Shown here piece by piece: positions 1 to 64,000 of a stretch of 64,000 nucleotides of DNA. A program made the translations under genes and the position numbers. Origin of the DNA: Actinomycetes bacterium (GTDB lineage Bacteria > Actinomycetota > Thermoleophilia > RBG-16-64-13); contig JAJFUK010000086.1 in assembly GCA_021372435.1 (NCBI GenBank), forward strand, positions 7,307-71,306, given 5' to 3'. Positions within the stretch are counted from its first letter, which is position 1. The number at the start of each line of letters is the position of its first letter. Below the pieces are notes generated by a model. That model ran no database searches, was not told the origin of the DNA, and saw only the letters and a program-made list of their open reading frames with translations.

Positions 1-819
1 CGTATGGCCGTACCACATCAGCGTCTTGAAGTAGCGCTTGAGCGTCTCGCTGCGGGTGTAATGGCCGCGGGGGATGTATTGGCTGTAATCCTCGGTGTAC
101 CGCAGGATGGGAGATTCCTCGATACCCTCGGCCGCCTCGATGCGGCCCAGCTCCGCCTCGACCTCATCCCTGACGATGTCCGGAGCCGCGGGCGCCCCCT
201 GGAGCAGGGACGCCGCTACCGAGAAATAAGCCATGTTCAGACGGGCGTCTTCTTTGACCGCCGGGTCGGTGGCAGTGTTCCACTGGTCGGAGGCGGCGGC
301 ATACAAGGCCTGGGTCATGGTCAGAGCCTGATCGTAGAGGGCAGCTTCTTCGAGGCGCTGGAGCAGGGTGTCGAAGAGGCCGTGGTACGCGTTCAACACG
401 GAATCGGTGGTGACGAACAGAGGCAGGCCCTGGTAGCGGGCCGTTTCATAAACCTGCCAGAACTTCCAGGGCCCGTTAGTGGGATCCTGCATGACGGCCA
501 CGAAGCTCTGCCGGGCGAGGACCTGCTTCTGAGTGTCAGAGAGGCCGGCCCGGTCGAGGTCGGCAATGGCAGCCGGGTCCACCGGCTGCGGGTCCAGGTA
601 GTCCGGCTCGGCGAAGGGGCCGGAAGTGACGGCCGGCCGTGCGGAACTCGAGGTGGTGCCCGACGTGCCGGACGACGCGCCGGTGGTGACCGAGCCGGAC
701 GAATCCGTCGAGGTGGTGTCGGCCGACGTCTTGCCGCAACCGGCCGCCGGCAGACCCATGCACAACAGCAGCACGACGCTGACGATGAGACCGCGTTCAG
801 TGATAAGACCCCGTTTCAT
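1..819 (-). CDS. DUF3160-type secreted lipoprotein (C-terminus cut by window edge)
   Basis: Absent from the ORF track because it runs off the window. Reverse translation from ATG (819-817) gives MKRGLITERGLIVSVVLLLCMGLPAAGCGK (signal peptide plus lipobox), then a Ser/Thr-rich linker. It continues ...WKFWQVYETARYQGLPLFVTTDSVLNAYHGLFD...YIPRGHYTRSETLKRYFKTLMWYGHT, which I recognise as DUF3160-like. The + ORF 4..1014 is its antisense shadow. Confidence 0.75.
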   Translation of the reverse strand, partial: MKRGLITERGLIVSVVLLLCMGLPAAGCGKTSADTTSTDSSGSVTTGASSGTSGTTSSSARPAVTSGPFAEPDYLDPQPVDPAAIADLDRAGLSDTQKQVLARQSFVAVMQDPTNGPWKFWQVYETARYQGLPLFVTTDSVLNAYHGLFDTLLQRLEEAALYDQALTMTQALYAAASDQWNTATDPAVKEDARLNMAYFSVAASLLQGAPAAPDIVRDEVEAELGRIEAAEGIEESPILRYTEDYSQYIPRGHYTRSETLKRYFKTLMWYGHT

Positions 820-982
820 GACTTCCCCCTAGCGTCTTCGTCCTGCTTCGAGCCGGATGGACGGCGACTTTGCGCGCCACTTTCCTGCCATTTTCGCTTC
901 GCACGGTCACGCGCCTGCCACAGTCGTGTAACGATTGTGTCACGGCCGCGGCTGCCGGGCTTCACGGTCCGAGACCGCTTCG

Positions 983-1543
983 TCACTCAGACGGCGCCGG
1001 TAGAACGGCCGTGAAGCCGAAGCCGTTCCATCGGTACACCACATCTCGAGTCGCAGGCCCCCCGGCAGCGTCGTCGCCGGCGCCTTCTTCGGTGAGAACG
1101 ATCACATCTCCGGCGTACTCGCCCGCGAAGCCGGCTTCTTGAGCGACCTCCTTCGAGTCCACTACTTTCAGGGCAAGAGGGGGCGGGACGAGCGCACTGG
1201 TGACCAGGCGTTCCCGGTACTCTCCCCCGAAGAAGGCGAATAGCCCCAGATGGCGTCCGTCTTCGGCGTCGAGGAGGGCCACCACCTCGGGCAGTCCATC
1301 ATGGTCGGTGTCGCCGAGCCAAGTCTGGACGATGTGCCACTTGTTTCGGCTGTGGTAGGCGGTGTCGCCGTCGGTGATGGTGAGAGAGCCACGCGCGCCG
1401 TCGATGACGATGGTCTCATCTGCGCCATCGCCGTCGAGGTCCACGGAGTAGATGGTGCCGGGCGCGAGCTCATCGTGCGAACCGGGCGTGACATCTTCGA
1501 CGTCCGCGCAACCGGCCGCGGTCGCCAGGGCGACCGCGAGCAT
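983..1543 (-). CDS. hypothetical lipoprotein with Asp-rich FG-GAP/calcium-binding-like repeats
   Basis: ORF 983..1735. The lipobox LATAAGC is followed by DLDGDGADETIVIDG and DTDHDGLPEVV motifs. Start set at ATG 1543 (MLAVALATAAGC), because the longer ORF would overlap nifU. The start is uncertain: no basic n-region follows this ATG. Confidence 0.55.
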   Translation of the reverse strand: MLAVALATAAGCADVEDVTPGSHDELAPGTIYSVDLDGDGADETIVIDGARGSLTITDGDTAYHSRNKWHIVQTWLGDTDHDGLPEVVALLDAEDGRHLGLFAFFGGEYRERLVTSALVPPPLALKVVDSKEVAQEAGFAGEYAGDVIVLTEEGAGDDAAGGPATRDVVYRWNGFGFTAVLPAPSE

Positions 1544-1592
1544 GAGGAGGGCGAAAAGGGGGCGGCGCGCGCCGCGGGGGCGCGCGCCCGGC

Positions 1593-1967
1593 TCAGCGGG
1601 CGTTCTGCCGGGCGCGGTAGTCGTCGATAGCGGCCCGCAGCCCATCTGCAGCCAGGTTCGAGCAGTGCATCTTGGCCGGCGGAAGGCCGCCCAAGGCCTC
1701 GGCGACGGCCTTGTTGGTGATCTCCAAGGCCTCATCGAGCTTCTTACCCTTCGCCATCTCGGTCACCATGCTCGAGGTAGCCACGGCCGCGCCGCAGCCG
1801 AGTGTCTGGAACTTGATGTCTTCAAGGACGTCATCCTTGACCTTGATGGTGATGCGCATCATGTCTCCGCATACCGGATTGCCGACCTCGCCTACGCCGT
1901 CGGCGTCTTCGATGACGCCCATGTTGCGGGGATTGCGGAAATGCTCCATGACGAGTTCTGAGTACAT
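1593..1967 (-). CDS. nifU: Fe-S cluster assembly scaffold, NifU/IscU N-terminal-domain type
   Basis: 124 aa. Contains the three scaffold cysteines in GNPVCGDMM, FQTLGCGAAVA and KMHCSNLA. Lies 1 nt downstream of the cysteine desulfurase gene. Confidence 0.93.
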   Translation of the reverse strand: MYSELVMEHFRNPRNMGVIEDADGVGEVGNPVCGDMMRITIKVKDDVLEDIKFQTLGCGAAVATSSMVTEMAKGKKLDEALEITNKAVAEALGGLPPAKMHCSNLAADGLRAAIDDYRARQNAR

Positions 1968-1968
1968 G

Positions 1969-3156
1969 TCAGTTCCTTTGTTTGCAGGCGCAGTTGGCGC
2001 ACCAGACGGGTGACATCTCCCGAAGTCGCGCGACTATCGGGGGGAATACCTTGATGAAGAAGTCGATATCCTCGGCGGTGGTGCTCCGTCCCAGCGTGAT
2101 CCGAAGCGACCCGTGGGCATGCTCCGCCGGGATCCCGAGGGCCAGGAGCACATGACTGGGGTCCAAGGACCCGGTGGTGCAGGCGGACCCAGACGACACG
2201 CAGATGCCCTCCATGTCCAGCATCAGGATCATCGACTCGCCTTCGATACCGTCAAGCCGGACGTTGAGATTGCTCGGCAATCGATGGGCCATGTCGCCAT
2301 TGAGGTGCACGGCTTCGATGTTCGCGCTCAGCCCTTCCCAGAGGCGATTGCGAAGCACCGCTTCACGGACGCCGTCCTCGGCCATGCGTGCGGTCGCCAG
2401 TTCAAGGGCCTTCGCCATTCCCACGATCCCTGGGACGTTGTGCGTTCCCGCGCGGCGCCCGTTCTCCTGGTTGCCGCCGTGGAGAAGGGGGCTGACCCGG
2501 GTCCGTTTGCGCAGGTACAGAAGCCCAACTCCCTTCGGACCGTAGAACTTGTGGGCGCTCATGGACAGCAGGTCCACTCCCAGCTCGTTGACGTCGAGGG
2601 GGAGCTTGCCTACCGTCTGGACGGCATCCGTGTGAAAGAGCACGCCCGCCTCGCGCGTGACCCTGCCGATCTCATCGATAGGCTCGATCGTGCCGATCTC
2701 GTTGTTCGCGTGCATGATCGACACGAGGACGGTATCGGGCCGGAGGGCGCGCCGCACGTCGTCGGGGTCGACCAGGCCGCCGGCATCCACCGGCACATGG
2801 GTGATCTCGCAGCCGTGCTTCTCCAGATATTCCATGGGCTCCAGCACCGCGTGGTGCTCGATGGTGGAAGTGATCAGATGGCGACCTTTCTTCTGGTGGG
2901 CATCGGCGGTGCCCAGTATCGCCCAGTTGTCGGCTTCAGTGCCCCCGCTCGTGAAGTAGATCTCTTCCGGCTCAGCGCCTATACACGCAGCGATGGACTC
3001 CCGGGCGTCCTGAAGGGCTTTGGCGGCGGCGACGCCTAGACTATAGACGGTGGAGGGGTTGCCGAACTGCTCCGCCAACCAGGGACGCATGACCTCCACG
3101 ACTTCCGGGTCGGTAGGAGTGGTGGAGGCATGATCGAGGTAGATCACTCTTCCCAT
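1969..3156 (-). CDS. nifS: cysteine desulfurase (NifS/IscS class V aminotransferase)
   Basis: 395 aa. Motifs: HTDAVQ, SMSAHKFYGPKGVG (PLP lysine), SSGSACTTG (active-site Cys loop). Paired with nifU. Confidence 0.93.
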   Translation of the reverse strand: MGRVIYLDHASTTPTDPEVVEVMRPWLAEQFGNPSTVYSLGVAAAKALQDARESIAACIGAEPEEIYFTSGGTEADNWAILGTADAHQKKGRHLITSTIEHHAVLEPMEYLEKHGCEITHVPVDAGGLVDPDDVRRALRPDTVLVSIMHANNEIGTIEPIDEIGRVTREAGVLFHTDAVQTVGKLPLDVNELGVDLLSMSAHKFYGPKGVGLLYLRKRTRVSPLLHGGNQENGRRAGTHNVPGIVGMAKALELATARMAEDGVREAVLRNRLWEGLSANIEAVHLNGDMAHRLPSNLNVRLDGIEGESMILMLDMEGICVSSGSACTTGSLDPSHVLLALGIPAEHAHGSLRITLGRSTTAEDIDFFIKVFPPIVARLREMSPVWCANCACKQRN

Positions 3157-3171
3157 CGGATCCTCGTACTA

Positions 3172-3326
3172 CTCGAACCAAGATGAAGCCACGGCCGCCG
3201 GGTCCGCACTGGACGGCGCGAGGCGGCGTTCTCAGTCGCGCTCGTAGCGACGCTACGAGCGCTCCCTGCGTTCTTGCCTCGCACCCGCCCGTCGCAGCCT
3301 GATCGGCGTTGCTTCATTTTGAAGAC
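3172..3326. repeat. palindromic intergenic repeat, copy A (long imperfect hairpin, MITE/REP-like)
   Basis: Termini are CAAGATGAAGC (3179-3189) and GCTTCATTTTGAAG (3311-3324), inverted relative to each other. The interior is alignable with copy B (ATGAAGCCRCGGCCGCC ... CGCTCCCTGCGT ... GCTTCATTTTGAA). Lies between the ferredoxin stop and the nifS RBS. Confidence 0.7.
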
Positions 3327-3532
3327 GGACTCAGATACACAGCCCAGTCGGGGCACATATCCACGCACAGCGCACACGAATTGCACGCCTCCGGATCGGC
3401 AAGGAACGGCAGACCCTGATCATCGAACGCGATCGCCCCCTTGGGGCAGAAATGGCCGCAAATACCGCATTGTTTACAGCGCGTCAAGGTGAATACCGGC
3501 AGCTTCTTGTGTTGCACGTCCACTTTTGTCAT
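3314..3532 (-). CDS. 2x[4Fe-4S] ferredoxin
   Basis: 72 aa with CKQCGICGHFCP and CNSCALCVDMCP motifs. The last codons (TCA AAA TGA) lie inside the terminal inverted repeat of repeat copy A. The 5' end overlaps the transglutaminase 3' end by 59 nt. Confidence 0.8.
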   Translation of the reverse strand: MTKVDVQHKKLPVFTLTRCKQCGICGHFCPKGAIAFDDQGLPFLADPEACNSCALCVDMCPDWAVYLSPSSK

Positions 3533-5831
3533 CGCGGTATTGTAACTCAGACCCGCCCCTGCGGCCCGAGAGCCCGTACCACGTCATCACGGTTCTCGTC
3601 CACCCGTGCCGTTCTCTCAGGCGGGTCCTGGTTCTGCGGCGCAGTCTCTCCGCCTGCTCCACGTCGTCGGGGGTTGCCGGTCTTCCCCCGAACAGCACTG
3701 CGTTGGCCCGGTCGAGGAAGGCCGGATCGGCGTCGATGTCCAAGTGGTCACGAAGTACCACCAGCGTCTCTTCGAGCGTGTCCGCCGGGCCGACCGGGGC
3801 GTGGTACTCAGAGAGGTGGGTCTTGAGCAACGCCAGCGAAGCCTCGAAACGCCGCTCGAGAGGTCCCCTGTGGATGTGTCTCCGCCGCCGTAGGGACCGT
3901 ACCAACGGCCAACCGACGATGACGGCGACCGCCGCTGCGACCCACGGGAGCCAGGAAGCCCCGCTCAGCCCCCCGTCCTCTCCGGTATCCGTGTTCACGC
4001 CCTCGTCGGGCCCGCTCTCCGGTAGGGCGTCCTGCGGGGGCGACGTAGGCAGGGCTCCGCCTGCGGAGGTGTCGGCGTCGACGAACGGGTTGATGAACCC
4101 AGGACTGGTTGACGACGCTCCCGCGGTGGGCAGGTTTCGTCCCGGGGTCGGGTCGAAGGCCACCCAGCCGACCGTCGGGAAGTAGACTTCCACCCAGGCG
4201 TGGGCGTTGTTGGTGCTTACGAGATAGGTCTGGTCTCCCTGGTCCTCGCCCGACGTGAAACCCACGGCCACCCGGGAAGGAATGCCGTTGAACCGCAGAA
4301 GGAGGGCCATCGCTCCGGCGAAGTGCTGGCAGTACCCCTCCCGGTGGTCGAAGAGGAACGCAGCATACGGTGATGAGTACTCGCTCGCGGGCAGGTCGAG
4401 CGAGTAGCTGTAGAACTGGCGCAGATGCCGCTCGATCCGCAGCGTGATCTGATAGGGGTCGACAGCATCGTGGACTATCCGTTGGTTCAGGGCGAAGAGC
4501 TCTAGCCACTCCCAACCCTCGGGTCCCGTGTCGGTGATCGTGCTGCGCCAGGCCGTCTCCTTGTCCTGTCCTTCGATGTCGGCTAGATGATCGAAAGGCA
4601 GGGTCAGGTAACCATCGAGGTCTTCCGAATACTCTTTCTGCAATCCGACCAGGTCGGTCGGGGCGACTTCAGGCACCACCGCGATGAGGTTGTAGCGCAG
4701 AGTAGGACCGAGCGCGGCGCTGACCCGCAGGGAACGCATGTCGTTCATCCGCAGGGCGACGTCCTGATCGAGGGTGAGGGACCGGGGGTCGCCGCCGGTG
4801 AAGAAGTAGTTGGTATAGACCGACTGGATGTGGAAGGCCTGCGTCACGGTCTTCCCCGGCGGCGTCGGCTCGGCCACCGGGATCCTATAGAGGTATGAGT
4901 CGTAGTGCCCGTCTGCATCGCTCGGTCCCTGAGGGATCGCTTCGATTCGCTGAAGGAAGGCCTGCGACGTGACCCAGGCGGTGCCCGTAAAGGAGTCGAG
5001 CGCGCTTGCCCTCCAGTAGGAGGGCGATGGCGAGTCGACCTTCATGATGACCACGTCGTTGGCCGGGTCGAGCAGTCTGGGATAGTTCTGCAGCCAATTG
5101 AAACTGTAGACCGAACCACCTGCGTTGAAGGGATCCCACGTGCGCCAGTCCTGCCAGGGGGTAGCCACCACGGAGGGGGCTGCTGTGAGCAATCCCAGCG
5201 CGAGGAACGATGCGACTACGCCTATGAGTCCCCCGGCCGCAGCGTCGCGTAGCCGCCAGCCCCTCCGTCGCATCCCTCGAGAGGCCACGAACAGGCAGGC
5301 CGCAAGCACGACGAAGAGCAGCCCGGGCCACGTCACCCGGACATCGGAGTCGACCGTCAGGCTGTAACCGAGGAGGACGAGGAGCAGGACCACCGCGGGA
5401 GCCGGCCTGCGCAGACTCAGAGCCAGAAACGCGGCCGCACCGGTCAGCCAGTACACCACGAATGCCAGTAGAAGCCGCAGTTCCGGGGCGCTCGCCAAGT
5501 CGAGAGGAAAGACCGCGGTTTTGTACGCCGAAGCGCCTAGATTCAACTGCTCAACGTAGTAGCGGTACTGCTCGGCGACCCCGTCGACCAGTTCCGGTAC
5601 CGGCATGATGGTGCGGATCAGCAAGTAGCAGCCCACGGGCAGCAGCACGAGCGCCACCGGCCAGAGCCTGCGGTGGATGAGGCCGGGCGCGCCGCATACG
5701 GCCGCCAGGAAGACCGCCCGGGTGAGTACGGTGGCCATCGACGGCTCGACGACCCGGTTGAGCGCAACGGCGGCCACGATTGCGATCCCGATGAAACAGA
5801 ACAGGTAGACGAAACGAGGCATGGCTCTCAT
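3474..5831 (-). CDS. transglutaminase-like membrane protein (TgpA-like)
   Basis: 785 aa. Multi-TM N-terminus. Transglutaminase core: REGYCQHFAGAMALLLR (Cys), NAHAWVEVYF (His), AFDPTP (Asp). One further TM helix lies near the C-terminus. Confidence 0.9.
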   Translation of the reverse strand: MRAMPRFVYLFCFIGIAIVAAVALNRVVEPSMATVLTRAVFLAAVCGAPGLIHRRLWPVALVLLPVGCYLLIRTIMPVPELVDGVAEQYRYYVEQLNLGASAYKTAVFPLDLASAPELRLLLAFVVYWLTGAAAFLALSLRRPAPAVVLLLVLLGYSLTVDSDVRVTWPGLLFVVLAACLFVASRGMRRRGWRLRDAAAGGLIGVVASFLALGLLTAAPSVVATPWQDWRTWDPFNAGGSVYSFNWLQNYPRLLDPANDVVIMKVDSPSPSYWRASALDSFTGTAWVTSQAFLQRIEAIPQGPSDADGHYDSYLYRIPVAEPTPPGKTVTQAFHIQSVYTNYFFTGGDPRSLTLDQDVALRMNDMRSLRVSAALGPTLRYNLIAVVPEVAPTDLVGLQKEYSEDLDGYLTLPFDHLADIEGQDKETAWRSTITDTGPEGWEWLELFALNQRIVHDAVDPYQITLRIERHLRQFYSYSLDLPASEYSSPYAAFLFDHREGYCQHFAGAMALLLRFNGIPSRVAVGFTSGEDQGDQTYLVSTNNAHAWVEVYFPTVGWVAFDPTPGRNLPTAGASSTSPGFINPFVDADTSAGGALPTSPPQDALPESGPDEGVNTDTGEDGGLSGASWLPWVAAAVAVIVGWPLVRSLRRRRHIHRGPLERRFEASLALLKTHLSEYHAPVGPADTLEETLVVLRDHLDIDADPAFLDRANAVLFGGRPATPDDVEQAERLRRRTRTRLRERHGWTRTVMTWYGLSGRRGGSELQYRDDKSGRATQEAAGIHLDAL

Positions 5832-5838
5832 GAAGGTC

Positions 5839-7251
5839 TCACCGGGCCACCGTTCTACCTCGACGACCTGTGTGCCACAGCGACAAGCGCCTCTCCAGGC
5901 TCTCGCCGCGGCCGAGGGTCAGGCAGGGGATGCCTGCCGATGAAAGTGAGAGCAGAAACGCCCGGTCCTCGAGGCGGAGCGAACCCGCATCGGTATCAAG
6001 ACCGGCTTCCATCGGCCGGGCGGCGGTGGGAAGGCCATCTGCCGGGCGAGCCTCTTCGTTCACGCCGGCCACCGCCTCAGGCTCCTCGCGAGGCGGCAGG
6101 AAGGGCAGGAGCGAGGAAACGGATCCGGGGGCTCCGTCTGCGAAAGAAACGCCGGTCACATAGAGGAACGCCAGATGCACGCCGTCCTCTTTAAGCTGGA
6201 TGAGCGCACGGGTCAGTTGTCTGTCGAGTGAAAGGCTCACGACCGTGACGCTCTCGGCGCGTAGGAGATGAGCGCCGTCGGTACGCAGGTGGCGAAGGGC
6301 GTTGACGAGCGGGACCGCCGCGGTCGGTTGCGCCTCGGCCAGGGCCTGCGATAGGGCTCGTCTTCCGCTGCCGTCGGCGGTGAGACGCACCTCGCGGCGC
6401 CGGCGTTCGTGCGAGACCAAGGTGACTCCATGACCGGCCCGTAGCACAAAATCGGCGATGCTGCCTGTCGCCCGCACGGCCAGCTCGTAGTTGCTGTCGG
6501 GCGCCTCTCCGACGAGCTGCTCGGCGGTGCCATCGAGCAAGATCGTGACGTCGGCGCCGGCGGGGTCCTCCATCTCCCGCAGCATCAACGTCCCGGTCTT
6601 CGCGGTGCTCTTCCAGTCGATGTGACTGAGTGGTTCGCCCGGCTGATGAGGTCTGATGCCTCTGAACTCGGAGGCTCCGATCGAGCGCAGTCCATGGCGG
6701 CCGCTCCAGTCGTGCCGTAGACCCATGTCGGGATACAGGGCGCATGACTCCAGATACACGATCCTGGGCATCACGGTCACCACCAGCGAGTCGCTGACCT
6801 TGCGGGCGGTACCGGCCAGTCCTAGGGGATCGTCGGCTGCGGCCTGCACAGGCGGGAGCACGTGCACTCCCCGGTTCACCCTGCGCACGTGAGTCTTGAC
6901 CAGCCTCTCCCCGCGCGGGGCCAGGCTCTCGATCTCCAGTTCTATGTCCATACCGGCCAACTCCGTCAGCGGACTGCGAAGCGAGAGCTGGGGGCCGGGC
7001 AGCAGGGACGGGTTCTTGACGAGAAAGGCGAACTCCGGTTCGTCACCTGCCACGGGACGCTCGGGAGTCAGTGTCCGGATCACGCGGATACGCCTGCCGG
7101 TGGCCGCGACCAGCAGCCATGAGACCACGAACGTGGCCAAGAACGCGAACGCGATGAAGTAGAGTTCCCAGGTGCCGACCACCCGTCCGGCAAGGTAGGT
7201 CCCGGCGGCCAGACCGAGCAGGGCGTAGCCCCGACCCGTGGGACGAGGCAT
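5839..7251 (-). CDS. DUF58 domain protein (MoxR-associated, vWA-like)
   Basis: 470 aa. Two N-terminal TM helices and the motif HIDWKSTAKTGTLMLREME typical of DUF58. Sandwiched between MoxR and the transglutaminase with 3-7 nt gaps. Confidence 0.88.
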   Translation of the reverse strand: MPRPTGRGYALLGLAAGTYLAGRVVGTWELYFIAFAFLATFVVSWLLVAATGRRIRVIRTLTPERPVAGDEPEFAFLVKNPSLLPGPQLSLRSPLTELAGMDIELEIESLAPRGERLVKTHVRRVNRGVHVLPPVQAAADDPLGLAGTARKVSDSLVVTVMPRIVYLESCALYPDMGLRHDWSGRHGLRSIGASEFRGIRPHQPGEPLSHIDWKSTAKTGTLMLREMEDPAGADVTILLDGTAEQLVGEAPDSNYELAVRATGSIADFVLRAGHGVTLVSHERRRREVRLTADGSGRRALSQALAEAQPTAAVPLVNALRHLRTDGAHLLRAESVTVVSLSLDRQLTRALIQLKEDGVHLAFLYVTGVSFADGAPGSVSSLLPFLPPREEPEAVAGVNEEARPADGLPTAARPMEAGLDTDAGSLRLEDRAFLLSLSSAGIPCLTLGRGESLERRLSLWHTGRRGRTVAR

Positions 7252-7254
7252 GGC

Positions 7255-8370
7255 CTATCCGCCGCTTTGCGGGACCGGTACGGCGTCGAGCAGCTTGGCC
7301 ACTACCGATTCGGCGCTCACTCCGTGGACCTTCGCATCAGGAGAGAGCATGATCCGGTGGGCCAGACACCGAACGGCCAAGTCCTTGACGTCCTTGGGAA
7401 CCACGAAGTCGCGTCCTCGCAGTAGGGCCAGTGCTTTGGCTGCCCGGGTAAGCGCGATCCCCGCCCGCGGGCTTGCTCCAAGATAGACATCCCGTTGCGT
7501 GCGGGTCGCCGCGAGGATATCGACCACATACCGCCGCAGAGCCGGAGCCACGCGGACGCGGATCACAGCCTGGGTCATGGCGAGCACTTCGCTGCCGGTG
7601 AGGACCGGCTGCAATTCGGCCAATGGATTGTGCGAGGTCTGCTCATGGATGATGGCTTCCTCGGCCTCGGCCGAAGGGTAGCCCAGGCTGAGCCGCATCA
7701 TGAACCGGTCGAGTTGAGCCTCGGGCAGAGGATACGTTCCCTCGTACTCGATGGGATTCTGGGTGGCTATGACCATGAAGGGCGGCTCGATGCGATGCGT
7801 GACGTTGTCGACGGTCGCTTGGCGCTCTTCCATGCATTCCAGCAGGCTGGATTGGGTCTTGGGAGATGCCCGGTTGATCTCATCGGCCAGGACGATATTG
7901 GCGAAGATGGGTCCGGGACGGAACTCGAACTCCCCGGTCTTCTGGTTGAACACACTGACGCCGGTCACATCGCTGGGGAGGAGGTCGGGAGTGAACTGGA
8001 CACGGGCGAAACGACAGTCGATGGAACGGGCCAGAGACTTGGCGAGCAGGGTCTTGCCCACGCCCGGGAAGTCTTCGACGATGACATGACCGCCCGCAAG
8101 CAGCGCGACGACACAGGCGCGTATGACCTCCTCTTTGCCGAGGATCACTGAGCCGATGCCGGCGGCGATGCTCGCCGCCCTGCGGGCGACCTCGCGCATC
8201 TCTTCGTCTTGGAGCACGGTCCGGGGCGTAGTCGGCGCCGGTTTCGTGGCCGCCGTGGCCGGTGAATCGTCGGCGGCTGAGTCGGCCACCGTCTCCTGTA
8301 TGGTACGCCCGGCCACGACGCCTTCGGCGTCGTGGCCGGGCTCCGCGGAGCCGTGGGTTCTACTTGGCAT
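7255..8370 (-). CDS. MoxR-family AAA+ ATPase
   Basis: Motifs: LLAGGHVIVEDFPGVGKT (Walker A), VLADEINRASPKTQSSLLE (Walker B/sensor), PLPEAQLDRF. The N-terminal ~57 aa are low-complexity. An alternative start is ATG 8199 (MREVARR...). Confidence 0.92.
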   Translation of the reverse strand: MPSRTHGSAEPGHDAEGVVAGRTIQETVADSAADDSPATAATKPAPTTPRTVLQDEEMREVARRAASIAAGIGSVILGKEEVIRACVVALLAGGHVIVEDFPGVGKTLLAKSLARSIDCRFARVQFTPDLLPSDVTGVSVFNQKTGEFEFRPGPIFANIVLADEINRASPKTQSSLLECMEERQATVDNVTHRIEPPFMVIATQNPIEYEGTYPLPEAQLDRFMMRLSLGYPSAEAEEAIIHEQTSHNPLAELQPVLTGSEVLAMTQAVIRVRVAPALRRYVVDILAATRTQRDVYLGASPRAGIALTRAAKALALLRGRDFVVPKDVKDLAVRCLAHRIMLSPDAKVHGVSAESVVAKLLDAVPVPQSGG

Positions 8371-8465
8371 CGAAGCCTCCCGTTACCTGCTGCGACGACC
8401 CGGGGCCGCGCCGCGTTCCGGGGCCGGCTGGGTGCAGACCAGTCGGCGCGGCCTCATCGCTGTGA

Positions 8466-8474
8466 ATTGTACTA
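8466..8474 (-). promoter_or_regulatory. candidate -10 element TAGTACAAT upstream of moxR operon
   Basis: The AT-rich 9-mer TAGTACAAT (minus strand) stands out against a GC-rich background, ~95 nt upstream of the moxR ATG. The same 9-mer recurs at 57142-57150, at a similar distance from the MFS gene start. Confidence 0.3.
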
Positions 8475-9077
8475 TTCAGGCCCGGCGATCGCCGTCTGGA
8501 CGAGGGTCTTCAGGTCGGCGTCCGGTCGCCAGACCCCGGTGTCTCTGGCGATCAGTCCCGGCTTGAGATACAGCGCGAACGTCAAGGTCTCACGAGTGGG
8601 TAGGACGAAGGTCAGGGTCCCCTCCGGCGTCGCGCCGGCGAGTTCCGCCGTCGCTACTTCCGGATCCAGCCTCTCAGCCTTTGTGACGGCTCTTACAAGG
8701 ACCTGGACGTCCGGAAGATCCACACTCATGCCGTAGCTGGTGAGTGCCCCGCTCTCGTCCGGCACCGAGATGCTGACGAAGGCGGCGTCTTTCACTCTGC
8801 TCAGGTCCACGTTCCCCGGCAGTTCGAGCAGGTCATAGGGTGAGGTGACCACGGTGCCCGACGCGCCCGCGTCGGCGGCCGCGCGGCGCTCTTGGTCCCG
8901 GCTCCGATCGACCAAGAGCGCGACTACCACGATGGCCGCGATGGCCACGACCACGGCGACGCCTGCGACCAGTATCCACTTGCTAGGCTGCCTTAGAACA
9001 AAGCCTCGGCCGGCCGGCCATCTGGGCCGCCGCGATGCTGCGTCGCCAGTCGTATCGGGCGGGTCGGCCGGCATCAA
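8472..9077 (-). CDS. hypothetical single-pass membrane protein
   Basis: 201 aa. One clear TM helix (WILVAGVAVVVAIAAIVVVALLV) followed by a soluble domain. Codon bias is consistent with coding. I recognise no family. Confidence 0.5.
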   Translation of the reverse strand: MMPADPPDTTGDAASRRPRWPAGRGFVLRQPSKWILVAGVAVVVAIAAIVVVALLVDRSRDQERRAAADAGASGTVVTSPYDLLELPGNVDLSRVKDAAFVSISVPDESGALTSYGMSVDLPDVQVLVRAVTKAERLDPEVATAELAGATPEGTLTFVLPTRETLTFALYLKPGLIARDTGVWRPDADLKTLVQTAIAGPE

Positions 9078-9246
9078 ACCCCTCCGTTCCCGGTCTTCAT
9101 GTCACCGGACCATGGCCGCCGGTGGTCGTGCCTCCGGTGGTCGCGCGGTAAGGGTACCCCAACAAGGGAAGGCCGGCCATCGGATCCACAGCGAGCGAAA
9201 GCGCCACATGGAGCGGTGTGCTCTGCGGGGCGAGTCCACAGGGCGC

Positions 9247-9275
9247 TTGAAGTTTGCCCTCCGTGCCACTAGACT
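9247..9275 (+). promoter_or_regulatory. candidate sigma-70-type promoter of ileS leader
   Basis: TTGAAG (9247-9252), a 17-nt spacer, then TAGACT (9270-9275). The T-box Stem I K-turn starts ~14 nt downstream, the usual geometry for T-box leaders. Confidence 0.45.
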
Positions 9276-9288
9276 ACGCCGGCACAAA

Positions 9289-9784
9289 GGCGATGACGGG
9301 AACGAGTAGGCGCCGCTCTTCGCTCGGAGCGAGCCGGGGACGGTGGGAGCCCGGCGGGAACCGGCGTCCGAATATCATCCCCGAGCCGCCAGCCGAACGG
9401 TCGAGCCGACGCCGGCGAGGGCGCAAGCGTCGAGTCCCACAAGGGAACGTGCGCCGAACCGGCGGACCCCGCCGCAGCAAGGCGGATGGCGCTTCTCAGT
9501 AGACCTGGCCGGGTCCTTCCCGTCATAGAAGGGGAGCGTGGACGGTCGAGGCTGGGCGGCGCCGCGAGAGGGCGGGTCCGGCTGCGACGGCGAAGCGTTC
9601 ACTGAGTGGGCCGCACCGGTCGGTACCGCTGTAGGGCGGTGTCGAGCGGGGCAAGGGCAGGCGCGTCGAGCGCCGGCTCCCGGCCAAGTAGGGTGGTACC
9701 GCGGGTCACGTCCCGTCCCTACGCGCAGATGCTCCGGCGTAGTGAGCCGGCAGGCGCAGCGCGGGGCGGGGCGTATTTGTTTGT
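9289..9784 (+). promoter_or_regulatory. T-box riboswitch leader (Ile specifier AUC) controlling ileS
   Basis: Stem I 5' side: GGCGAUGA K-turn (9289-9296), CGGG, GAGUA S-turn half (9304-9308), GGCGCC upper helix. Distal elements: AGCGA AG-bulge (9328-9332) and GGUGGGA distal loop (9342-9348). Stem I 3' side: GGCGUCC, GAA (9370-9372), U, AUC (9374-9376), A, UCCCCG. T-box core AAGUAGGGUGGUACCGCGGG lies at 9686-9705. The antiterminator is GUAGGG / 7-nt bulge UGGUACC / GCGGG...CCCGU / CCCUAC (9688-9722). Confidence 0.85.
9708..9784 (+). terminator. T-box terminator helix plus U-rich tract
   Basis: ACGUCCCGUCCC (9708-9719, the 3' half of the antiterminator) pairs with GGGGCGGGGCGU (9763-9774). GCGC (9723-9726) pairs with GCGC (9754-9757). 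AUUUGUUUGU follows at 9775-9784. This helix is mutually exclusive with the antiterminator. Confidence 0.7.
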
Positions 9785-9888
9785 GGGGTGGAGGTCGCCC
9801 CAGCCGCTGCCGGGCGGCCCGGGGCAGCGGAGGCCGGGCCGGTGTGAGCGACCGCGACACCCGTGAGCAGGGTTCACGAGGAGGGCTT

Positions 9889-12800
9889 ATGGCAGGCCGG
9901 TATCGAGCGGTGGACACAGGACAGAGCTTCCCCGCCCTGGAGGAACGGATCCTCGGGTGGTGGAAAGAACGCTCCATTTTTGAGAAGAGCCTTGAGTCGC
10001 GGGCCGGCGACTCGGAGTGGGTGTTCTACGAAGGCCCCCCCACGGCCAACGGCAGGCCCGGTGTCCACCACGTGCTGGCGCGGGTCTTCAAAGATATCTA
10101 CCCCCGTTACAAGACGATGCGCGGCTATTACGTCGCCCGCAAGGCCGGGTGGGACTGCCACGGTCTACCGGTGGAGCTGGAGATCGAGAGGCTACTGGGC
10201 TTCGACCACAAGGAGCAGATCGAGGCCTACGGGGTGGCTGAGTTCAACCGGCTCTGCCGGGAATCGGTGACGGCATACGTCGACGACTGGAACCGGCTGA
10301 CCGAGCGCATCGGTATGTGGCTCGATCTGGACGACCCCTACATGACCATGGCCGACGACTATATCGAGTCGGTGTGGTGGATCCTGTCGGAGTTCGCAAA
10401 GCAGGACCTGCTCTACGAGGGTTATAAGGTGGTGCCGTACTGCCCGCGGTGTGGGACCGCTCTGTCGTCGCATGAGGTGGCGTCCGGATATCAGATGGTG
10501 ACGGACCCCTCGATCTACGTACGCTTCCCACTGTGCGGTCGCAAGACTCCAGACGAGCCCCCAGCACAGGAGGTGGCGCAGGACGGTCGACCCGTGAGCC
10601 TTCTCGTTTGGACCACCACGCCGTGGACGCTCATCTCCAACGTGGCGGTGGCCGTGGGCCCCGATATCCAGTACGCGCGGGCCCGGCTGGGCGAGGAACA
10701 TCTGATCCTGGCGGCGGACCTGGTCACTGCGGTGCTCGGCTCCGAGGCCGTCATCGAGGAGACCTTTCCGGGCTCAGAGTTGGTCGGGCGCCACTATCGC
10801 GCGCCGTATGACTTCGTCAAGCCGGACAAACCGGCGTGGCGGGTCATCGCAGGCGATTTCGTGGCCACCGACGAGGGGACCGGCATCGTCCACATCGCTC
10901 CGGCCTTCGGAGCCGATGACATGGCCGTCGGCCAGGCCAACGACCTGCCGGTGATCATGCCCGTCGATGAGGAAGCCCGGTTCACCGCCGAGATCACGCC
11001 CTGGGCGGGGAAGTTCGTCAAGGAGGCCGACGCCGGTATCATGGACGACCTGGAATCGCGGGGCCTGCTCTACGCCCGGGAGCCCTACGAGCACAACTAT
11101 CCCTTCTGCTGGCGTTGCGACACACCTCTGATCTACTACGCCAAAACCTCTTGGTACGTGCGTACCACCGCGCGTAAGGACCAGGTGCTGGCCGCGAACG
11201 AAGAGGTCACTTGGTATCCGGACCATCTCAAGCACGGCCGGTTCGGCAAGTGGTTGGAGAACAACATCGACTGGTCGCTCTCCCGCGACCGGTATTGGGG
11301 TACGCCGCTGCCGGTCTGGCGATGCGCGAACGGCCACGACACCATCGTAGGCTCGCGGGCAGAACTCAGTGGCTTGGCGGGGCGTGATCTCTCGACCCTC
11401 GAGTTACACCGCCCCTACGTGGACGAAGTGGTCTTCGCCTGTCCGCGCTGCGGCGCGGAGGCGCGCCGGATCGAAGCGGTCATCGACGCCTGGTTCGACT
11501 CCGGCTCCATGCCCATGGCCCAATGGCACTATCCCTTCGAGAACCAGGAGACGTGGGAGAAACGCTTCCCGGCCGATTTCATCTGCGAGGCCATCGACCA
11601 GACCAGGGGTTGGTTTTATAGTCTGCTGGCCATCAGCGCCCTTCTCACCGGTCACAGCTGCTACCGGAACGTCCTGTGCCTGGGTCATATCCTCGACAGT
11701 GAAGGCCGCAAGATGTCGAAGCGGCTGGGGAACGTGGTCGATCCGTGGAGCATCCTCGACAGGCAAGGGGCCGACGCGCTGCGCTGGTATCTCTTGACCG
11801 TCAGTTCTCCCTGGTTCCCCCGCCGCTTCGGACCGGAGAACGTCGACGAGGTGGTCCGCAAGTTCATCCTCACGCTGTGGAACACATATTCCTTCTACAC
11901 GCTCTACGCGAACATAGACGGATTCGATCCCGCCGAGCACGACGTCGCCGCGGTCGACCGCTCCCTCATGGACCGGTGGATCCTGGGCGACCTGCACATC
12001 CTCATCAAGAAAGTGACCGCCGAGCTCGATGAGTACGATGCGTTCGCCGCCGGCCGGGCTATCGCCGACTTCGTCGATGAGCTTTCCAACTGGTATGTGC
12101 GGCGGAGTCGCCGGCGTTTCTGGAAAAGCGAGGCCGACGCCGACAAGATCGCCGCCTATCTCACTTTGAACCGATGCCTGGTGACCATCAGTGAACTACT
12201 TGCGCCTTTTGCGCCGTTCCTGGCGGAGGAGATCTATCAGAACCTGGTGGCCGAGCGGTCCTCGGAAGCGCAGGAGTCGGTCCATCTGGTGGATTGGCCG
12301 GTCGCGGACGAGGCCTTGATAGACGAAGATCTTTCCTTCCGGATGGCGGTGGCGCGGCAGGTGGTGAACCTAGGGCGGGCCGCGCGAAACTCGGCGCAGA
12401 TCAAGACGCGCCAGCCGGTCGAGGTGGCGGTGGTCGCATGCCGGGGACGGGAACGGGCTGCGTTGGAGAGTCTGGCCTCCGTTGTAGCAGAGGAACTGAA
12501 CGTGAAGGCCCTCGAGTACGTGGATTCGGCCGGCAGGCTGGTGACCTACGTGATCAAGCCGAACTATCGTACTCTGGGGCCGCGGTTCGGGAAGAACATG
12601 CCGGCGGTGGCTGCGGCCCTGGCGGCGCTCTCTGCGGAGGAGACCGCCGACCGCGTCGCGGGCGGCCACCCGGTCGTGGTGACGGTCGACGGCCGCGAGT
12701 ATGAGTTCACCCCCGAGGACTTTGTGATCGAATCGCACGAACGCGATGGATTCCGCGTGGAACGCGACGGCGCTCTGGCCGTGGGGATCTCCACCCGCCT

Positions 12801-13128
12801 GTCGCCGGAGTTGCTACAGGAGGGGCTGGCTCGGGAGTTGGTCCATCACATACAGAACACGCGGAAAGCGGCCGGCTTTCAGATCGACGACCGCATCCGT
12901 CTCTGGGTGACCGGCCCAGACGAGATCGCAGACATGCTCGCCGTCCACGGCGAGTGGGTGCAACGGGAGACCCTGGCCGTGAGCCTCGAGGTGACGCGGG
13001 CGGCCGACGATGACACGAGGGCCGTGGTGGCGACGCGTCCGGCTCAGCGCGACGCTGTGCCCGGTGCATACCGTGAGGAGTTGAGGGTGAACGGCCTCCC
13101 GGTGACGATCGCAGTGGCGAAGGCTTAG
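9889..13128 (+). CDS. ileS: isoleucine--tRNA ligase
   Basis: Start ATG 9889 follows GAGGAGG. N-terminus reads FPALEERILGWWKE...YEGPPTANGRPGVHHVLARV (HIGH-type motif). KMSKRLGN (KMSKS) and Zn-type cysteines CPRCGT / CWRCDT / CPRCG are present. The ORF-track extension 9538..9888 is the T-box leader, not protein. Confidence 0.95.
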   Translation: MAGRYRAVDTGQSFPALEERILGWWKERSIFEKSLESRAGDSEWVFYEGPPTANGRPGVHHVLARVFKDIYPRYKTMRGYYVARKAGWDCHGLPVELEIERLLGFDHKEQIEAYGVAEFNRLCRESVTAYVDDWNRLTERIGMWLDLDDPYMTMADDYIESVWWILSEFAKQDLLYEGYKVVPYCPRCGTALSSHEVASGYQMVTDPSIYVRFPLCGRKTPDEPPAQEVAQDGRPVSLLVWTTTPWTLISNVAVAVGPDIQYARARLGEEHLILAADLVTAVLGSEAVIEETFPGSELVGRHYRAPYDFVKPDKPAWRVIAGDFVATDEGTGIVHIAPAFGADDMAVGQANDLPVIMPVDEEARFTAEITPWAGKFVKEADAGIMDDLESRGLLYAREPYEHNYPFCWRCDTPLIYYAKTSWYVRTTARKDQVLAANEEVTWYPDHLKHGRFGKWLENNIDWSLSRDRYWGTPLPVWRCANGHDTIVGSRAELSGLAGRDLSTLELHRPYVDEVVFACPRCGAEARRIEAVIDAWFDSGSMPMAQWHYPFENQETWEKRFPADFICEAIDQTRGWFYSLLAISALLTGHSCYRNVLCLGHILDSEGRKMSKRLGNVVDPWSILDRQGADALRWYLLTVSSPWFPRRFGPENVDEVVRKFILTLWNTYSFYTLYANIDGFDPAEHDVAAVDRSLMDRWILGDLHILIKKVTAELDEYDAFAAGRAIADFVDELSNWYVRRSRRRFWKSEADADKIAAYLTLNRCLVTISELLAPFAPFLAEEIYQNLVAERSSEAQESVHLVDWPVADEALIDEDLSFRMAVARQVVNLGRAARNSAQIKTRQPVEVAVVACRGRERAALESLASVVAEELNVKALEYVDSAGRLVTYVIKPNYRTLGPRFGKNMPAVAAALAALSAEETADRVAGGHPVVVTVDGREYEFTPEDFVIESHERDGFRVERDGALAVGISTRLSPELLQEGLARELVHHIQNTRKAAGFQIDDRIRLWVTGPDEIADMLAVHGEWVQRETLAVSLEVTRAADDDTRAVVATRPAQRDAVPGAYREELRVNGLPVTIAVAKA

Positions 13129-13131
13129 AAC

Positions 13132-13291
13132 TCGCTTCAAAATGAAGCCGCGGCCGCCCAGTGCCCGGCGGGCGGCGCGATAGCGCGTCCTCGGTCGCGC
13201 CAATAGCGCCGCTACTCACGCTCCCTGCGTCCTCCTCTCGCGCTCGCCCGGCTTGTCCCTTGCGGCGGAGCTTCATTTTGAAACGGGTTTT
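13132..13291. repeat. palindromic intergenic repeat, copy B (full length)
   Basis: TTCAAAATGAAGC (13136-13148) and GCTTCATTTTGAA (13270-13282) are perfect 13-nt terminal inverted repeats. The interior is imperfectly self-complementary. The unit is flanked by the direct 8-mer CTTAGAAC (13124-13131 and 13292-13299). Lies between the convergent ileS and TPR gene ends. Confidence 0.75.
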
Positions 13292-13449
13292 CTTAGAACG
13301 AGTCCGAAGAACCCGCCGGCTTCATCCCCTGCCGGGCCTGGGCCACAGCCGGCGAAGCCCCTGACCAACTCTTGACTCGAGCGGCCCACACTCGACCTCG
13401 ATCTCGTCAGGCGGCGGGCCTTTGCATGGCGTTCCTGAGCGGCTGCGAC

Positions 13450-14094
13450 TCAGGTCGTCGTGGTCGTGGTGCCGGTCAGCTCCTTCTTGTAGGTCTCGAG
13501 CCAACTCTTGTCGTCGCCGGTGGTCGCGGCGATGCCCTGATCCAGAAGACTCAGGGCTGCGTCGGCCTTGCCTTCGCTCCTCAGTATCACGGCCAGGTTG
13601 ACATAGGGGTAGGCGTACGTGGGGTCGAGCGCGATCGCTTTCTCGTACTGAGTCTTCGCCTCATCCCATTTCTTCCAATCGCGCAGGACGTTGCCGTAGT
13701 TGTTCCTCGTCGGGGCGTCGTCCTTCAGTTGGAGCATCTTCTCGTAGGTCCTGGCTGCCGCCTCGTATCGCTCGGTGTTGTACTGAGCGATGGCCAGTTC
13801 CTGGAGGGCCGCCAGGTCCTCGGGGGCCGCTGCGGCCGCTGCTTCCAATGCGGGCAAGGCGGCTTCGTATTCCGCTACCGTCCGGCCTCCGACGATGACG
13901 CGCTCCGTGTTGATGGTGACATCGTCGCTCGCGACGGTGCTCGTCGGACCGGGTGTGGAGGCCGCCGTACCGCCCGTTGTCGTGGTTACATCGTTCCCGG
14001 CCGGGTCTTCACAACCGATCGCGACCCAACTCAGGGCGATGAGTGCGATCAGACTCAGTATCAGTGGGGGGCGTTTCCTCATCGGCCTTATCAT
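13450..14094 (-). CDS. TPR-repeat lipoprotein
   Basis: MIRPMRKRPPLILSLIALIALSWVAIGC gives a signal peptide plus lipobox. TPR-like repeats follow (AIAQYNTERYEAAARTYEKML, YGNVLRDWKKWDEAKTQYEKAIALDP, YVNLAVILRSEGKADAALSLLDQG), then a poly-Thr tail. The start (14094 vs 14082/14130) is uncertain. Confidence 0.75.
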   Translation of the reverse strand: MIRPMRKRPPLILSLIALIALSWVAIGCEDPAGNDVTTTTGGTAASTPGPTSTVASDDVTINTERVIVGGRTVAEYEAALPALEAAAAAAPEDLAALQELAIAQYNTERYEAAARTYEKMLQLKDDAPTRNNYGNVLRDWKKWDEAKTQYEKAIALDPTYAYPYVNLAVILRSEGKADAALSLLDQGIAATTGDDKSWLETYKKELTGTTTTTT

Positions 14095-14176
14095 AGGTCT
14101 CCCTTCTCCGGTCTTGTCGGTGTGATGCATCGGCAGTCACCGAATCGGCGATGTGCCGGACGAGCGATCACCGCAC

Positions 14177-15112
14177 TCACGGCACGAGCACTTCGAGGGC
14201 ATGCCGGTCTACGTGCACGGCGGCGGGCAATCTACCGGCCAGCTCACCGTCGGTCTGGAACCAGACGACGCCCTCGTCCTCGAGGGGGAGCAACTCGGCT
14301 GCTTCGGAACGTAGGTAGGTGACATCAGGGTTGCGCAGGTGCAGTCCGCCGGGAATCCCCAACCAAAGGACGGCGAGGCTGGGCCGGCTGGTTCCGGAGA
14401 ACAGCATGAGGTCGAGCAGGCCGTCGCTGGGATCGGCTTTGGGGGTGATGCCAAGGCGGCCGGCATAGTAGCGGCTGTTGCCGGCTACGAAGAAGGTGCT
14501 GCGGTACTCGCGTCCCCCGGCGCGCACAAGGAAAACGGGCGGCCGGTGCGCGAAGCCGTGTCGCAGTCCGGTGGCCACAAAGGCCAGTTCCCGATAGCGT
14601 CTTTTGGCGCGCGCGTCGACGTTCCGGACGGTAAGAGCATCGATGCCCGCGCCCATCATGAGGACGAACCCGCGTCCATTGACGCGGCCCACATCCAAGG
14701 CGGTAGTCCTGCCCGCGGCGATGACCTCGCAGGCCCTGTCTACCGCGAAGGGGAGCCCCAACTCGAGCGCAAGGACATTGACCGTACCGGCCGGCACGAT
14801 CGCCAGTCTGGCCCTAGGCCTGCCGGGTCGAACCGGCTCCTGCCCCGGCACCGTGTCGTCCTCCACACTCCTGGCGCCCGGGACGGCCATCCCGTTGACG
14901 ACCTCGTTGACGGTGCCGTCTCCGCCTATGGCGACGACGACGTCTACCTCAGCTACGAGACGCCGTGCTATCGACACCGCGTCCTTCGGGTGTCGGGTGG
15001 CGCAGAGTTCCACCTGGATTCCCCGTCTGACCAGGTTCTTCTCCGCCGCCGCGGCGACGGCGCCCGCTCGGGCTTTCCCGGCGGCCGGGTTGTAGATCAG
15101 CGCGGCTCTCAT
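14177..15112 (-). CDS. diacylglycerol-kinase-family lipid kinase (YegS/DagK-like)
   Basis: MRAALIYNPAAGK... and the VVAIGGDGTVNEVVNG motif. Start ATG 15112 overlaps the upstream stop as ATGA. The longer ORF-track N-terminus is Arg-rich non-coding-like sequence. Confidence 0.88.
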   Translation of the reverse strand: MRAALIYNPAAGKARAGAVAAAAEKNLVRRGIQVELCATRHPKDAVSIARRLVAEVDVVVAIGGDGTVNEVVNGMAVPGARSVEDDTVPGQEPVRPGRPRARLAIVPAGTVNVLALELGLPFAVDRACEVIAAGRTTALDVGRVNGRGFVLMMGAGIDALTVRNVDARAKRRYRELAFVATGLRHGFAHRPPVFLVRAGGREYRSTFFVAGNSRYYAGRLGITPKADPSDGLLDLMLFSGTSRPSLAVLWLGIPGGLHLRNPDVTYLRSEAAELLPLEDEGVVWFQTDGELAGRLPAAVHVDRHALEVLVP

Positions 15113-15978
15113 GAACTGGACGCTCCGGTGGACCCGGCCGCCGGCCGGCCCGGCGACGCGTCCGCGGCATCGAACTGTCTGATCCGTACGTGCGCCCGTC
15201 TTCCGTACAGGCCGGTCTCGAGGCAGGCGAAGCCCCGATATCCGGCGGCACGAGCCAGTTCGACGGCGTGGGCGAAGTCCCGACCTACCTCCTCGGGCCG
15301 GTGGGCGTCGGAACCGAAGGTGATCGCCACTCCCGCGGCCCACAAGCGCCGGAGAATGTCCAGCGTGGGATAGGCTTCGCCTACCGGCTTATGGAGTCCG
15401 GCGGTGTTTATCTCGACCAAGATCCCTGCGCGGGCGATCCGTTCCACCAGACGGTCGAGCTCGATCGCGAGCGTTCGGGTGGGTCTGTATCCGAACTTCT
15501 TGACAAGGTCGAGGTGGCCGAGGATCGTGAACAGGCCGGACTCAGCGGCATCCCCCACCAGTTCGAGGTACTCGGTCCAAACGTCGTCGATGTCGCGGTC
15601 GGCATACTCGTCGATCTGGCGGGGATCGTCGAACCCCCAGGCCCCGAGGTGATGCACAGAGCCGATCGTGTAGTCGAAGGGATGGTCCTTGAGGATAGAA
15701 GCGACGTCGGAGACCGTGTGAGGCCGGTAGTCGGCCTCTATCCCCAGGAAGACGTACCCGGGGTAGGCGGTCTTCAAGGCCTGCACCTCGGCCACGTAAT
15801 GACCGAGATCGGACAGACCCATGGACAGCTCCGGATCGGGCTCGGGCAGCAGGGGGAGATGGTCGGCGATGCCGATGCCGAGCAGACCGCGGGACCGCGC
15901 CGCCATCACGTACGCCGAGGGGTCTCCGCAGGCATGGCCGCAACGGGCTGTATGCGTGTGGTAGTCGGGCAGGCGCAT
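15109..15978 (-). CDS. PHP-domain histidinol-phosphatase family protein (HisJ-like)
   Basis: MRLPDYHTHTARCGHA, GIADH, GIEADY, GSVHH, HLD, GSDAH are PHP metal-ligand motifs in HisJ-family order. The start at 15978 lies 1 nt after the dtd stop. Confidence 0.85.
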   Translation of the reverse strand: MRLPDYHTHTARCGHACGDPSAYVMAARSRGLLGIGIADHLPLLPEPDPELSMGLSDLGHYVAEVQALKTAYPGYVFLGIEADYRPHTVSDVASILKDHPFDYTIGSVHHLGAWGFDDPRQIDEYADRDIDDVWTEYLELVGDAAESGLFTILGHLDLVKKFGYRPTRTLAIELDRLVERIARAGILVEINTAGLHKPVGEAYPTLDILRRLWAAGVAITFGSDAHRPEEVGRDFAHAVELARAAGYRGFACLETGLYGRRAHVRIRQFDAADASPGRPAAGSTGASSS

Positions 15979-15979
15979 G

Positions 15980-16558
15980 CTAGTCTTCCGTCGCAACGGT
16001 GGCGGTCTCGGACGCGACGGCCGTCTGTGAGTCCGGCGCCGTAGCGCTGCGACGGCGCCGGGGACCTGTCAGCATCACGCTGTCGAGCAAGATGGTATAG
16101 GGACCGTCGTTGACCGATGAGACGACCATATGGGCTCCGAAGCGGCCCGTGGCCGTCGGTATCCCGAGTCGCTCCAAGGCCAGTCGGAAGTCCTCGACCA
16201 GCGCCTCCGCGGGTCCTGGATCCGCCGCCTCGGTGAAGGACGGACGGCGGCCCCGCCGACAATCGGCGTAGAGGGTGAACTGGCTGATGACGAGGGCCGA
16301 GCCTCGGATGTCGAGGAGCGAGAGGTTCGACCTGCCTTCGGGATCGGGAAAGATGCGAAGGTTGGCGACCTTGTCGGCGAGAGCGGCCGTCCGCGCGGTC
16401 TCGCTGAGGCCCGAGCGCCTCGCTCCGGGGCCGGCCGAGCCCGCCACGTCTTCACGACCTACGCCCACGAACAGCAGGAGTCCGGTGCCGATCTGACCGA
16501 CGACCACGCCCTCGACCTGCACCGAGGCGCTCGCCACCCGTTGCGCGACGATCCGCAT
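15980..16558 (-). CDS. dtd: D-aminoacyl-tRNA deacylase
   Basis: [17 protein letters not shown]...GLLLFVGV...VSQFTLYAD...GRRPSF...NDGPYTILL. Carries a ~35-aa C-terminal extension. The start shares 1 nt with the mtaB stop (TGATG). Confidence 0.9.
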
Positions 16559-18009
16559 CAGGCCGGCTCTTCCACCCACAGCAGACCCGCCTCCCAACGA
16601 TCGTCAGGGAGCGCGCGGTCCAGTCTTACCCGGGCAAAGCGGTTCATCAGGGTGTCGTCTCCGCTCAGAAGGACTTCCTGGTAGCTGCCTGTGAGGCCGA
16701 CCAGCCGCCCGTCCGGATGCCGCTCCCGGAGGACCAGGGCCCGTTGCTCCATCCCGGTCAATCTGCGGCGGAACGTCTCCTTCTTACGCATGCCTAACGC
16801 GCGAAGGCGCACACTGCGGTCGTGGATGGTGTCCGGATGGACCTTGGGTTGCATCGCCGACGCCGGGGTCCCGGGCCGGTCGCTGTAGCTGAAGACGTGC
16901 AGATAGGTGAACGGCGCATGCTCGATGAAGGCAAGCGTGTCCTCGAACTCACGATCGGTCTCGCCCGGAAAACCGGCGATGACATCGGCGCCCAGAGCGG
17001 CATTGGGAAACCTATCGGCAAGTCGGGTGACCACCTCCAGATACTGTGCGGCCGTGTAGGGGCGGCCCATTCGACTGAGCACGGAGTCGGACCCGCTCTG
17101 GAGGGGCAGGTGGAAGTGGTGAGCGACCCGGTCGCCGGCTTCTTGGATCACGTCTTGGAGCGCCTCATCGGTCTCCAGGGGCTCGATCGAGCTGAGACGG
17201 TAGCGGCCCGCTCCTCCCCGGTCGAGAAGGACCGCGAGCAGATCGGCAAGCGAGCCCTCTCCCGTATCACGGCCCCAACTTCCCAGGTCGATGCCGGTCA
17301 GCACCACCTCATGGTGATCCCGGGAGACCAATAGGCGCACCTGTTCCAGCACCTGTGCCCTGGGCATGCTGCGCGCGGGGCCCCTGGCCAGAGGGATGAC
17401 GCAGTAGGCGCAGCGTGAATCGCAGCCCGTCTGGATCTTGAGGAAGGCGCGGGTGTACCCATAGAAGTGAGAGAAGAACGTGCCTTCGAAAGAAGGGTGA
17501 TCGACGTAGGGCGAGACCGTGACCAGTGGAGGGGGCGTGGTGCCCTCCGGGATCGTGGCGCCACCCTCCGGGATCGTGGCGCCACCCCCCCGGATCGTGG
17601 CGCCATCCTGCGCGTCCTCGGGGACCGCGGGGTGATCCTTGAGCCGTCCGGCCAGATGCTCGGCCAGCCGCGGCTTCTCCGTGTTGCCGAGGACAAGGTC
17701 GACCCCAGGGATGGCGGCCACCGCGTCGGGGCGCACTTGCGCGTAGCATCCGGTCACGGCGACGACGCAACCCGGGTCGAGGCGCTTGGCCGAGCGGATC
17801 TCGTTGCGGCAGGTCTTATCGCTCCTGGATGTGACCGTACAGGTGTTGATGACCCGGATGTCCGCGGACTCTTCCCAATCCACAAGCCGGTATCCCTCAG
17901 CCAGCAGAGCCTCCTGCATCTGGGCAGTCTCACACTGGTTCAGCCGGCAACCGATGGTGCGAAAGGCTACGGTGTTCCGCACCTGCGCCTGCGTATCGAG
18001 GAGGGGCAT
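16558..18009 (-). CDS. mtaB: radical-SAM methylthiotransferase (MtaB/MiaB family)
   Basis: N-terminal MTTase domain ([26 protein letters not shown]). Radical-SAM CDSRCAYC motif. TRAM-like C-terminus. Contains a repeat-encoded insertion between the domains. Confidence 0.88.
17537..17607. repeat. 21-bp tandem repeat (about 3.4 copies) inside mtaB
   Basis: Units are GTGGTGCCCTCCGGGATC, GTGGCGCCACCCTCCGGGATC, GTGGCGCCACCCCCCCGGATC and GTGGCGCCATC. The repeat is in frame (7 aa per unit) and encodes ...[22 protein letters not shown]... in the interdomain linker. Confidence 0.85.
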
Positions 18010-18066
18010 GTTGGCCGAAGATCGCTTCTCTTAAGTCGGTTCTGCAAGCTATAGAAGACCGAGGGA

Positions 18067-18075
18067 TGTTAGCAT
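18067..18075 (+). promoter_or_regulatory. candidate extended -10 (TGT TAGCAT) upstream of gtrA-like operon
   Basis: TGTTAGCAT lies 38 nt upstream of the ORF start at 18113. It resembles TGTTAGAAT, found upstream of manC and of the DMT transporter. Confidence 0.3.
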
Positions 18076-18112
18076 ATACGCCGCTCGCCTCCAGCGGGCT
18101 CTATCGCAGGGA

Positions 18113-18577
18113 TTGTGGGGACTCGTGGACTTGATTCGCAGACTGTTGCATCGCGACCGGATGACGGGTCAGGCGGTCCGCTTTGTCATCGTAGGCGTCC
18201 TCAATACCTTCGTAGACCTCGGCGCCTTCTATCTCCTCAGTCTGATCCCGGGCATGCCTCTGGTCGCCGCCAAGGCCGTCTCGTACGTCCTGGGCATCTG
18301 CAACAGCTTCGTGTGGAACAAGTACTGGACCTTCAGCGCGCGTAGGTCTGAGCGCGGCGGCCGTGAGTTCGCCGTCTTCTTCGCCGTCAATCTGCCGCCT
18401 CTGCTGGTGAACGTCGTGGTCTTCACCCTCTTGGGGTTGTGGATCGGCTCTGGGAGCGAGGCGGTCCGGCTGGCCAAGGCCTTCGCGGCTGCTGTGGTGT
18501 CGGTGATGTGGAACTTCCTGGGGAGCCGGTATCTGGCGTTCCGGCACACGGCGCTCAAGGGGTCGCGGGATGGATGA
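18113..18577 (+). CDS. GtrA-family membrane protein
   Basis: 154 aa with 4 TM helices. Motifs: RFVIVGVLNTFVDLGAFYLL and NSFVWNKYWTF. An internal ATG (MTGQAVRF) is an equally plausible start. Confidence 0.85.
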   Translation: MWGLVDLIRRLLHRDRMTGQAVRFVIVGVLNTFVDLGAFYLLSLIPGMPLVAAKAVSYVLGICNSFVWNKYWTFSARRSERGGREFAVFFAVNLPPLLVNVVVFTLLGLWIGSGSEAVRLAKAFAAAVVSVMWNFLGSRYLAFRHTALKGSRDG

Positions 18578-19412
18578 TCCGGCCGACGTTCGCCACCCGG
18601 CGCCACCGGCGGCGGCCGGCGCAAATCCTCCCCGCTACTCGATCGTGATCCCGATCCACAATGAGGCGGAGTGTCTTAGTGAGGAGGTCGCCGAGCTGGT
18701 CGCCGAGCTGGAGGCCCACGGGGTCGACTACGAGCTGTTACTCGCGGAGAACGGCAGTTCCGACGACACTCCTGCGATTGCCGAAGCGCTGGCGGCGGCC
18801 AATCCACGTATCCGTGCGCTTCGCATCCCCGTGCCCGACTACGGAGCGGCCATGAAGACCGGCATGCTGACCGGGCGTGGCGAACTCATCGTCAACTTCG
18901 ATATCGACTTCCACGACGTCGATTTCATGGTCAAGGCGGGTGAGATCCTCCTCGGGGCGAGGGAGACCGCCGGAGGGGAGCGGGCCGGGTGGGCCAGTGC
19001 AACCGGGGCCGAGGTCACCGGCGGTGCCGCTCCCGGCATAGTGGTCGGCAGCAAGCTGATGGAAGGGTCGGAGGACCGCCGCTCGGCCGCGCGGCACTTC
19101 GTGTCCCTTGGATTCACCACGATCCTACGGATGTTGTTCGACCGGCGGATGGACGACACCCACGGCGTGAAGGTCCTTCGCCGCGAGGTGGTGGAGCGTT
19201 ATGCTCCCCAGACGATGATGACCCGGGACCTTTTCGATACCGAACTGATCATCCGTGCCCGCCGGGGCGGCGTCATGGTGAAGCCGCTCCCGGTGACCGT
19301 CGAGGAGAAGAGGAAACCTCGTTCTTCCATAGCGCGTCGCATTCCGCGTACAATGAAGAGCCTCATCAGGTTGCGGATAGCATTGTGGAAGGAGGGGAGC
19401 GCTGGAACCTGA
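18570..19412 (+). CDS. family-2 glycosyltransferase (polyprenyl-phosphate sugar synthase-like)
   Basis: YSIVIPIHNEAECL, LLAENGSSDDT, IVNFDIDF(H)D (DxD region). Overlaps the gtrA-like stop by 8 nt. Confidence 0.88.
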   Translation: MDDPADVRHPAPPAAAGANPPRYSIVIPIHNEAECLSEEVAELVAELEAHGVDYELLLAENGSSDDTPAIAEALAAANPRIRALRIPVPDYGAAMKTGMLTGRGELIVNFDIDFHDVDFMVKAGEILLGARETAGGERAGWASATGAEVTGGAAPGIVVGSKLMEGSEDRRSAARHFVSLGFTTILRMLFDRRMDDTHGVKVLRREVVERYAPQTMMTRDLFDTELIIRARRGGVMVKPLPVTVEEKRKPRSSIARRIPRTMKSLIRLRIALWKEGSAGT

Positions 19413-19461
19413 CGCGCCGGAGAGGGAAGATCTAGTCGAAAAAGGGAGCATCCGGGACTGG

Positions 19462-21621
19462 GTGCCCACGCTTCTCGCCTTCTTGGCGATCTACGCCGTT
19501 CTCCTCACCTTCTACAAGCCCAACCTGCTTTTCAGTCTCACCACGACCGCCGGCGGTGACACCGGCGCCCATCACTATCCGGCGCAGTACCTGATCCAGG
19601 AACTTCTGCCGAATTTCCGCCTCACCGGCTGGGCCCCCGGGTGGTACGCGGGCATGCCCATGCTCACGTTCTACTTCCCGTTCCCCTTCCTGCTGATCGC
19701 CATCCTCGATTGGTTCATCCCGTACCAGATAGCGTTCAAGATCGTCACGGTGCTCGGGGTCTTCGCCCTCCCTGCCGCGGCGTACGCTCTGGGGCGCCTG
19801 TGGAGGGTACGACGCCCGTTCCCCGCCCTGGCGGCCGTCATGGCCCTGGCCTTCCTTCTCATGGAGAGCTATTCCATCTACGGAGCCAACATCCTCAGCA
19901 CCCTGGCGGGCGAATTCGGATACATGCTGAGCTTCGCGCTGGTATTCCTCTTCCTGGGCACCGTGCATAGGGGGATGGAGAAGCCCGGCTTCAACATGCT
20001 CTTCGTGCTCAACTGTCTCATCCTGATGGCGCTGGTCCTCTCGCACATAGTAACGACCATCGTTCTGGTGTGTCTCGTGCCCGGGCTCCTGCTCGTGAAC
20101 CCGCGCTGGCGGTCGCTGGGTTATCTGGTCGCCGTGGCGGCGGTCGGCTTCTGTCTCAGCGCCTTCTGGTCGCTGCCGTTCGCCGGGAACCTGGAGTGGA
20201 CGGCCCACATGGCCTGGAACCAGCTGGACTCGATCAAGGACCTGCTGCCGACTGCGCTGTTGCCCGCGGCCGGTCTGGGTCTCGTAGGCATGGCCTACGC
20301 CGTTGCGCGCAAGGAGAAGAAGCTCCTACCGTTGGCTTGGATCACCTTCGTCACCCTGGTGCTCTTCTGGGTCCTGCCCGATGGTCGTCTTTGGAACGCG
20401 CGCATCCTGCCCTTCTTCTATTTCTCCATCCACTTGTGGGCGGCGTACGGCGCCACCTGGCTGGTGCGGCCTTTCATGGTGATGATGCACGACCTGTTCC
20501 GCCTACGCGGCCTGACCGCGCGGCGGATCTACGTGCCCGTGGTCGCGGTGGTCATCGGAGTAATCCTTATTCTGACCAGCACGACGGCCGCCGGCTGGAT
20601 CAAGTGGAACTACTCGGGCTATGAGGGTAAACCGATGTGGAGCCAGTACAAACAGATCAATGATTTCCTGAATACGTTGGAACCGGGCCGGGTGATGGTC
20701 GAGCACGGTCAGAAGCTGGACGAGTTCGGTACTCCTCGCGCGTTTGAGATCATCCCCTACTGGACCGATCTCGACACCATGGAAGGTACTCTGATGGAGG
20801 CTTCCTACACGGCTCCCTTCCATTTCATCAACCAGGCGGAGCTGTCCAAAGAGGCCAGCAATGCCATCATCGGTGTCGATTACCCGGGTCTCGACGTACC
20901 GATGGGCATCACTCATCTGCAGCTCATGAACATCCCCTACTTCATGACATTCTCCGAGGAGGTCACAAGCCAGGTCAAGGCCGACCCGCGGGCCGAGCTC
21001 TTGGCCGTCTTCGGCGACTACAACATCTTCCGCATATCCGGCTGCACCGGCTATGTCGAAGTGATGGAGAACCAGCCTGTTCGTCTCCAGGTCGAGCAGA
21101 GCGGGTGGCGCGATGTGGCCGTCGAGTGGTACCGGAACGAGGCGGATCTCACCACTCCGCTCGTGTGGGACAGGGGGGAAGAAGCTCTTCGCCGCTACGG
21201 ATCCATCACTCCCGACCAGATCTCCGCCTTGCCGGTGACCCCGGTCACGGCGGAGGGCTCCGTCACCAACGAGCGGCTGGAGAACGAGCGTCTCTCCTTC
21301 GATACGACCGCGGTCGGACAGCCGCATTGGATCAAGATCTCCTACTTCCCTAACTGGCACGTCGAGGGCGCGGAAGGGCCATATCTGGCTTCACCGTCGA
21401 TGATGATGGTCATCCCTACCCAGAGTCATGTCACTCTCTACTACGGGCGCACCGCAGCCAATACGGTCGGTCAAGTGTTGGAGGTTCTCGCCTGGATCCT
21501 TCTGTTAGGCCTCACCGCCTGGCGTACGGTACTGTGGCGTAGACGGAGACGATTGGCGGGTGCGGTGCAGAAGTCCGAGCCCGGCGTTGAGGGCAGGGAC
21601 GAAGCCCGTCGGGACCTTTAG
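19462..21621 (+). CDS. large polytopic membrane protein, putative GT-C-type glycosyltransferase
   Basis: 719 aa. About 12 or more N-terminal TM helices followed by a ~330-aa soluble domain and a C-terminal TM helix. The N-terminal GGDTGAHHYPAQYL...GWAPGWYAGMP resembles the uncharacterised membrane family often mislabelled as 6-pyruvoyl-tetrahydropterin-synthase-related. The function is inferred from GtrA/GT2 context. Confidence 0.75.
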   Translation: MPTLLAFLAIYAVLLTFYKPNLLFSLTTTAGGDTGAHHYPAQYLIQELLPNFRLTGWAPGWYAGMPMLTFYFPFPFLLIAILDWFIPYQIAFKIVTVLGVFALPAAAYALGRLWRVRRPFPALAAVMALAFLLMESYSIYGANILSTLAGEFGYMLSFALVFLFLGTVHRGMEKPGFNMLFVLNCLILMALVLSHIVTTIVLVCLVPGLLLVNPRWRSLGYLVAVAAVGFCLSAFWSLPFAGNLEWTAHMAWNQLDSIKDLLPTALLPAAGLGLVGMAYAVARKEKKLLPLAWITFVTLVLFWVLPDGRLWNARILPFFYFSIHLWAAYGATWLVRPFMVMMHDLFRLRGLTARRIYVPVVAVVIGVILILTSTTAAGWIKWNYSGYEGKPMWSQYKQINDFLNTLEPGRVMVEHGQKLDEFGTPRAFEIIPYWTDLDTMEGTLMEASYTAPFHFINQAELSKEASNAIIGVDYPGLDVPMGITHLQLMNIPYFMTFSEEVTSQVKADPRAELLAVFGDYNIFRISGCTGYVEVMENQPVRLQVEQSGWRDVAVEWYRNEADLTTPLVWDRGEEALRRYGSITPDQISALPVTPVTAEGSVTNERLENERLSFDTTAVGQPHWIKISYFPNWHVEGAEGPYLASPSMMMVIPTQSHVTLYYGRTAANTVGQVLEVLAWILLLGLTAWRTVLWRRRRRLAGAVQKSEPGVEGRDEARRDL

Positions 21622-21670
21622 CGGCACCCAAGCCGCCCGCCGGCCCCTCGAGGCGCTTGACTGCTCCATC

Positions 21671-21725
21671 CAAGATGAAGCCACCGCTGCCCAGTGCAAC
21701 CGGAACGGCGCTGCTTTATCTTGAA
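21671..21725. repeat. palindromic intergenic repeat, copy C (short, internally deleted)
   Basis: CAAGATGAAGCCACCGCTGCCCAGTGC ... GGCGCTGCTTTATCTTGAA. Both arms match the ends of copies A and B and pair with each other. Lies between convergent gene ends (21621 and 21734). Confidence 0.65.
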
Positions 21726-21733
21726 TGCAGTTC

Positions 21734-22636
21734 TCAGGGTACGGGGATGCCGGACTCGCACGGCACGCCGGTCTGGCACAAGCCGCAACCGTAACCGTCG
21801 AACCCGTACTCATGCTTCACGTAGTCTGCCGTCGCCGACTCGAGATGCTGGGCGCACGCCTTCTTGTCGCGGCCGCCCGGGGTGACTGAGCCCACCGGGC
21901 AGCGGTCCACGCACGCGGTGCACGAACGGTCGTGATAGAAGAGGCAATAGGCGAAGGGATCGGAGTACGAACGGGCAGTGGACGGGATGGCGGCGTGGAC
22001 GACGAGAGAGCCGAACCGGGCCGCCTGGCCTCGCTCCGTGATCAAGCCGCCGCACAGGCTGAACGTGCCCAGACCCGAGACATAGGCTACATGGCGCTCA
22101 GACCAGGTAGACGCCCGGCCGTAGGTGGGCGATTCGGTCTCCGTCCACTCGGGAAGCAGCGCCGGGGCGACGGCGGCGTACCCTTCGCTCGCCAGAGCCT
22201 TCACCAAAGCTCTTTGCAGGGAACGGCCGCACTTCTGACCGTAGATGCGGGACCGGGCCCAAGGTTCAGAGGGGAAACGGGTCTGGGCGCGATTCGCCTT
22301 CTTGGTGGCTTCGGTCTGGCAGAGCGCCCAACTGACCACGGTGAGTTCGTCCGGGCGCGGGTTGCCGGGGCCGGCGGCGGATGGCCCGCCGGCGGCGTCG
22401 TGGGCCTCCGCGGCCGCGGTCTGCGCAGCCGGCCAACCGAGGGTGAAGGCCTCTGCAGGCGACCAATGGAACTCACCGATGTGCTCCTTCAAGAAGTCAT
22501 AGAGGGGGTCGGCGCCGTTTGAGAAGCCGAGCACGAAACCATCCCAGGCTTGGTCGGTGGTGCCTGGACCGAGGTTGTTCTTCTCGGGGTCGGCGAGGAA
22601 CTCCTGGATAAAACGCGCTATGAACGCCCGAAGCAT
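21734..22636 (-). CDS. 4Fe-4S protein of the epoxyqueuosine-reductase (QueG)/reductive-dehalogenase-like family
   Basis: 300 aa. The C-terminal part reads HVAYVSGLGTFSLCGGLITERG...RFGS, then CTACVDRCP and CGLCQTGVPC cluster motifs. Family-level call only. Confidence 0.65.
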   Translation of the reverse strand: MLRAFIARFIQEFLADPEKNNLGPGTTDQAWDGFVLGFSNGADPLYDFLKEHIGEFHWSPAEAFTLGWPAAQTAAAEAHDAAGGPSAAGPGNPRPDELTVVSWALCQTEATKKANRAQTRFPSEPWARSRIYGQKCGRSLQRALVKALASEGYAAVAPALLPEWTETESPTYGRASTWSERHVAYVSGLGTFSLCGGLITERGQAARFGSLVVHAAIPSTARSYSDPFAYCLFYHDRSCTACVDRCPVGSVTPGGRDKKACAQHLESATADYVKHEYGFDGYGCGLCQTGVPCESGIPVP

Positions 22637-23043
22637 TAGTCCGTCGCCAGAGGGATCAGCCGGATCGTGCGCGTCCGCGGGCCGTCGAACTCGGCCAGGT
22701 AGATGCTTTGCCAGGTGCCCAGACGGAGACGCCCCTGTTGCACAGGCACGGCCACATGGCTCCCCACCAACCCAGCCTTGATGTGCGCATCGGAATTGCC
22801 TTCACTGTGCCGGTAGCCCGCTTCCCGAGGAACGAGCCGGGCCAGCCCTTCGATGATGTCGCGGGCGACGGACGGATCGGCGCCTTCGTTGATCGTCACT
22901 CCCGCCGTGGTGTGCGGCACGAAGACGCTTAACATGCCGTTCAATCCGGGGGCCGATTCTGCGAGCGCGCTCTGGATCCGCGCGGTGATGTCCACGAGCA
23001 CCTCGCGGGCCGGTGTGCCGACCCGTAGTTCCATCACCGGCAT
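22636..23043 (-). CDS. YjbQ/UPF0047 family protein (secondary thiamine-phosphate synthase-like)
   Basis: MPVMELRVGT...VFVPHTTAGVTINEGADP...HSEGNSDAHIKAGLVG...LGTWQSIYLAEFDGPR. The stop shares 1 nt with the next start. Confidence 0.88.
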   Translation of the reverse strand: MPVMELRVGTPAREVLVDITARIQSALAESAPGLNGMLSVFVPHTTAGVTINEGADPSVARDIIEGLARLVPREAGYRHSEGNSDAHIKAGLVGSHVAVPVQQGRLRLGTWQSIYLAEFDGPRTRTIRLIPLATD

Positions 23044-23125
23044 GCCGGCCCCCTCTCCGCTGATACTCCGGCATGGAAGCGCGCGGCGTCGGGACACGCA
23101 CCGCCGAGCAGCCGGGTCGTCGAAG

Positions 23126-23198
23126 TGGAGGTAAGGGGACTCGAACCCCTGGCCTTCGCGATGCGAACGCGACGCTCTCCCAACTGAGCTATACCCCC
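23126..23198 (-). tRNA. tRNA-Ala (anticodon CGC)
   Basis: The reverse complement GGGGGTATAGCTCAGTTGGGAGAGCGTCGCGTTCGCATCGCGAAGGCCAGGGGTTCGAGTCCCCTTACCTCCA folds as a cloverleaf. The anticodon loop is TTCGCAT. The G3:U70 alanine identity pair and GTTCGAGTC T-loop are present. CCA is not encoded. Confidence 0.95.
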
Positions 23199-23218
23199 AG
23201 GAAGACTCACGGCCGCGT

Positions 23219-23226
23219 ATTTATAG
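23219..23226 (-). promoter_or_regulatory. candidate -10 (TATAAAT) for tRNA-Ala
   Basis: This is the only AT-rich hexamer in the spacer, ~22 nt upstream of the mature tRNA 5' end on the minus strand. Confidence 0.3.
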
Positions 23227-23272
23227 CACACGCGTGCGTTGCCATACACGCCATGCCGCTGGAGATGGGACC

Positions 23273-24040
23273 TCAGGCGCCTTCGCCGCGCTTTCTCAGG
23301 AAGGGCTCCACCAGTTCGATGGGGATGGGGAAGATCGTGGTCGAGTTCTTCTCGGTCGCGATCTCGGCCAGAGTCTGGAGATAACGCAACTGGATGGCGG
23401 CCGGGGTCCTCGAGAGCACCACGGCGGCCTGCTCGAGCTTCTCCGAGGCCTGATACTCGCCTTCGGCGGCGATGACCTTGGCCCGTCGTTCCCGCTCTGC
23501 TTCAGCCTGGCGCGCCATCGCCCGCTGCATACCGGCGGGGATCTCGACGTCCTTGATCTCCACGATGCTCACCTTCACACCCCAGGGATCGGTCTGTTCA
23601 TCGATGATCTCCTGCAGCCGGGTGTTCAGCTTGTCGCGCTCAGTCAGAAGGTGGTCGAGGTCGGATTGCCCGAGGACGCTCCGCAGCGTGGTCTGGGCGA
23701 TCTGGGAGGTGGCCACCACGTAGTTCTGCACCTGTATGACGGCTTTCGTCGGGTCGATGACCCGGAAATACGCCACGGCATTGACCTTGACCGGGACGTT
23801 GTCCTTGGTGATGACCTCTTGGGCCGGCACATCCATAGTGATCGTCCGGAGGTCGACCCGCACGACCCTGTCGACTATCGGGATGATCAAGAAGATCCCC
23901 GGACCCTTGGGCGGGTTAATGCGCCCCAGGCGGAAGATCACTCCCCGTTGGTACTCCGGAAAGACCTTGATCGCCGCCGACAGGATGATTATCAGCAGCA
24001 CGACGATGATGACGATGATCGCTATGGTGCCTGTGTCCAT
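23273..24040 (-). CDS. SPFH/band-7 (stomatin-like) membrane protein
   Basis: 255 aa with an N-terminal TM helix. Motifs: [27 protein letters not shown], and a coiled-coil [15 protein letters not shown] region. Confidence 0.92.
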
Positions 24041-24058
24041 GAATCCTCCCTTGGTGTG

Positions 24059-25570
24059 CTACGCCTTTCCCGTCGAGGGACCCGCGTCCGGCTCGGCGAG
24101 CCGCCGCACGATCAACGTGAGTCCTTCTACTTTAAGTACCTCGACCGGCTCGTCTTTATTCAGGATGCCTTCTTCCGTTCGCGCCTTCCAGATCTCGCCC
24201 TGCAGGCGCACCCGTCCTTCAGGGCTGAGGGGTGAGACCGCCACCGCGGTCGCCCCCACCATGCTTTCCAGGCCGGTGGCATGGGGACGGCGCATCGACC
24301 GGGCTACCTTCGTGATCACCAAGGCAAAGAACAGGAGCACGATGACCGCCGCCGCGATAAGTACCGGCCAACTCACTTTGAGAAAGGATGCCGACGTGTT
24401 GAACAGGAGCAGTCCGCCGGCGATGAGGGACGCGGTCCCCCCTATGCCTAAGATGCCGTGGCTTTGGACCTTGATCTCGGCTATGTACAGGATCATGGCC
24501 AACACGATGAGCGCGATCCCCGCCAGATTGACCGGTAGCACCTGAAAAGCGTAGAAGGCCAGGATGAGGCAGATGACCCCTGCTATCCCCGAGCCCCCCA
24601 GTCCTGGCGTAGAGAGCTCCATGATGATCCCCAGGACTCCTATGGTCATGAGGATGTAGGCGATGTCGGGGTTGGCGACGGTATGCAGGAAGCGCTGCAC
24701 CCAACCCATGCCCACCTCCTTGATGGGCGCTCCGGCGGTCCGCAGGGTCAGGTTCTTGGGAGTCGTCACGTAGCCGTCGATGGCGGCTAAGAGCGAGGGC
24801 AGATCTTCAGCTACGAATTCGATCACGTTCTGCTCCAGAGCATCCTCGGCGGGAAGTGAGACGGCTTCTCGGACCGCCTTCTCGGCCCACTCGGCGTTTC
24901 GCCCGTGACTGGTGGCCAGCCCCACGATGTACGCCGCGGCGTCGTTGGTGACCTTAGCCTGCATGGTCTCGTCCATGTCCCCGGTGAGCGAAACGGGCGT
25001 AGCCGCTCCCAGATTGGTCTGAGGGGCCATGGCCGCCACATCGGAGCCCATGAGGATGTAGAGACCGGCCGAAGCCGCCCTCGCCCCCTGCGGATACACA
25101 TAGAAGACGATGGGGATGGGAGAGTCGATCTCAGCCTGGATTATGTCGCGCATGGAAGTGTCGAGGCCACCGGGGGTGTCGATCTGGATCACGAGCGCGG
25201 CCGCCCCGGCCTCGGCCGCTTCCTGCATGGTGTCGACAAGGTATCCGGCCATAGCCGGGTCGACGATGCCGTCGACTTCAGTGACCCAGACGGCTCCACG
25301 CGTGTCTTCGGCGGCGCCGCTTCCCAAGGCTGAACCAAGGGCGGCCGTCTTTCCCCCCGAGGGGAAAAGCAGCCAGGTGACGGCGGTCACGAGGACCAAC
25401 AGGGCGACCATCAAGACGGCGGACGCAGCCGGGCGGATCGCCTTTCTCGAGCGACGCGAGCCGTCCGGCCTTCGGGGCCCACGCGGCCCGCGCGACGCTC
25501 CGTTCTCGGCTTCGCGCGGGGCCCTGCCGGCCGCACCGCGCGGCGCTCGGTCCGGCACCCTGCGCATCAT
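24059..25570 (-). CDS. NfeD-family membrane-bound serine protease (ClpP-class)
   Basis: 503 aa. Contains a ClpP-like domain (IDTPGGLDTSMRDI, ARAASAGLYI), 4-5 TM helices and a C-terminal NfeD OB domain (GRVRLQGEIWKAR). Lies directly upstream of the SPFH gene, the classical pairing. Confidence 0.9.
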   Translation of the reverse strand: MMRRVPDRAPRGAAGRAPREAENGASRGPRGPRRPDGSRRSRKAIRPAASAVLMVALLVLVTAVTWLLFPSGGKTAALGSALGSGAAEDTRGAVWVTEVDGIVDPAMAGYLVDTMQEAAEAGAAALVIQIDTPGGLDTSMRDIIQAEIDSPIPIVFYVYPQGARAASAGLYILMGSDVAAMAPQTNLGAATPVSLTGDMDETMQAKVTNDAAAYIVGLATSHGRNAEWAEKAVREAVSLPAEDALEQNVIEFVAEDLPSLLAAIDGYVTTPKNLTLRTAGAPIKEVGMGWVQRFLHTVANPDIAYILMTIGVLGIIMELSTPGLGGSGIAGVICLILAFYAFQVLPVNLAGIALIVLAMILYIAEIKVQSHGILGIGGTASLIAGGLLLFNTSASFLKVSWPVLIAAAVIVLLFFALVITKVARSMRRPHATGLESMVGATAVAVSPLSPEGRVRLQGEIWKARTEEGILNKDEPVEVLKVEGLTLIVRRLAEPDAGPSTGKA

Positions 25571-26208
25571 GCCCCCCGGTGCGTCCAGGCGGCCGGACTG
25601 GGCGTCGGCTCATTGTGCAGCATGCGTCTTACCGCCGTCTCTAGGCGGTCGACCAGAGAGAGGAGACCGCGGAGGTCGGCCCGCATCAGGACGAGCTCGC
25701 CGCTTTTCGTGACTTCCGCGAAGCCGTTGGCCACCAGGAGGTCGACCGAAAAGAACCGGCACGCGCCCGGGTCGTCACGATCGCCATCGGACTCCGCCAG
25801 CGCGTAGACCTCCTCCATCCCCCGGCTCTTCAAGTGGGCCATGGCTTTCTGGAGTACCCGCTTAGCCTGGGAGCGAGGCTGGCCGTCCGCCAAGGTCAGG
25901 CAGAAGAGCAATGCGGCGGCCTCAGGCAGAGGACCGAAGGGGAGCTCACGTAGACGTGGGACGGCAGCGGTGGGAGCGAAGCTGATCGAGGCATGGACCG
26001 TGGGCGTCGGTCCCCCCGTTGCATCCGACAACAGGAAACCGCTGGTGCCCCAGCTGGTCTCAAGGTGAGCCATCCACCGGTGCCGCTTCTCGACCGCGTC
26101 CTGAGCCGAGCATCGCTGACTGCCGACGGTCTGCCACCAGACACAAGACCGACAGGGAATGGGCAAGAGCCCTTGCCGGAAAGCGCAGAGGGGGAGGTAC
26201 TCCGACAT
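25567..26208 (-). CDS. hypothetical protein, N-terminal Cys motif plus GNAT-like C-terminal region
   Basis: 213 aa. Motif: CAFRQGLLPIPCRSCVWWQ. The C-terminal part has an acetyltransferase-like layout (RVLQKAMAHLKSRGMEEVYALA...FFSVDLLVANGF). Its stop overlaps the nfeD start by 4 nt. Confidence 0.55.
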   Translation of the reverse strand: MSEYLPLCAFRQGLLPIPCRSCVWWQTVGSQRCSAQDAVEKRHRWMAHLETSWGTSGFLLSDATGGPTPTVHASISFAPTAAVPRLRELPFGPLPEAAALLFCLTLADGQPRSQAKRVLQKAMAHLKSRGMEEVYALAESDGDRDDPGACRFFSVDLLVANGFAEVTKSGELVLMRADLRGLLSLVDRLETAVRRMLHNEPTPSPAAWTHRGA

Positions 26209-26211
26209 CGC

Positions 26212-26646
26212 CTATCTCTCCTGCGAGGTATCGACCTCCATCGGCCCGGCTATCCCATCGACGAAGAGGGTCACTGTGTCGACTCCGATGTTGAGCAGGG
26301 CCGTGACCCTCTCGCGCACGGCTCTCTCGACGTCGCGGGCCAGTTCCGGGATCACTGTACCCCAGGCCACCCGCACGTGTATGTCGACATGCACACTCCC
26401 GGGAGCGGAGTCTTTCACCACCACCCCGCCCGAATGCGTTTCGCGCACGCGAGAAGAGAGGCCTTTCCACGGTGAGCTGTGCAGATCGACGACTCCGTGT
26501 ACAGAGCGGGCGGCGTCGGCGACATAGCTCGCGATCACCTCGTGTGAGACCGAAGGCCCTTCTTGGTCGGCGAACTGAGCTTCGGCGTACTGGATCGGAG
26601 TGACGGGAAGGTCTCCGGAGTAGCTCTCATCCTGCGAGTCGACCAT
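26212..26646 (-). CDS. Asp23/Gls24-family envelope stress protein
   Basis: 144 aa. Motifs: VIASYVADAARSVHGVVDL, VDIHVRVAWGTVIPELARDVERAVRERV. Confidence 0.85.
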   Translation of the reverse strand: MVDSQDESYSGDLPVTPIQYAEAQFADQEGPSVSHEVIASYVADAARSVHGVVDLHSSPWKGLSSRVRETHSGGVVVKDSAPGSVHVDIHVRVAWGTVIPELARDVERAVRERVTALLNIGVDTVTLFVDGIAGPMEVDTSQER

Positions 26647-26659
26647 AAGCGTCCCCTGT

Positions 26660-27658
26660 TCACGTGGATCTATCCGCCTGCGCGGGCCCCTCAGAGGAAG
26701 TGTATACCAATCTCCATAAGGTCGCCTCCGGCCTGGTCAGAAGGCGAAGAGGCAAGAAACTGGTACCGATCCCCCGTGACACCACCAGCGTGCCGGCGCC
26801 CCACCGGTGGACTCCTCCGAGGTATACATCGTCCTTCATGTGGACCGGCGTAAGACCGGAAGGTCCGGGGACCCGCAGCTGGCCTCCATGGGTATGCCCG
26901 GCAAAAACCAAGGGGAATGCCGTCAGAGGTGAGTCCGCGGCGGGCGGATCGTGGATCAGCAGTATGGGGAAGATCGCGGCCGGCGGTCCACCGGCGCCGG
27001 CCGCAGCCGGCGCCTCATGGCCCGGTCCCCGGCCGGCGGCGTGCAGGACGCTACCCTCTGCGGGCAGTCCGAAGCCCCCACTGACGTAGTCGGCGCCGCA
27101 GATCAGGACGCTGGTCCCCTCGCGGGCCGGGAGAGTCACGCATGAATCGGAGAGGAGCGTGACCCCGGCCTCGGTCCAGAGACCGGCGGCGTCACGGGAG
27201 CGCGCAAGGGGGGCTTTGCTCAGGCCGTACTCGTGGTTGCCTGTCACGGCGAACATACCGAGGGGAGGGTGGAGCCGGCCGAGCAGCTCGAGACAGGTCT
27301 TGCTTCGCTTGGGGTCTCCCACGATATCTCCGGTGAGAAAGACCAGGTCGGGTCCCGCGGCCTCCGCCCAGCGGACGACCTTGGCCAAGCTGCGTGCGTT
27401 ACTCATGAACGTACCGGCATGGACGTCGGAGAGGTGAAGGACGGTCAAGCCCGACCAGGGGAGTGGAAGGCCGGGGACCGGTAGATCCGCCCTGCGGCAA
27501 CGTACCCACTGGGCCTCGAAGGCCATGTATGCGACCGACAGGACGCCGGCAAGCGCCAGCCCGGTCAGCACTCGTTGCGCCCGCCGGCCGGCGGACGCGA
27601 CTCTCTCACGGTCGGGCGCGTGTGACGGCCGGTCGGGGATGTTACTGGGTCCAGCCAT
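26660..27658 (-). CDS. metallophosphoesterase (YaeI-like)
   Basis: N-terminal TM helix. Motifs: HLSDVHAG, LTGDIVGD, VTGNHEY, AGHTHGGQ. The start is uncertain (27658 vs 27742). Confidence 0.85.
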   Translation of the reverse strand: MAGPSNIPDRPSHAPDRERVASAGRRAQRVLTGLALAGVLSVAYMAFEAQWVRCRRADLPVPGLPLPWSGLTVLHLSDVHAGTFMSNARSLAKVVRWAEAAGPDLVFLTGDIVGDPKRSKTCLELLGRLHPPLGMFAVTGNHEYGLSKAPLARSRDAAGLWTEAGVTLLSDSCVTLPAREGTSVLICGADYVSGGFGLPAEGSVLHAAGRGPGHEAPAAAGAGGPPAAIFPILLIHDPPAADSPLTAFPLVFAGHTHGGQLRVPGPSGLTPVHMKDDVYLGGVHRWGAGTLVVSRGIGTSFLPLRLLTRPEATLWRLVYTSSEGPAQADRST

Positions 27659-27710
27659 GAGTCGTATGGTACCCCGGGGCGTCGAGGTCGGTGGTATGGT
27701 GAGGGTCGCG

Positions 27711-28688
27711 ATGAATGCCTTCTTCCCACCCTTCGATGTCACCGCCGGTCTCCGCCGGCCTCTTACCTCTGATGAGGCGCGATGGTTGACCTGTGCCGCG
27801 CATATGGCCGCGGAGGGGAAAAAGGCGGCCCGCCCGCTTGCCGGGATGGCGGCAGGCCGTGTGGCCCTTGGGCGGGGAGCCGGCGGCGATCATACACTGG
27901 AGATAGACAGGGCCTGCGAGACGGCCATCCGAAGGGTGCTGGAGCGCGAGGCCCCGGCTTCTTACCTGTTGGTCTCGGAGGAGACGGGCGTCGGCGGCTC
28001 CCAGGATGCACCATGGCGGGTCGTGGTCGACCCTCTCGACGGGAGCCTCAACGCCAAGCGGGGCTTGGAGCCCTACTGTGCCTCGATAGCCATCGCCCAG
28101 GGAGAGACTCTCGGGGACGTCTCGATCGCATATGTAGAGGACTACACTCGCCCTCGATGCTTCGCGGCCGTCCAAGGGGTCGGGCTGGTGTGTCCAGGAA
28201 CGGCTCCTGGCGTCTGTACGGAGAAAGCGCAGGAGTCGGTCTCCGCCGTAGTCTCAAGCGGATACCGCGCCGAGCCGGCCGGGGTTGTAGGCGGTCTCGT
28301 GGAGGTCGTCCTTCTGGAAGCAGGCAGGCCGGACCGTTATCACTTCGGGTACCACGATCTGAGCACGATCGGTGCCGTGGGAAGAAGTCAAGATATGCGC
28401 GTCCGCCAAATAGGGTCGCTGGCTCTTGCACTCTGCTATGTGGCGATAGCCGTGGCCGACATCCTGCTGGCAGCGGTACCCGCGCGGTCGGTCGATATCG
28501 CCGCGGGGCTACGGATCCTGTCAGAAGCCGGTGGAGGAGCCGCCGCGTTGACGGATCAGGACATCTGGGCCCAGCCGCTCGATCTGGAGAAACGGTCGGC
28601 CTTTGTGGCGTGGCGGGCGGGTCTCGATCAGGTCGAGGTCGTCTCACGGGCACGCGAGCTGAGCAAGAACCTACTGGTCGTCACCTAG
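27711..28688 (+). CDS. inositol-monophosphatase/FBPase-family phosphatase
   Basis: LVSEETGV, VVDPLDGSLNAKRG, and a C-terminal SVDIAAG region. The long ORF-track N-terminus overlaps the divergent phosphoesterase gene. Start placed at ATG 27711 after GGTGAGGG, which is uncertain. Confidence 0.82.
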   Translation: MNAFFPPFDVTAGLRRPLTSDEARWLTCAAHMAAEGKKAARPLAGMAAGRVALGRGAGGDHTLEIDRACETAIRRVLEREAPASYLLVSEETGVGGSQDAPWRVVVDPLDGSLNAKRGLEPYCASIAIAQGETLGDVSIAYVEDYTRPRCFAAVQGVGLVCPGTAPGVCTEKAQESVSAVVSSGYRAEPAGVVGGLVEVVLLEAGRPDRYHFGYHDLSTIGAVGRSQDMRVRQIGSLALALCYVAIAVADILLAAVPARSVDIAAGLRILSEAGGGAAALTDQDIWAQPLDLEKRSAFVAWRAGLDQVEVVSRARELSKNLLVVT

Positions 28689-30035
28689 CAGGCGATCGGC
28701 CGCGTCCAGGGCGTAGACCTGGATCTCGGGGTCGGGGTCTTCGAGACAGTCGTGGATGACATCAAGCGACTTCGTGTTGCCGATATGCTCCAAGGTGTCG
28801 ATGACCGACTTCTTAAGATCTGCGTCTTTGGTGCCTTGAAAAACCTTCCCCAGCTCGGCCGGGTTCAAGAAAGCCAGCATGCCGGCCTGCTCGCCGGCGG
28901 GGAGCGCGAGCAACTCCTCCGCGCTGGTGACGGTAGTTCGGAGACTTGAGAAGAAGTCATCGATGTCCATCGAGTCTTGGAGCCCGACGGTCTTGACGAC
29001 TTCCTCCTCCGCCGGCTCCTCTGCCGCCGTGCGCACTTCTGTAGCCGGTGCCGCTGCCGGCTCCTCTTCCGCTCCCGACCGCTCATGGACTAGGGGCGGC
29101 TCCTCGTCGACTGTGGATATCCTCTCCTCGACGACCTCGGTGGGCATCTCTTCCACCAGCTCGGGTTCTTCTTCCACAAAAGCCTCGATCTCCTCGGCTT
29201 CCACTTCGGGGGCCGGCTCAGCGCCCTCACTCTCTTCGTCCGCGAAGACGTCCGCGAAGATCTCGGCCCGTCCTGACCCGGCCTCCCCGCCGGCGGTCTC
29301 TGCCGGTTGGGACGATGTGTCTGCCGCGGTCATGCTGACTGCCGCGGTTTGGTCGGTCTCGGCAGTCTCGGCGGGGGACTTCTGCTCCAGCGGAACGCCG
29401 TACCAGGAGACGGCGGCGCCTGAGGGAGTCCCAAGGACGTCGCTCTTCGCGATGCCCCAGGACGCTTCGGCAGCCCTTTCTTCTCCGGCCGTCTCGCTCT
29501 GATCGGCCGAGGGCGGCGTTTGCGGGGCCGTCGCCGAAGGCTCCTGGAGAGACGATGCGTAGTGGCGCAGCTGGCTCAAACGGGCGCGGGCGTGCTCGCT
29601 GTTCTTGAGATTCTGTGGCAGTTCCGCGACAGCGACCGCGGCGGCTACCTTGTCGGCTCGAAAGATCTTGAGGCGGTTCGTGTCTTCAGCGGTCAGATCC
29701 CCCCAGCCCTGGAGAAGGTCTGCGATGACCGCCGCTACTGGGTCGGCGCCCGAGGAACGAACGGCCTCGGCCGGCCGGACGGCGGAGCCGGCGCTCTTGG
29801 CGAGGCCGTGGGAGACGCGGCCGGCGCCCGTATCGCCCCTCGCAGTGGCGGCGGCCGTGGCCGTGGGCCCTCTTGGAACTGTGGCCTTTCTCGTGGGCGC
29901 GATTAGCTTGCCGGCCGAGCGGGCGCGTCTCCTGCGGCTCACGCTGAGCAGCAAGAGCAGGAGGAGGAGCACGACGACGACGATGATCGCAGGTAGGACA
30001 TAAGGACTGCCGAAAAGCTCAGGTAACTCAAACAT
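28671..30035 (-). CDS. membrane-anchored acidic Ala/Glu/Pro-rich protein with C-terminal HEAT-like repeats
   Basis: Start ATG 30035 follows GAGGAGGG. Contains a TM helix (VLPAIIVVVVLLLLLLLL), a long low-complexity acidic region, and the C-terminal DADLKKSVIDTLEHIGNTKSLDVIHDCLEDPDPEIQVYALDAADRL (PBS-lyase HEAT-like). Confidence 0.65.
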   Translation of the reverse strand: MFELPELFGSPYVLPAIIVVVVLLLLLLLLSVSRRRRARSAGKLIAPTRKATVPRGPTATAAATARGDTGAGRVSHGLAKSAGSAVRPAEAVRSSGADPVAAVIADLLQGWGDLTAEDTNRLKIFRADKVAAAVAVAELPQNLKNSEHARARLSQLRHYASSLQEPSATAPQTPPSADQSETAGEERAAEASWGIAKSDVLGTPSGAAVSWYGVPLEQKSPAETAETDQTAAVSMTAADTSSQPAETAGGEAGSGRAEIFADVFADEESEGAEPAPEVEAEEIEAFVEEEPELVEEMPTEVVEERISTVDEEPPLVHERSGAEEEPAAAPATEVRTAAEEPAEEEVVKTVGLQDSMDIDDFFSSLRTTVTSAEELLALPAGEQAGMLAFLNPAELGKVFQGTKDADLKKSVIDTLEHIGNTKSLDVIHDCLEDPDPEIQVYALDAADRLLGDDQ

Positions 30036-30323
30036 CCGTCGACCCTCCTCGAGTTCCCCGTGACTCACCGTGGCTCGGTACGACCTTCACCCATATAGTA
30101 TCGGTCCCCGGCTGCGGGGTATAGTGTCTTCGTCGGCCGGGCGGGCCAACTACTTGAGAACGCTTTAGGACCGGTCTCCGGATCGATCTCCGCCGGCAAG
30201 GATGCGCGGAGGGGGCGCGGCGTCACGGATGTGACGCCAGACCAGGCACCGTGTCGCCCGGCATCTACAGGACGGCTGCTCTTCCATTCTGAACCGAGTT
30301 CTTGGGCAAAGGGGAACCTTGTC

Positions 30324-31106
30324 ATGATCGACACGCACTCGCACCTGCTCCCTGGGCTCGACCACGGTTGCCCCGATCTCCAAACAGCCGTCCTCATGGC
30401 TCGGGAAGCGGCAGAGTCCGGTGTCAGTACCGTCGTATGCACGCCGCACCTTCCCGAGTGGGACGAGGGTGTCGTGGGGAGCGCGGGTCTCATCCTGGAG
30501 AAGGTCAGGGGGGAGGTGACGGCCGCGGGCATCGCGCTGGAGTTGAGGCTCGGCTTCGAAGTCGATCTCGGTGTCGTGGCCGGCGTCGATATGGTCAAGC
30601 TAGCCGCTCTTACCGTGGAGGGCTCTCGGGGAGCGATCATTTTGGAGATGCCCTACTATGGGTGGCCGCCCTTCATCCGAGAGATGATCTTCCGTCTTTC
30701 AGCGGCCGGCTTCGTGCCTGTGCTCGCTCACCCGGAGAGGAACGAGCGGGTCCAGAGGTCCTCGGATCTGCTTGCGGACTGCCTGAAGGCCGGAGCGGTG
30801 GCGCAGGCGACCGCGGGCAGCCTCGGCGGGGCCTTCGGGCGCGATGCCGAGCGGACCTTCTTCCGTCTCATCTCTGAAGGTATGATCAGCCTCCTTGCCT
30901 CCGACGCCCATTCGTTCCGTCGAGAAGGTTGGACGATGGGGCCGATGCTAAGGGTTCTGCAGGGCAAGGTATCCCGCGAGGATCTAGTGGTGTTGACCGA
31001 CTCCAACCCAAGAAAGCTGCTTGCCGGAGAAAGACCTGCCGAGGTGAACCCGGACACCGGCAGGGTTCCACGGATGGGCAGGACCCGGCGGAAGAACGGG
31101 CGCTGA
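30324..31106 (+). CDS. CpsB/YwqE-type PHP-domain protein-tyrosine phosphatase
   Basis: MIDTHSHLLPGLDHG, CTPH, AHPERN and SDAH motifs appear in CpsB order. Confidence 0.85.
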   Translation: MIDTHSHLLPGLDHGCPDLQTAVLMAREAAESGVSTVVCTPHLPEWDEGVVGSAGLILEKVRGEVTAAGIALELRLGFEVDLGVVAGVDMVKLAALTVEGSRGAIILEMPYYGWPPFIREMIFRLSAAGFVPVLAHPERNERVQRSSDLLADCLKAGAVAQATAGSLGGAFGRDAERTFFRLISEGMISLLASDAHSFRREGWTMGPMLRVLQGKVSREDLVVLTDSNPRKLLAGERPAEVNPDTGRVPRMGRTRRKNGR

Positions 31107-31174
31107 CTCCGTGACCCGGCGGGTCCGGCGGCGGGGAGGATGCCCGGGCCCGGAAACCGCCTCTCCCTCCGTGC

Positions 31175-32656
31175 CTATCCATCCTCCAGGCGGCCGTACG
31201 TGTCGTCCAGCCTCACGATGTCATCCTCGCCTAGGTAGTCCCCCGATTGCACCTCTATGATCTCGAGAAGGTCCGGTCCGGGATTCGTCAGGCGGTGAGG
31301 GGTGTTGACGGGCACGTAGGTGGACTCGTCCTCCCTCAGCCGGAACATCTCCGGTCCGCAGGTGACTTCCGCGGTCCCCTGCACCACGACCCAATGTTCG
31401 GCCCGGCGCCTATGCAACTGAAGGCTCAGGCTGGCCCCTGGTGAGACGACGATGCGCTTCACCTGGAAGCGTTCGCCCCGGTCGATGCACTCGAAGCAGC
31501 CCCAGGGCCGGTGCACGCGGCGATGGGCGATGGCCAGGTCCTCATGGCACTCGGCGACCCGGGCGACCAGTCGTTTCAGGTCGTGCGTCTTGTCCTTGCC
31601 GGCCACCAGGACGGCATCGGCGGTCTCGATGACGACGAGATCCTCGACTCCGAGCACCGCGACGAGGCGGGACTCGGAGTGTGCCAGGGTCCCGCGGGTC
31701 TCCTCCAGGATGACATCCCCTTGGGCGAGGTTGCCGTCCTCGTCTTTCGGGCAGGCCGCCCATAAGGCCGCCCAGCCGCCGATGTCCGACCAGCCGGCCT
31801 TCAGCGGCACCACTACGGCCGCCGGTCCGGCGGCCGGATGGCCGGCGGGAACGGGTTTAGAGGAAAGGACCAGTCTCTCCATCACGGCGTAGTCGATGGA
31901 GTCGGAGGGGCAGGTCTCGAATGCTCCTCTGTCCAAGCGTAGGAAAAGGCCGTCGCGCCGGGAGCCGGCGAGCGCCGCCCGGCATGCCGCGACGATCTCG
32001 GGCCGGCTCCGTTCGAGCGCGGCCAGCCACACAGACCGTCTCATTACGAACATCCCGCTGTTCCAGAGGTATCCGCCTGTATCGAGGTAGCGACGGGCGG
32101 TCGCTGCGTCGGGCTTCTCTGCGAAGCCGGCCAGCGTGCAGGCGCCGGCCGCCCCGGGGATCGGTTCGCCCGTTCGAATGTAACCGTAGCCGGTCTCGGG
32201 CCGGTCGGGGACTATGCCGAACGTGACGAGCCTGCCCGCTTCGGCCTGGCCGGCGCCTGCGGCCACCGCCGCTTGGAACGCCGGTACGTCGGTGATCAGG
32301 TGGTCGGAAGCCATGACCAGAAGGACAGGGTCGTCTTCGACCGCCAGCAACGCGGCCAGAGTCAGAGCGGGGGCGGTGCTACGGCCTACCGGTTCAAGCA
32401 CGATGAGAGGCTCCGTAACCCCGGCCTCCAAAAGCTGGCCGGCCACCATGAAGCGGTACTCCTCATTGGTGACCACGATCGGCCGGGGGGAGACGGTACC
32501 GGCGCCGAAGCCGCGCAGGCGCAGGACGGTCTCCTGGAGGAGGGTGCGCGGACCGGTGAGAGCCAGCAGTTGCTTGGGATGACTCCGGCGAGAGACCGGC
32601 CACAGCCTGGTGCCGGAGCCTCCGGCGAGTATGACGGGCTGGATGGTCGCGGTCAT
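31175..32656 (-). CDS. manC: mannose-1-phosphate guanylyltransferase / mannose-6-phosphate isomerase (type II)
   Basis: Start ATG 32656 follows GGGAG. Motifs: ILAGGSGTRLWPVSR..HPKQ and the C-terminal cupin HRRRAEHWVVVQGTAEV. Confidence 0.92.
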   Translation of the reverse strand: MTATIQPVILAGGSGTRLWPVSRRSHPKQLLALTGPRTLLQETVLRLRGFGAGTVSPRPIVVTNEEYRFMVAGQLLEAGVTEPLIVLEPVGRSTAPALTLAALLAVEDDPVLLVMASDHLITDVPAFQAAVAAGAGQAEAGRLVTFGIVPDRPETGYGYIRTGEPIPGAAGACTLAGFAEKPDAATARRYLDTGGYLWNSGMFVMRRSVWLAALERSRPEIVAACRAALAGSRRDGLFLRLDRGAFETCPSDSIDYAVMERLVLSSKPVPAGHPAAGPAAVVVPLKAGWSDIGGWAALWAACPKDEDGNLAQGDVILEETRGTLAHSESRLVAVLGVEDLVVIETADAVLVAGKDKTHDLKRLVARVAECHEDLAIAHRRVHRPWGCFECIDRGERFQVKRIVVSPGASLSLQLHRRRAEHWVVVQGTAEVTCGPEMFRLREDESTYVPVNTPHRLTNPGPDLLEIIEVQSGDYLGEDDIVRLDDTYGRLEDG

Positions 32657-32711
32657 GACGCTCCCTTCTGCCGTGCGTGCCGGGCGGCCGCTGAGATGCC
32701 CGCTCTGCCGG

Positions 32712-32722
32712 CATTCTAACAA
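32712..32722 (-). promoter_or_regulatory. candidate extended -10 (TTGTTAGAATG) upstream of manC
   Basis: The 11-mer TTGTTAGAATG (minus strand) lies ~57 nt upstream of the manC ATG. An identical 11-mer occurs at 44036-44046, upstream of another minus-strand gene. Confidence 0.35.
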
Positions 32723-32802
32723 ACCGGCGTCGATCTTCCCTTTGTGGTATCAATGACCAGGGAAGTCCCATCCGGTGGCGCGATCTCGATCAGGAGCGAG
32801 TC

Positions 32803-33780
32803 ATGCATGTCCTTGTGACCGGCGCCGCGGGTTTCATAGGCAGCCGCGTGGCGGAGATGCTCCTCGAGCAGGGCCACGGGGTATGTGGGGTCGACAACAT
32901 GTGTCCCGCCTATGACATCCGTCTCAAGGAATATCGTCTGGAGAGACTCCGGAGCCGACACCGGCTCGATGTACATCCGGTAGACATCGCCGACCGGGGG
33001 TCGATGGCCGCCCTATGGCAGGGATACGGCCCGTTCGACGCGGTCGTCGACCTGGCCGCCCGCGCCGGCGTGCGCCAAAGTGTAGAGGACCCCTGGGTCT
33101 ACATCGACACCAACGTCACCGGGACCCTCAATCTGCTGGAACTCTGCCGTGAGCACGGGGTGCGCAAGTTCGTACTTGCCTCGACCTCCAGCCTCTACGG
33201 GGCGGGCAACCCGGTGCCCTTCTCAGAGGACGCCGGCACCGACCGGCCGCTCTCACCATACGCGGCCTCGAAGAAAGGGGCCGAGGCCCTCTGCTACACC
33301 TACTACCACCTGTACGGCATCGATGTGACCATCTTACGGTACTTCACCGTCTACGGTCCGGCCGGACGGCCGGACATGAGCCTTTTCCGCTTTGTGCAGT
33401 GGATCTACGAAGAGCGCCCCCTTCGTCTGTACGGTGACGGGAGGCAATCGCGGGACTTCACCTACGTGGACGACGTGGCCCGTGGCACCATCTTGGGGCT
33501 CAAGCCCTTAGGACACGAGATCATCAACCTGGGCGGAGACAGTCCCCACGACCTTCTCGAGTTGATCCGTCTCGTGGAGGCGCAGGTGGGCAAGAAGGCT
33601 CTGATCGAGCGACATCCCATGCATCCCGCCGACGTGATGGCCACCTGGGCCGATATCGGCAAGGCCGGGAGGCTGCTGGGCTGGCGGCCTGAGGTAAGCT
33701 TGGACGAAGGAGTGTGTCGGCTTTGCTGCTGGTACCGGGAGAACCGCTCCTGGGCGAAGAACATCGATACGGCGGACTGA
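32803..33780 (+). CDS. NAD-dependent nucleotide-sugar epimerase (UDP-glucuronate 4-epimerase-like SDR)
   Basis: VTGAAGFIGS, the catalytic YAASKKGAE motif, RYFTVYGPAGRPDM, RDFTYVDD. Confidence 0.9.
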   Translation: MHVLVTGAAGFIGSRVAEMLLEQGHGVCGVDNMCPAYDIRLKEYRLERLRSRHRLDVHPVDIADRGSMAALWQGYGPFDAVVDLAARAGVRQSVEDPWVYIDTNVTGTLNLLELCREHGVRKFVLASTSSLYGAGNPVPFSEDAGTDRPLSPYAASKKGAEALCYTYYHLYGIDVTILRYFTVYGPAGRPDMSLFRFVQWIYEERPLRLYGDGRQSRDFTYVDDVARGTILGLKPLGHEIINLGGDSPHDLLELIRLVEAQVGKKALIERHPMHPADVMATWADIGKAGRLLGWRPEVSLDEGVCRLCCWYRENRSWAKNIDTAD

Positions 33781-33955
33781 TCGAAGCCTGCGGTGGTCGA
33801 TCAGGTACAGATTGTGTGTTCGCCGGCGCGTCGCCGTCGGTGTGCGGGACCGGTGCCGGCGGCGCTTCCTGGTCACACGCCCGGCGCGGCTAAGGTTCCG
33901 AACGGTTGCTGACGAATCTTGTTGTATCACGGCTTTTGTCTTCAGTGGAGTCGCC

Positions 33956-35590
33956 ATGTCTGACATATCGGTGAGCCCCTCGGGGGAGCCCTTCCCGGTC
34001 CCGGGTCCTGCGGAGTACGTGCGTGAGCTCGAACGCGTGGAGGCCTTGGCCGCGGCTGCCCGTGCCCGGGGCCAAGAGGTCGTCGTGGTCATGGGGGTCG
34101 GCTTCGTGGGAGCCGTCATGGCGGCCATCATCGCCGATGCCGTGGACGAGAGCGGCCGGCCCACGAAGTTCGTCATCGGCTGCCAGCGCCCGAGTACACG
34201 GAGCTACTGGAAGATCCCCCTTCTCAACCGGGGTCTGTCGCCCGTCAAGGCTGAAGATCCCGAGGTGGATCTGCTCATCTCCCGGTGCGTCAACGACAAG
34301 AAGACGCTCACGGCCACCTTCAACAGCGACTGTCTCGCGCTTGCGGACTGTGTGGTCGTGGACGTTCAATGCGACTACCTCAAGCAGAGTCTCGGTGACA
34401 TGAAGACCGGCGAGGTGGAGATGGCGGCTCTCGAGGCGACCATGCGGACCATCGGCGAGAAGGTCCCGGCTCACTGTCTGGTCATGATCGAGACCACTGT
34501 GGCCCCGGGGACCACCGAGTTCGTCGCGTATCCCATCATGAGGAAGGCCTTTCAAGCCCGCGGCATCGAATCCCCGCCTGTGCTGGCTCACAGCTACGAG
34601 CGGGTCATGCCGGGGCGGCAATACGTGGCCTCCATCCGGGACTTCTGGCGGGTCTGCTCGGGCTGCACAGAGGAAGCCACCGGTCGGGTGGTCAAGTTCC
34701 TGAACGAGGTGCTCAACACCAAGGACTACCCGCTCACCGTGATGAACCGGCCCATCGAGAGCGAGACCGCCAAGATCGTGGAGAACTCGTACCGGGCGAC
34801 CATCCTGGCCTTTCTGGACGAGTGGAGTCTATTCGCCGAGCGCAACGGTGTCGACCTGACCAAGGTCATCCAGGCGATCAAGGTGCGTCCGACCCACAGC
34901 AACATGATCTTCCCCGGACCGGGTATCGGCGGGTACTGCCTACCTAAGGACGGTGGCCTGGGCTACTGGGCGTACAAGCACATCCTGGGCTTCGAAGACG
35001 ACATCTTCCGCATGACCACGGCGGCCATCGACATCAACGACACGCGCAGCCTGCATGCAGCCGAGCTGACTCGGGACGCGCTCCGCAACATGGGACGGTA
35101 CATCGCCGGGGCACGGGTGCTTTTGTGCGGGGCCAGCTACCGCGAGGACGTGGGCGATACCCGCTACAGCGGCTCGGAACTCGTGGTCCGGAAGCTCGCC
35201 GAGATGGGCGCTGAGCTGAGCGTGCACGACCCGTATGTCGAGCATTGGTATGAAATAGAGACACCGGACACCTATCCCGCGACCGGCCAATCACTGGCCC
35301 GCTTCTTCAGGAACCAGCAGGACCTGCCCCGCCTACGTGTGCAAAAAGACCTGGCCACCGCCCTCCGAGGTGTCGAGGCCGTGGTCTTCGCCGTGCGTCA
35401 CTCGGCCTATTTGGATCTCGACCCCGACCAGGTGGTGGACTGGGCCGGGTCGCAGCCGGCCGTGATCGACTGTTTCGGTATCCTGGACGACGCCAAGATC
35501 CGCAGGTACTTCGAGTTGGGTTGCGAGGTCAAAGGGCTGGGCCGGGGTCACATCCAGCGGATCAAGGAAGACGTGCGCCGGCTGCGCTGA
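33956..35590 (+). CDS. nucleotide-sugar dehydrogenase (UDP-glucose/GDP-mannose dehydrogenase family), long form
   Basis: Start ATG 33956 follows GTGGAG. Motifs: VVVMGVGFVGAVMAA (Rossmann), GPGIGGYCLPKD (catalytic Cys) and a C-terminal UDP-binding-type domain. It looks roughly 100 aa longer than typical family members (from memory). Confidence 0.88.
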   Translation: MSDISVSPSGEPFPVPGPAEYVRELERVEALAAAARARGQEVVVVMGVGFVGAVMAAIIADAVDESGRPTKFVIGCQRPSTRSYWKIPLLNRGLSPVKAEDPEVDLLISRCVNDKKTLTATFNSDCLALADCVVVDVQCDYLKQSLGDMKTGEVEMAALEATMRTIGEKVPAHCLVMIETTVAPGTTEFVAYPIMRKAFQARGIESPPVLAHSYERVMPGRQYVASIRDFWRVCSGCTEEATGRVVKFLNEVLNTKDYPLTVMNRPIESETAKIVENSYRATILAFLDEWSLFAERNGVDLTKVIQAIKVRPTHSNMIFPGPGIGGYCLPKDGGLGYWAYKHILGFEDDIFRMTTAAIDINDTRSLHAAELTRDALRNMGRYIAGARVLLCGASYREDVGDTRYSGSELVVRKLAEMGAELSVHDPYVEHWYEIETPDTYPATGQSLARFFRNQQDLPRLRVQKDLATALRGVEAVVFAVRHSAYLDLDPDQVVDWAGSQPAVIDCFGILDDAKIRRYFELGCEVKGLGRGHIQRIKEDVRRLR

Positions 35591-35603
35591 ACCCACGCCC
35601 GGC

Positions 35604-36590
35604 GTGGCGCTCAGACCGCTTAGTCGCTCAGCTATACTCTGCCGCGCCATGGATAGGGATCCTGTAGAACCGCCAGTCCCCGGGCCGCAGCAGCCGACGG
35701 CCGGTGCGCTCAGCGGAGCCGGGCAGTCACCTTCGCCGGCCCCTGAGTCGGCGCTCAATCCGGCTTCGTCCGCAACAGCGGCCGACTCGCCGGTCGAGCC
35801 GGGCGCAACAGGGAGGCGCCGCAGGCGCCGGTCATGGCAGCGGTGGGTCGCCGATCTGATGATCGTCGGGGGGATTCTTGTACTTCCCGGCTATTTCCTG
35901 GGTTCGTGCGGCTATACCTGGCTTCAGCAGCGCGACTTCCGTGAAGAGCTAGAGGCGGCCGGCCCCGAACTGACCGTTTCGGTCGCGGAGATACCCGAGC
36001 TGGAATTCGTGTCGCTGGAGACGACCAGCTCGACCACGCTCCCGCCGTCGGCTACGGAGGAGGAGATCTCGGCGGCTGAAGCGGCGATAGCGGCGGCAAA
36101 AGCCGAGCGTGACGCGCGGCTGGCGGCGTTGAAGGCGGCGGCCGACGCATTCGCGGCAGAAGTGAGCGGCCGGACGCGGACACCGTTGGGCAGGATCGTG
36201 ATCCCGAGCATCGACCTGGACGTCGTCATGTTGGAGGGTACGAGCAAGGCCGACCTCAAGGAGGGGCCGGGTCACTGGGAGGAGACACCCTTCCCCGGCC
36301 AGGGGGGCAACTTCGTGGTGTCCGGCCATAGAACGACCTACGGCGCCCCGTTCTTCGATCTCGACGATGTGAAGGTTGGTGACGAGATCCAGTTGATCAT
36401 GCCGTACGTCGTCGCCCGCTACGTGGTGACCAAGAACATCATCGTGTATCCCGACGAGGTCGAGACGGTACGCTCGGCGGGCAGGGAACAGGTGTCTCTC
36501 GCTGCCTGCCACCCGCTCCACAGCGCCAAGCAGCGGATAGTCGTGATCGGCGATCTGGCGAGCTTCAAGCTGGTCGAGCCGGAAGGCTGA
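35604..36590 (+). CDS. class E-like sortase
   Basis: N-terminal low-complexity region plus TM helix (LMIVGGILVLPGYFL). Catalytic domain motifs: GHWEETPFPGQGGNFVVSGHRTTYG, LAACHP (active-site Cys), and a trailing Arg region. The start is uncertain (alternative ATG 35649). Confidence 0.85.
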   Translation: MALRPLSRSAILCRAMDRDPVEPPVPGPQQPTAGALSGAGQSPSPAPESALNPASSATAADSPVEPGATGRRRRRRSWQRWVADLMIVGGILVLPGYFLGSCGYTWLQQRDFREELEAAGPELTVSVAEIPELEFVSLETTSSTTLPPSATEEEISAAEAAIAAAKAERDARLAALKAAADAFAAEVSGRTRTPLGRIVIPSIDLDVVMLEGTSKADLKEGPGHWEETPFPGQGGNFVVSGHRTTYGAPFFDLDDVKVGDEIQLIMPYVVARYVVTKNIIVYPDEVETVRSAGREQVSLAACHPLHSAKQRIVVIGDLASFKLVEPEG

Positions 36591-36669
36591 GTCTCTCGAT
36601 CGAGGCAGGCACCTTTGCCGGCCGGGTACCGACCCGGGCCGGGGTGGACGGTATGCTATCGTTCAGAAT

Positions 36670-37692
36670 ATGGAGGGCGATCTCTTCATCGACTATCTGA
36701 ACTCGGTCAGTCCGGAGATCGACGAACACCTTCACCGTTATCTGGCCAAAGTCCCGCGGGACTCTACGCTTGACCGTTACCTGTACGGCATCCTGGATGA
36801 ATTCATCGCCCGGGGCGGCAAACGCACCCGTCCGGCTATGGCCATGTTGGCCTGCGAGGCGGTGGGCGGAGACCCGCGGAAGGCCATGTCCACCGGGTGT
36901 GCCATAGAGTTCTTCCATGCTGCGGCCCTCATACACGACGACATCATGGACGCCGGCCTTCTGCGCCGGGGCCGAAAGTGCGCCCACATACTCCACGGGG
37001 AGCCGTTGGCCATCAATGCCGGCGACTACGCGCTCGGGCTGGTCTGCACGGTAGTGGTGCGTGACCCGTTGCTGGACGATGCGACAAAGCTGGCGGTGGT
37101 GGACGTCATCGGCGAGATGAGCGAACACACGGTCGAAGGCCAAGCGCTGGACGTAGGCTGGGTGCGTGATGACATCTTCGACCTGACGCCGGACGACTAT
37201 CTCCAGATGGCCTTAGGCAAGACCGGCTACTACAGCGGGATTGCTCCGCTCAAAGCAGGAGCGATCATCGGTGGGGCGACCGAGCGGGAGATACGGGCGC
37301 TCGAGGAATTCGGCAAGAACGCCTCCATCGCTTTTCAGATCCAGGACGACCTCCTCAACATCCTGGGCGATGAAACGACCATGGGGAAGGACTATCTCAC
37401 CGACGTCCTCGAGAGCAAGCGGACGCTCATGGTCATCCACTGCCTCTCGGCCGCCAATGCGACGGACCGGAGCCGCCTCGTCGAGATACTACGGCTCAGG
37501 CATGACAAGACTCTCGTCGAAGCTGCGGAAGTCGTGCGTCTCTTGGGGCGCTACGGATCGATCGACTACGCCCGGCAGGTGGCACGCAGCCTGATCGTCG
37601 AGGCCCACTCGCAGTTGAGCGCGGTACGCGATTCGACGGCTCGCGACATCCTGATGTCGATGGCCCGCTACTTTCTGGACCGGGTCAACTAG
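36670..37692 (+). CDS. polyprenyl diphosphate synthase (GGPP synthase-like)
   Basis: FHAAALIHDDIMD (first DDxxD) and FQIQDDLLN (second DDxxD). Confidence 0.9.
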   Translation: MEGDLFIDYLNSVSPEIDEHLHRYLAKVPRDSTLDRYLYGILDEFIARGGKRTRPAMAMLACEAVGGDPRKAMSTGCAIEFFHAAALIHDDIMDAGLLRRGRKCAHILHGEPLAINAGDYALGLVCTVVVRDPLLDDATKLAVVDVIGEMSEHTVEGQALDVGWVRDDIFDLTPDDYLQMALGKTGYYSGIAPLKAGAIIGGATEREIRALEEFGKNASIAFQIQDDLLNILGDETTMGKDYLTDVLESKRTLMVIHCLSAANATDRSRLVEILRLRHDKTLVEAAEVVRLLGRYGSIDYARQVARSLIVEAHSQLSAVRDSTARDILMSMARYFLDRVN

Positions 37693-37700
37693 AGGCCCCG

Positions 37701-39326
37701 GTGGACGCTGAGACACAGAAAGCGTTGCGGGCGCTGCCCTCTGTCGAGGAACTGCTCAGCCATCCCGCGGCGGCGCCGCTGGTGGAGCGCTTCTCGCGGG
37801 CTGAGACGGTGGAGGCCGTGCGGGCGGCTGTGGATGCAGCGCGGACCGGCATCCTGTCGGGGATGGAACCCGGGACCGGGGGAACACTGCCCACCCGCGG
37901 AGAAGCGCTCGTTGTCGGCGCCGGGACGTCGTCCATCAAGCCGAATCCGACTCCTGAGGCGCTCTTGTCTCAGGCGGCCGCCCTGCTCGACGCATGGTCG
38001 CAGCCCAGCCTGCGCCGGGTCGCCAATCTCAGCGGGGTGGTGATCCACACCAATCTGGGTAGATCGGCCCTGTCCGAGAGGGCGGTCGCCCGGGTGGCCG
38101 AGGTCGCCCGCGGGTACTGCAACCTCGAATACGATCTGGCGTCCGGGATCAGGGGATCCCGGGAGGCGCATGTGGAGTCCCTGCTCAAGCGGGTGACCGG
38201 CGCCGAGGCGGCCTTCGCCGTCAACAACAACGCGGGAGCGGTACTCCTTCTCCTGATGGCGCTGGCTTCGGGACGGGAGGTGCTGGTCTCGCGGGGCCAA
38301 TTGGTGGAGATCGGAGGTTCGTTCCGGCTGCCGGACATCATCCGAGCCGGCGGTGTCCGTCTGATGGAGGTAGGGACGACTAATCGCACCCGTCTCGAAG
38401 ACTACGAGACGGCCATCGGTCCCGACACTGCGCTTTTGCTGCGGGTGCACACTTCGAACTACCGGGTCGTGGGCTTCACCGAGGAGGTGAGCCTGGCCCA
38501 GTTGGTCGAATTGGGGCATCGGCGGGGTCTGCCGGTAGCCGACGACCTGGGTAGCGGGGCTCTCAGTGACCTGGATGTGTTCCGGGGGGAGCCCAGCGTG
38601 GCCGCCTCTCTGCGGGGGGGCGCCGACGTGGTCTGTTTCAGCGGGGACAAGCTGCTGGGAGGTCCGCAGGCGGGCATCCTGGTGGGCGGGGCCGAGGTGA
38701 TCGGGCTGCTGCGCAGGCATCCTGTGGCCCGGGCGCTTCGGCTCGACAAGATGACACTGGCGGCCCTAGAGGCGACCGTGGAAGCATACCGGGACCCTGA
38801 GAGGGCCCGCCGGGAGGTGCCGACTCTCCGGTTCCTCGGTCGCGCCACAGAAGAAACCGCCGCGTTGGCTGCAGCCCTTCAGGCGGCCATCGAGCGGCGC
38901 TGCGGCGATGGCTTTATCCTCGAGGTGGAGGAGTCGAGCGCTCGGGCCGGCGGTGGCTCCATGCCCCTGATGGAGTTGCCGTCGCACGCGGTCCGCATCC
39001 GCTTCCCGGTGTCGTCCGTCCCGGGCGGGACGTTCGGAGGCACGGCCCGCCCGACAAAAGCGGCCGGAGGTCCGGGAGGGTCGGCCGGTGAGGAGGGGTC
39101 GACCGTTCAGACGACCCCGACCATGGCCGCCCTCGAAGCTGAGTTGCGGCGCGCGCCACTACCCGTCGTTGCGCGGGTGGCACAGGACAGCCTGCACCTG
39201 GATGTGATAGCGCTGGCGGAGCGAGATGTGGAGACCGTCGCCGAGAGCGTGGCGTGGGCGATCGCCCGAGTGGTGGAGGCGGCCGGCGCGGAGTCGGGCT
39301 CGCCCGACTCCGCGCCGGAACAGTAA
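37701..39326 (+). CDS. selA: L-seryl-tRNA(Sec) selenium transferase
   Basis: LRALPSVEELL N-terminus, NLGRS, and FSGDKLLGGPQAGI (PLP lysine). Carries a ~45-aa Gly/Pro-rich insertion (VPGGTFGGTARPTKAAGGPGGSAGEEGSTVQ) and a C-terminal tail, making it longer than usual. Confidence 0.92.
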   Translation: MDAETQKALRALPSVEELLSHPAAAPLVERFSRAETVEAVRAAVDAARTGILSGMEPGTGGTLPTRGEALVVGAGTSSIKPNPTPEALLSQAAALLDAWSQPSLRRVANLSGVVIHTNLGRSALSERAVARVAEVARGYCNLEYDLASGIRGSREAHVESLLKRVTGAEAAFAVNNNAGAVLLLLMALASGREVLVSRGQLVEIGGSFRLPDIIRAGGVRLMEVGTTNRTRLEDYETAIGPDTALLLRVHTSNYRVVGFTEEVSLAQLVELGHRRGLPVADDLGSGALSDLDVFRGEPSVAASLRGGADVVCFSGDKLLGGPQAGILVGGAEVIGLLRRHPVARALRLDKMTLAALEATVEAYRDPERARREVPTLRFLGRATEETAALAAALQAAIERRCGDGFILEVEESSARAGGGSMPLMELPSHAVRIRFPVSSVPGGTFGGTARPTKAAGGPGGSAGEEGSTVQTTPTMAALEAELRRAPLPVVARVAQDSLHLDVIALAERDVETVAESVAWAIARVVEAAGAESGSPDSAPEQ

Positions 39327-39336
39327 CCGGGTCGCG

Positions 39337-41406
39337 ATGGTCGCGGAGCATCCTCTCACCCTCGGCACGGCGGGACACATCGATCACGGCAAGACCACTC
39401 TTGTCAAGGCCCTGACCGGACGCGACACCGACCGTCTTGAAGAAGAGAAGCGACGCGGCATCAGCATCGAGTTGGGCTTCGCCGAACTGGTGTTGCCGAG
39501 CGGGCGGCACATCAGCGTAGTGGACGTCCCCGGCCACGAGCGCTTCGTCAAGACCATGGTGGCCGGAGCCACGGGGATCGATCTGTTCCTGCTGGTGGTT
39601 GCCGCAGATGATGGCGTGATGCCCCAGACGCGCGAGCATCTGCGCATCATCGAACTCCTAGGGATCCCGGCGGGCGCGGTCGCGCTGACCAAGATCGATG
39701 TCGTCGACCAGGACTTCGTCGAATTGGCCGGTGCCGACGTCGAGGAGTTCTTGGCCACCACCAGGTATGTGGATGCGCCCATCGTGCCCGTGAGCGGGGT
39801 CACCGGGGAGGGGCTGCCTGCGCTGCTGTCCGTACTGGACGAACTGGGAGCCCGTGTGCCCCCTCGTGCGGCCTACCCTGCTACCCGCATGCCGGTGGAC
39901 CGGGTGTTCTCGCTGAGGGGGATCGGGACCGTGGTCACAGGGACCCTCTGGTCGGGTCGCATAGGCGCTGAAGATACGGTGGCCATTCTTCCTCCGCGCC
40001 ACGGCCGGGGCTCGAGTGCGCTTCGCGAGGTGCGGGTGCGCAGCGTCCAGGTGCACGACCGGGAAGTCGCCGAGGCGGTCGGGGGCCGGCGGGTCGCGCT
40101 GAACCTGACCGGAGTCGACCGGGACGAGGTAGTCCGGGGGCAGTGGGTCGTGAAAGACCCCGCCATCGAGCCTACGTATCTCGCCGATGTGCGTCTGACG
40201 CTCTTGACCGACGCCGGTGCTCCGCTCCCCCGGATCTCAAGAGTCCGGGTAGATCATGGGACCGCTGAGGTACTGGCCAAGGTGGTGCTGGCCGACCGGC
40301 AGATCCTCAACCCCGGGGGGTCGTGTTACGCTCAGGTCAGGTTCGATGAGCGGTGCCTGGTGTATCCGGGCGATCAGTTCATCGTCCGCTCGGTGACGCC
40401 CGTGACGACCATCGGCGGGGGCAGGGTGATCGATCCGGCGCCCCGCAAGCACAGCACCGGGCAGCATTGGCACGATCGGCTGGCCGTTCTGGAGGACGGG
40501 CGGCCGGAGGCGGTCGCCGCCCTCCTGCTCCAAGAATCGTTCCCGTCGGGCCCAGTCCGCGGGAGGTTTGAAACGAGTCCGTACCTGTGGCCGTTCACAC
40601 CGGAGGAGACCCGGGAGGCGGTCGTTGCCCTGCTGGCCGACGGCCGTGCCCTGGCGGTGGGAGCGGGCGTCGGGGGACCGGGGGGCGAGACTCGGTCTGG
40701 AGCAGTAGGCCCGAACGTCCGCCTGTTCCACGGTCCCTCTCTGCTCGCTCTTACCGACGCGGCGCTCACGGCGCTGCGTGCCAAGGCTGATGATGACCCG
40801 CTCGATCCCTATCTGACCCTGGGAGACCTACGGCGCGAGCTGGCCGGCGGGAGGGGATCCCCGGCTCTTGAAGTGGCTCTGGACCGCCTGCAGGATGCCG
40901 GCGAAGCCATCCGGTCCGAGCACGGGTACCGTTGGGCCGGAGCGGCAGTGGCCGCGCGGGGTGCACAGGCGGAGGTCGTTGAGCGTCTTCTGGAGCAGTT
41001 CAGCGCCGGCGCCGCCGGCCAGGGCCCGACCGGTAGAGGTGAAGTTCTCGGGAGCACGGCTGCCGTCGTGGCTTCAGGAGCCGCTGAGACGCCCAGTGTG
41101 ACCGCGGCGGCTGAAGCAGTAGGGCTCACCGTGGAGGCCGCTCAGAAGGTGATCGATGCATTGGTGCGACAAGGGCGGCTGGTCAGGGTGGGTGAAGACC
41201 TCTACTACCCGCCCGACCGGCTGGAGGCGCTCATCGGCCGCATCATCGTCGCGATGGAAGCTGCGGGGCAGGTCACGCTGGCCGAGGTCCGAGACCTCCT
41301 GGGGACATCGCGCCGATACTCGCAGGCCCTGCTGGAGCACATGGATTCCGAGGGCCTTACGCTGAGGGTGGGGGAGGCGCGGCGCCTGCGTCGCCGGCGC
41401 CGGTAG
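39337..41406 (+). CDS. selB: selenocysteine-specific translation elongation factor
   Basis: Start ATG 39337 lies 10 nt after the selA stop. Motifs: GTAGHIDHGKTTL, EEKRRGISIELGF, DVPGHERF, LTKID. The long C-terminal winged-helix region ends RRYSQALLEHMDSEGLTLRVG (SECIS-binding domain pattern). Confidence 0.92.
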   Translation: MVAEHPLTLGTAGHIDHGKTTLVKALTGRDTDRLEEEKRRGISIELGFAELVLPSGRHISVVDVPGHERFVKTMVAGATGIDLFLLVVAADDGVMPQTREHLRIIELLGIPAGAVALTKIDVVDQDFVELAGADVEEFLATTRYVDAPIVPVSGVTGEGLPALLSVLDELGARVPPRAAYPATRMPVDRVFSLRGIGTVVTGTLWSGRIGAEDTVAILPPRHGRGSSALREVRVRSVQVHDREVAEAVGGRRVALNLTGVDRDEVVRGQWVVKDPAIEPTYLADVRLTLLTDAGAPLPRISRVRVDHGTAEVLAKVVLADRQILNPGGSCYAQVRFDERCLVYPGDQFIVRSVTPVTTIGGGRVIDPAPRKHSTGQHWHDRLAVLEDGRPEAVAALLLQESFPSGPVRGRFETSPYLWPFTPEETREAVVALLADGRALAVGAGVGGPGGETRSGAVGPNVRLFHGPSLLALTDAALTALRAKADDDPLDPYLTLGDLRRELAGGRGSPALEVALDRLQDAGEAIRSEHGYRWAGAAVAARGAQAEVVERLLEQFSAGAAGQGPTGRGEVLGSTAAVVASGAAETPSVTAAAEAVGLTVEAAQKVIDALVRQGRLVRVGEDLYYPPDRLEALIGRIIVAMEAAGQVTLAEVRDLLGTSRRYSQALLEHMDSEGLTLRVGEARRLRRRRR

Positions 41407-41552
41407 GGAAGCAAGGGGAGCCGTAGGGGCCTTGGTCCCGACGTATTCCCGGCGGTTCGTGACGGAGAGGGCGCGCCGGCCGGAGGGCGGCGTAAGATAT
41501 GATGGTCGGCTTAGGCGCGGCCCTTGGGGTGCGGCCCTTGTTCTAGCGATGT

Positions 41553-41649
41553 GGAGCGGCTTTCGGTCTGGTGGCCGGCCCGGTCTTCAAAACCGGTGTT
41601 GGGGGGTAGGCCCCTCCAGGGTGGGTTCGATTCCCATGCCGCTCCGCCA
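41553..41649 (+). tRNA. selC: tRNA-Sec (anticodon UCA), CCA encoded
   Basis: GGAGCGGC...GCCGCTCC forms an 8-bp acceptor stem. The D-stem is 6 bp (UCGGUC/GGCCGG) with a 4-nt loop. The anticodon loop is CUUCAAA. A long variable arm (GGGGGG..CCCCUCC) and a 5-bp T-stem with UUCGAUU follow, then discriminator G plus CCA. This is the 8/5 bacterial tRNA-Sec geometry. Confidence 0.95.
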
Positions 41650-41723
41650 GGGTCCGCGGTCGGGCCCAGGCCGTGGTGCACGATGTAGTCCGTCGGGTGT
41701 CTGCCGTGCGATTGGAGAGAGTG

Positions 41724-42227
41724 ATGCCAGACAAGGATGACCGGGATTCTCAAGATGAGTACTTCATGCTTTGGGTACTGATCGCCCAGACCAAGGACGC
41801 CATCCTGAAAGCGCGCGAAAGAGACTACGCGCGCTTCGGGATAAGCAATGAGAGAAGAGCCGTTCTCTGGGATATCCAAAACAACGGTGGATGTTCGACG
41901 CCTGCCGAGATAGCGCGGAACCTGTTTCGCGAGCTGCACTCCGTGACCGAGCTGCTCAAGAGAATGGAGAAGGATGGGCTGATCGCTACCTCCAGAGCTT
42001 CCGGCAGATCAAAAGTCGAGGTCCGACTTACAGACAAGGGACATGACATTCTGAGTCAATCCCTTCATAACGAGACCGATACGAGAATATTCTCCGTTCT
42101 TAACAAGAAAGAGCGCGAGCACCTGGCCTCATGCCTGTGGAAGCTGAGAAGCAAGGCCCTTCAGGATCTTGGGATCGCGGAATGGCGGATCAAGTTCCCG
42201 CTCAACGTCAACGGCAGACGAGAATGA
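41724..42227 (+). CDS. MarR-family transcriptional regulator
   Basis: Winged-HTH pattern: ISNERRAVLWDIQNNGGCSTPAEIARNLFRELHSVTELLKRMEKDGLI...KVEVRLTDKGHDIL. GC content is visibly lower than in neighbouring genes. Confidence 0.85.
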   Translation: MPDKDDRDSQDEYFMLWVLIAQTKDAILKARERDYARFGISNERRAVLWDIQNNGGCSTPAEIARNLFRELHSVTELLKRMEKDGLIATSRASGRSKVEVRLTDKGHDILSQSLHNETDTRIFSVLNKKEREHLASCLWKLRSKALQDLGIAEWRIKFPLNVNGRRE

Positions 42228-42232
42228 GGACT

Positions 42233-42251
42233 CCGGCCGGGTCCCCGGCCG
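42233..42251. terminator. GC-rich hairpin between convergent marR and SDR genes
   Basis: CCGGCCGGG TC CCCGGCCG forms a perfect short palindrome. There is no U-tract, so this is a weak call. Confidence 0.25.
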
Positions 42252-42285
42252 TCGTCGCGGTCGACGAGATGCGTCCGGCGGCCTC

Positions 42286-43047
42286 CTATAGGCACATCCC
42301 TCTGTCGATGACCAGCACCTGGCCGGTCACATAACAGGATTCGTCGCTCGCGAAGAACAAGATGGCGTTCGCCTGGTCGATCACTTCGCTCTCCCCGACG
42401 CTCATGTCGGTGTGTTTCGCGCAGATCTCTCTGAACTCCTGATCGAAGGTCGCCAGCTTTTCGGGAGTGTTGAACTCGGTCGGAGTGGGCCCCGGGCATA
42501 TCGCGTTGCAGCGTATCCCCATACCCGAGTACTGGATCGCTATGTTCCTGGTGAGGGCCTCGACCCCGGCTTTCGCCGCTGAATACGCGGCGCCGGAGTT
42601 GGCGTACTTGCCGCCTATCGATGACACGTTCACGATCGACCCAGACCCTGTCTCGACCATGTGCTTCAGCGTCTCCCGGCAGTAGTAGAAGACGCCGGTG
42701 AGATTCGTCGCTACGACTTCGTCCCACAGGGCGTCAGTGACTCTGACGGTAGGCGTGTGCCGGTCGGATATCCCGGCGTTGCAGACCAGGATGTCGATCC
42801 TACCGAAAGCGGCTACGGCCCGGTCCAGGACTCTTCTTACGTCTGTAGACGACCTGACGTCCCCTGGGAGGGCCAGCGCGCGACCCCCGGCCCCGCATAT
42901 GCTCGACTCGAGCGCCGCCAGCCTGCCCGGCCCGCGGGCTGTGAGGACCACGGCGGCTCCTTCTCGGGCGAACAACTCAGCCGTACAGCGGCCGATCCCG
43001 GCCCCGGCTCCGGTGATGATCGCCACTTTCCCCTCGAGTCTGTGCAT
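42286..43047 (-). CDS. short-chain dehydrogenase/reductase
   Basis: TGAGAGIG Rossmann motif, NAG, S...YSAAK catalytic set, and PGPTPT. Confidence 0.9.
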   Translation of the reverse strand: MHRLEGKVAIITGAGAGIGRCTAELFAREGAAVVLTARGPGRLAALESSICGAGGRALALPGDVRSSTDVRRVLDRAVAAFGRIDILVCNAGISDRHTPTVRVTDALWDEVVATNLTGVFYYCRETLKHMVETGSGSIVNVSSIGGKYANSGAAYSAAKAGVEALTRNIAIQYSGMGIRCNAICPGPTPTEFNTPEKLATFDQEFREICAKHTDMSVGESEVIDQANAILFFASDESCYVTGQVLVIDRGMCL

Positions 43048-43063
43048 GCCCGCCGGCTCCTCG

Positions 43064-43993
43064 TCACGGTCGCGCGCGGATGATATCCACCGCCTCTGGC
43101 TTCACCGTGCCATTGTCCCGCGCCCGGCCCCTCGCCTCCCAGAGCACCAGCAGGCTCAGAGCCGTGACGACCATCACCATGCCCGCGATCTCCCAGGGGC
43201 TGAGCTCCTCGTTCAGTTGGAGCCATGAGGCCAACACGCCGACGACCGGAGTCCCGATCGTGCCGATACCGGCGACGTTCGCCGACAGCGCGCCCAGTAC
43301 GTACAGCCACAGGATGGAACCGAGGGCGGTTCCCAGCAGGATACTGTACGCCAGCGACCAGATGAAAGTGCCCGACCAGTGGATGCCGTCGCCTGGGATC
43401 AGGGCTCCCAACACCACCAGGGGGATCGAGCCGCAGAAGGTCGACCACGCCGTGAACGAGAGCAGATCGACCTCCTGTCGCATCCTGAGGACCTTCGCAA
43501 CGACCGCGCCTGCCGCGAAGCATACGGCCGCCGCCAGGGTCAAGAGGCTGCTGGACAGCCCACGCAGTCCCCAGGGCTCGATGATGAGCACGAGTCCCAC
43601 CAAACCGAGGCCCACGGACAGCCATTGACCTCCCCGTAGTCGCTCCCCCAGAAGCACCCAGGCGAGGATGAGCAGCCAGAACTGCCAGGTGTTGGCGAGC
43701 ATGGCGGTGTGTCCTGCCCCCCCTACCACCAGAGCGGCGGAGGTCAGGCCGGTGAAGGCCCCGCCCTGCATGATCCCCACAAAGGCCGTGAGCCTCAAAG
43801 CCTTGGGTCTGAGGGGACGGCCGGTGGCCGGGAGCAGGGCGAGTAGAAGGATACCCGCCGGAAGGCTGCGAAGGGCCGCGAACATGAAGGCGCTGCTCTC
43901 CATGATGCCCAGCTTGCTGGGTACCCAGGAATACCCCCAGATGAAGGGGAGGATCGCGAGCACCAAGACCGGGAGATAGCGAGTCGACCGCAC
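43064..43993 (-). CDS. EamA/DMT-family transporter
   Basis: 309 aa with 10 predicted TM helices and two EamA-like halves. Confidence 0.85.
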   Translation of the reverse strand: MRSTRYLPVLVLAILPFIWGYSWVPSKLGIMESSAFMFAALRSLPAGILLLALLPATGRPLRPKALRLTAFVGIMQGGAFTGLTSAALVVGGAGHTAMLANTWQFWLLILAWVLLGERLRGGQWLSVGLGLVGLVLIIEPWGLRGLSSSLLTLAAAVCFAAGAVVAKVLRMRQEVDLLSFTAWSTFCGSIPLVVLGALIPGDGIHWSGTFIWSLAYSILLGTALGSILWLYVLGALSANVAGIGTIGTPVVGVLASWLQLNEELSPWEIAGMVMVVTALSLLVLWEARGRARDNGTVKPEAVDIIRARP

Positions 43994-44035
43994 CGCGCCT
44001 CCACTTCGCCGTCAGGTCGGACAGCCCCATCCGGC

Positions 44036-44046
44036 CATTCTAACAA
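44036..44046 (-). promoter_or_regulatory. candidate extended -10 (TTGTTAGAATG) upstream of DMT transporter
   Basis: Identical 11-mer to 32712-32722, ~44 nt upstream of the start at 43993. Confidence 0.35.
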
Positions 44047-44287
44047 CTGGTTCCAGGATGAGACCGGGAGCGCGCAGCGCCTCCCCGGCGGCGTGATGCG
44101 TTCTCGGCCTGCAACGAGTTCCGGCTCCGGAGGCCTGCGGCCTACTCAGGAGACCCCTGTAATGGTAATGTGGCGCCAGGTGGACGAGGTTCGACCGAGG
44201 CCCGGCCGTGTAGGATGCGGCGGCGTCGCGGACGAGCGATGCCGCCGGGTTGATGAGGATCACGGATAGGCTGCAAGGGGGACGCGC

Positions 44288-45397
44288 GTGAAGATCAAGG
44301 GTGCTGTGCTGCGGGAGGTCGATAAGCCGTACTCCTTCGAAGAGCTGGAACTCGACTCTCCCCATGCCAACGAAGTACTCGTCAAGTGGTTGTACACGGG
44401 CTACTGCCATAGCGATCTGAGCAACCTCAAGGGCCGGACGATGATGGCTCTGCCTCTGGTCGCAGGTCACGAGTGCGCGGGGCTGGTCGAAGCGGTGGGC
44501 GAAGGGGTGACCCAGGTCAAGAAGGGTGACCACGTGGTCGGCACCTGGATGGTCCCCTGCGGACAGTGCCCGGAGTGTAGGCGCGGTCTGGGCAATATCT
44601 GCTCGGGCAACTTCGGGCCCTTCGTGTCCGGAACCATGCTCGATGGGACCACCCGGATCAAGGATGCCAACGGCGAGCCCGTCCTTCACGGCAACTTCGT
44701 GTCGGGTTTCTCCGACTACACCGTCGTCCCCGAGGGCGGGGTGGTGCCCATACGCAAGGACATGCCGCTCGATTGGGCCTGCCTCCTGAGCTGTTGCGTC
44801 CCCACCGGTTGGGGAACCGTCACCAAGGCGGCCAATGTGCAGCCGATGGACAGGGTGGCCATCTGGGGGCTGGGGGGCGTCGGCCAGAACGTGCTTCGGG
44901 CGGCCAAAGTGCGCGGGGCCCATCCTTTGATCGCCGTGGATCTCGAAGAATCCCGGCGGGAGAAGGCGCTGGCGCTCGGCGCAAGCCACTTCATCTGCAA
45001 TGCGAAGGAGGATCCGATCCCTCAGATCCTGGACCTGACCGGCGGAGGGTGTGACTATGTGTTCGAGGCCGCCGGACAGGTCGGTGCGACCGAGCAGGCC
45101 TGGTGGGCGCTGCGTCCGGCCGGCAAACTGATGATGGTCGGCATCATCTCCCAGCATGAGCCGGCGAGGCTGCCTCTTACCTTCTCGGTGTTTCACCAGA
45201 AGGGCGTGATAGGCACCCTTTATGGGTCGGTCGCGGTGCAGGACGAGATCCCTAAGCTGGTCGAGCAGGCGATGAACGGCGAGTTGATGATCGACACGAT
45301 CATAGAGGGGTACTTCAAGTTCGAGGAGCTCAACGATATCGCGGAGAAGATGGAGAACCGGCAATTGGGCGGGCGCTGGATCTGCAGGTTGGACTGA
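44288..45397 (+). CDS. Zn-dependent alcohol dehydrogenase (mycofactocin-associated nicotinoprotein-type candidate)
   Basis: GTG start. Motifs: GYCHSD, PLVAGHECAG, and structural-Zn cysteines CGQCPECRRGLGNIC. Lies immediately upstream of mftA on the same strand. Confidence 0.9.
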   Translation: MKIKGAVLREVDKPYSFEELELDSPHANEVLVKWLYTGYCHSDLSNLKGRTMMALPLVAGHECAGLVEAVGEGVTQVKKGDHVVGTWMVPCGQCPECRRGLGNICSGNFGPFVSGTMLDGTTRIKDANGEPVLHGNFVSGFSDYTVVPEGGVVPIRKDMPLDWACLLSCCVPTGWGTVTKAANVQPMDRVAIWGLGGVGQNVLRAAKVRGAHPLIAVDLEESRREKALALGASHFICNAKEDPIPQILDLTGGGCDYVFEAAGQVGATEQAWWALRPAGKLMMVGIISQHEPARLPLTFSVFHQKGVIGTLYGSVAVQDEIPKLVEQAMNGELMIDTIIEGYFKFEELNDIAEKMENRQLGGRWICRLD

Positions 45398-45492
45398 CGG
45401 ACACGGCTCCATCTTGGATCGGGTAGTCGGGGGGATCGATCACGGCGCTTTTCTTGACGGAGGTCTTGTTGGATACGACACATGGTGACGGC

Positions 45493-45594
45493 ATGGGTCC
45501 CGTCTCTGAGGCGATCGGTGCGGACGGGCCGGAGATCCTCGAGGAGATCGAGGTCGAGGACCTGGCTGTCGACGGTATCTGTGGAGTCTACTGA
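45493..45594 (+). CDS. mftA: mycofactocin precursor peptide
   Basis: 33-aa ORF, below the ORF-track cutoff: MGPVSEAIGADGPEILEEIEVEDLAVDGICGVY. The acidic leader and C-terminal DGICGVY match the conserved IDGMCGVY core. Lies directly upstream of mftB/mftC. An alternative in-frame TTG start at 45469 lies 5 nt after GGAGG. Confidence 0.85.
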   Translation: MGPVSEAIGADGPEILEEIEVEDLAVDGICGVY

Positions 45595-45865
45595 GACGGC
45601 CACGCATGCCGTCGAGGCGGCCGAGTACCTTGTGCCCCATTGGGTCCGGGTACGGCGGGAGGACTTCGGGATCCTCTTCTACGACGCCCGGTCGGCCAGG
45701 CTGACGTTCGTCGCTTCGGGCGACAGCCTGGAGCCGCCGCCGTTCACGGGTACCCGGCGTGCGCTCCGTGTCGCCACGCTTGACGGAAGCCGACAGGCCG
45801 CCGTGGCGCGACTGCTCCAGGACCTCGTCAGGAGAGGTCTGATCATTGCCGTCGAGCCTGACTAG
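45581..45865 (+). CDS. mftB: mycofactocin chaperone (PqqD-like RRE protein)
   Basis: HWVRVRREDFGILFYDARSARLTFV matches the MftB W.L...V..R.E.FG.L.Y pattern. There is no ATG. GTG 45581 (overlapping the mftA end) or GTG 45632 are possible starts. Confidence 0.78.
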   Translation: MESTETATHAVEAAEYLVPHWVRVRREDFGILFYDARSARLTFVASGDSLEPPPFTGTRRALRVATLDGSRQAAVARLLQDLVRRGLIIAVEPD

Positions 45866-46874
45866 CACCCGCCTGCGCGCGCCGGTCAACGTCACGTGGG
45901 AGATCACCGGGGCCTGCAACCTGCGGTGCCGCCATTGCCTGTCGGCCGGGCTACGGACGCGCGGCCACGGTGAACTCGACCTTGCTCACTGTCGAGAACT
46001 CATCGACGAACTGGCCCGTATGCAGGTCTTTCAAGTGAACTTCGGGGGAGGGGAGCCGTTCTTGCGGGCCGACTTCCTCGACATCCTGCGCTGTGTCCAT
46101 GAACGAGGCATCACGGCCTGCGTCAGCACCAACGGGACGGTGCTGGACGACGCCCTAGTGGACGAGCTCCTGGCGATGGCGCCCGTCTATCTGCAGGTGA
46201 GTCTGGACGGGGCCCGAGCCGAGACCAATGACACCATCCGGGGAGATGGGACCTTCGAGCGCATCCTTGCCGGGATAGAGCTACTTTCCAGGCGGGGCTA
46301 TCCCGATCTCAGCCTCAATATGGTAGTGACCCGCCTCAACGTTTCCGAGATCGGTGAGTTCGACCGGCTTGCCCGCCACTACGGGGCCAAGACGCGATTA
46401 TCCCGGTTCCGTCCTTCGGGGAGGGCGTGTGGCGTCTGGGAGGACTATCGGCTGGACAGGGAGCAGCTTCTGCAGCTGTCGGCGTTCCTGGGAGACCACC
46501 CGGAGATCCTCACCGGTGACTCGTTCTTTGCTCTTACGCCCGACGGCCGGCGCGCGCTGGGCCTGAACATGTGTGGGGCGGCCAAGATGACCTGCGCCGT
46601 GGCGCCGGACGGCGGGGTGTATCCCTGCGCGTTCTTGTGTGCGCCTGAGTTTCTCGCCGGCAATGTGACCTCCGCGCCCCTTGGGCAGATCTTCGGCTCC
46701 TCACCGGTATTCGAGAGGTTCCGGACGCTCGAGGTAGAGATCTGTCGCGCCTGCGATCGTTTTTCCCTCTGTCACGGGGGATGTCCGGCGATAGCGTGTT
46801 TTCTTACCGAGTCGATGGATCTCCCCGACCCGGAGTGCCTGCGCGCGGTGGTGTCCGGGAAGGAGGTGGCGTAG
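45846..46874 (+). CDS. mftC: mycofactocin radical-SAM maturase
   Basis: TTG start. WEITGACNLRCRHC (CxxxCxxC), GGGEPF, and SPASM cysteines (CGAAKMTCAVAPDGGVYPCAFL, CRACDRFSLCHGGCPA). Confidence 0.92.
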   Translation: MPSSLTSTRLRAPVNVTWEITGACNLRCRHCLSAGLRTRGHGELDLAHCRELIDELARMQVFQVNFGGGEPFLRADFLDILRCVHERGITACVSTNGTVLDDALVDELLAMAPVYLQVSLDGARAETNDTIRGDGTFERILAGIELLSRRGYPDLSLNMVVTRLNVSEIGEFDRLARHYGAKTRLSRFRPSGRACGVWEDYRLDREQLLQLSAFLGDHPEILTGDSFFALTPDGRRALGLNMCGAAKMTCAVAPDGGVYPCAFLCAPEFLAGNVTSAPLGQIFGSSPVFERFRTLEVEICRACDRFSLCHGGCPAIACFLTESMDLPDPECLRAVVSGKEVA

Positions 46875-46877
46875 ACC

Positions 46878-48827
46878 ATGCAGTTCCCTCATCTGTTCAG
46901 CCCTCTGCGGATAGGCCGGGTGACCGTGCCGAACCGGATCTCGTTCTCGGCGCATCTGACGAATCTGTCGAAGGACGGACTTCCGACCGAGCGGCTCGTG
47001 AGCTACTTAGCCGCCCGCGCCCGGGGCGGCGCGGGCCTGATCATCACAGAGGAGCAGTCGGTGCACCCTACCGACCGTGCCTACGAGCACCTCATGGAAG
47101 CCTTCCGGCCGGAGATCATCCCGGGGTACAAGCGGCTTACGCGGGCGATCCATGCCTATGACACACGCATCTTCGCCCAGATCAACCACAACGGGCAGCA
47201 GTGCAGCGGGGTTTTGTCGCGGCTGCCGGTGTGGGCCCCGTCGGCCGTTCCCGACGTCATGTACCGGGAGACTCCCAAAGTCATGGAGCTCGAGGACATC
47301 CGGGAGGTCGTCGCTCATTTCGCGCTGGGGGCGATCCATGTCCGCGAAGGCGGATTCGACGGGGTGGAGCTCCAATTCGGCCACAGCTCCCTGGCCCGGC
47401 AGTTCATGTCGCCGCTTACGAACTTCCGCACCGATGAGTACGGAGGCGGGTTCGACAACCGCATGCGGTTCCCTCTGGAGGTGATCGCGGCGGTCCGTCA
47501 AGCGGTGGGTAGCGACTTCACCGTGGGCGTGCGCCTCTGCGCCGACGAGATGATCCCCGGAGGGCTGACGCTTGAAGACGCCAAGCAGATCGCGCAGCGG
47601 TTGGAGGCGACCGGGGAGCTCGACTACTTCAATCTCACTCTCGCGACGTTCTACAACCTCTACCTGGTCGGGGGGCCGATGCACCTGCCCTTGGGCTACG
47701 CCGTCCCCCTGGCCGCAGGCGTCAAGCAGGTGACGGCTCTGCCGGTGTTCACCGCCGGACGCATCAACGACCCGGCTTTGGCCGAGCGGATATTGGCTGA
47801 TGGACAGGCCGACATGATCGGTGTGGTGCGGGGCCAGATCGCCGACCCCGACTTCTCGAGCAAGGCCCGGGAGGGCCGCACCGACGAGATCCGCTACTGC
47901 ATCGCCTGTAATCAGAACTGCTACGGGCGCGTGGGCCTGAATCACACGATAGGATGCGTCCAGAACCCGGCGGTGGGTCACGAGGACACCGAGGGTGAGT
48001 GCCACCTCCGACCGACTCTGCGTAAGAAGCGGGTCATGGTGGTGGGTGGAGGCCCGGCCGGCATGTGGGCGGCCAAGATAGCCTCTCTCCGCGGGCACGA
48101 CGTCACGTTGTACGAAAAGTCCCAGGACCTGGGCGGCCAGGTCCTGCTGGCGGCGAAAGGAGCCGGACGCGACGAGTTTGGAGCGATAGCACGCAACGAG
48201 CGGAACCAGCTGGCCCGTCTTCGTGTGCCCGTGGAACTCGGCGTCGAGGTCACGCCGGAGTTCGTGCTCGACCGCGCCCCAGACGCGGTGATCGTGGCCA
48301 CCGGCTCGCGCCCCAAATCCTGTCCGGTGGCCGGAGCCGATGGGCCCAACGTCTTCAACGTATGGCAGGTGCTCGGCGGTGAGGCGCAACTCGGCGAGCG
48401 GGTGCTCCTCATCGACTACGACGGCCACCACCAGGCGACCGCCACAGCCGAGTTCATCGCCGACCTGGGGAAGACGGTGCACGTGGTCACCTCCGCGCTC
48501 TTCGTCGGTTCCGACCTGGGTCCATCGCAGGATCTCTACCTGTCACGCCAGAGGCTGCTCCAGAAAGGCGTCACCCTCACCGCCGATTTCGCGGTCATGG
48601 AGATCAAAGGCCTGGACGTCCATGGCTTCGACGTGTACTCGAACGTGTGGAGTGTCATCTCGGGCTACGACAGCATCGTGACCGCCATGGGCAATGATGC
48701 CTGCGACGGGCTCTATTTCGCGCTCAAAGGCAGGGTACCGGAGATTGTGCGGGTGGGAGACTGTGTCGCGCCCAGGAAGGTCGACATGGCCATCCTCGAA
48801 GGCTACAGGGCCGGGAAGCGCGTGTGA
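46878..48827 (+). CDS. FadH/OYE-family FMN + 4Fe-4S + FAD/NAD(P) oxidoreductase (2,4-dienoyl-CoA-reductase/TMADH architecture)
   Basis: 649 aa. OYE-like TIM barrel (RIGRVTVPNRI, INHNGQQ, GFDGVELQFGH), the CIACNQNCYGRV...C cluster motif, then VVGGGPAGMWAA Rossmann. A FadH/OYE family has been described as mycofactocin-associated (from memory, not checked). Confidence 0.88.
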   Translation: MQFPHLFSPLRIGRVTVPNRISFSAHLTNLSKDGLPTERLVSYLAARARGGAGLIITEEQSVHPTDRAYEHLMEAFRPEIIPGYKRLTRAIHAYDTRIFAQINHNGQQCSGVLSRLPVWAPSAVPDVMYRETPKVMELEDIREVVAHFALGAIHVREGGFDGVELQFGHSSLARQFMSPLTNFRTDEYGGGFDNRMRFPLEVIAAVRQAVGSDFTVGVRLCADEMIPGGLTLEDAKQIAQRLEATGELDYFNLTLATFYNLYLVGGPMHLPLGYAVPLAAGVKQVTALPVFTAGRINDPALAERILADGQADMIGVVRGQIADPDFSSKAREGRTDEIRYCIACNQNCYGRVGLNHTIGCVQNPAVGHEDTEGECHLRPTLRKKRVMVVGGGPAGMWAAKIASLRGHDVTLYEKSQDLGGQVLLAAKGAGRDEFGAIARNERNQLARLRVPVELGVEVTPEFVLDRAPDAVIVATGSRPKSCPVAGADGPNVFNVWQVLGGEAQLGERVLLIDYDGHHQATATAEFIADLGKTVHVVTSALFVGSDLGPSQDLYLSRQRLLQKGVTLTADFAVMEIKGLDVHGFDVYSNVWSVISGYDSIVTAMGNDACDGLYFALKGRVPEIVRVGDCVAPRKVDMAILEGYRAGKRV

Positions 48828-49909
48828 ACCGGGCCGCCGACAGGGAACAGAAGCGCGGCGTTGCCGCGGGCGGCGAGGCCGGCGACGGGGTGGAGACGGC
48901 GCCGGCCTCCGGAGGCCTCCTTGTACTTGTGGAACCGCCGGACGCCGAAGACGGGCCGGGCCGCTTTGTTCTTGCGGCCGAGGGGACTAGGTTGGCACGC
49001 TTACTCGAGGGGCCGCTCCACCTTGTCACGTGGCCCGAGGGCGCGGATCTCGATCTGGAGGCGCTCGCCACGGCGGCGGCCGGCCTGGCGGAGCGCACGC
49101 GGCCGGCGGCCGTGCTTTTGGCCGACACCGACACCGGCCGTCAGTTGGCGCCGATGATCGCGTGCCGGCTGGGTTCTGGGTGCGTGACTGCGTGCAGCGA
49201 CGTGCTGGTGCGGGATCCGGCTGCGCCGGCGGGCCGGGCAGGGCGGCCGGTCTGCATGACGCCCGGAAGGGAGAGGACCCTCGTGTTCGTAAAACCCGTC
49301 TACGGCGGCGGGCTGGAGCAGGAGATCGAACCTCTGCACGACACCATACCGGTCGTCGCCCTTGATCTTACCGGGATGGATGCCCCGGAGACCGGCGCGG
49401 CTGCCCTTCCGGTTGCTGGGGTCCTGCAGGTGGACGTTACCCCCACTCCTCGGGTTCCTCGGGTCCGGCGGCTCGAGATGATCCGACCAGACCCGCGTTC
49501 CGTGGACCTGGTCCACGCGCGACGGATCGTGACGGCGGGGGCGGGCAGCGCCGGGGATGCGCTTCTGGCCGCCGTGGGTGAACTTGCCGAACTTCTCGAG
49601 GGCTCGGTGGGGGCTACTCGACCGGTGGTGGACGATGGCCGCCTTCCCAAAGAACGGCTGATCGGACAGACGGGCCGTACCGTGGCCCCGGACCTCTATG
49701 TCGCTCTCGGCCTGTCCGGATCGCCTCACCACCTCGCGGGAGTGAAACGGGCGGAGCGCATCCTGGCCATCAACAAGGACGGAAGCGCTCCCATCTTCCA
49801 CTTCTCCGATGTGGGCTACGTAGCCGATCTGGAGATGGTGCTTCCTGCTTTGGTGAAGAAGATCAAGGAGTGGCGGGATGCCTCCGGCGGCCCCGACGAC
49901 TCTGGGTAG
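48824..49909 (+). CDS. fixB: electron transfer flavoprotein alpha subunit (FixB-like)
   Basis: GTGA overlap with the upstream stop. The C-terminal FAD domain reads GATRPVVDDGRLPKERLIGQTGRTVAPDLYVALGLSGSPHHLAG...ILAINKD. Confidence 0.88.
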   Translation: MNRAADREQKRGVAAGGEAGDGVETAPASGGLLVLVEPPDAEDGPGRFVLAAEGTRLARLLEGPLHLVTWPEGADLDLEALATAAAGLAERTRPAAVLLADTDTGRQLAPMIACRLGSGCVTACSDVLVRDPAAPAGRAGRPVCMTPGRERTLVFVKPVYGGGLEQEIEPLHDTIPVVALDLTGMDAPETGAAALPVAGVLQVDVTPTPRVPRVRRLEMIRPDPRSVDLVHARRIVTAGAGSAGDALLAAVGELAELLEGSVGATRPVVDDGRLPKERLIGQTGRTVAPDLYVALGLSGSPHHLAGVKRAERILAINKDGSAPIFHFSDVGYVADLEMVLPALVKKIKEWRDASGGPDDSG

Positions 49910-51242
49910 CGACCGCGGCGCCTTCGACGCCATCGTGGTAGGGGCGGGTCCGGCGGGCACGAGCGCGGCGCTTGCGCTTGCCCAGAAGGGGTTCAGGGTC
50001 CTCCTGCTGGAACGGGGCGACTACCCGGGGGCCAAGAACATGTTCGGCGGGATGATGGCTTACTGTCCTGCGCCGGAAGAGCTGGTTCCCGGCTTCTGGG
50101 AGCGGGCCCCGTGGGAGCGGGCGGTGACCAAGCGTGTACTGTCGGTCGTGGGCGGGGGCTCCAGCACGTCCCTGGTCTTCCAAGCCGCCTCTGACTCCGG
50201 CCGGCCGTCGGCGGGCGGTGGTTCCACCTCCGATCAAACGCTGACCGGGTTCACGCTCTTTCGTCCCCAGTTCGACCGCTGGTACGCGGAGCAGGCCGTC
50301 GCCCAGGGAGTGACCCTGCTCACCGGCTGTCGCGTGGAGGGACTCCTGCTGCATGACGGAGCGGTCTGGGGTGTGCGTATCGCCGGTGCTGAAGACGTAG
50401 TCGAAGCCCCTGTGGTCGTGGCCTGCGACGGGACGCTCTCGTTGGTGGCGCAGCAGGCCGGTCTGCACACAGGAGTGAGGGCAGAGCATGTGGCCCTAGG
50501 GGTTCGGGCCCTCTACGCGCTCAGCGAAGAAGGGATCGACGAACGGTTCGCACTCGACGGCCGGGAGGGCGCCACCTACGAATTCCTTGGCTGCACCGAG
50601 GGGATCCGGGGCGGGAGCTTCATGTATACGCAGACCGAGACGGTCTCCGTAGGTATGGTGCTCCACCTTGACTCGCTCAAAGCGCGCGGGGTGCCTCCCT
50701 ATGGACTCTTGGAGCGCTTCGTTGCATCCCCGCCGGCGGCCTCACTGCTCAGGGCAGCGCGTTTGGTCGAGTACTCGGCCCACCTCCTCCCGGAGGCGGG
50801 CACGCGCATGGTGCCTCGTCTGTCCGCAGCCGGACTGCTTGTCGCCGGAGACGCGGCCGGTCTCTGCTATACGAACGGCCTCATCCAGGAAGGGATGAAC
50901 CTGGCCATGACGTCCGGTCTGCTGGCCGGACGCGTGGCCGCCGAAGCCCTAGCGGAGGGCGATCTCAGCGCGCGTCGTCTGGCCCGGTACGCGGGTGAAT
51001 TGGAGCGGAGCTTTGTCCTCAAGGACATGAAGACCTTCGACCGGGCCGTCGACTTCATGCGCGAAGACCGGCTGTTCACCGTGTATCCGCGGGTCATCAG
51101 CGCGCTGATGGAAGACCTCTACCGTTCCGACGGCACGCCGAAGGAAAAGATAGGGCCGCTTGCCCGCCGCGCTCTCAAGGGCGAGTTGCCGGTGCGTGCC
51201 TTGATCGCCGATCTCTTCCGAGGAGGGAGGGGCTACCTGTGA
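49878..51242 (+). CDS. fixC: FAD-dependent ETF:quinone-type oxidoreductase (FixC-like)
   Basis: FDAIVVGAGPAGTSAALALAQKG, GAKNMFGG, and C-terminal AGDAAG. Confidence 0.88.
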   Translation: MPPAAPTTLGSDRGAFDAIVVGAGPAGTSAALALAQKGFRVLLLERGDYPGAKNMFGGMMAYCPAPEELVPGFWERAPWERAVTKRVLSVVGGGSSTSLVFQAASDSGRPSAGGGSTSDQTLTGFTLFRPQFDRWYAEQAVAQGVTLLTGCRVEGLLLHDGAVWGVRIAGAEDVVEAPVVVACDGTLSLVAQQAGLHTGVRAEHVALGVRALYALSEEGIDERFALDGREGATYEFLGCTEGIRGGSFMYTQTETVSVGMVLHLDSLKARGVPPYGLLERFVASPPAASLLRAARLVEYSAHLLPEAGTRMVPRLSAAGLLVAGDAAGLCYTNGLIQEGMNLAMTSGLLAGRVAAEALAEGDLSARRLARYAGELERSFVLKDMKTFDRAVDFMREDRLFTVYPRVISALMEDLYRSDGTPKEKIGPLARRALKGELPVRALIADLFRGGRGYL

Positions 51243-51514
51243 TAGTGGACGACCTGTTCGATCTGGTGAGCTACCGGATCCATCCCGAGGCGCACATCGT
51301 CGTCGATGCGGAGGGGTGTAAGGACTGCGCGCATCGGGCCTGTACCTTCTCCTGCCCGGCCCGCTGCTATACGTGGAGCGAGGAGAGAGCCCGGGTGGAG
51401 TTCGCCTATGAGGCCTGTCTCGAATGCGGTACCTGCCTGCTCGTGTGCGACCGGAAGGCCGTCGACTGGCACTATCCTCCCGGGGGATACGGTGTGCGCT
51501 TCCGGCTCACATAG
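51239..51514 (+). CDS. fixX: ferredoxin-like protein FixX
   Basis: 91 aa. Motifs: CKDCAHRACTFSCPARCY, CLECGTCLLVC, and a trailing HYPPGGYGV. Confidence 0.85.
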   Translation: MIVDDLFDLVSYRIHPEAHIVVDAEGCKDCAHRACTFSCPARCYTWSEERARVEFAYEACLECGTCLLVCDRKAVDWHYPPGGYGVRFRLT

Positions 51515-51523
51515 GAGCGCCCG

Positions 51524-52534
51524 ATGAGGATCCTGGTCCTTCTGGGAATCGGGGCAGACGTCCGCGTCTCTGTGGAGCGCGATCCACGCAGCGGGCGCGT
51601 ACGCGCCGAACGGCTCGTGCGCGAGATCGATCCGGACTGCGGTCGCGCACTGGATCTGGCTCTGCGCCTGAAGTGCGCCCACCCGGGAACGGAGCTGACG
51701 GCCCTGCACTTTGGGCCCCCGAGTGGGGAGTCCCGGCTTCGGCACGCTCTGGCCCAGGGTGTCGACCGGGCGGTGCGCATATGGGATGAAGAAGTCACCG
51801 GGGCGCGGGCGGCCGGCAAGGCAGTCATCCTGGCCGCGGCCGCCGAAGCGGCCGGCTTTGACCTGATCTTAGCCGGAGCGACCGGTGTCGTCGAAGCCGG
51901 CGGTCAGCTCGGCGTGTTGGTGGCGGCGCACCTGGGAGTCCCCTGCGTGACCCAGGTGGTCGATATGGCCGCTGCAGAGGGCCCGGATGCCTCGGCCGGG
52001 CGGCAAAGCCTGGAGATGATGCGCGGCCTGGATCGGGGCTTCCGCGAGCGGGTGCTGGTCTCGTTGCCGGTCGTCGCGACGGTGTCGTGTCTCGGGGCAG
52101 TCCCGGTGACCACGGCGAAGACGCTCGACACGACCCACGCGGCGGTGACCGCCCGTGCGCTTCTGGCGGTCCAAGATCAGGAGATCGCCACGTGGGACCT
52201 GGCCGATCTAGGCGTGCCGCTCGATGGGGTGCGACGTGCCGATGGGTCTCTCGTCTATGGGCGGCCGCGTCCCCGGCGTCCCCGGCTGCGCCCCCTTGCT
52301 GCTCCCGACCCGGCGCTTCCCGCGTTCGACCGTATCCTCAAGCTGATCGAGGGGTCCGTCAAACGGCGGGAAGGCCGCGTCGTCCGGCGCTCCGCGGACG
52401 CGATCGTCGACGAGATATTCAGGCTTCTCCATGATGAAGGCTGGCTGGATCACCTTCGTCCCGGCGCGCAGCGTGTCCGTCTTGCGGCCCCAGGCGACGA
52501 CCGGGAGACTCCTGAGCCCGGCGACGGCCGATGA
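51524..52534 (+). CDS. fixA: electron transfer flavoprotein beta subunit (FixA-like) with C-terminal extension
   Basis: MRILVLLG..., IDPDCGRALDLALRLK, LRHALAQGVDRAVRIWD, DLILAGATGV..GQLGVLVAAHLGVP. About 75 extra C-terminal residues include a Pro/Arg linker. Confidence 0.8.
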   Translation: MRILVLLGIGADVRVSVERDPRSGRVRAERLVREIDPDCGRALDLALRLKCAHPGTELTALHFGPPSGESRLRHALAQGVDRAVRIWDEEVTGARAAGKAVILAAAAEAAGFDLILAGATGVVEAGGQLGVLVAAHLGVPCVTQVVDMAAAEGPDASAGRQSLEMMRGLDRGFRERVLVSLPVVATVSCLGAVPVTTAKTLDTTHAAVTARALLAVQDQEIATWDLADLGVPLDGVRRADGSLVYGRPRPRRPRLRPLAAPDPALPAFDRILKLIEGSVKRREGRVVRRSADAIVDEIFRLLHDEGWLDHLRPGAQRVRLAAPGDDRETPEPGDGR

Positions 52535-53991
52535 TCCCTGTAGCCTATTGGCTGCGCGAATCGGTACGGATCGAGCCCGCCGGCGCCGGTCGCCGGCGCG
52601 TAGTGTCCGAAGCGCCCCTCACAGTCTTGACGATCAATCATGCCGCAGCGGAGCTCCTGGAAGTGACGCGCCGAGGCGCCTCGGTCGCCGACCTGGCCGC
52701 TGCGTTCGACGCGGACCAGGAACGGATCTTTCTGCTGTGCGAGCGCTTCCGTCGCCGCGGGATTCTCCAGGTCCGCCGGGCGCCGGTCGACGCCGGCTTT
52801 TCACCCACGGTGACCGTGATCGTTCCCACACAGGACCGCGTGGACGATCTGGACGATTGTCTCCAAGCTCTCAGCCGCCTGGACCATCCCCGCGACCGGC
52901 TCGAGGTGATCGTGGTGGACGACGGCTCGACGGATCCCTCGGCAGTCGCCGACGTCGTTGCTCGTCACGACGCCCGCCTTCTGACCAACGAGTGCAATCA
53001 CGGAGCTCCGTACTCCCGCAACCGGGCGGCCCGGGTGGCGGCGGGCGAGATACTGGCCTTCATCGACAGCGACTGCGTGCCCGGCCGTGGGTGGCTTGGG
53101 GAACTCATCCCCTACTTCTGCTGGGACAAGGTCGGAGCGGTGGGTGGCCGCACCGTCAACTATTACACCGGGTCGCGACTCGACCGGTACGAGGAGGTCT
53201 CGTCTCCGCTGGATATGGGCAAGGACCTGATCATCCAAGCGCGCGGGCAGAGCACCTTCTACGTGCCCACGTGCAACCTGCTCGTCCGCCGTTCCACGTA
53301 CGAGGATCTGGGGGGCCTACGAGAGGATCTGCTCGTGGGCGAAGATGTGGACTTCTGCTGGCGTCTGCGGGCGAACGGCCTCTATCTTGTGTATGCTCCG
53401 GAGGGTCTGGTGCGGCACAAGCACCGGGACCGGCTGGGCGCGATGCTACGGCGGCGGGCAGAGTACGGCACTTCCGAGGCGACCCTCTACTCGCTCCATC
53501 GCGACAAGCGCAAACGCTTTCCGGTATCCCCCGCTCCGGCGGCCACTGTGGGCCTTTTCTCTACGGCACTGCTTACACGTAAGGTGCAGTTGCTCCTGCC
53601 CTGCCTGCTCCCTCCGTTGGCGGACTGCGTCCGCCGCGGCCTGAAACTTCGCAGGGAGGCGATCGGAGCCCCGGCTCGAGCGGTTTGTGTTTCGGTGGCG
53701 CGCGGTCATCTTTCCATGGTCTACTTCGTCTTCTTTCACCTCGTTCGATACTACTTGGCGCCTCTGGCTGCCGCCGGCCTGTTTGTTCCTGGGATCCGGC
53801 TACTGGCCGCCACTGCCGTCCTTTACTCGGGAGGGGTCGATTACGTCACTCGAAGACCTCGGATGACCTACCCTGTGTACCTCGCGTACTACGTGGCAGA
53901 GCACGCCGCCTATCAGGCGGGCGTCATGGCGGGCTGCGTGCGGTCAAGGACCTTTCGCTGCTACCTCCTTGGGCGCAGCGGGACGAGATAG
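52531..53991 (+). CDS. mftF: mycofactocin-system glycosyltransferase candidate (GT2 with N-terminal extra domain and C-terminal TM region)
   Basis: 486 aa. GT2 core (VTVIVPTQDR, VIVVDDGSTD, FIDSDCVP, VGEDVDFCWR) preceded by a ~95-aa domain and followed by hydrophobic helices, the size and layout of MftF. Last gene of the mft operon. The assignment is context-based. Confidence 0.72.
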   Translation: MIPVAYWLRESVRIEPAGAGRRRVVSEAPLTVLTINHAAAELLEVTRRGASVADLAAAFDADQERIFLLCERFRRRGILQVRRAPVDAGFSPTVTVIVPTQDRVDDLDDCLQALSRLDHPRDRLEVIVVDDGSTDPSAVADVVARHDARLLTNECNHGAPYSRNRAARVAAGEILAFIDSDCVPGRGWLGELIPYFCWDKVGAVGGRTVNYYTGSRLDRYEEVSSPLDMGKDLIIQARGQSTFYVPTCNLLVRRSTYEDLGGLREDLLVGEDVDFCWRLRANGLYLVYAPEGLVRHKHRDRLGAMLRRRAEYGTSEATLYSLHRDKRKRFPVSPAPAATVGLFSTALLTRKVQLLLPCLLPPLADCVRRGLKLRREAIGAPARAVCVSVARGHLSMVYFVFFHLVRYYLAPLAAAGLFVPGIRLLAATAVLYSGGVDYVTRRPRMTYPVYLAYYVAEHAAYQAGVMAGCVRSRTFRCYLLGRSGTR

Positions 53992-54171
53992 ACCGCCCCG
54001 GCCGGCCGGAAACGAGTTCTCGGCCTGCACATGAAGGGCGCCGCCCGTATTATGCCGTCGCGCGTGGTGCAGTCTGTGGGCCGGAGGCGTGCGCGATCGT
54101 GACGTACGTCGTATCGGTGATAAGGGCGATGACGCTCGGAGTCTGGCGCCCACCGGTCGAGCCGCCTGCCT

Positions 54172-54639
54172 CTATTGCTCGAGCGAGGCTATCAGGTCCA
54201 GTATTTCGCCGTCAGGCGGTATGTCGCTCATGTCATGCCCGTAGTGGACGAAGCGGGCGATGCCGGACTTGTCCACCAGCACCTGCGCCGGCATCCGGCC
54301 GAGCTTGAACAGCTTGATCTCCTGTCCGTAGAGCTTGAGGACGCTGTGTTTGGGATCGGGAAGACCGACGAAGGGCAGATCGTTGTTCTGCCAATAGGAA
54401 GCAAAGGCTTCAGCGTCCTCGGGACCAACGACCACGATCATCGTGCCGGATTCCTGGAACTTCTCGTAGTCTTGGCGCAACTGCGCCATATGCGCCCGGC
54501 AGAACGGTCACATGAAGCCGCGATTGAAGACCAGCAGCACATTCGACCGACCATGCTGGTCGGACAGTCTGAACGTCGCTCCGGTGTAGTCGGTCAACTC
54601 GAAATCGGGAGCCGGAGCCGTGAGATTGACTTTGGGCAC
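54172..54639 (-). CDS. peroxiredoxin-like (AhpC/TSA-redoxin) selenoprotein, Sec44 encoded by in-frame TGA
   Basis: The ORF track splits this gene into 54508..54921 and 54172..54489, which are in the same frame. GTG start 54639 lies 5 nt after AGGAGGAG. The product reads VPKVNLTAPAPDFELTDYTGATFRLSDQHGRSNVLLVFNRGFM-U(TGA 54510-54508)-PFCRAHMAQLRQDYEKF.... The TGA sits exactly at the first Cys of the family's CPFC/CxxC redox motif. selA/selB/selC lie in the same window. Confidence 0.8.
54473..54488 (-). promoter_or_regulatory. candidate bacterial SECIS hairpin
   Basis: mRNA UGGCGC-AGUU-GCGCCA: a perfect 6-bp stem with a 4-nt loop, starting 19 nt after the UGA. This is within the spacing range used by SelB-dependent SECIS elements. 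Confidence 0.45.
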
Positions 54640-54992
54640 TGTTCTCCTCCTGGTTCTTGGGGCTGATGAGCCGGAAAAGCATCTCCGGCCGAGATCAGCA
54701 GTCCTTATAGTCCTCGACGGGCATCCCGCCGGCGGGCCGCACCGCACAGGTCCAAGGGTGGCTCCCTGTGCTCGACCTGCTCCTGCCGCCGCCGGCATGC
54801 CTCCTGCCGTCTTGGTGAAGATCATTTCCCCAATACCGTAGCTACGTAACAAGTGACACGTGGCGTACGTGGTGTATGGCCCTACGAAGTCACGACGCCC
54901 TCTGGACCCGAGGCGTCCCAAGGACTAGTCTAGAAGTGCGGGAGTCCGGCGCCGACCGTCGGCGGGCCGGGAGCGAAGTAAGGAGGTCGCAG

Positions 54993-55214
54993 ATGTCCGG
55001 TGGCGTGTACAAGGTGATCGAGCTGGTTGGAACAAGCACCGAGTCCTGGGAGGCGGCTGCAAAGTCGGCCATCGAAGCGGCGACGGCGACCCTGCAGGAC
55101 ATCCGCGTAGCCGAGGTCGTCAAGATGGACGTGCGGCTCGATCAGAACAAGATCGTCGAATACCGCACGCGGCTTACGGTCTCGTTCAAGTATCACAAGG
55201 AGCTGAGCGACTAG
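54993..55214 (+). CDS. dodecin-family flavin-binding protein
   Basis: ATG 54993 follows AAGGAGG. MSGGVYKVIELVGTSTESWEAAAKSAIEAATATLQDIRVAEVVKMDVRLD...YRTRLTVSFKY matches the dodecin pattern. Confidence 0.85.
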   Translation: MSGGVYKVIELVGTSTESWEAAAKSAIEAATATLQDIRVAEVVKMDVRLDQNKIVEYRTRLTVSFKYHKELSD

Positions 55215-55264
55215 CCCGACAAGACCACCCGCCGGTCACTGTAGCTTCACAGCGCAGGGTGTGG

Positions 55265-55699
55265 TCAGGCCGCAGTGACCGGACGGACCTTAGCACCGTC
55301 GTCGCGTTCCTCTGCCGTGGTCGTGTGCGCGCCGTGTTCGTGCGCCGCGGCCGGTCGCAGCGAGAAAGTCGACGGTTTCTGTGCCTGCTGCTTCCACTCG
55401 TCGAGCACCGCTTGATTCGGGAGAGGGAGTGGCTGCATCCCGACGATCTGACAGGCGCGTTCATAGATGCAGTCTGACTCGTGCGTGCACTCGCCCGCCG
55501 AGATCTCGAACGGGGCGTGACAGTAGATGCAGCACAAGGTATGAAGATCCCACCATGGCGTGCGGACCAAACGCTCAAGCACCCAACGCATGCGCCGCCA
55601 GTCATAGCAGACCGTCTCCACATCCGCCGAAAGCCTGTCGACTTCGCGCGTGCTCGGAACACGATTCTCGAACACCGTCGCCTCTCCTTGGGAATCCAT
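55265..55699 (-). CDS. hypothetical Cys/His/Trp-rich protein
   Basis: 144 aa, LHTLCCIYCHAPFEISAGECTHESDCIYERAC. Amino-acid composition is unlike the Arg/Pro-rich shadow ORFs. I recognise no family. Confidence 0.45.
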   Translation of the reverse strand: MDSQGEATVFENRVPSTREVDRLSADVETVCYDWRRMRWVLERLVRTPWWDLHTLCCIYCHAPFEISAGECTHESDCIYERACQIVGMQPLPLPNQAVLDEWKQQAQKPSTFSLRPAAAHEHGAHTTTAEERDDGAKVRPVTAA

Positions 55700-55794
55700 G
55701 CCCTATGGGCGCAAATCAGTTATCGGCAGATGCAGGCCGTGGGATGATACCCGCCGGGGGACGTTGTCCAAAACGGGCGGCGGTACCGAAGAGA

Positions 55795-57045
55795 CTAACT
55801 TCCGACGTTCGCAGCCAACGCGTCCCGGTCGGCCTCTGTCGCCGCAACTCTGTCGGAGGCGATCCGCTCCGCGCACTTCTGTGTCGCGGGGTCGAGTCGT
55901 AGGGTAAGGAAGAAGGCGACCACTGCCACCCCGCAGGCGGCAAAGAACGGGATCTGATAACCGACGAAATTGAGGATGAACCCGGCTGCCACCGGGACGA
56001 CGATCGCCGCTGCGTGTTGCATGGTGACGCCCATAGAGAGGCTGGGCGCCAGGTCGGCCGCGGTGGAGATCTTCCGTAGATAGGTAGATGCGCCCATGTA
56101 AGAAAGAGGCGCGATGATCGCGTAGATGAGATAGAAGACGCATGCCGCCCATACGTTGGGGGCGAGCGCATAGCCGGCCAGCGCCACGATGTACGACAGG
56201 TTGACGATGGAGAGGAAGCGACGTTCCCCGAACCGGTCGATGCTGCGCCCCAGTCGCGACACCGTCAGCATGCATCCCAACGTCACGGCGATCATGACCA
56301 AGGAGATCTGCGCCACTCCCAAGCCGAAATGATTGACAAGCACCCAGAGGCCGAAGGAGAAGAACACCTGCTGCCGCGCTCCATCCAAGAACACCAGAGC
56401 GTAGTAGTAGCGGTAATCCCTGCGGAACACGATACGCTCGCGTTTGGGCGCGAAGCGGCGAAGACGTCCTTCGTGGAGGTGCGGGAAACGGACTATGGCA
56501 AGAGCTCCGATGATGCCGGCGATCGCGAGGATGATGAACGTCGGGCGGTAGGACACCAGTTTGAAGTGGAAGAGCAGGAAGACCATGACAAGGGCGACGA
56601 ACGTCCCGATCTGGCCCGCGGCCGACATGCGTCCCAGGACCGAGCCGGTCCTGTCCTCTGTGGTAAGGCTCATCCCGAGTGCTACCTGGGTCTGCAGTAC
56701 CATGTGCAGGCCGAAGCTGCCCAGGAGGGTCCAGGGAAGCACCGTCCAGAAGTCGGTTGCGACCGTGAAAAGGACGTAGCTGATGGAGAGCACGACCAGG
56801 GCTCCGGCGGTGAGCGCCTGCAGAGAGACCCGGTAGAAGAGGGCCGCAAGGAAGATGAGGATGAAACCGCCCAGCTCCCTGATGGCCGTCCAGTAGCCGA
56901 ACTGCGGGCCCGATAGATGCAGCACCTCTTCCAGGTAGTTGGTCACGATGCTGGAGTGGGCGTTCGAGGCGAAGCCGAAGGCCGCCGACATGACCGCGAG
57001 CATGATGAACCCGCGGCCCGCAGGGGTTCGCCACATCTCACGCAT
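55795..57045 (-). CDS. MFS transporter
   Basis: 416 aa with about 12 TM helices and a typical MFS layout. The alternate-frame ORF 55703..57034 is a shadow ORF. Confidence 0.85.
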   Translation of the reverse strand: MREMWRTPAGRGFIMLAVMSAAFGFASNAHSSIVTNYLEEVLHLSGPQFGYWTAIRELGGFILIFLAALFYRVSLQALTAGALVVLSISYVLFTVATDFWTVLPWTLLGSFGLHMVLQTQVALGMSLTTEDRTGSVLGRMSAAGQIGTFVALVMVFLLFHFKLVSYRPTFIILAIAGIIGALAIVRFPHLHEGRLRRFAPKRERIVFRRDYRYYYALVFLDGARQQVFFSFGLWVLVNHFGLGVAQISLVMIAVTLGCMLTVSRLGRSIDRFGERRFLSIVNLSYIVALAGYALAPNVWAACVFYLIYAIIAPLSYMGASTYLRKISTAADLAPSLSMGVTMQHAAAIVVPVAAGFILNFVGYQIPFFAACGVAVVAFFLTLRLDPATQKCAERIASDRVAATEADRDALAANVGS

Positions 57046-57141
57046 GCAGGGTCCTTTCGTACCAGCGCCTGGGGGATCCGGGGGGTCGCCGGTCTGGAGG
57101 AGGCGTCATGCCCTCGCACCGACGACCCGGAGGGTCTAGCG

Positions 57142-57150
57142 ATTGTACTA
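57142..57150 (-). promoter_or_regulatory. candidate -10 element TAGTACAAT upstream of MFS gene
   Basis: Same 9-mer as 8466-8474, ~95 nt upstream of the ATG at 57045. It is embedded in the small palindrome GCGAT TGTACTAC ATCGC. Confidence 0.3.
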
Positions 57151-57194
57151 CATCGCCGTTTGCCTGCGCCGCCGCCCGGTTGTACCTTGGTCGG

Positions 57195-58169
57195 ATGACC
57201 TCCGAACCGACCACCCCGTCGACGCCGGGCGCGTCGCCCCAGCAGGGCGCATCCTCCGGAGCAACGCCGGTCACGACTCGGCGCGACTCTTTGACCGCTG
57301 TGGCGCTCGTGGTGGTTGTGGGCCTGCTCATGCAGGCGGGCTCGGCGGTGGCCGTCATGGTGATCGATTCGGTCGGAGTGGTCGAGGCCTTGTGGCTGCG
57401 GACCGCCCTTGCGGCCATCATCCTCACGGCGGCCCGTCCCCGCCTGGCCCGTTTGCCCAAGAAGGGCGACCGTCTTTTGGTCATCGCTCTGACTATCAGT
57501 CTGGTGAGTATGAACCTCTGCTTCTACGAGGCCATCAGCCGGGCCGCCGTGGGGATCGTGGTGGCGGTGGAATTCCTGGGTCCCCTGGGGGTGGCGGTGG
57601 CCGGTTCGCACCGGCCGTTGGACCTGCTGTGGGTGGTGCTTGCAGGAGGTGGGGTGACGCTCCTCGCCAGGCCGAGCGGCTCGGTCGGAGTGACGGGGCT
57701 GCTGTTCGCACTGGGAGCCGCCGCCTGCTGGGCGGCGTTCATCGTCCTCGCGAAGAGGACGGTCGCTCGGATCGAACCGCTGCGGGCGACCATCCTGATG
57801 CTCATCGGAGCGGCGGTCATCATCACGCCCATCTGGGTGGCTACCGGGGTCAAGATCGTAGGCTACGGCCGGGCGCTTCTTCTCGGTTTGGCAGTGGCCC
57901 TCCTGTCGTCGGCGCTTCCCTATTTCCTGGAACTGGCCGCCATCAAACGGGTGCGCGCCTCTACGTACAGCGTCTTACTCAGCATCGAGCCGGCCATCGC
58001 GGCTCTGATGGGATTCCTCATACTCTCACAGCGTCTGGCCTATCGGGATATCGGCGCGATCTTGGCGATCATCGCGGCGGCTGCGGGAGCCAGTTGGGCC
58101 GCTACGACGGAAAGAGGTCTCCGGAGGCGGCCGCGCCCGCCCGATGAGCGCTGGAGGGCGGGCTCCTGA
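57195..58169 (+). CDS. EamA/DMT-family transporter (RhtA-like)
   Basis: Start ATG 57195 (MTSEPTTP). 10 TM helices. Motif: LCFYEAISRAAVGIVVAVEFLGPLGVAV. Confidence 0.8.
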   Translation: MTSEPTTPSTPGASPQQGASSGATPVTTRRDSLTAVALVVVVGLLMQAGSAVAVMVIDSVGVVEALWLRTALAAIILTAARPRLARLPKKGDRLLVIALTISLVSMNLCFYEAISRAAVGIVVAVEFLGPLGVAVAGSHRPLDLLWVVLAGGGVTLLARPSGSVGVTGLLFALGAAACWAAFIVLAKRTVARIEPLRATILMLIGAAVIITPIWVATGVKIVGYGRALLLGLAVALLSSALPYFLELAAIKRVRASTYSVLLSIEPAIAALMGFLILSQRLAYRDIGAILAIIAAAAGASWAATTERGLRRRPRPPDERWRAGS

Positions 58170-58213
58170 CCTCTTCGGGCGAACATAGGACCGGCGGCGG
58201 CACGAAGTCGGCT

Positions 58214-59095
58214 GTGGCTGCTCTGGCGGGCCAGTCCGTGTTTCTCGGCTACAACTGGGTGGTCATGAAAGTGGGTCTGGAGTACTCAGACCCGTGGCCT
58301 TTTACAGCGCTTCGCACCACTCTGGGGGCCGTGGCCCTTTTCATAGTGCTGATTGTTCTTCGCCGGCCGTTAGGTCCCCGCCGCCCCCTTGCCACTATGC
58401 TCCTCGGCCTGCTGCAGACGACGGGCATGATCGGGCTGCTCATGTGGGCGCTCGAGACAGGGGCGGCAGGCAGGGTGTCGGCCCTCGTCTACACGATGCC
58501 GTTCTGGTCGCTGATGCTGGGCCGGGCGTTCTTGGGAGAACGCATGCAAGGACTTCACTGGTTCGCCGCGGGTCTGTCGCTTGCCGGGCTTGTGTTGGTC
58601 CTGGACCCACTGCATCTGGGCGGCAGCCTCCTCAGCAAAGCTCTGGCCATCGCCTCAGGCATCTCGTGGGCGGCGAGCGCCGTCGTCGCCCGGTGGATGA
58701 ACAGGCAGGGTCCCTCGGATGTGATCAACCTCACCGCTTGGCAGATGCTCTACGGGAGCGTGCCTCTCATCGTGATCGCCGTGCTCGTGCCGGCCCGGCC
58801 GATCAAGTGGTCCGGCCAGTTCATCGCCGCGTTGGCCTACAATGTGATCCCCGCGACCGCCATCTCCTGGGTCTTGTGGCTGTTTGTCCTCCAGGTCCTG
58901 CCCGCGGGGATCGCAGGCATCAGCACTCTCGCCACTCCAGTCATCGGGATAGTCTCGGCCGTCATTCAATTGGGAGAACGGGTCTCGCCGATGGAGGCCG
59001 CGGGGATGGCCTGTATTCTGGCGGCTTTGCTCGTGCTGGTAGTGCCCGGTCTACCGCGGCGGGGTAAGAACTCGTCTCAGAAGCAAGAGGAGTGA
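58214..59095 (+). CDS. EamA/DMT-family transporter
   Basis: 293 aa with a GTG start, 10 TM helices and two EamA halves. Confidence 0.82.
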   Translation: MAALAGQSVFLGYNWVVMKVGLEYSDPWPFTALRTTLGAVALFIVLIVLRRPLGPRRPLATMLLGLLQTTGMIGLLMWALETGAAGRVSALVYTMPFWSLMLGRAFLGERMQGLHWFAAGLSLAGLVLVLDPLHLGGSLLSKALAIASGISWAASAVVARWMNRQGPSDVINLTAWQMLYGSVPLIVIAVLVPARPIKWSGQFIAALAYNVIPATAISWVLWLFVLQVLPAGIAGISTLATPVIGIVSAVIQLGERVSPMEAAGMACILAALLVLVVPGLPRRGKNSSQKQEE

Positions 59096-59112
59096 GCAGG
59101 CGCCGGCCGGGG

Positions 59113-59316
59113 TCAGACCTTTCCTTCCTCGACCAAGCGCGCGAAATGGGCGAACGAACGGTCATAGGTGCGCTCTGCGTCTTTTGGGAAAGCGCAGGCC
59201 GGCAGTTCTCTGCTCCGAAGATGGTAGGCGATGCAGTCGCAGCAGACCCCCTTGCGGGAGCAAGGCTCGTAGCTGCACGTGCAACGGGCCAGGTTGGTAT
59301 CGTTCTTGCAGTCCAC
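59113..59316 (-). CDS. small Cys-rich protein (DUF6485-like)
   Basis: GTG 59316 lies 6 nt after AAGGAG. 67 aa: (M)[45 protein letters not shown].... I recognise this C-x-C...C...CC-x-C..YH pattern as DUF6485. The longer ORF-track N-terminus is unlikely to be coding. Confidence 0.65.
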
Positions 59317-59401
59317 GGGGCGCTCCTTGCGACGCACACTCACCGGCTTGGATGTGGGACGGACTTGCGGCCGATCTCCCCTGGTGGCATCATGCCGCAT
59401 C

Positions 59402-60337
59402 ATGCGGGGTTTGACCATAACCGAGTTGGAAGACGCAAGCGGCGTTCCGCGAAGCACCATCTACTTCTATGTGCGGGAAGGCCTGCTTCCAGTCGCGCAG
59501 AAAGCCGCGGTCAGCCGCGCCGTGTATCCCGAATCGTATGTCGATCTGCTGAGCGAGATAGCGGCGCTCAAGGCCGAAGGGTTGTCTCTTCAGACCATCA
59601 AAGAGCGGCTGTCGGCGCGCATCGCCTCCGCAGGCGCCTCCGACGTCGATCTGATCGCCGAGCAGGCAGAGCAGGTCAAGCGTTCGATCCTCCATGCCGC
59701 CGCCCGCCTGTTCGCACGCAGAGGCTACAAACGTACCCGCATAGCAGACATCATCAAAGAGGCCGGGGTCACTCCGCCGGTCTTCTACGACCACTTCATC
59801 TCTAAGCAGCAACTGTTCGCCGAAGCCTTCGGACTCCTCAGCGGGTGGATGAGCGGGTTCCTGCAAAGCCGGCTCGCGGGCGAGCCGGACCCAGCGGCGC
59901 GCGAACTGGCCAGGGTGCAGTGCTACGTCGGTTTCCAGACCCTCAGCCCCGATCTGATGTCTTTGGCCCGTTCCGAGGCCCTGCAGGAAGCCGGGGAGAT
60001 GCGTGCAGAGGTCGAGCGCTCCTACAAAGACATGGTCCGCGGTACCTTAGAGGACCTGGTAAGACTGCGCGGGCAAAGCGGGGTCTCCCTGCCTGTCTCG
60101 GACGAGCTGGTCGCGTTCGGGCTACTCGGCAGCGTCGAGGACATCGTTATGCGCGCTTCCTGGGATGAGCAGTATTCGACCGAGCGCATCCTCTGGACGA
60201 CTCTCTGTATGTACCTGGCCGTGGAAGCGCTCTACACCGGTCGACTGGACGTCAGCGAGAGGTTGACCGCATACGCCGACAGGATCCGGCGGTTGGCCGC
60301 TGCGCCTCCCGTCATGCCTCCTGAGGCCCGTCCTTGA
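59402..60337 (+). CDS. transcriptional regulator with MerR-type HTH fused to a TetR-family module
   Basis: [30 protein letters not shown] is MerR-like. After a coiled linker, [44 protein letters not shown] is a TetR_N HTH. A TetR-like helical C-domain follows. Confidence 0.78.
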
Positions 60338-60338
60338 C

Positions 60339-62411
60339 TTGATGAGCATGCTCCGCGTCACGGTCGACGGCGGGGAGATCGAGGCGGGAGAGGGTCGCAC
60401 CGTGCTGCAGACGTGCCTCGACGCCGGCGTATACGTCCCTCATCTGTGCTCGCATCCCGACCTTCATCCGGCCGGGGTCTGCAGGCTGTGCCTCGTCGAG
60501 ATCGAGGGGCGGGACGGTCTCTTCACATCCTGCACGACGCCGGTGGAAGACGGTATGAGCGTGCTAACAGGCACCGAGCGGGTCAAGCGGGTGAGGAGGT
60601 TGTCGGCGGAGCTTCTTCTGGCCAATCACCCTGCCGACTGTGCATCATGCCCGGTCTACCTCGACTGCGAGCTGCAATCTCTGATGCAGTACCTCGAGTT
60701 CACCGACGCGCGCATCCGCAAAAGGTTGAACCTCACAGCGCCCGTCGAGTCGAACCCTCTGATCGTGCACGATATGGTCCGCTGTATCGCGTGCGGTAGG
60801 TGTATCCGAGCCTGTTCCGAACTGCGCGGGGTCGATGCTCTCACCTTCGTCAAGAAAGGCGAGAACCTCATGGTGGGACCACGCGAGGGGGGAAATCTGG
60901 CCGCCGCCGGGTGTAGGTTCTGCGGCGCCTGTGTGGAGGTCTGTCCGACCGGCGCGATCCGCGATCAGACGAGTGTGTTCGAGAAGTACAAGAACAAGAG
61001 GGCCGCCCTCGTTCCCTGCAGAGAGACCTGCCCCGCCGGTATCGACGTGCCGCGGTACATACGGTTCGTCAAAGAGGGCAAGGACGGCTACGCCACCGCG
61101 GTAGTGCGGGAAAAAGTCCCCTTCCCGGGCACGCTGGGGTATGTCTGTCCCCACCCCTGCGAGTTCGATTGCCGTAGGGAGCGCCTCGACGAGAGCACGG
61201 CCATCAAGAGCATCAAGCGGTATGCGGCCGAGCACGATGACGGTGCGTGGAAAGAGAAGGGTTATCGGAAGGCTCCCACCGGCAGGCGGGTCGCCGTCGT
61301 CGGCGCCGGGCCGGCCGGCCTGACCGCCGCCTACTACCTTGCGAAGTCGGGCCATGATGTAACCGTGTTCGAGAGGCTGGACCGACCCGGCGGGATGCTG
61401 CGGGTGGGAGTGCCCCCGTACCGGCTCCCGCGGGAGGTGCTGGATGAGGAAATCGCCCATATCCGCTCCATCGGAGTCGACATCACATGCGGCGCGGCCG
61501 TCGAGCGCGTCGAAGCGCTCAAGAAGGATGGCTATGATGCCGTGCTGGTTGCGGTCGGCACCCATCAGGGCGTGAAGCTGCGCATCCCTGGAGCGGAATC
61601 GGCAGACGTCCTTGCCGGGATCGACTTCTTGAAGAGGGCCAACCTCGGCGAGGCCGTCGCCCTAGGAGACAAGGTGCTTGTCTTGGGCGGGGGGAGCGTG
61701 GCTTTCGACTGCGCTGGGGTGGCGCGAAGGCTGGGTGCGAAGGAGGTCGCTCTGGCCTGCCTTGAGCCTCGAGACGCGATGTTGGCGAACGAGGAGGAGG
61801 TCGAGGAAGCGCTGGCGGAAGGCTCCGCCCTCTACAATTCCCTCACGTTCGAAGAGATCATCGCCGAAGGCGGCGGGATCACCGGCGTGCGCTGCCGCAG
61901 GGTCACGTCATGCACTTTCGACGAGGACGGTCTGCCCCTCATATGCGTAGAACCGGACTCAGACTTCGTCCTGCCGGCCGGTGCGGTGATATTCGCGGTG
62001 GGGCAAAGGCCCGATCTTCGGCCGGAGTTCGGTGTCCGGCTGGGCAGAGGCAACCGGATCGTCCTCAAGGAAGGTACCGCCAGCCACACCGAGGCCCCCG
62101 GCGTGTTCGCCGCGGGAGATGCCGTGCAGGGGACGGCGTCGGTAGTGACCGCTATCGCCCACGGGAGAGAGGCCGCCCGTGAGATCGACCTCTACCTCCA
62201 CGGCGATGGGGTGATCGATGAGGTGTTGGCCCCCAGGGTGGCTGGAAACCCGTGGATAGGACGGGAAGAGGGCTACGTATCACGGTACCGCTGCGGCTAC
62301 GAGCCGGTCGAAGCGCGACGATGTCTACAGTGTGACCTAAGGCTGGACATCGCGCCTCGGAAATTCTGGGGCGAATATGGGCCTACGTCGAGACAGACGG
62401 GCAAAGGGTAG
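60339..62411 (+). CDS. multidomain Fe-S flavoprotein: 2Fe-2S + NuoG-type 4Fe-4S + 2x[4Fe-4S] + GltD-like FAD/NAD(P)H oxidoreductase
   Basis: CSHPDLHPAGVCRLCLVEIEG (2Fe-2S), HPADCASCPVYLDCELQ, CIACGRCIRAC, CRFCGACVEVCP, CPAGIDVPRY...CPHPCEFDC (GltD N-terminal clusters), VVGAGPAGLTAAYYLA, FAAGDAV. Confidence 0.88.
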   Translation: MMSMLRVTVDGGEIEAGEGRTVLQTCLDAGVYVPHLCSHPDLHPAGVCRLCLVEIEGRDGLFTSCTTPVEDGMSVLTGTERVKRVRRLSAELLLANHPADCASCPVYLDCELQSLMQYLEFTDARIRKRLNLTAPVESNPLIVHDMVRCIACGRCIRACSELRGVDALTFVKKGENLMVGPREGGNLAAAGCRFCGACVEVCPTGAIRDQTSVFEKYKNKRAALVPCRETCPAGIDVPRYIRFVKEGKDGYATAVVREKVPFPGTLGYVCPHPCEFDCRRERLDESTAIKSIKRYAAEHDDGAWKEKGYRKAPTGRRVAVVGAGPAGLTAAYYLAKSGHDVTVFERLDRPGGMLRVGVPPYRLPREVLDEEIAHIRSIGVDITCGAAVERVEALKKDGYDAVLVAVGTHQGVKLRIPGAESADVLAGIDFLKRANLGEAVALGDKVLVLGGGSVAFDCAGVARRLGAKEVALACLEPRDAMLANEEEVEEALAEGSALYNSLTFEEIIAEGGGITGVRCRRVTSCTFDEDGLPLICVEPDSDFVLPAGAVIFAVGQRPDLRPEFGVRLGRGNRIVLKEGTASHTEAPGVFAAGDAVQGTASVVTAIAHGREAAREIDLYLHGDGVIDEVLAPRVAGNPWIGREEGYVSRYRCGYEPVEARRCLQCDLRLDIAPRKFWGEYGPTSRQTGKG

Positions 62412-63760
62412 TGGTGGACATGGCCGAGGCTCTGAAGCGGGCCGCCGCGCTTGGTGCGGAAAAGACCATCGGGGAACTCAAGCAGGCCGGTCTGAGGGAC
62501 CGCGACTACGAGAACCTCTTGACCGGTCGTAGGCTCCAGGCGCATGCGCAGCTCGCGGGGAAGGGCAAGCGGGTCGTCTGTGATTGCGTCGACAGGGAAC
62601 CCGGGCTGGGCATCCAGCGACACCTTTTGGCTAGGGAGGCCGGTCTGGTCGCGGAAGGCGCGCTGATCGCGGCGTTCGTCACATCCTCGTTCGATGTGGT
62701 CGTCCATGTAGCCGAGGACGATGCGAAGGGGGCTGGTGCAGTCGCAGCGGCGCTGGAACGTTTCCGAGCGGCCTGCGCTCTCGGGAAGGACATGATGATC
62801 GAGACCGTGCGCAGGCCGCTCAGGCCGAATCTCAAGGGATACGAAGATGTGCCCACCTTGGTAGTGGATGGGGAGACACTGACGCACATAGGGCGCATCC
62901 TGCGAGACGGGGCCGACCATTACCGGCTGCAAGGCACACCGGGGAGCCCGGGAACGAAGCTTTTCCAGGTATCAGGCAGTGTGAACCAGACCGGGATCTT
63001 CGAGCTGGCCTTGGGTCTCACGCTGAGGCGCGTGATCGAAGATGTCTGTGGAGGAATCAAGGACGGGGACCGGCTCCAGTCGGTCATCGTGGGCGGGAGC
63101 AAGGGGGCCTGCTATGCGCCGGACGAGTTGGACCTGGTCCTTGACTTCGACAGCGTCAGGGAGTCGGGCGGGGTCATCGGGTCAGGCGGGATCGCGGTGC
63201 TGAACGAGCGGGACTGCATCGTCGACCAGGTGAAGGCGAGGATCGCCGTCGCCTGCAACGTGGACTGCGGGAAATGTTCGCTCGGTAGGGAAGGCTCCTA
63301 CCAACTCAGGGAGATCGTGGCCGATATGACCCGGGGGAAGAGCCGCAGTGGTGATCTCGAGATGCTGCGGGAGGTCGGACAGGCCATGCAGGTGGGGTGC
63401 GCCTGCGGTGCCGGCCGGACGACGCCCAACATCATCCTGTCCACCTTGGAGAAATTCCCCGATGATTACGAGGCCCACATGAAACGCCGGCTGTGCAGGG
63501 CCCTCGTCTGCGAACAGTACGTGACCTTCCACATCCTCCCCGACCTGTGCGACGGATGCGGGGTCTGCGCCGAGCGATGTCCGGAGGATGCCATCGAAGG
63601 CGGGACGAAGAAGATCCATGTCATCGACCAAGACTCCTGCACGAAGTGCGCGAAGTGCTATGAAGCGTGCCTTGACCTTCGCAAAGCCGTGGTCAAAGCA
63701 GGCCCCATCAAGCCGCGCACTCCAAAGAAGCCGATCCCGGCGGGGAGCTGGGGAGCCTGA
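62411..63760 (+). CDS. NuoF/RnfC-like (complex I 51-kDa family) Fe-S protein with C-terminal 2x[4Fe-4S] domain
   Basis: VVCDCVDREPGLGIQRHLL (ADESEPG-like), an SLBB-like segment, CGKCSLGREG (N3-cluster-like), and C-terminal CDGCGVCAERCP / CTKCAKCYEAC. Its start overlaps the previous stop by 1 nt. Confidence 0.82.
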   Translation: MVDMAEALKRAAALGAEKTIGELKQAGLRDRDYENLLTGRRLQAHAQLAGKGKRVVCDCVDREPGLGIQRHLLAREAGLVAEGALIAAFVTSSFDVVVHVAEDDAKGAGAVAAALERFRAACALGKDMMIETVRRPLRPNLKGYEDVPTLVVDGETLTHIGRILRDGADHYRLQGTPGSPGTKLFQVSGSVNQTGIFELALGLTLRRVIEDVCGGIKDGDRLQSVIVGGSKGACYAPDELDLVLDFDSVRESGGVIGSGGIAVLNERDCIVDQVKARIAVACNVDCGKCSLGREGSYQLREIVADMTRGKSRSGDLEMLREVGQAMQVGCACGAGRTTPNIILSTLEKFPDDYEAHMKRRLCRALVCEQYVTFHILPDLCDGCGVCAERCPEDAIEGGTKKIHVIDQDSCTKCAKCYEACLDLRKAVVKAGPIKPRTPKKPIPAGSWGA

Positions 63761-63779
63761 GTGCCGGCCCAGCCGCGGC

Positions 63780-63838
63780 GCCACGTCGACGTGCCGCCCA
63801 GTACCCATTGCGGACAGGCGGCCGCGCCTTCATCCTGG
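63780..63838. repeat. possible degenerate copy D of the palindromic repeat
   Basis: GCCGCCCAGTAC (63793-63804) resembles GCCGCCCAGTGC of copy B. GGCGGCCGCGCCTTCATCCTGG (63817-63838) resembles the reverse complement of CAAGATGAAGCCACGGCCGCC. It again lies between convergent gene ends. The match is weak. Confidence 0.3.
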
Positions 63839-63847
63839 ACGGGGGCC

Positions 63848-64000
63848 CTAGAGTCCGGCTGCGTTCTCTCCCGCGATCCGGCCGGAGTTCAAAGCGAAGC
63901 CCATGGAGTTGCCCGGAAGGATGAACGGATAACTGTCGCCGTAGATGGTACAGGCGTCCAAACCCGCGGCGTAGAGGCCGGGGATGGGATCGTGGTTCTC
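63848..64000 (-). CDS. C-terminal end of an FAD-dependent oxidoreductase (fumarate-reductase/succinate-dehydrogenase flavoprotein-like), N-terminus outside window
   Basis: The reverse translation reads ENHDPIPGLYAAGLDACTIYGDSYPFILPGNSMGFALNSGRIAGENAAGL*. The PIPGLYAAG...GRIAG ending is typical of FAD_binding_2 flavoproteins. Confidence 0.6.
   Translation of the reverse strand, partial: ENHDPIPGLYAAGLDACTIYGDSYPFILPGNSMGFALNSGRIAGENAAGL

Follow-up and report, generated by a model that had tools for sequence, protein, structure and literature searches.

A palindromic repeat at gene ends in uncultured Actinomycetota is very probably a non-autonomous DNA transposon with a CTNAG target

Why do related long palindromes lie at the ends of otherwise unrelated genes in a bacterial genome? 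In the window analysed here, the whole 64,000-nucleotide stretch of DNA from an uncultured member of the Actinomycetota, such repeats occur beside genes as different as those for isoleucyl-tRNA synthetase (IleRS) and a ferredoxin. The original prediction described them as MITE- or REP-like elements that double as bidirectional terminators or RNA-stability elements, and this raises two questions: what kind of element they are, and whether their position reflects a function at gene ends or the way in which they arrived there. What is new here is the repeat family; MITEs as a kind of element are already well known.

The copies in the window are listed in Table 1. The terminal motif TTCAAAATGAAGC has six occurrences in the window at no more than two mismatches, against 0.31 expected by chance. 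In copy B, the perfect 13-nt inverted termini that had been predicted were found at 13136-13148 and 13270-13282, but the boundaries drawn there were short by about 8 nt on each side, as conservation in the alignments continues to a left-hand GAACTCG and a right-hand CGAGTTC and ends there. An ungapped alignment of copies A and B spans 153 nt with 72% identity. Against the family profile, copy A reaches 114.8-129.6 bits (E 1e-34 to 5e-38) and copy B 132-151 bits. Copy A had been said to share both termini; its right terminus is indeed perfect (3311-3323), whereas the left one is degenerate (CCAAGATGAAGC). Copy C consists of arms only, as described, but is longer than the 55-nt hairpin originally given; it has the first ~50 nt in common with A and B, and it yields two partial profile matches (21668-21711 and 21688-21734). 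The profile also detected copy E, with a single recognisable terminus (AACTCGGTTCAGAATGGAAG on the minus strand), and a marginal match at 8993-9056 (E=0.0027).

Table 1. Copies of the repeat and associated target-site duplications (TSDs) in the window.
Feature	Coordinates	Strand	Description
Copy A	3170..3332	+	163 nt; full-length but old MITE copy (very probable class); left terminus degenerate, without recognisable TSD
Copy B left TSD	13125..13127	+	TTA
Copy B	13128..13292	+	165 nt; full-length, best-preserved; termini GAACTCGCTTCAAAATGAAGC / GCTTCATTTTGAAACGGGTTTTC
Copy B right TSD	13293..13295	+	TTA; context C-TTA-G on both sides
Copy C	21659..21733	+	75 nt; short form, two arms only, an internal-deletion derivative
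Copy E	30195..30302	-	Decayed and truncated; profile E=6.5e-5, model positions 2-110
Candidate D	63788..63839	-	Doubtful short-form remnant; contains ATGAAGGCGCGGCCGCCTG; profile E=0.38

Compared with dinucleotide shuffles, copies A, B and C fold far better on both strands (z -3.7 to -5.2), so that the hairpins stand up against shuffled controls: copy A folds to -80/-84 kcal/mol (z -4.5/-4.6), copy B reaches z -4.3/-5.2, and copy C z -3.7. Copy E gave no hairpin signal on folding. The weak fourth copy that had been proposed fared poorly. The region 63780-63845 folds no better than its shuffles (z about 0), and the profile match is equally unconvincing; with 17 of 19 positions of ATGAAGGCGCGGCCGCCTG identical to the family sequence ATGAAGCCGCGGCCGCCTA, candidate D may at most be a doubtful remnant of the short form.

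The gene context originally given for these four sites was correct and can be refined. Copy B lies between the stop codon of IleRS (13126-13128) and that of a convergent TPR gene (13450), the IleRS stop TAG being composed of the TA of the left TSD and the element's first base, G. Copy C is flanked by stop codons at 21621 and 21734, its right end adjoining the TCA (21734-21736) that forms the TGA stop of the convergent minus-strand gene, and candidate D is found in an 87-nt gap between the convergent stops 63760 and 63848. Copy A lies between a ferredoxin stop (TGA, 3314-3316) and the start of nifS (3156), with 14 nt separating the end of the element from the nifS start codon. The refinement concerns the upstream ferredoxin gene, which is encoded on the minus strand and ends inside the right terminus of copy A (TCT TCA AAA TGA), such that the terminus supplies its last codons together with the TGA stop. 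The terminus of copy E precedes the ATG of a CpsB/CapC-like gene (Pfam) by ~20 nt.

The element consensus reads GAACTCGTTTCARAATGAAGC ... GCTTCATTCTGAAACGAGTTC, with a terminal inverted repeat (TIR) of ~21 bp enclosing a GC-rich, imperfectly palindromic and non-coding core, and the flanks read C-TNA-element-TNA-G. In 20 of 56 independent copies the two flanking triplets are identical, compared with 8.6 +/- 2.4 when the right flanks are shuffled among the copies (p about 1e-4). Left flanks include TTA (16), TAA (15), TGA (6) and CTA (6), right flanks TTA (15), TAA (12) and TGA (7); beyond them, C is found on the left in 40/56 copies and G on the right in 32/56. When only the 26 copies flanked by TNA left and right are considered, 18 carry an identical middle base in the two triplets and one carries complementary bases; the TNA triplets are therefore direct target-site duplications and do not prolong the inverted repeat. 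As its target, the element prefers an interrupted palindrome, CTNAG. The triplets are not identical in the other 36 of 56 copies, a proportion that fits the age of the copies but weakens the duplication signal. A coding reading of the core (ATGAAGCC..., 'MKPRPP') was rejected: the only recurrent ATG frame has premature stops in 30 of 56 copies, and variability by codon position (0.19/0.16/0.21) shows no third-position bias and no periodicity.

How widely is the family distributed? A scan with the left-end pattern, restricted to one genome per species, gave 59 genome matches, many of them by chance, with repeated matches in four MAGs of uncultured Actinomycetota: CAVPLM01 (7), JAMDEO01 (5), CAVQME01 and CAVQNN01. 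A Gaiellales MAG and 'Actinobacteria bacterium RBG_16_64_13' also carried fragments of the family. Metagenome contigs, scanned with the terminus pattern ACTCGTTTCARAATGAAGC, provided at least 120 loci. An nhmmer profile search of 1.19 Mb of collected loci returned at least 128 non-overlapping matches, of which at least 68 are full-length (161-163 nt). Several exact terminus matches among the metagenome loci (e.g., L091/L108/L177 and L066/L123/L147) were due to chance and lie in unrelated coding or AT-rich DNA. The suggestion that further copies should exist was therefore borne out, both within the window, by copy E, and in several genomes and in metagenomes. The hosts are uncultured Actinomycetota sampled in wastewater, sediment, oil-field and soil metagenomes, among which the family is widespread, and the sequences form two subfamilies, one from wastewater and sediment that includes the window copies (...GAAGCCGCGGCCGCC...) and one from soil (...GAAGCCTTGTGCCGCC...).

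Based on IleRS homologues, the closest of which are 84-87% identical, the organism represented by the window belongs to a well-populated uncultured clade labelled Actinobacteria or Thermoleophilia. Wastewater, oil-field, sludge and sediment metagenomes contain DNA nearly identical to the window. In three metagenomes, the depth over copy B is 30-50x that of its flanks, and contigs break at 13124-13127 and 13287-13292 with many different continuations. The excess depth and the breaks indicate dozens of close copies and independently confirm the element's boundaries. Derivatives are common in the collected loci: arm-only short forms like copy C occur in L042/L033, L111, L126, L163, L179 and L180 and, judged from their sequences, look like deletions between GACGGC repeats, and they are accompanied by ~49-nt mini-hairpins made of two TIRs and by solo ends truncated by neighbouring genes.

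Comparison with relatives reveals orthologous sites with and without the element. One related locus (L061), whose IleRS is 85% identical, shares its gene order with the window at site A as well as at site B. There, IleRS and the convergent TPR gene are separated by 19 nt, compared with 321 nt in the window, and the ferredoxin gene and nifS by 52 nt, compared with about 157 nt. Site B measures 17 nt in the closest relative (L183, 87%) and 7 nt in the contig of P0006 (84%), while site A measures 45 nt in L062. Site B is filled in L060, which is conspecific with the window and encodes a 100% identical protein. The sequences flanking site A in the relatives can be aligned cleanly as far as the element from either side, and the ferredoxin's variable C-terminal tail has been replaced at copy A by five residues and a stop derived from the flank and the terminus. 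Among the relatives, at 84-87% protein identity, we found no empty site with a single unduplicated TNA and alignable flanks, and in four metagenomes there were no 'skip' joints across copy B that would represent empty alleles in the population.

Taken together, units of 161-165 nt, within the range of about 50-500 bp usual for MITEs, with no coding capacity, inverted repeats at their ends, 3-bp TNA duplications, dozens of dispersed copies at 30-50x depth in unrelated flanks, empty orthologous sites and deletion derivatives bear out the 'MITE-like' part of the original prediction, and we consider it highly probable that the family represents a non-autonomous DNA transposon of ~163 bp. We infer that such an element would be mobilised in trans: a transposase supplied from elsewhere would bind both termini, cut the element out or copy it, and insert it at a CTNAG-like target, thereby duplicating the central TNA. 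Following insertion, copies would decay, lose their cores to give short forms such as C, or become truncated, as has copy E.

Which transposase might this be? The 1.19 Mb of loci, scanned for termini, allowing as many as 4-5 mismatches, and for paired termini 500-2600 bp apart with TNA duplications, contained no cognate autonomous element, whose ends would have to match the GAACTCGTTTCA type. The open reading frames beside solo termini encode an acyl-CoA dehydrogenase, a methyltransferase-like protein and housekeeping proteins, and no transposase. A blastn search of the PLSDB plasmids with the consensus gave chance GC-rich matches only (E>=0.5), and viral contigs yielded 0 matches. The transposase with the same termini that the original prediction proposed to look for was thus absent from the loci, the plasmids and the viral contigs alike. 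Transposases of the IS5 type are DDE enzymes, encoded in many members by orfA/orfB with a -1 frameshift. [quoted passage not shown] Judged from this duplication, we put the chances that an IS5/IS1031-like transposase mobilises the element at roughly even. Since a CTNAG/TNA target is also used by the eukaryotic transposon Tc4, the target by itself is not diagnostic of a transposon family. The identification as a MITE is independent of the assignment to IS5/IS1031.

The second question concerns the position of the copies. For 40 copies both neighbouring genes could be called, and 25 of these lie between convergent, 13 between tandem and 2 between divergent genes, as compared with 8, 32 and 9, respectively, of the 49 intergenic regions in the window. 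Counting gene ends, copies adjoin 75 3' ends and 23 5' ends. About 27 neighbouring stop codons fall on the TSD, or on the triplet together with the element's last base, as in TAA-G/AACTCG on the left, or CGAGTTC/TCA on the right as at copy C. In tandem contexts, 9 copies have one orientation and 4 the other, with no orientation bias. The statement that the repeats always lie at gene ends holds, but a simpler explanation suggests itself.

TNA comprises the stop codons TAA and TGA as well as the complements TTA and TCA, and CTAG contains TAG. The window genome has a G+C content of 65% and is 88% coding, and in such a genome many of the tolerated targets are consequently stop codons. Of 23 CTNAG sites that lie outside genes in the window, 6 overlap a stop codon, so the motif alone would place about a quarter of tolerated insertions on stops; about 38% of copies are actually found there, which is only modestly above that quarter. 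Duplication of the target would regenerate the stop codon, allowing the gene to survive the insertion, whereas insertions into genes, promoters and 5' leaders would be lost by purifying selection. The copies that survive would then be found mostly at 3' ends, in particular where two genes converge. The simplest account of the gene-end position thus combines the CTNAG/TNA target, regeneration of stop codons and, presumably, purifying selection.

Could the repeats nonetheless act at the RNA level? In addition to being mobile, they may have been exapted as 3'-UTR hairpins and kept as bidirectional terminators or as shields of the upstream mRNA against 3' exonucleases, a role that has been proposed for SPRITE, ERIC and REP elements. 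The enrichment between convergent genes (3.8-fold, from the counts given above) would be in line with such a role, and the same convergent-gene bias, together with proposed RNA-level roles, has been described for SPRITE and REP sequences (PMC3184786, PMC10969869), but it is equally expected from purifying selection. A further argument comes from the hairpin itself. Most copies fold from end to end, with a mean MFE of -84 kcal/mol. In the alignment of 56 copies, a hairpin of 48 pairs is paired at 86.7%, as opposed to 30-45% when the partners are slid by 1-3 columns, with the helix formed by the TIR (helix 1) paired at 91.7%. Pairs changed on both sides number 29, against 13-23 in the slid controls, and the covariation score is 0.186, against 0.035-0.074; the central helix switches between CG and GC, and among AU, GC and CG, between the subfamilies, in 26-30 sequences. 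The paired fraction and the compensatory changes indicate that the palindrome is actively maintained. Maintenance could result from selection for an RNA or DNA hairpin, but also from correction of quasi-palindromes by template switching during repair or from founder effects of subfamily masters. Two internal blocks, CGTCCTCGGTCGC and CTGCGTCCTTGC, are conserved at 90% or more in both subfamilies, and neither this conservation nor the compensatory changes would obviously be needed in a purely selfish element.

The order of an A-run, a GC-rich stem and then a T-run is reminiscent of a terminator, and the original prediction accordingly spoke of a hairpin followed by a U-rich tail. This part of the prediction failed, as the supposed tail, GCUUCAUUUUGAA, is the 3' arm of the stem itself. 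In most copies this arm reads CAUUCUGAAA, without a U-tract, the T-run lying within the stem and being interrupted (CATTCTGAAA, mostly TTCT). A consensus scan calls no terminator at A or B, and a canonical rho-independent terminator was therefore rejected. The 13 of 40 copies in tandem pairs also fit poorly: for several of them, including copy A, ahead of nifS-nifU, and its relatives L014, L013 and L010, the next start codon follows after only 14-16 nt, and a strong terminator in such a place would have polar effects. Four metatranscriptomes, from two studies, do contain RNA contigs with family members, within longer transcripts that extend past the element, which suggests that copies are co-transcribed with their neighbours, although these are low-depth assembled contigs and may include DNA. 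In the RNA runs, which likewise consist of sparse assembled contigs, sites A and B were without coverage at 95% likeness.

On balance, exaptation as an RNA element alongside mobility strikes us as possible but less likely than not. A broader scenario, which we regard as unlikely but worth stating, is that a transposase tuned to CTNAG has used stop codons as safe harbours, and that the hairpin has been selected as a bidirectional 3'-end element independent of a U-tract, acting as a terminator or mRNA stabiliser throughout this large, uncultured actinobacterial clade. If true, mobile DNA would seed 3'-UTR structure genome-wide.

Three further readings dispense with a transposon of this kind. REPs measure 20-40 nt, carry neither TIRs nor TSDs and are linked to RAYT transposases. 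A REP or REPIN would be a palindrome moved as single-stranded DNA by such an enzyme, an IS200/IS605-like tyrosine transposase, without duplicating its target, and the intergenic, GC-rich palindrome able to form a long hairpin on either strand, with the convergent-gene bias of REPs (PMC3184786), would fit this reading. The 'REP-like' label of the original prediction is nevertheless not supported: the flanking 3-bp direct repeats match significantly, the element is bounded at its extreme ends by genuine 21-bp inverted repeats, the unit is ~163 nt long, there is no conserved GTAG-type head, and copies are solitary and do not form clustered doublets. This reading is very improbable.

Alternatively, the repeats could constitute a structured non-coding RNA gene or a cis-regulatory RNA family that is conserved for its function and not mobile. 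Such a family might be expected from the strikingly constant length (161-163 nt), the covarying structure and the orientation-specific blocks, which give profile scores of ~130-170 bits on the same strand against ~36 on the other. Neighbouring genes are unrelated between copies, however, and copies show no consistent orientation toward them, many are truncated or internally deleted, and both TSDs and empty sites are present. The counts of G-U pairs and A-C mismatches (49 vs 162), dominated by a few inherited columns, favour the opposite strand if anything. A comparison with Rfam, extended to E<=10, produced nothing at gathering scores, the best match having an E of 0.25 and 17.6 bits against a 45-bit cut-off. 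We find this reading barely credible. Finally, the idea that these are integron attC sites at the ends of gene cassettes has next to no likelihood, for despite an imperfect palindrome of the right size directly after stop codons, the ends misfit RYYYAAC / GTTRRRY (the right end reads GTTCTNAG), neighbours such as IleRS and nifS are housekeeping genes in conserved synteny and not cassette arrays, and most copies lie between convergent genes. Both the attC and the REP readings were rejected in view of end motifs, target-site duplications and context.

What follows from the preferred reading, that of a MITE? The work provides a defined consensus, boundaries and a target rule for an abundant repeat of poorly known, uncultured Actinomycetota. 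This will help the assembly of MAGs, in which contigs break at the repeat, and their annotation, as the repeat creates spurious ORFs and alters C-termini, as in the ferredoxin beside copy A. The presence or absence of individual insertions could serve for strain typing. The family is also a clean example of how a TNA/CTAG preference in a high-G+C genome places mobile DNA exactly on stop codons. Should the hairpin have a function in RNA, it would add to the debate on terminators without U-tracts in Actinobacteria.

The closest parallels in target choice are with IS1031-group elements, including IS1031 and ISLrh, which have the same TNA target and exclusive 3-bp direct repeat (PMC12016507). The inverted repeat of ISLrh quoted there, GAACCTGTCTAGTATCT, begins with GAAC, as does the GAACTCGTTTCAAAATG of the present family, and both TIRs are short; in a comparison that involves this one quoted sequence, the two share GAAC..GT.T, and past the initial four bases the likeness comes to only about 8 of 17 positions. 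Unlike the autonomous IS1031 and ISLrh, the present element is small and carries no transposase, and its derivation from this group would be an inference. The strong C...G context around TNA, giving CTNAG, is a feature of the family that the accessible part of PMC12016507 does not describe for IS1031.

The same CTNAG/TNA pattern is known from Tc4 of C. elegans, a member of the Tc1/mariner-IS630 superfamily, which recognises CTNAG and duplicates only the central TNA (10.1101/2023.11.06.565293). The likeness is one of functional analogy only, Tc4 being eukaryotic, with a DDD transposase and other termini. Within the same superfamily, the bacterial IS630 members usually duplicate TA.

Among the long palindromic MITEs of enterobacteria and neisseriae, ERIC/IRU elements measure about 127 bp, YPAL about 168 bp and Correia elements 100-155 bp. 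Like the present family, these are imperfect palindromes over their whole length of 100-170 bp, with TIRs and internal-deletion variants, and occur in dozens to hundreds of intergenic copies that are co-transcribed with their neighbours (PMC3184786); they differ in having unrelated sequences, other hosts and other TSDs (TA for Correia). SPRITE is similar in being a small, non-autonomous hairpin repeat for which an action at the RNA level has been proposed (PMC3184786, PMC10969869), but it carries a recognisable rho-independent terminator motif, which this family lacks, and belongs to another phylum, with another sequence and a size of about 105 nt. The REP, BIME and REPIN sequences resemble the present family in being GC-rich palindromes that lie outside genes and favour the space between convergent ones (PMC3184786), and are set apart from it by the terminal inverted repeats and target-site duplications that the latter carries.

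Truncated copies of the element, a roughly 163-nt non-coding repeat (MITE), show that C-termini can be supplied or abutted by element fragments. On one fetched contig (L010) and on a further pair (L149/L161), the end of the neighbouring gene now lies within, or immediately adjoins, a solo terminus.

Copy B, the full-length copy between the stop codon of the isoleucyl-tRNA synthetase (IleRS) gene and a convergent TPR gene, is followed by extra DNA that begins with GAACGAGTCC and contains a GGCTTC...GAAGCC hairpin. This segment is missing in all relatives, where the whole gap at the equivalent site measures 7–19 nt. It may represent an older, decayed insertion, in or beside which copy B landed. 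The long gap that precedes IleRS may hold another remnant of the element: a marginal profile match there starts with TTAGAACAAAGCC. At 9538–9888 the mechanically called IleRS ORF begins 117 codons before the conserved start codon (protein MAGRYRAV...). In the relatives, too, a long leader-like gap runs from the equivalent of position 9210 to the true IleRS start; neither a T-box nor any other Rfam family was found in this stretch.

Features located in the window and in fetched contigs (L-numbers)
Feature	Position	Strand	Details
Marginal match to left third of element	8993-9056		profile E=0.0027
Extra segment 3' of copy B	13296-13450		155 nt; right target-site duplication of B to stop codon of TPR gene
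Three tandem 21-nt units (CCCTCCGGGATCGTGGCGCCA)	17543-17612
Ordinary tRNA	23126-23198	-
tRNA-Sec gene	41553-41645	+	Rfam 77.9 bits
Left-arm extra block	L008:4100-4113		L065, L038 at same position
Right-arm extra block	L037:3540-3560		one divergent copy
Truncated copy	L010:1536-1585		neighbour: acyl-CoA dehydrogenase gene
Truncated copies	L149/L161		neighbour: SAM-methyltransferase-like gene

Family copies also vary internally. Some carry an additional block of 12–17 nt (GCCCTCGGGGCGG / GCCCTCTGGGCGG) at an identical position in the left arm, and in one divergent copy such a block occupies the mirror-image position on the right side of the hairpin, in the right arm; these blocks might mark a sub-variant, or might be small insertions nested in the element. 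In two contig pairs (L125 versus L160, L121 versus L127) one flank of the copy is common whereas the other differs, a pattern that points either to copies having recombined with one another or to chimeric assembly at the repeat.

Elsewhere in the window, the tandem units double as an overlapping palindrome centred on GTGGCGCCAC and are unrelated to the MITE. Because a tRNA-Sec gene is present, this actinobacterium probably makes selenoproteins.

One divergent family copy (left side ...AAGAACGAAGCCACGGCCGCCAAGACACAC) was assembled at a depth of 3–9.5 in three metatranscriptomes from two studies (X17, X22 and X23), aligning over window positions 13169–13241. This RNA may be part of a well-expressed transcript, or a stable RNA fragment.

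Follow-up and report, generated by a model that had tools for sequence, protein, structure and literature searches.

Mycofactocin is a peptide-derived redox cofactor, and the locus at positions 44288-53991 (+ strand) of the stretch of DNA analysed here (64 kb, called the window) raises the question of how such a cofactor is matured and used when its gene cluster carries a flavoenzyme and an electron-transfer chain between mftC and mftF. Five conserved genes, encoding OYE-2, EtfA, FixC, FixX and EtfB, fill the slot which in mycobacterial clusters belongs to MftD and MftE, with MftG nearby. The region was confirmed to be a real mycofactocin operon of ten genes, and it is best explained as a complete, self-contained 'ETF-type' mycofactocin operon. 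The genes are, in order:

44288..45397, + strand: Zn-dependent alcohol dehydrogenase, ADH (Pfam ADH_N and ADH_zinc_N)
45493..45594, + strand: mftA, variant-type mycofactocin precursor of 33 aa, ending in ...ILEEIEVEDLAVDGICGVY (NF040489, 41 bits; cut-off 30)
45632..45865, + strand: mftB, RRE-type chaperone for MftA (TIGR03967, 40 bits; cut-off 33)
45846..46874, + strand: mftC, radical SAM/SPASM maturase (TIGR03962, 340 bits; cut-off 265)
46878..48827, + strand: mycofactocin-system FadH/OYE family oxidoreductase 2, OYE-2 (TIGR03997, 935 bits; cut-off 793; Pfam Oxidored_FMN and Pyr_redox_2)
48824..49909, + strand: ETF alpha, FixB-like (EtfA), with intact electron-transfer FAD site (Pfam ETF and ETF_alpha)
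49878..51242, + strand: FixC-like ETF:quinone oxidoreductase flavoprotein (NF007542 FixC, 300 bits, below the cut-off of 610)
51239..51514, + strand: FixX-like 4Fe-4S ferredoxin subunit (NF011993 FixX, 46 bits, below the cut-off; Pfam Fer4 families, Fer4_ETF_QO)
51524..52534, + strand: atypical ETF beta of 336 aa, FixA-like (EtfB) (Pfam ETF)
52531..53991, + strand: mftF, GT2 glycosyltransferase decorating the mycofactocin core (TIGR03965, 362 bits; cut-off 280; Pfam Glycos_transf_2)

Organization of the operon and its core genes

All ten open reading frames were present with the coordinates and strand given by an earlier sequence-only reading, and all showed coding-type GC3 values (0.77-0.84). 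The tight packing described in that reading was also re-read from the sequence: of the eight junctions between mftA and mftF, seven either overlap or leave no more than 9 nt. These comprise the 20-nt overlap of mftC (TTG 45846) with mftB (stop 45865), the 3-nt gap between the mftC stop at 46874 and the OYE ATG at 46878, a GTGA overlap of OYE and etfA at 48824-48827, a 32-nt overlap of fixC (ATG 49878) with etfA (stop 49909), a further GTGA at the fixC/fixX junction (51239-51242), the 9-nt gap between the fixX stop at 51514 and the etfB ATG at 51524, and an ATGA at the etfB/mftF junction (52531-52534). The accompanying statement that no gap exceeds 10 nt does not hold for the remaining junction, where 37 nt separate the mftA stop at 45594 from the mftB GTG at 45632; a spacing of about 35-37 nt was found again in homologous loci. 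An alternative in-frame GTG at 45581 would make mftB overlap mftA by 14 nt, and the ATG at 45606 was rejected as a start, since the MftB homology lies in another frame. Orthologues of mftB detected by tblastn in related loci align from residue 1. The ADH stop at 45397 lies 95 nt before the mftA ATG at 45493.

In the profile search of the window, MftA, MftB, MftC, MftF and OYE-2 scored above the NCBIfam curated cut-offs, and the identities first assigned to these genes are thus upheld. Running the mycofactocin models on the products of 46878..48827 and 52531..53991 had been suggested as a check, and both products passed (TIGR03997, 935 bits; TIGR03965, 362 bits). MftA also reached about 26 bits against TIGR03969 (cut-off 25). 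Its C-terminal motif is identical in 32 of 35 related loci, the other three having no such ORF in the DNA examined, and the variant precursor is tightly conserved (ILEEIEVEDL[AT]VDGICGVY) with the core Val-Tyr retained. MftC is 71-81% identical to its counterparts in Thermoleophilia/Gaiellales MAGs. As family scores and synteny show, MftA, MftB, MftC and MftF make and glycosylate a mycofactocin-like core. In case of the ADH, the best NCBIfam match was the NDMA-dependent ADH model TIGR03989 (306 bits, below the cut-off of 440). In 27 of the 35 related loci an ADH likewise immediately precedes mftA. It is likely the mycofactocin-coupled substrate dehydrogenase using the cofactor.

The canonical system known from Mycobacterium and its actinomycete relatives (mftR, mftA-B-C-D-E-F, mftG, mftM) shares with the window MftB, MftC, MftF and an MftA with C-terminal Gly-Val-Tyr, and likewise has a Zn-ADH of the nicotinoprotein-like group alongside. 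On the other hand, the canonical precursor has IDGMCGVY whereas the variant type of the window has GICGVY with an EEIEVEDL leader, the two MftC types are only about 43% identical, and MftD, MftE, MftG, MftM and MftR are absent from the 64 kb.

Absence of MftD, MftE, MftG, MftM and MftR from the window

This absence was examined by tblastn of annotated reference proteins against the window, and by searching the ORFs of all six frames with HMMs built from four MftD, six MftE, two MftG, three MftR and one MftM sequences. None of the five proteins was found in the 64 kb by either approach, which bears out the earlier statement that mftD, mftE, mftG and mftR are missing from the window; for MftD, MftE and MftM the profiles gave no match in the six-frame ORFs (E>0.1). 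The MftG profile only grazed the FAD Rossmann fold of FixC, and the sole TetR-like match was a MerR-TetR fusion 5 kb downstream. In the 35 related genome loci, too, the 10 kb on each side contained neither MftD nor MftE.

It has been reported that MftD, MftE and MftR are missing from some mycofactocin species and co-clustered when present (Haft 2011, PMC3023750). Deletion of mftD abolishes mycofactocin, whereas after deletion of mftE the cofactor is still made via an unknown peptidase (PMC7491314). MftG is missing from about 25% of mftC genomes, and its substitute was left as an open question (Graca et al., PMC11778925); Streptomyces yangpuensis, a carrier of the OYE/ETF module, is on their list of MftG-less genomes. 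The alternative posed at the outset, that D and E are encoded elsewhere or that maturation or use differs, remains the right framing.

The OYE-2 flavoenzyme and the ETF/Fix chain

OYE-2 is composed of an FMN TIM barrel, a 4Fe-4S cluster and an FAD/ADP domain without the NAD(P)H Rossmann motif. Its relatives of solved structure are 2-naphthoyl-CoA reductase (NCR, 6qkg, 2e-94), E. coli FadH (1ps9, 9e-80), histamine dehydrogenase (3k30, 1e-61) and trimethylamine dehydrogenase (TMADH, 1djn, 8e-61). The domain layout and the cluster motif (CxxCxxxCx11C, from alignments) are common to OYE-2, NCR and FadH. The FAD/ADP site carries GxGxxG, whereas the NADPH GxGxxG of FadH is lacking and LIDYDGHHQAT stands in place of that Rossmann motif, as in TMADH, histamine dehydrogenase and NCR. 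OYE-2 also has a Ser where both FadH and NCR keep a Tyr, which in FadH is Tyr166, the catalytic proton donor of the ene-reductase. With TMADH and histamine dehydrogenase, OYE-2 shares the three-domain FMN/4Fe-4S/ADP-type fold family (E about 1e-61), and the His of its 'GHS' motif aligns to the active-site His172 of TMADH, but a Leu occupies the position of the 6-S-cysteinyl FMN Cys of TMADH. In Methylophilus methylotrophus W3A1 (1djn, 1o94) a dedicated ETF is encoded alongside TMADH, as in the window, and W3A1 ETF-beta too departs from the standard zipper; the window operon differs in also encoding an ETF:quinone oxidoreductase (FixCX).

The ETF/Fix proteins carry the expected Pfam domains, yet they fall under the curated cut-offs of mft_etfA, mft_etfB, FixC and FixX. 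EtfA, the positional orthologue of the 'mycofactocin-associated ETF alpha' of PGAP, scored 127 bits against NF038209 (cut-off 240), and its best PDB matches are bifurcating-type ETFs (5ol2_A, 3e-34; 7koe_B, 5e-30). FixC is closest to that of Thermotoga maritima EtfABCX (7koe_C, 1e-62), and its match to Pfam ETFQO_UQ-bd (26.8 bits) is slightly under the cut-off. EtfB contains a linker rich in Pro and Arg and ends in a helix, scored 65 bits against TIGR04503 (cut-off 200), and matches CarD (6fah_B, 9e-17) and W3A1 ETF-beta (1o94_C, 8e-12).

All four subunit types of the bifurcating FixABCX/EtfABCX complexes (T. maritima 7KOE; Azotobacter and Rhodopseudomonas Fix) are found in the window, although in the order B-C-X-A with the OYE enzyme first. 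The 'full FixABCX set' proposed earlier stands by homology and gene order, but a bifurcating complex is not to be assumed, since EtfB has VEAGGQ instead of the nucleotide-binding zipper DGDT[AG]Q which holds the bifurcating FAD.

Conservation and distribution of the OYE/ETF module

Comparison of gene neighbourhoods of mftC loci, another check proposed earlier, showed OYE/ETF genes adjoining mftC in 33 of 35 related loci; in the two exceptions the contig, 4.2 or 1.6 kb long, stops just past mftF. The full order ADH-A-B-C-OYE2-EtfA-FixC-FixX-EtfB-F is kept in 24 of the 35, which are independent species-level genomes. Among the taxa are Actinomycetota (Thermoleophilia/Gaiellales and others), Bacillota, Desulfobacterales, and 'delta' MAGs such as Syntrophorhabdaceae. 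Given these two counts, the arrangement is far beyond chance. FixX identity is 66-88% among loci of the window type and 37-47% in permuted-order loci. A second radical SAM/SPASM gene is present in some of the relatives.

The OYE-like/EtfA/FixC/FixX/EtfB order also lies beside mft genes on haloarchaeal plasmids (in Halolamina with an SDR gene inserted before etfB) and on PGAP-annotated Streptomyces plasmids. Twelve PLSDB plasmids carry mftC and 11 were inspected: four of the 12 have MftD without the module, and all seven inspected among the other eight have the module without MftD, so that the two are mutually exclusive in the 11. Where MftD was seen, it was always within about 3 kb of mftC, including in two clusters of Solirubrobacteraceae (class Thermoleophilia). 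The swap also occurs inside one MftC clade of a neighbour-joining tree, Streptomyces NBC_00080 having D/E/G and other Streptomyces OYE/ETF/E. In T. roseum, MftD is present with neither MftG nor the module nearby, and the anticorrelation with MftG is thus imperfect.

The description of the layout as non-canonical is correct as an observation but not in the sense of unrecorded, for it is widespread, and NCBI protein-family models already cover it: NF040489 (variant-type MftA), TIGR03996 and TIGR03997 (FadH/OYE 1 and 2), and NF038209 and TIGR04503 (mycofactocin-associated ETF alpha and beta). Clusters of this kind are also annotated by PGAP on Streptomyces plasmids. No paper pairing mycofactocin with ETF was found in the literature searched. 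The PGAP-annotated clusters of Streptomyces sp. NBC_00334 (plasmid NZ_CP108009), S. yangpuensis (NZ_CP102515) and Haloterrigena turkmenica (pHTUR01) have the module with the same internal order as the window, lack MftD and MftG likewise, and in Streptomyces place it between mftC and mftF. They differ in keeping MftE and canonical MftA, in having two OYE paralogues (1 and 2) in Streptomyces whereas the window has one (type 2), and in several cases in adding a mycofactocin-coupled or generic SDR, whereas the window operon has no SDR and is led by the Zn-ADH. The window ETF subunits are only 28-40% identical to theirs over partial lengths, and owing to this divergence they miss the NCBIfam cut-offs.

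Proposed role of the module and alternative explanations

The reading we prefer, with about even confidence, is that OYE-2 would act on the mycofactocin core and send electrons via ETF and FixCX to quinone, replacing MftD and/or MftG. Being an FMN/4Fe-4S flavoenzyme without an NAD(P)H-binding motif, OYE-2 may oxidise the core, most economically by the C-N oxidation of AHDP to premycofactocin (normally the step of MftD), and/or by re-oxidising mycofactocinol (normally the job of MftG). Electrons would be given singly to a non-bifurcating ETF and then delivered by FixCX to menaquinone, and the core would be released from the peptide by a peptidase encoded elsewhere. The scheme would parallel trimethylamine and histamine dehydrogenases, members of the enzyme family of OYE-2, the first of which donates to ETF. 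The proposed direction is feasible, since PMFT/PMFTH2 lies at -255 mV and menaquinone at -74 mV (values quoted in PMC11778925). Against the proposal, the sequence of OYE-2 is nearer to those of the reductases NCR and FadH than to those of amine dehydrogenases, and the Cys to which FMN is covalently bound in TMADH is missing. The anticorrelation of MftD and module could also be historical in origin. Further, four genes for electron disposal seem lavish where a biosynthetic step has low flux, and this speaks for an MftG-like role in recycling rather than an MftD-like one.

A somewhat unlikely alternative is that MftD and MftE are encoded elsewhere and maturation is canonical, the module acting as an MftG analogue that regenerates the cofactor by passing mycofactocinol electrons to the quinone pool. 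The inspection covered 64 kb of the source genome, 10 kb per side of the related loci and single plasmids, and a dedicated ETF with its quinone oxidoreductase fits high-flux catabolism from the adjacent ADH; module carriers also occur among the MftG-less genomes, for which the substitute was flagged as an open question (PMC11778925). However, MftD has kept within about 3 kb of mftC wherever it was seen, D, E and R are co-clustered if present and missing in some species (PMC3023750), MftD and the module occur together in none of the 11 inspected plasmids or 35 genome loci, and D/G and OYE/ETF replace one another within a single Streptomyces MftC clade. Rather improbable is a different end product, for which the Val-Tyr core would escape deamination to the keto-amide, or would be processed otherwise because of the variant precursor, and OYE-2 would perform a new tailoring step. 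The distinct conserved precursor, which has its own NCBIfam model and is found where the cluster has lost MftE, would suit such a product, as would the extra radical SAM/SPASM gene of some relatives, the Ser at the FadH Tyr166 position and the atypical ETF; but the Gly-Val-Tyr core and the full-length MftB, MftC and MftF pass equivalog models of the canonical pathway, and Streptomyces and haloarchaeal clusters pair the module with canonical MftA and MftE.

It is very improbable that OYE/ETF/FixCX forms an unrelated catabolic unit between mftC and mftF, for example a reductase of enoates or dienoyl-CoA served by a separate electron chain, even though the nearest solved relatives of OYE-2 are 2-naphthoyl-CoA and 2,4-dienoyl-CoA reductases. 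OYE-2 has Ser in place of FadH Tyr166 and no NAD(P)H site, and the association with mycofactocin is what defines the curated equivalog TIGR03997. Moreover, different bacterial phyla have conserved the module between mftC and mftF, start codons overlapping stop codons, and it also stands beside mft genes on haloarchaeal plasmids.

Gene content of the predicted mycofactocin operon

Ten open reading frames were found on the + strand between 44288 and 53991, with GC3 values of 0.77-0.84 and coding-type composition. The mycofactocin core according to Haft 2011 consists of the precursor, MftB, the radical SAM protein MftC and the glycosyltransferase MftF, and NCBIfam equivalog models recognized all of these in the window. 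Five of the ten ORFs (MftA, MftB, MftC, OYE-2 and MftF) exceeded the curated cut-offs, whereas the four lying between OYE-2 and MftF all scored below the cut-offs of their matching models.

Genes of the operon, with scores in bits and curated cut-offs
44288-45397, +, Zn-ADH, 95 nt ahead of mftA
45493-45594, +, MftA, 33 aa, ...EEIEVEDLAVDGICGVY, ending DGICGVY; NF040489 'variant-type mycofactocin precursor' 41 (cut-off 30), TIGR03969 about 26 (25)
45632-45865, +, MftB; TIGR03967 40 (33)
45846-46874, +, MftC, radical SAM/SPASM maturase; TIGR03962 340 (265)
46878-48827, +, mycofactocin system FadH/OYE family oxidoreductase 2 (OYE-2); TIGR03997 935 (793), full length
48824-49909, +, ETF alpha/FixB-like; Pfam ETF and ETF_alpha, NF038209 mft_etfA 127 (240)
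49878-51242, +, FixC-like flavoprotein; PDB 7koe_C 1e-62, NCBIfam FixC 300 (610)
51239-51514, +, FixX-like ferredoxin; FixX-like Cys motifs, NCBIfam FixX 46 (166)
51524-52534, +, ETF beta/FixA-like; Pfam ETF, TIGR04503 mft_etfB 65 (200)
52531-53991, +, MftF, GT2 glycosyltransferase; TIGR03965 362 (280)

The EtfA and EtfB of the window are positional orthologues of mft_etfA and mft_etfB; the gene order is identical, but the sequences have diverged strongly. The gene identities and the OYE/ETF/FixCX module proposed in the sequence-only reading are borne out, and OYE-2 and MftF both pass the mycofactocin models. The tight junctions which it described also stand, except that 37 nt rather than at most 10 separate mftA from mftB; the MftB frame begins with GTG at 45632, a spacing kept in homologues, and the ATG at 45606 lies in a different frame. 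Scanning of 43500-55500 for promoters and terminators gave no signal above shuffled expectation and speaks neither for nor against a single transcript. Judged on spacing and synteny alone, the ten genes are predicted to be one operon.

OYE-2 and its proposed electron transfer partners

OYE-2 aligned end to end with 2-naphthoyl-CoA reductase (NCR, 2e-94) and histamine dehydrogenase (1e-61); the alignments with FadH (9e-80) and trimethylamine dehydrogenase (TMADH, 8e-61) covered most of its length. The CxxCxxxCx11C cluster motif and the first GxGxxG are retained in these alignments, whereas the NADPH-binding GCGGIG of FadH is replaced by LIDYDGHHQAT, as it is likewise replaced in TMADH, histamine dehydrogenase, NCR and the OYE-2 of Streptomyces. 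OYE-2 therefore shares the TMADH/histamine dehydrogenase type, namely an FMN barrel, the CxxCxxxCx11C 4Fe-4S site and an ADP-type third domain devoid of an NAD(P)H motif. His occupies the position of TMADH His172, but Leu replaces the flavin-linking Cys30, which forms 6-S-cysteinyl FMN in TMADH. Enzymes of this type have ETF as partner, and in the window the ETF genes are translationally coupled downstream of OYE-2, the first of them directly and with a 4-nt overlap. From this motif pattern, OYE-2 looks like an enzyme that depends on a redox partner protein and not on NAD(P)H. A classical ene-reductase was also considered, NCR and FadH being the top matches, but is thought unlikely because the NADPH motif is missing and Ser occupies the position of FadH Tyr166, the ene-reductase proton donor that is also conserved in YqjM. 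NCR has Tyr at this position too.

In the ETF alpha subunit, the FAD motif for electron transfer is intact. In the beta subunit, GATGVVEAGGQ is found where bifurcating ETFs have the zipper G[RK]QA[IV]DGDT[AG]Q, of which DGDT[AG]Q is present in 5/5 bifurcating PDB ETF-beta chains matching at E<=1e-7 (four shown aligned). This motif marks the second, bifurcating FAD site of ETF beta (PMC8958531). Hence, a bifurcating ETF was rejected even though the best PDB matches are bifurcating ETFs, and the window ETF is treated as a simple one-flavin carrier. The FixC-like and FixX-like proteins are a predicted ETF:quinone oxidoreductase pair.

Residues ~235-336 of the window ETF beta and the C-terminus of etfB in a Streptomyces plasmid cluster (L063) have in common a Pro/Arg-rich stretch (PRPxRPRP) and, after it, an amphipathic C-terminal helix. 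This extension makes the mycofactocin-linked ETF beta considerably longer than the matched solved ETF-beta chains, which have 252-296 residues, and it is possibly a docking element for OYE-2.

Search for the canonical partners

Reference MftD, MftE, MftG, MftR and MftM proteins were taken from annotated RefSeq plasmid records and compared by tblastn with the window and 35 related loci. HMMs built from 4 MftD, 6 MftE, 2 MftG, 3 MftR and 1 MftM sequences were run on every six-frame ORF; the DNA covered was the 64 kb of the window, flanks of 10 kb in the relatives, or single plasmids. For MftD (PF01070/TIGR03966), neither a tblastn match at E<=1e-3 nor an HMM match at E<1 was obtained in the window or the 35 loci. 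The six-sequence HMM of MftE, the creatininase-fold peptidase, gave none at E<=1 in the window, and its best match in the related loci had E 0.26. The MftG (GMC oxidoreductase) HMM merely grazes the FAD Rossmann fold of the window FixC (E ~2e-3), and the sole match of the MftR (TetR regulator) HMM in the window is a MerR-TetR fusion at 59279-60337 (E 3e-5), 5 kb downstream of the operon. The methyltransferase MftM had no match in the window and a single one in a related locus (E 0.35). Pfam analysis of 20 flanking window genes identified SelB, a MarR-like protein, an SDR, EamA and MFS transporters, dodecin, sugar-nucleotide enzymes and a NuoF/NuoG-like pair, with no peptidase or FMN dehydrogenase among them. 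The local absence of genes resembling MftD, MftE, MftG and MftR, as read earlier from the sequence, therefore held up in the tblastn and HMM searches of the window.

Conservation of the layout in related genomes

Scanning of species-representative genomes with the window MftC gave 35 mycofactocin loci. The order ADH-A-B-C-OYE2-EtfA-FixC-FixX-EtfB-F is present in 24/35, which fall into one group of Thermoleophilia, Gaiellales and other Actinomycetota MAGs with MftC 71-81% identical to that of the window, and a second group of Syntrophorhabdaceae and 'delta' MAGs with ~60% identity. A permuted order, OYE-OYE-EtfA-FixC-FixX-EtfB-MftB-MftC-MftF, is found in Pelotomaculum, Ca. Formimonas warabiya, one Peptococcaceae MAG and one Desulfobacterales MAG. 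Overall, the OYE/ETF genes adjoin mftC in 33/35 loci, and the remaining two lie on short contigs (4.2 and 1.6 kb) that break off shortly after mftF. Conservation is confined to the ten genes, as the flanks differ between loci. The non-canonical layout seen in the window thus recurs in related loci; the observation is confirmed, and the interpretation given to it is supported. More than 100 further close MftC relatives are present in metagenome protein collections.

The precursor C-terminus ...E[IV]E[VI]E[DE]L[ATSL][VI]DGICGVY was identified in 32/35 loci, the variant precursor ORF being absent from the locus DNA of the other three (L019, L020 and L029). Variant precursors pass NF040489, whereas canonical ...IDGMCGVY precursors fail it. 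The window has one OYE, whereas the clusters of Streptomyces and Bacillota have two paralogues.

Some loci carry additional features. A further radical SAM/SPASM gene, whose product has 21-24% identity to MftC, lies just before mftF in deltaproteobacterial and Desulfobacterales clusters (L014:16613-17479, L016:7606-8577 and L026:11146-12096), with upstream copies in L015 and L030; the window does not have it. The Thermoleophilia MAG MFD02159.bin.2.70 has the whole ten-gene cluster twice, on different contigs (L011 and L032), and its second copy is more diverged and frameshifted, which assembly quality or decay could explain.

Distribution of the module and of MftD

Among 12 PLSDB plasmids encoding MftC, MftD without the module is found on four (Tsukamurella, M. 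chubuense, Streptomyces NBC_00080 and T. roseum). Inspection of seven of the remaining eight showed the module in 7/7 and MftD on the plasmid in 0/7. Where MftD is present, it lies within ~3 kb of mftC, and this is also true of two clusters from Solirubrobacteraceae, a family in the class to which the relatives of the window belong. In a rough NJ tree of MftC, the Streptomyces OYE/ETF clusters fall within the canonical actinobacterial clade, beside the D/E/G cluster of Streptomyces NBC_00080, and the window clade and the haloarchaea each have a deep branch of their own. The first of these placements, in a tree that is approximate, suggests that the alternatives have been exchanged between closely related maturases.

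MftD is indispensable for the redox-active keto-amide in the published pathway; its deletion in M. smegmatis abolished mycofactocins, whereas the mftE deletion mutant still made them via an unknown peptidase (PMC7491314). Cells can therefore do without MftE but need an MftD-like activity. MftG feeds electrons back into respiration, and Graca et al. found ~25% of mftC genomes to be without it and left the substitute open; their MftG-less table includes S. yangpuensis, T. roseum, Geotalea uraniireducens, Desulfofarcimen and Desulfonema (PMC11778925). S. yangpuensis carries the module, and T. roseum has none nearby. On the T. roseum megaplasmid (L061), MftD is present with no MftE, MftG or OYE/ETF module nearby, and mftF is followed by genes for a CDGSH iron-sulfur protein and an FAD-dependent oxidoreductase. 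Such an arrangement may represent a third type of cluster whose recycling route is different again.

Proposed role of the module

Histamine dehydrogenase oxidatively deaminates a primary amine, and trimethylamine dehydrogenase gives its electrons to ETF. As the OYE-2 family includes both enzymes, OYE-2 is also a candidate for the conversion of AHDP to premycofactocin (PMFT), the C-N oxidation normally carried out by MftD, and by this analogy it is the most plausible catalyst of the step in clusters without MftD. In the mechanism proposed here, an ADH with tightly bound nicotinamide, following Haft's nicotinoprotein model, would reduce mycofactocin and OYE-2 would oxidise the cofactor core, from where electrons would pass through 4Fe-4S to ETF, FixCX and menaquinone. 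This path would run downhill, the literature values being -255 mV for PMFT/PMFTH2 and -74 mV for menaquinone (values quoted in PMC11778925).

The role of OYE-2 may be read as recycling in the manner of MftG, as maturation in the manner of MftD, or as both. A full ETF chain is costly, and this favours at least the recycling role. The MftD-like role is argued for by the perfect anticorrelation between module and MftD in the loci and plasmids inspected, and by T. roseum, which has MftD and lacks both MftG and a nearby module. Combining the two, OYE-2 with its private ETF/FixCX could be a non-homologous substitute for MftD and simultaneously for MftG, the ETF/quinone chain serving as acceptor in place of that of MftD, and the variant precursor could be trimmed by a housekeeping peptidase instead of MftE. 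This combined scheme is put forward tentatively and, taken whole, we consider it less likely than not. If it is true, several anaerobe-affiliated lineages and many soil Thermoleophilia would mature and recycle mycofactocin by another, so far unstudied route. The published knowledge of the pathway is almost wholly mycobacterial.

Relation to catalogued clusters

These associations already have NCBIfam models, namely TIGR03996 and TIGR03997 (FadH/OYE 1 and 2), NF038209 and TIGR04503 ('mycofactocin-associated electron transfer flavoprotein' alpha and beta) and NF040489. PGAP annotation of plasmids from at least 5 Streptomyces strains gives the order mftA-B-C / OYE1 / OYE2 / ETF-alpha / FAD oxidoreductase / 4Fe-4S protein / ETF-beta / (SDR) / mftF / mftE, and in Haloterrigena and Halolamina the same module adjoins mftE-A-B2-C-F. 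No paper in the searchable literature, which does not cover a key 2019 review that may mention it, pairs 'mycofactocin' with 'electron transfer flavoprotein'. The same literature yielded one incidental mention only for mycofactocin with etfA, FixC, OYE or dienoyl-CoA reductase, and nothing for mycofactocin with Thermoleophilia, Syntrophorhabdus, Formimonas or phylogenetic distribution. The association is on record only as family names in NCBI annotation models.

The window cluster is a further member of a widespread, database-catalogued and experimentally unexplored ETF-type mycofactocin group, and represents its MftE-less, variant-MftA subtype in an uncultured Thermoleophilia-like actinobacterium. 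This group extends over Actinomycetota, Bacillota, Desulfobacterota-like lineages and haloarchaea, and the inspected loci have neither MftD nor MftG, but a fixed OYE / ETF / FixCX module instead. The module is a specific candidate for the missing MftD and MftG functions, and suggests how strict anaerobes could make and recycle mycofactocin. Our study offers a well-defined and testable hypothesis together with over 40 loci for comparison; the system is not of a new kind.

Four of the Streptomyces plasmid clusters (L063, L066, L068 and L071) lie within type I PKS / SARP-regulated secondary-metabolite regions, which hints that the cofactor there may serve a biosynthetic pathway and not alcohol catabolism.

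Other features of the window

Just downstream of mftF, at 54876-55214 (+), lies a dodecin (PF07311), a flavin storage protein, which is likewise found downstream of the cluster in L001, L007, L028 and L031 and is possibly linked to the flavin demand of the operon. Between the two, a 105-aa AhpC/TSA-like ORF at 54172-54489 (-) matches profile positions 45-122 only and looks like a peroxiredoxin truncated at its N-terminus or an ORF whose start is mis-set. Rfam identified only tRNA-Sec and tRNA-Ala in the window. The tRNA-Sec at 41553-41645 (+), ~3 kb upstream of the operon (RF01852, 78 bits; ARAGORN anticodon tca), directly follows the gene of the selenocysteine elongation factor SelB at 39226-41406 (+). 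The region 59279-63760 (+) begins with the unusual MerR-HTH and TetR_N fusion regulator of 352 aa, followed by two more genes for a 690-aa Fer2_4 / NADH-G 4Fe-4S / Fer4 / Pyr_redox_2 protein and a NuoF-like protein (SLBB, NADH_4Fe-4S), which suggests a soluble NuoF/NuoG/GltD-type oxidoreductase.

Follow-up and report, generated by a model that had tools for sequence, protein, structure and literature searches.

The mycofactocin (mft) operon of the 64-kb stretch of DNA analysed here (the window) carries a block of five redox genes between mftC and mftF, the interval that holds mftD and mftE in canonical operons, and in all clusters examined this block and mftD are mutually exclusive, cluster by cluster. 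The flavoenzyme encoded at the head of the block resembles dehydrogenases that pass electrons to electron-transfer flavoprotein (ETF), and its features make the block a reasonable, if tentative, candidate for an ETF-linked stand-in for MftD that works without O2 and may have the reoxidation of mycofactocinol as a second role. The association of the block with mycofactocin is not in itself a new discovery, as it is already catalogued in protein-family databases: it is covered by TIGR03996, TIGR03997 (NCBIfam "mycofactocin system FadH/OYE family oxidoreductase 2"), NF038209 and TIGR04503, NCBI models exist for "mycofactocin-associated ETF" subunits, and PGAP and JGI names have been assigned to hundreds of proteins.

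Organisation of the operon

The operon reads mftA-mftB-mftC-[FadH/OYE-etfA-fixC-fixX-etfB]-mftF on the forward strand, tightly coupled as one unit. The mftA precursor peptide (45493..45594), translated as MGPVSEAIGADGPEILEEIEVEDLAVDGICGVY, ends in ...DGICGVY, with the canonical C-terminal CGVY core, and is followed by the chaperone gene mftB (~45632..45865, start codon uncertain; TIGR03967, 40.1 bits, cutoff 33) and the maturase gene mftC (45846..46874; TIGR03962, 340 bits, cutoff 265), with Radical_SAM and SPASM Pfam domains. Together with the glycosyltransferase gene mftF (52531..53991; TIGR03965, 362 bits, cutoff 280), mftB and mftC exceed curated family cutoffs, and all four genes are orthologous to those of the canonical mftABCDEF(+mftG, mftR) system of Mycobacterium and relatives. 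Between mftC and mftF lie the gene for a 649-aa FadH/OYE flavo-iron-sulfur enzyme, OYE2 (46878..48827; TIGR03997, 934.6 bits, cutoff 793), a FixB-like etfA encoding ETF alpha (48824..49909; PF00766, 88 bits), fixC, encoding an ETF:quinone oxidoreductase flavoprotein (49878..51242; PRK10157 FixC, 300 bits, subfamily cutoff 610), fixX, encoding a FixX-type 2x[4Fe-4S] ferredoxin (51239..51514; PRK15449 FixX, E = 5.5e-12; Fer4 Pfam domains), and a divergent FixA-like etfB encoding a 336-aa ETF beta (51524..52534; PF01012 only, 86 bits). Only 3 nt separate the mftC stop from the OYE2 ATG, OYE2 and etfA overlap by GTGA, fixC and fixX by a 4-nt GTGA, and etfB and mftF by ATGA. An earlier, sequence-only reading of this DNA had described an ETF-linked flavoenzyme block inside the mft operon, with the FadH/OYE gene coupled to etfA-fixC-fixX-etfB and etfB overlapping mftF; these observations are confirmed by gene identities and junctions, and the identities of the four ETF-FixCX genes give the order B-C-X-A.

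The same reading had noted no MftG-like gene, in agreement with scans of ~45 ORFs and tblastn with two MftG references, which gave no match across the 64 kb. It had overlooked that mftD and mftE are likewise absent from the window, as is mftR. Thus, of the canonical complement, the window lacks MftD (FMN_dh), MftE (creatininase), MftG (GMC) and MftR, and its D-E slot is filled by the five redox genes. It does share with the canonical system an association with a nicotinoprotein-type alcohol dehydrogenase: the Zn-dependent enzyme encoded outside the block proper (44288..45397, forward strand) has as its best NCBIfam match TIGR03989 (NDMA-dependent ADH / Rxyl_3153 family; 306 bits, under the cutoff of 440) and is likely a mycofactocin-dependent nicotinoprotein partner. 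Twenty-seven related loci likewise have a homologue upstream of mftA.

Conservation of the block and exclusion of mftD

Among related loci from the Thermoleophilia, Syntrophorhabdales, Dehalococcoidia and Geobacteraceae, which span several phyla, 62 of the 63 that are complete keep the order mftC-OYE2-etfA-fixC-fixX-etfB-mftF, and tblastn places mftA at the equivalent position in 44 of these 63. mftC is present at 71 of the 72 OYE2 loci that have enough upstream sequence, and a complete ETF-FixCX-mftF set at all 58 with enough downstream sequence. The overlaps recur as well, between OYE2 and etfA (1 or 4 nt, 63/72 loci), fixC and fixX (4 nt, 55/73) and etfB and mftF (4 nt, 47/64), a pattern that chance cannot explain, and overlapping stop and start codons tie the block to biosynthetic genes in four phyla and in archaea. 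An aldehyde:ferredoxin oxidoreductase gene follows mftF in 26 loci, and no substrate-specific gene (CoA ligase, transporter) is conserved with the block in related loci. Most block-bearing lineages are anaerobes; aerobic Streptomyces and haloarchaea likewise carry it.

The block occupies the slot of mftD and mftE and is coupled to both of its neighbours. Searches by tblastn with reference sequences of MftD (four), MftE (five) and MftG (two) matched neither the window nor any of 80 OYE2 loci, and conversely none of 80 MftD loci contained OYE, etfA, fixC, fixX or etfB. Among 12 PLSDB plasmids with mftC, eight carry the block without MftD and four carry MftD without the block (Fisher p = 0.002, with lineages that are not independent). 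The clusters of Saccharopolyspora spinosa, Amycolatopsis cynarae and Carbonactinospora read mftABC-OYE1-OYE2-ETF-FixCX(-SDR-mftF-mftE) and contain no FMN_dh gene, Saccharopolyspora erythraea has mftD in both of its clusters and the block in neither, and Saccharopolyspora sp. ASAGF58 holds one cluster of each type in a single genome. In metagenomic loci, mftD is often unlinked from mftC.

The relationship with mftG, for which the block had been proposed as a stand-in, is looser. No block-bearing cluster examined contains mftG, and Graca et al. (2025) score as mftG-negative the genomes with the block, namely Geotalea uraniireducens, G. pickeringii, Haloterrigena, Halolamina, S. yangpuensis, S. 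spinosa and Saccharopolyspora sp. ASAGF58. However, Thermomicrobium roseum and S. erythraea, the latter a demonstrated producer of oxidised and reduced mycofactocins, also lack mftG, and their mft clusters contain mftD and not the block. The block is therefore not simply the alternative to MftG, and its sharper correlate is mftD.

The flavoenzyme and its predicted electron acceptors

OYE2 has an Oxidored_FMN plus Pyr_redox_2 Pfam architecture, comprising an FMN barrel, a C341-x2-C344-x3-C348...C360 cluster motif and an FAD/ADP Rossmann fold (GGGPAG), and thereby shares the three-domain FMN, [4Fe-4S] and ADP/FAD-fold architecture of trimethylamine dehydrogenase (TMADH) and histamine dehydrogenase (2tmd, 1o94, 3k30). 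As in these enzymes, the third domain has no glycine loop for NAD(P)H: at the position of the FadH GxGxxG, OYE2 has IDYDGHH, comparable to YDDDHYY in histamine dehydrogenase and LNADTYF in TMADH. Residues H26, H104, Q166, H169 and S171 are invariant in 80 orthologues, D513, D515 and G516 are each conserved in 79 and H517 in 78. Invariant histidines occupy the positions of TMADH His29 and His172, and a Ser replaces the Tyr proton donor of ene-reductases. On the other hand, Leu stands in place of TMADH Cys30, which forms the 6-S-cysteinyl FMN, the aromatic substrate bowl is not conserved, and the overall sequence lies nearer to the reductases NCR (6qkg, 320 bits) and FadH (272 bits) than to histamine dehydrogenase (212 bits) or TMADH (209 bits). 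These features are best read as those of an FMN/[4Fe-4S] dehydrogenase belonging to the trimethylamine/histamine dehydrogenase type. TMADH is the textbook ETF-reducing enzyme, and it and histamine dehydrogenase release amine or ammonia by oxidising a C-N bond, the same chemistry as that of MftD. An ETF is likewise the likely acceptor of OYE2, whose electrons would probably enter the ETF encoded next to it and then reach FixCX and quinone.

EtfA, which carries the electron-transfer FAD domain, is much nearer to bifurcating-type chains (5ol2_A, 122 bits; 7koe_B, 108 bits), its best PDB matches, than to the W3A1 ETF alpha that partners TMADH (67 bits), whereas EtfB is only modestly nearer to the bifurcating type; the TMADH ETF also differs in that the window ETF is accompanied by FixCX. 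With FixABCX/EtfABCX systems (Azotobacter Fix; Thermotoga maritima 7koe) the window shares all four subunit types, its FixC aligning over the full length with 7koe_C (216 bits). It departs from them in its B-C-X-A gene order, in an operon that includes a flavo-FeS dehydrogenase, the probable donor replacing free NADH, and in a degenerate ETF-beta nucleotide site, where the GADTWAT and AIDGDTAQVG motifs of solved ETFs, not conserved in the block family, read GARAAGK and VVEAGGQLG. This degeneracy makes bifurcation doubtful and leaves the bifurcating option of the earlier reading without support. The C-terminal extension noted there is real and has two parts: EtfB spans 336 aa against 252-265 aa in most solved ETF-beta chains (family median 294 aa), its PDB homology is restricted to aa 2-188, residues 261-300 are conserved in 64/64 orthologues, and the last ~25-40 aa are lineage-specific.

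The actinobacterial OYE1/2 and ETF clusters (for example Streptomyces sp. NBC_00334 plasmid, S. spinosa, A. cynarae) share the core order of the window, the lack of mftD and mftG, and, as judged by the TIGR03997 cutoff, the OYE2 family. They differ in an OYE1 paralogue, an SDR gene between etfB and mftF, mftE after mftF, and mftR, none of which the window has, and in ETF subunits whose models score those of the window below cutoff (NF038209 mft_etfA, the best NCBIfam match of EtfA, 127 versus 240 bits; TIGR04503 mft_etfB, 65 versus 200).

A model for the function of the block

Deletion of mftD in M. smegmatis abolishes mycofactocins, while that of mftE is compensated by other peptidases (PMC7491314); the activity of MftD being indispensable and that of MftE not, clusters devoid of both would need a substitute for the former. 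MftD carries out an aerobic reaction (PMC8406134), and the lineages with the block are mostly anaerobic. In the model we tentatively favour, OYE2 would act on the cyclised Val-Tyr core, either as AHDP or while the core is part of the peptide, and convert its carbon 3 to the premycofactocin alpha-keto amide by an oxidation that needs no O2, and the two electrons would travel from FMN through [4Fe-4S], the ETF FAD, the FixX clusters and the FixC FAD to menaquinone. The hydroxyl group of reduced mycofactocin also sits on carbon 3, so reoxidation of mycofactocinol may be a second task of this module, which would preserve the outlet originally proposed. Some observations sit uneasily with this model. 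The aerobic Streptomyces and haloarchaea imply that O2 avoidance cannot be the sole reason for the block, a dedicated four-gene quinone route looks excessive for low-flux biosynthesis and fits better with high-flux cofactor recycling, and OYE2 is nearer to NCR/FadH and lacks the covalent-FMN Cys. The absence of mftD, often unlinked elsewhere, refers to the 64-kb window, and the window-type cassette contains no replacement for MftE.

The earlier proposal of an MftG-independent redox relay survives in that the block truly belongs to mft operons and is conserved there, and that its flavoenzyme probably feeds ETF and FixCX/quinone. In its strict form, OYE2 would oxidise mature mycofactocinol only, doing the job of MftG, with premycofactocin supplied by another enzyme. 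The lack of GMC/MftG genes from the window and from block-type clusters, the mftG-negative scoring of block-bearing genomes and the additional mycofactocinol oxidases inferred by Graca et al. (2025), a FixCX route leading to quinone (the 7koe_C match) and neighbours suited to high-flux alcohol oxidation (mycofactocin-type ADHs upstream, aldehyde:ferredoxin oxidoreductase downstream) all agree with it. Yet it leaves the essential MftD step with no gene in any block-type cluster and does not account for T. roseum and S. erythraea, and a recycling module need neither be wedged among biosynthetic genes nor own a set of mftA, B, C, F and E, as in ASAGF58. We consider this strict outlet unlikely, and a weaker explanation than substitution for MftD.

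Substitution for MftD is further favoured over two readings of low probability. Electrons might instead flow inwards, a FixABCX-like, possibly bifurcating ETF feeding OYE2, working as an FadH/NCR-like reductase on a mycofactocin intermediate or substrate, or else providing the radical SAM enzyme MftC with low-potential reductant, as the kinship of OYE2 with NCR and FadH and the best matches of EtfA, EtfB and FixC to bifurcating ETF complexes (5ol2, 6fah, 7koe) would suggest; this is improbable given the loss of the AMP/bifurcating-FAD site motifs and of the ene-reductase Tyr, and known mycofactocin biosynthesis requires no reductive step. Since mftD-type clusters function without such a supply, it also fails to explain the swap between mftD and block. 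Marginally less probable still is a catabolic enzyme acting on an ordinary metabolite (amine, enoyl-CoA, acyl-CoA or bile-acid-like compound) and merely co-regulated with mycofactocin-dependent alcohol metabolism. Plasmid relatives with ~38% identity do occur in amine and aromatic catabolic contexts without mft genes, and some members bear generic names (2,4-dienoyl-CoA reductase, N-methylproline demethylase, DgcA), but the lack of a conserved CoA ligase or transporter gene, the near-universal linkage to mftC and mftF and the embedding of the block among biosynthetic genes by overlapping codons, from four phyla to the archaea, argue against it.

Organization and conservation of the operon

Gene calling by ORF listing, a third-position G+C filter (the window has a G+C content of ~65%) and NCBIfam and Pfam scans reveals one co-directional string of plus-strand genes that runs from an alcohol dehydrogenase gene through mftF. 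A Zn-dependent alcohol dehydrogenase (44288-45397) is followed by mftA (45493-45594), whose peptide terminates in DGICGVY, mftB (about 45632-45865) and mftC (45846-46874), and then by a block comprising OYE2, a 649-aa FadH/OYE-type flavo-iron-sulfur enzyme (46878-48827), etfA/fixB (48824-49909), fixC (49878-51242), fixX (51239-51514) and etfB/fixA (51524-52534), before the string closes with mftF (52531-53991). Only 3 nt separate the mftC stop from the OYE2 start and 9 nt separate fixX from etfB, while GTGA overlaps join OYE2 to etfA and fixC to fixX, and an ATGA overlap joins etfB to mftF. The ORF listing, profile scans and gene junctions agree with the sequence-only reading of this region in both coordinates and description, and its claim that mftG is missing from the window is confirmed: scans of ~45 further ORFs and tblastn searches with reference proteins from annotated plasmids detected no MftD, MftE, MftG, MftR or MftM in the 64-kb window. 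The absence of mftD and mftE is a point that the earlier reading did not make.

The arrangement is not peculiar to this contig. A scan with one genome per species found 171 OYE2 relatives, and the best 80 of these, on which all conservation counts rest, come from the Thermoleophilia/Gaiellales, Syntrophorhabdales, Thermodesulfobacteriota, Dehalococcoidaceae, Goldiibacteriota and Geobacteraceae/Desulfuromonadales. The gene order of the window is kept in 62 of the 63 loci holding all seven large genes, with mftC upstream of OYE2 in 71 of 72 loci with adequate upstream sequence and etfA-fixC-fixX-etfB-mftF downstream in 58/58 loci with adequate downstream sequence, so that the co-occurrence of the block with mft genes across genomes, on which a link to mycofactocin depends, is indeed found. 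Stop/start overlaps are also retained (OYE/etfA, 63/72; fixC/fixX, 55/73; etfB/mftF, 47/64), and the nine genes behave as a single inherited unit. Within the available locus sequence, tblastn searches identified no homologues of MftD, MftE or MftG in any of the 80 OYE2 loci.

OYE2 matches NCBIfam TIGR03997, the "mycofactocin system FadH/OYE family oxidoreductase 2", with 934.6 bits against a cutoff of 793.15, residues 5-648 aligning to positions 1-644 of the 645 in the profile. The top match for EtfA is NF038209 (mycofactocin-associated ETF alpha; 127.2 bits, cutoff 240) and the second-best match for EtfB is TIGR04503 (mycofactocin-associated ETF beta; 65.4 bits, cutoff 200). Because these matches rank so high and share the same genomic context, yet fall below cutoff, the two subunits form a divergent sister branch that lies outside both families by the curated rule. 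Many of the 6610 database proteins that match OYE2 at E <= 1e-100 are named as mycofactocin FadH/OYE proteins by JGI or NCBI, and the association is therefore already catalogued. A literature search returned no paper pairing mycofactocin with an electron transfer flavoprotein or FixABCX, and the locus adds one more example of a mycofactocin variant that is catalogued in databases and experimentally untouched.

The families conserved in the flanks of the cassette (aldehyde:ferredoxin oxidoreductase, Fe-dependent alcohol dehydrogenase, NUDIX, a ThiF-like protein, MFS and histidine kinase) include no peptidase that might replace MftE. Both Fe- and Zn-dependent alcohol dehydrogenases are among the conserved upstream neighbours, and a tungsten-type aldehyde:ferredoxin oxidoreductase lies directly 3' of mftF in 26 loci (locus L020, 16966-18720, and 25 others). 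The conserved neighbours fit an alcohol-oxidation locus, and the position of the aldehyde:ferredoxin oxidoreductase suggests an alcohol to aldehyde to acid pathway around mycofactocin. The NUDIX gene, NAD+ diphosphatase-like, recurs beside block-type clusters (L040, 7576-8217, and 24 other loci; L169, 3496-4398; L175, 659-1156), and an 'NADH pyrophosphatase' has been listed among the top co-occurring genes in Rhodococcus (Haft 2011). Three DMT/EamA transporter genes also surround the mft locus of the window (43064-43993 on the minus strand; 57108-58169 and 58214-59095 on the plus strand), and one of the three recurs beside the alcohol dehydrogenase gene in the close relatives L001, L002 and L035.

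Mutual exclusion of the block and mftD within clusters

The reciprocal search gave a matching picture, with no OYE, etfA, fixC, fixX or etfB in the 80 metagenomic loci retrieved with an MftD alignment, 20 of which also contain mftC. Many metagenomic MftD genes have no mftC in a flank of up to 10 kb per side (L092, L113, L114, L130, L144, L150, L155); mftD is thus often unlinked from mftC, which limits arguments from absence in a neighbourhood. The least biased sample is a plasmid collection searched with MftC, in which 12 plasmids carry mftC. The block occurs without MftD on eight of them (six Streptomyces, Haloterrigena and Halolamina) and MftD without the block on the other four (Streptomyces sp. 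NBC_00080, Tsukamurella, M. chubuense and T. roseum), a distribution with a Fisher p of 0.002 across lineages that are not independent.

Aerobic actinomycetes carry the block in an operon of the form mftR-mftA-B-C-OYE1-OYE2-etfA-fixC-fixX-etfB-SDR-mftF-mftE, of which S. spinosa and A. cynarae show the complete string, while in Carbonactinospora it can be followed to fixX, where the gene listing stops. S. erythraea, on the other hand, has two clusters that both contain mftD and both lack the block; in assembly GCA_018141105.1 (L171, L172) the two are complete, each with its own mftA, and differ in order (C-D-x-E-SDR-F and C-D-SDR-F-E). Since the chromosome of Saccharopolyspora sp. ASAGF58 carries both an mftD-type and a block-type cluster (loci L175, at 4.78 Mb, and L173, at 7.32 Mb), with an IS4 transposase at the expected position of mftC in the block-type copy, exclusivity holds per cluster and not necessarily per genome. 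None of the clusters examined holds both mftD and the block, and among them the absence of mftD is always accompanied by the block.

In M. smegmatis, deletion of mftD removes all mycofactocins, while deletion of mftE is partly rescued by other peptidases (PMC7491314), implying that a self-contained cluster can skip mftE but needs an MftD-like activity. The MftD step is described, in a second-hand account, as aerobic (PMC8406134), and the block-bearing lineages are mostly anaerobes.

Sequence features of OYE2 and its ETF partners

Among solved structures, OYE2 scores highest against 2-naphthoyl-CoA reductase (NCR; 320 bits) and FadH (272 bits), followed by histamine dehydrogenase (212 bits) and trimethylamine dehydrogenase (TMADH; 209 bits). 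Its layout is that of the latter two enzymes, with an FMN barrel (PF00724), a Cys4 [4Fe-4S] motif (C341-x2-C344-x3-C348...C360) and an FAD/ADP-type Rossmann fold marked by GGGPAG, and without an NAD(P)H loop. Where the NADPH loop of FadH reads GCGGIG, the GxGxxG pattern is replaced in OYE2 by a conserved IDYDGHH (DYDGHH in the alignment), which resembles YDDDHYY of histamine dehydrogenase and LNADTYF of TMADH. Neither of these dehydrogenases uses NAD(P)H, and both reduce ETF or a similar acceptor. Across 80 orthologues, His26 and His169 are invariant at the positions of TMADH His29 and His172, and the tyrosine proton donor shared by FadH (Tyr166), NCR and OYE is an invariant Ser171, so that OYE2 has neither the C-terminal NADPH GxGxxG nor the Tyr donor of the FadH/OYE ene-reductases. 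These features mark OYE2 as dehydrogenase-like within its family and as an enzyme that has a protein for a redox partner, and its adjacency to the ETF genes, together with the overlap with etfA, makes electron transfer from OYE2 to ETF a candidate route. Non-mft relatives of OYE2 (~38% identity) have no ETF genes beside them and add no support for this coupling. OYE2 is not an orthologue of TMADH. Cys30 of TMADH, which carries 6-S-cysteinyl FMN, corresponds to Leu27 in 79/80 OYE2 orthologues. The second cysteine of the cluster motif, Cys344 (47898-47900), is Asp in 37 of the 80 orthologues (L001-L080), which implies that some members have a cluster that is Asp-ligated or of the 3Fe-4S type.

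All four subunits of FixABCX/EtfABCX complexes (ETF alpha, ETF beta, the FixC flavoprotein and the FixX ferredoxin) are present in the block. The unusual B-C-X-A order, etfA(fixB)-fixC-fixX-etfB(fixA) instead of fixA-fixB-fixC-fixX, is shared by the window and every related locus. The FAD domain of EtfA is well conserved, and the PDB entries nearest to this subunit are 5ol2_A and 7koe_B; the alignment of FixC with the FixC of T. maritima EtfABCX is full-length. EtfB is very divergent (64 bits to PDB), its top alignments ending near residue 155 with no PDB match past ~188. The ~75-aa C-terminal extension attributed to it is present, but consists of two parts: a module at residues 261-300, conserved better than any other part of EtfB across all 64 orthologues, and a tail beyond it that is specific to the window lineage (336 aa in total, against a family median of 294 aa).

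Proposed role of the block

On balance, the comparative data favour replacement of MftD more strongly than replacement of MftG; the feature described by the sequence-only reading is real, conserved and correctly drawn, and its interpretation as an MftG-independent electron outlet is supported in part. Tentatively, we regard the block as an ETF-linked counterpart of MftD. In this scheme, hydride abstraction by OYE2 at C3 of the cyclised Val-Tyr core (AHDP) would leave an imine whose hydrolysis would give the keto amide, and electrons would pass from FMN through [4Fe-4S], the EtfA FAD, FixX and FixC to menaquinone. Any kinship of the block to MftD (TIGR03966, FMN_dh) or MftG (a GMC oxidoreductase) would be one of functional analogy only. 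Three observations weaken the MftD-substitute reading: mftD often lies apart from mftC, OYE2 is closer overall to reductases than to amine dehydrogenases, and aerobes too use the block. Mycofactocinol differs from AHDP solely in bearing OH for NH2 at C3, and since the same carbon is involved OYE2 could also recycle the cofactor. Such recycling would justify a dedicated quinone route, and a dual role of this kind would reconcile the MftD-substitute and electron-outlet readings.

The main rival, a pure electron outlet with an MftG-type role, seems unlikely. Graca et al. 2025 scored as mftG-negative every block-bearing organism that their supplement lists, as expected if the block stood in for MftG, but the same supplement scores T. 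roseum and S. erythraea as mftG-negative, and their clusters contain mftD and lack the block; loss of mftG hence does not require the block. S. erythraea, in which both MMFT-2 and MMFT-2H2 have been detected (Ellerhorst et al.), is also missing from the 30 Saccharopolyspora OYE2 entries inspected, which is suggestive and not proof. Electron input or bifurcation is a minor alternative. In EtfB, GARAAGK and VVEAGGQLG stand where CarD and the C. difficile EtfB have GADTWAT and AIDGDTAQVG. These degenerate stretches vary across 64 orthologues, and the bifurcating option of the earlier reading, which calls for a second FAD and an NADH site in ETF beta, therefore finds no apparent support in these putative nucleotide-site motifs. 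PMC6085437 yielded no published sequence rules for separating bifurcating from non-bifurcating ETFs. A catabolic role unrelated to mycofactocin is likewise a minor alternative. The block as a supplier of low-potential electrons to the radical SAM enzyme MftC was considered and rejected, as mftD-type clusters manage without it and the swap would go unexplained. Improbable, and the most far-reaching, is the proposal that a single ETF-linked flavo-iron-sulfur dehydrogenase covers the tasks of three canonical proteins. It would replace MftD by forming the redox-active keto group without O2, acting in the window-type cassette, from which MftE is missing too, by oxidative N-C(alpha) cleavage on the peptide-attached core, and would then replace MftG by reoxidising the reduced cofactor. 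If true, such a dehydrogenase would link a cofactor of ribosomal-peptide origin directly to the menaquinone pool in anaerobes.

To our knowledge, what experiments have revealed about mycofactocin derives entirely from aerobic mycobacteria, in which MftD requires O2 and MftG couples mycofactocin to respiration. Operons with OYE-ETF-FixCX instead of mftD/mftE/mftG occur in the Geobacteraceae, Syntrophorhabdales, Dehalococcoidia, Thermoleophilia and haloarchaea, and in many Streptomyces, Amycolatopsis and Saccharopolyspora. Should the module make the keto-amide core, recycle mycofactocin or do both, its activity would account for the working of the cofactor in anaerobic alcohol metabolism and would bring a new class of biosynthetic enzyme into a RiPP pathway.

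Other genes in the window

Just upstream of the mft locus (37701-41649) lies a selenocysteine insertion set made up of selA (37701-39326), selB (39226-41406) and tRNA-Sec (41553-41649), and from the completeness of this set the organism makes selenoproteins. Downstream, at 60339-63760, a pair of neighbouring genes specifies a 690-aa protein, in which a NuoG-like Fe-S domain is joined to a GltD/NADPH-glutamate-synthase-like flavoprotein, and a 449-aa NuoF-like protein carrying a ferredoxin tail; the pair resembles a soluble oxidoreductase module that is linked to NAD(P)H and possibly bifurcating.
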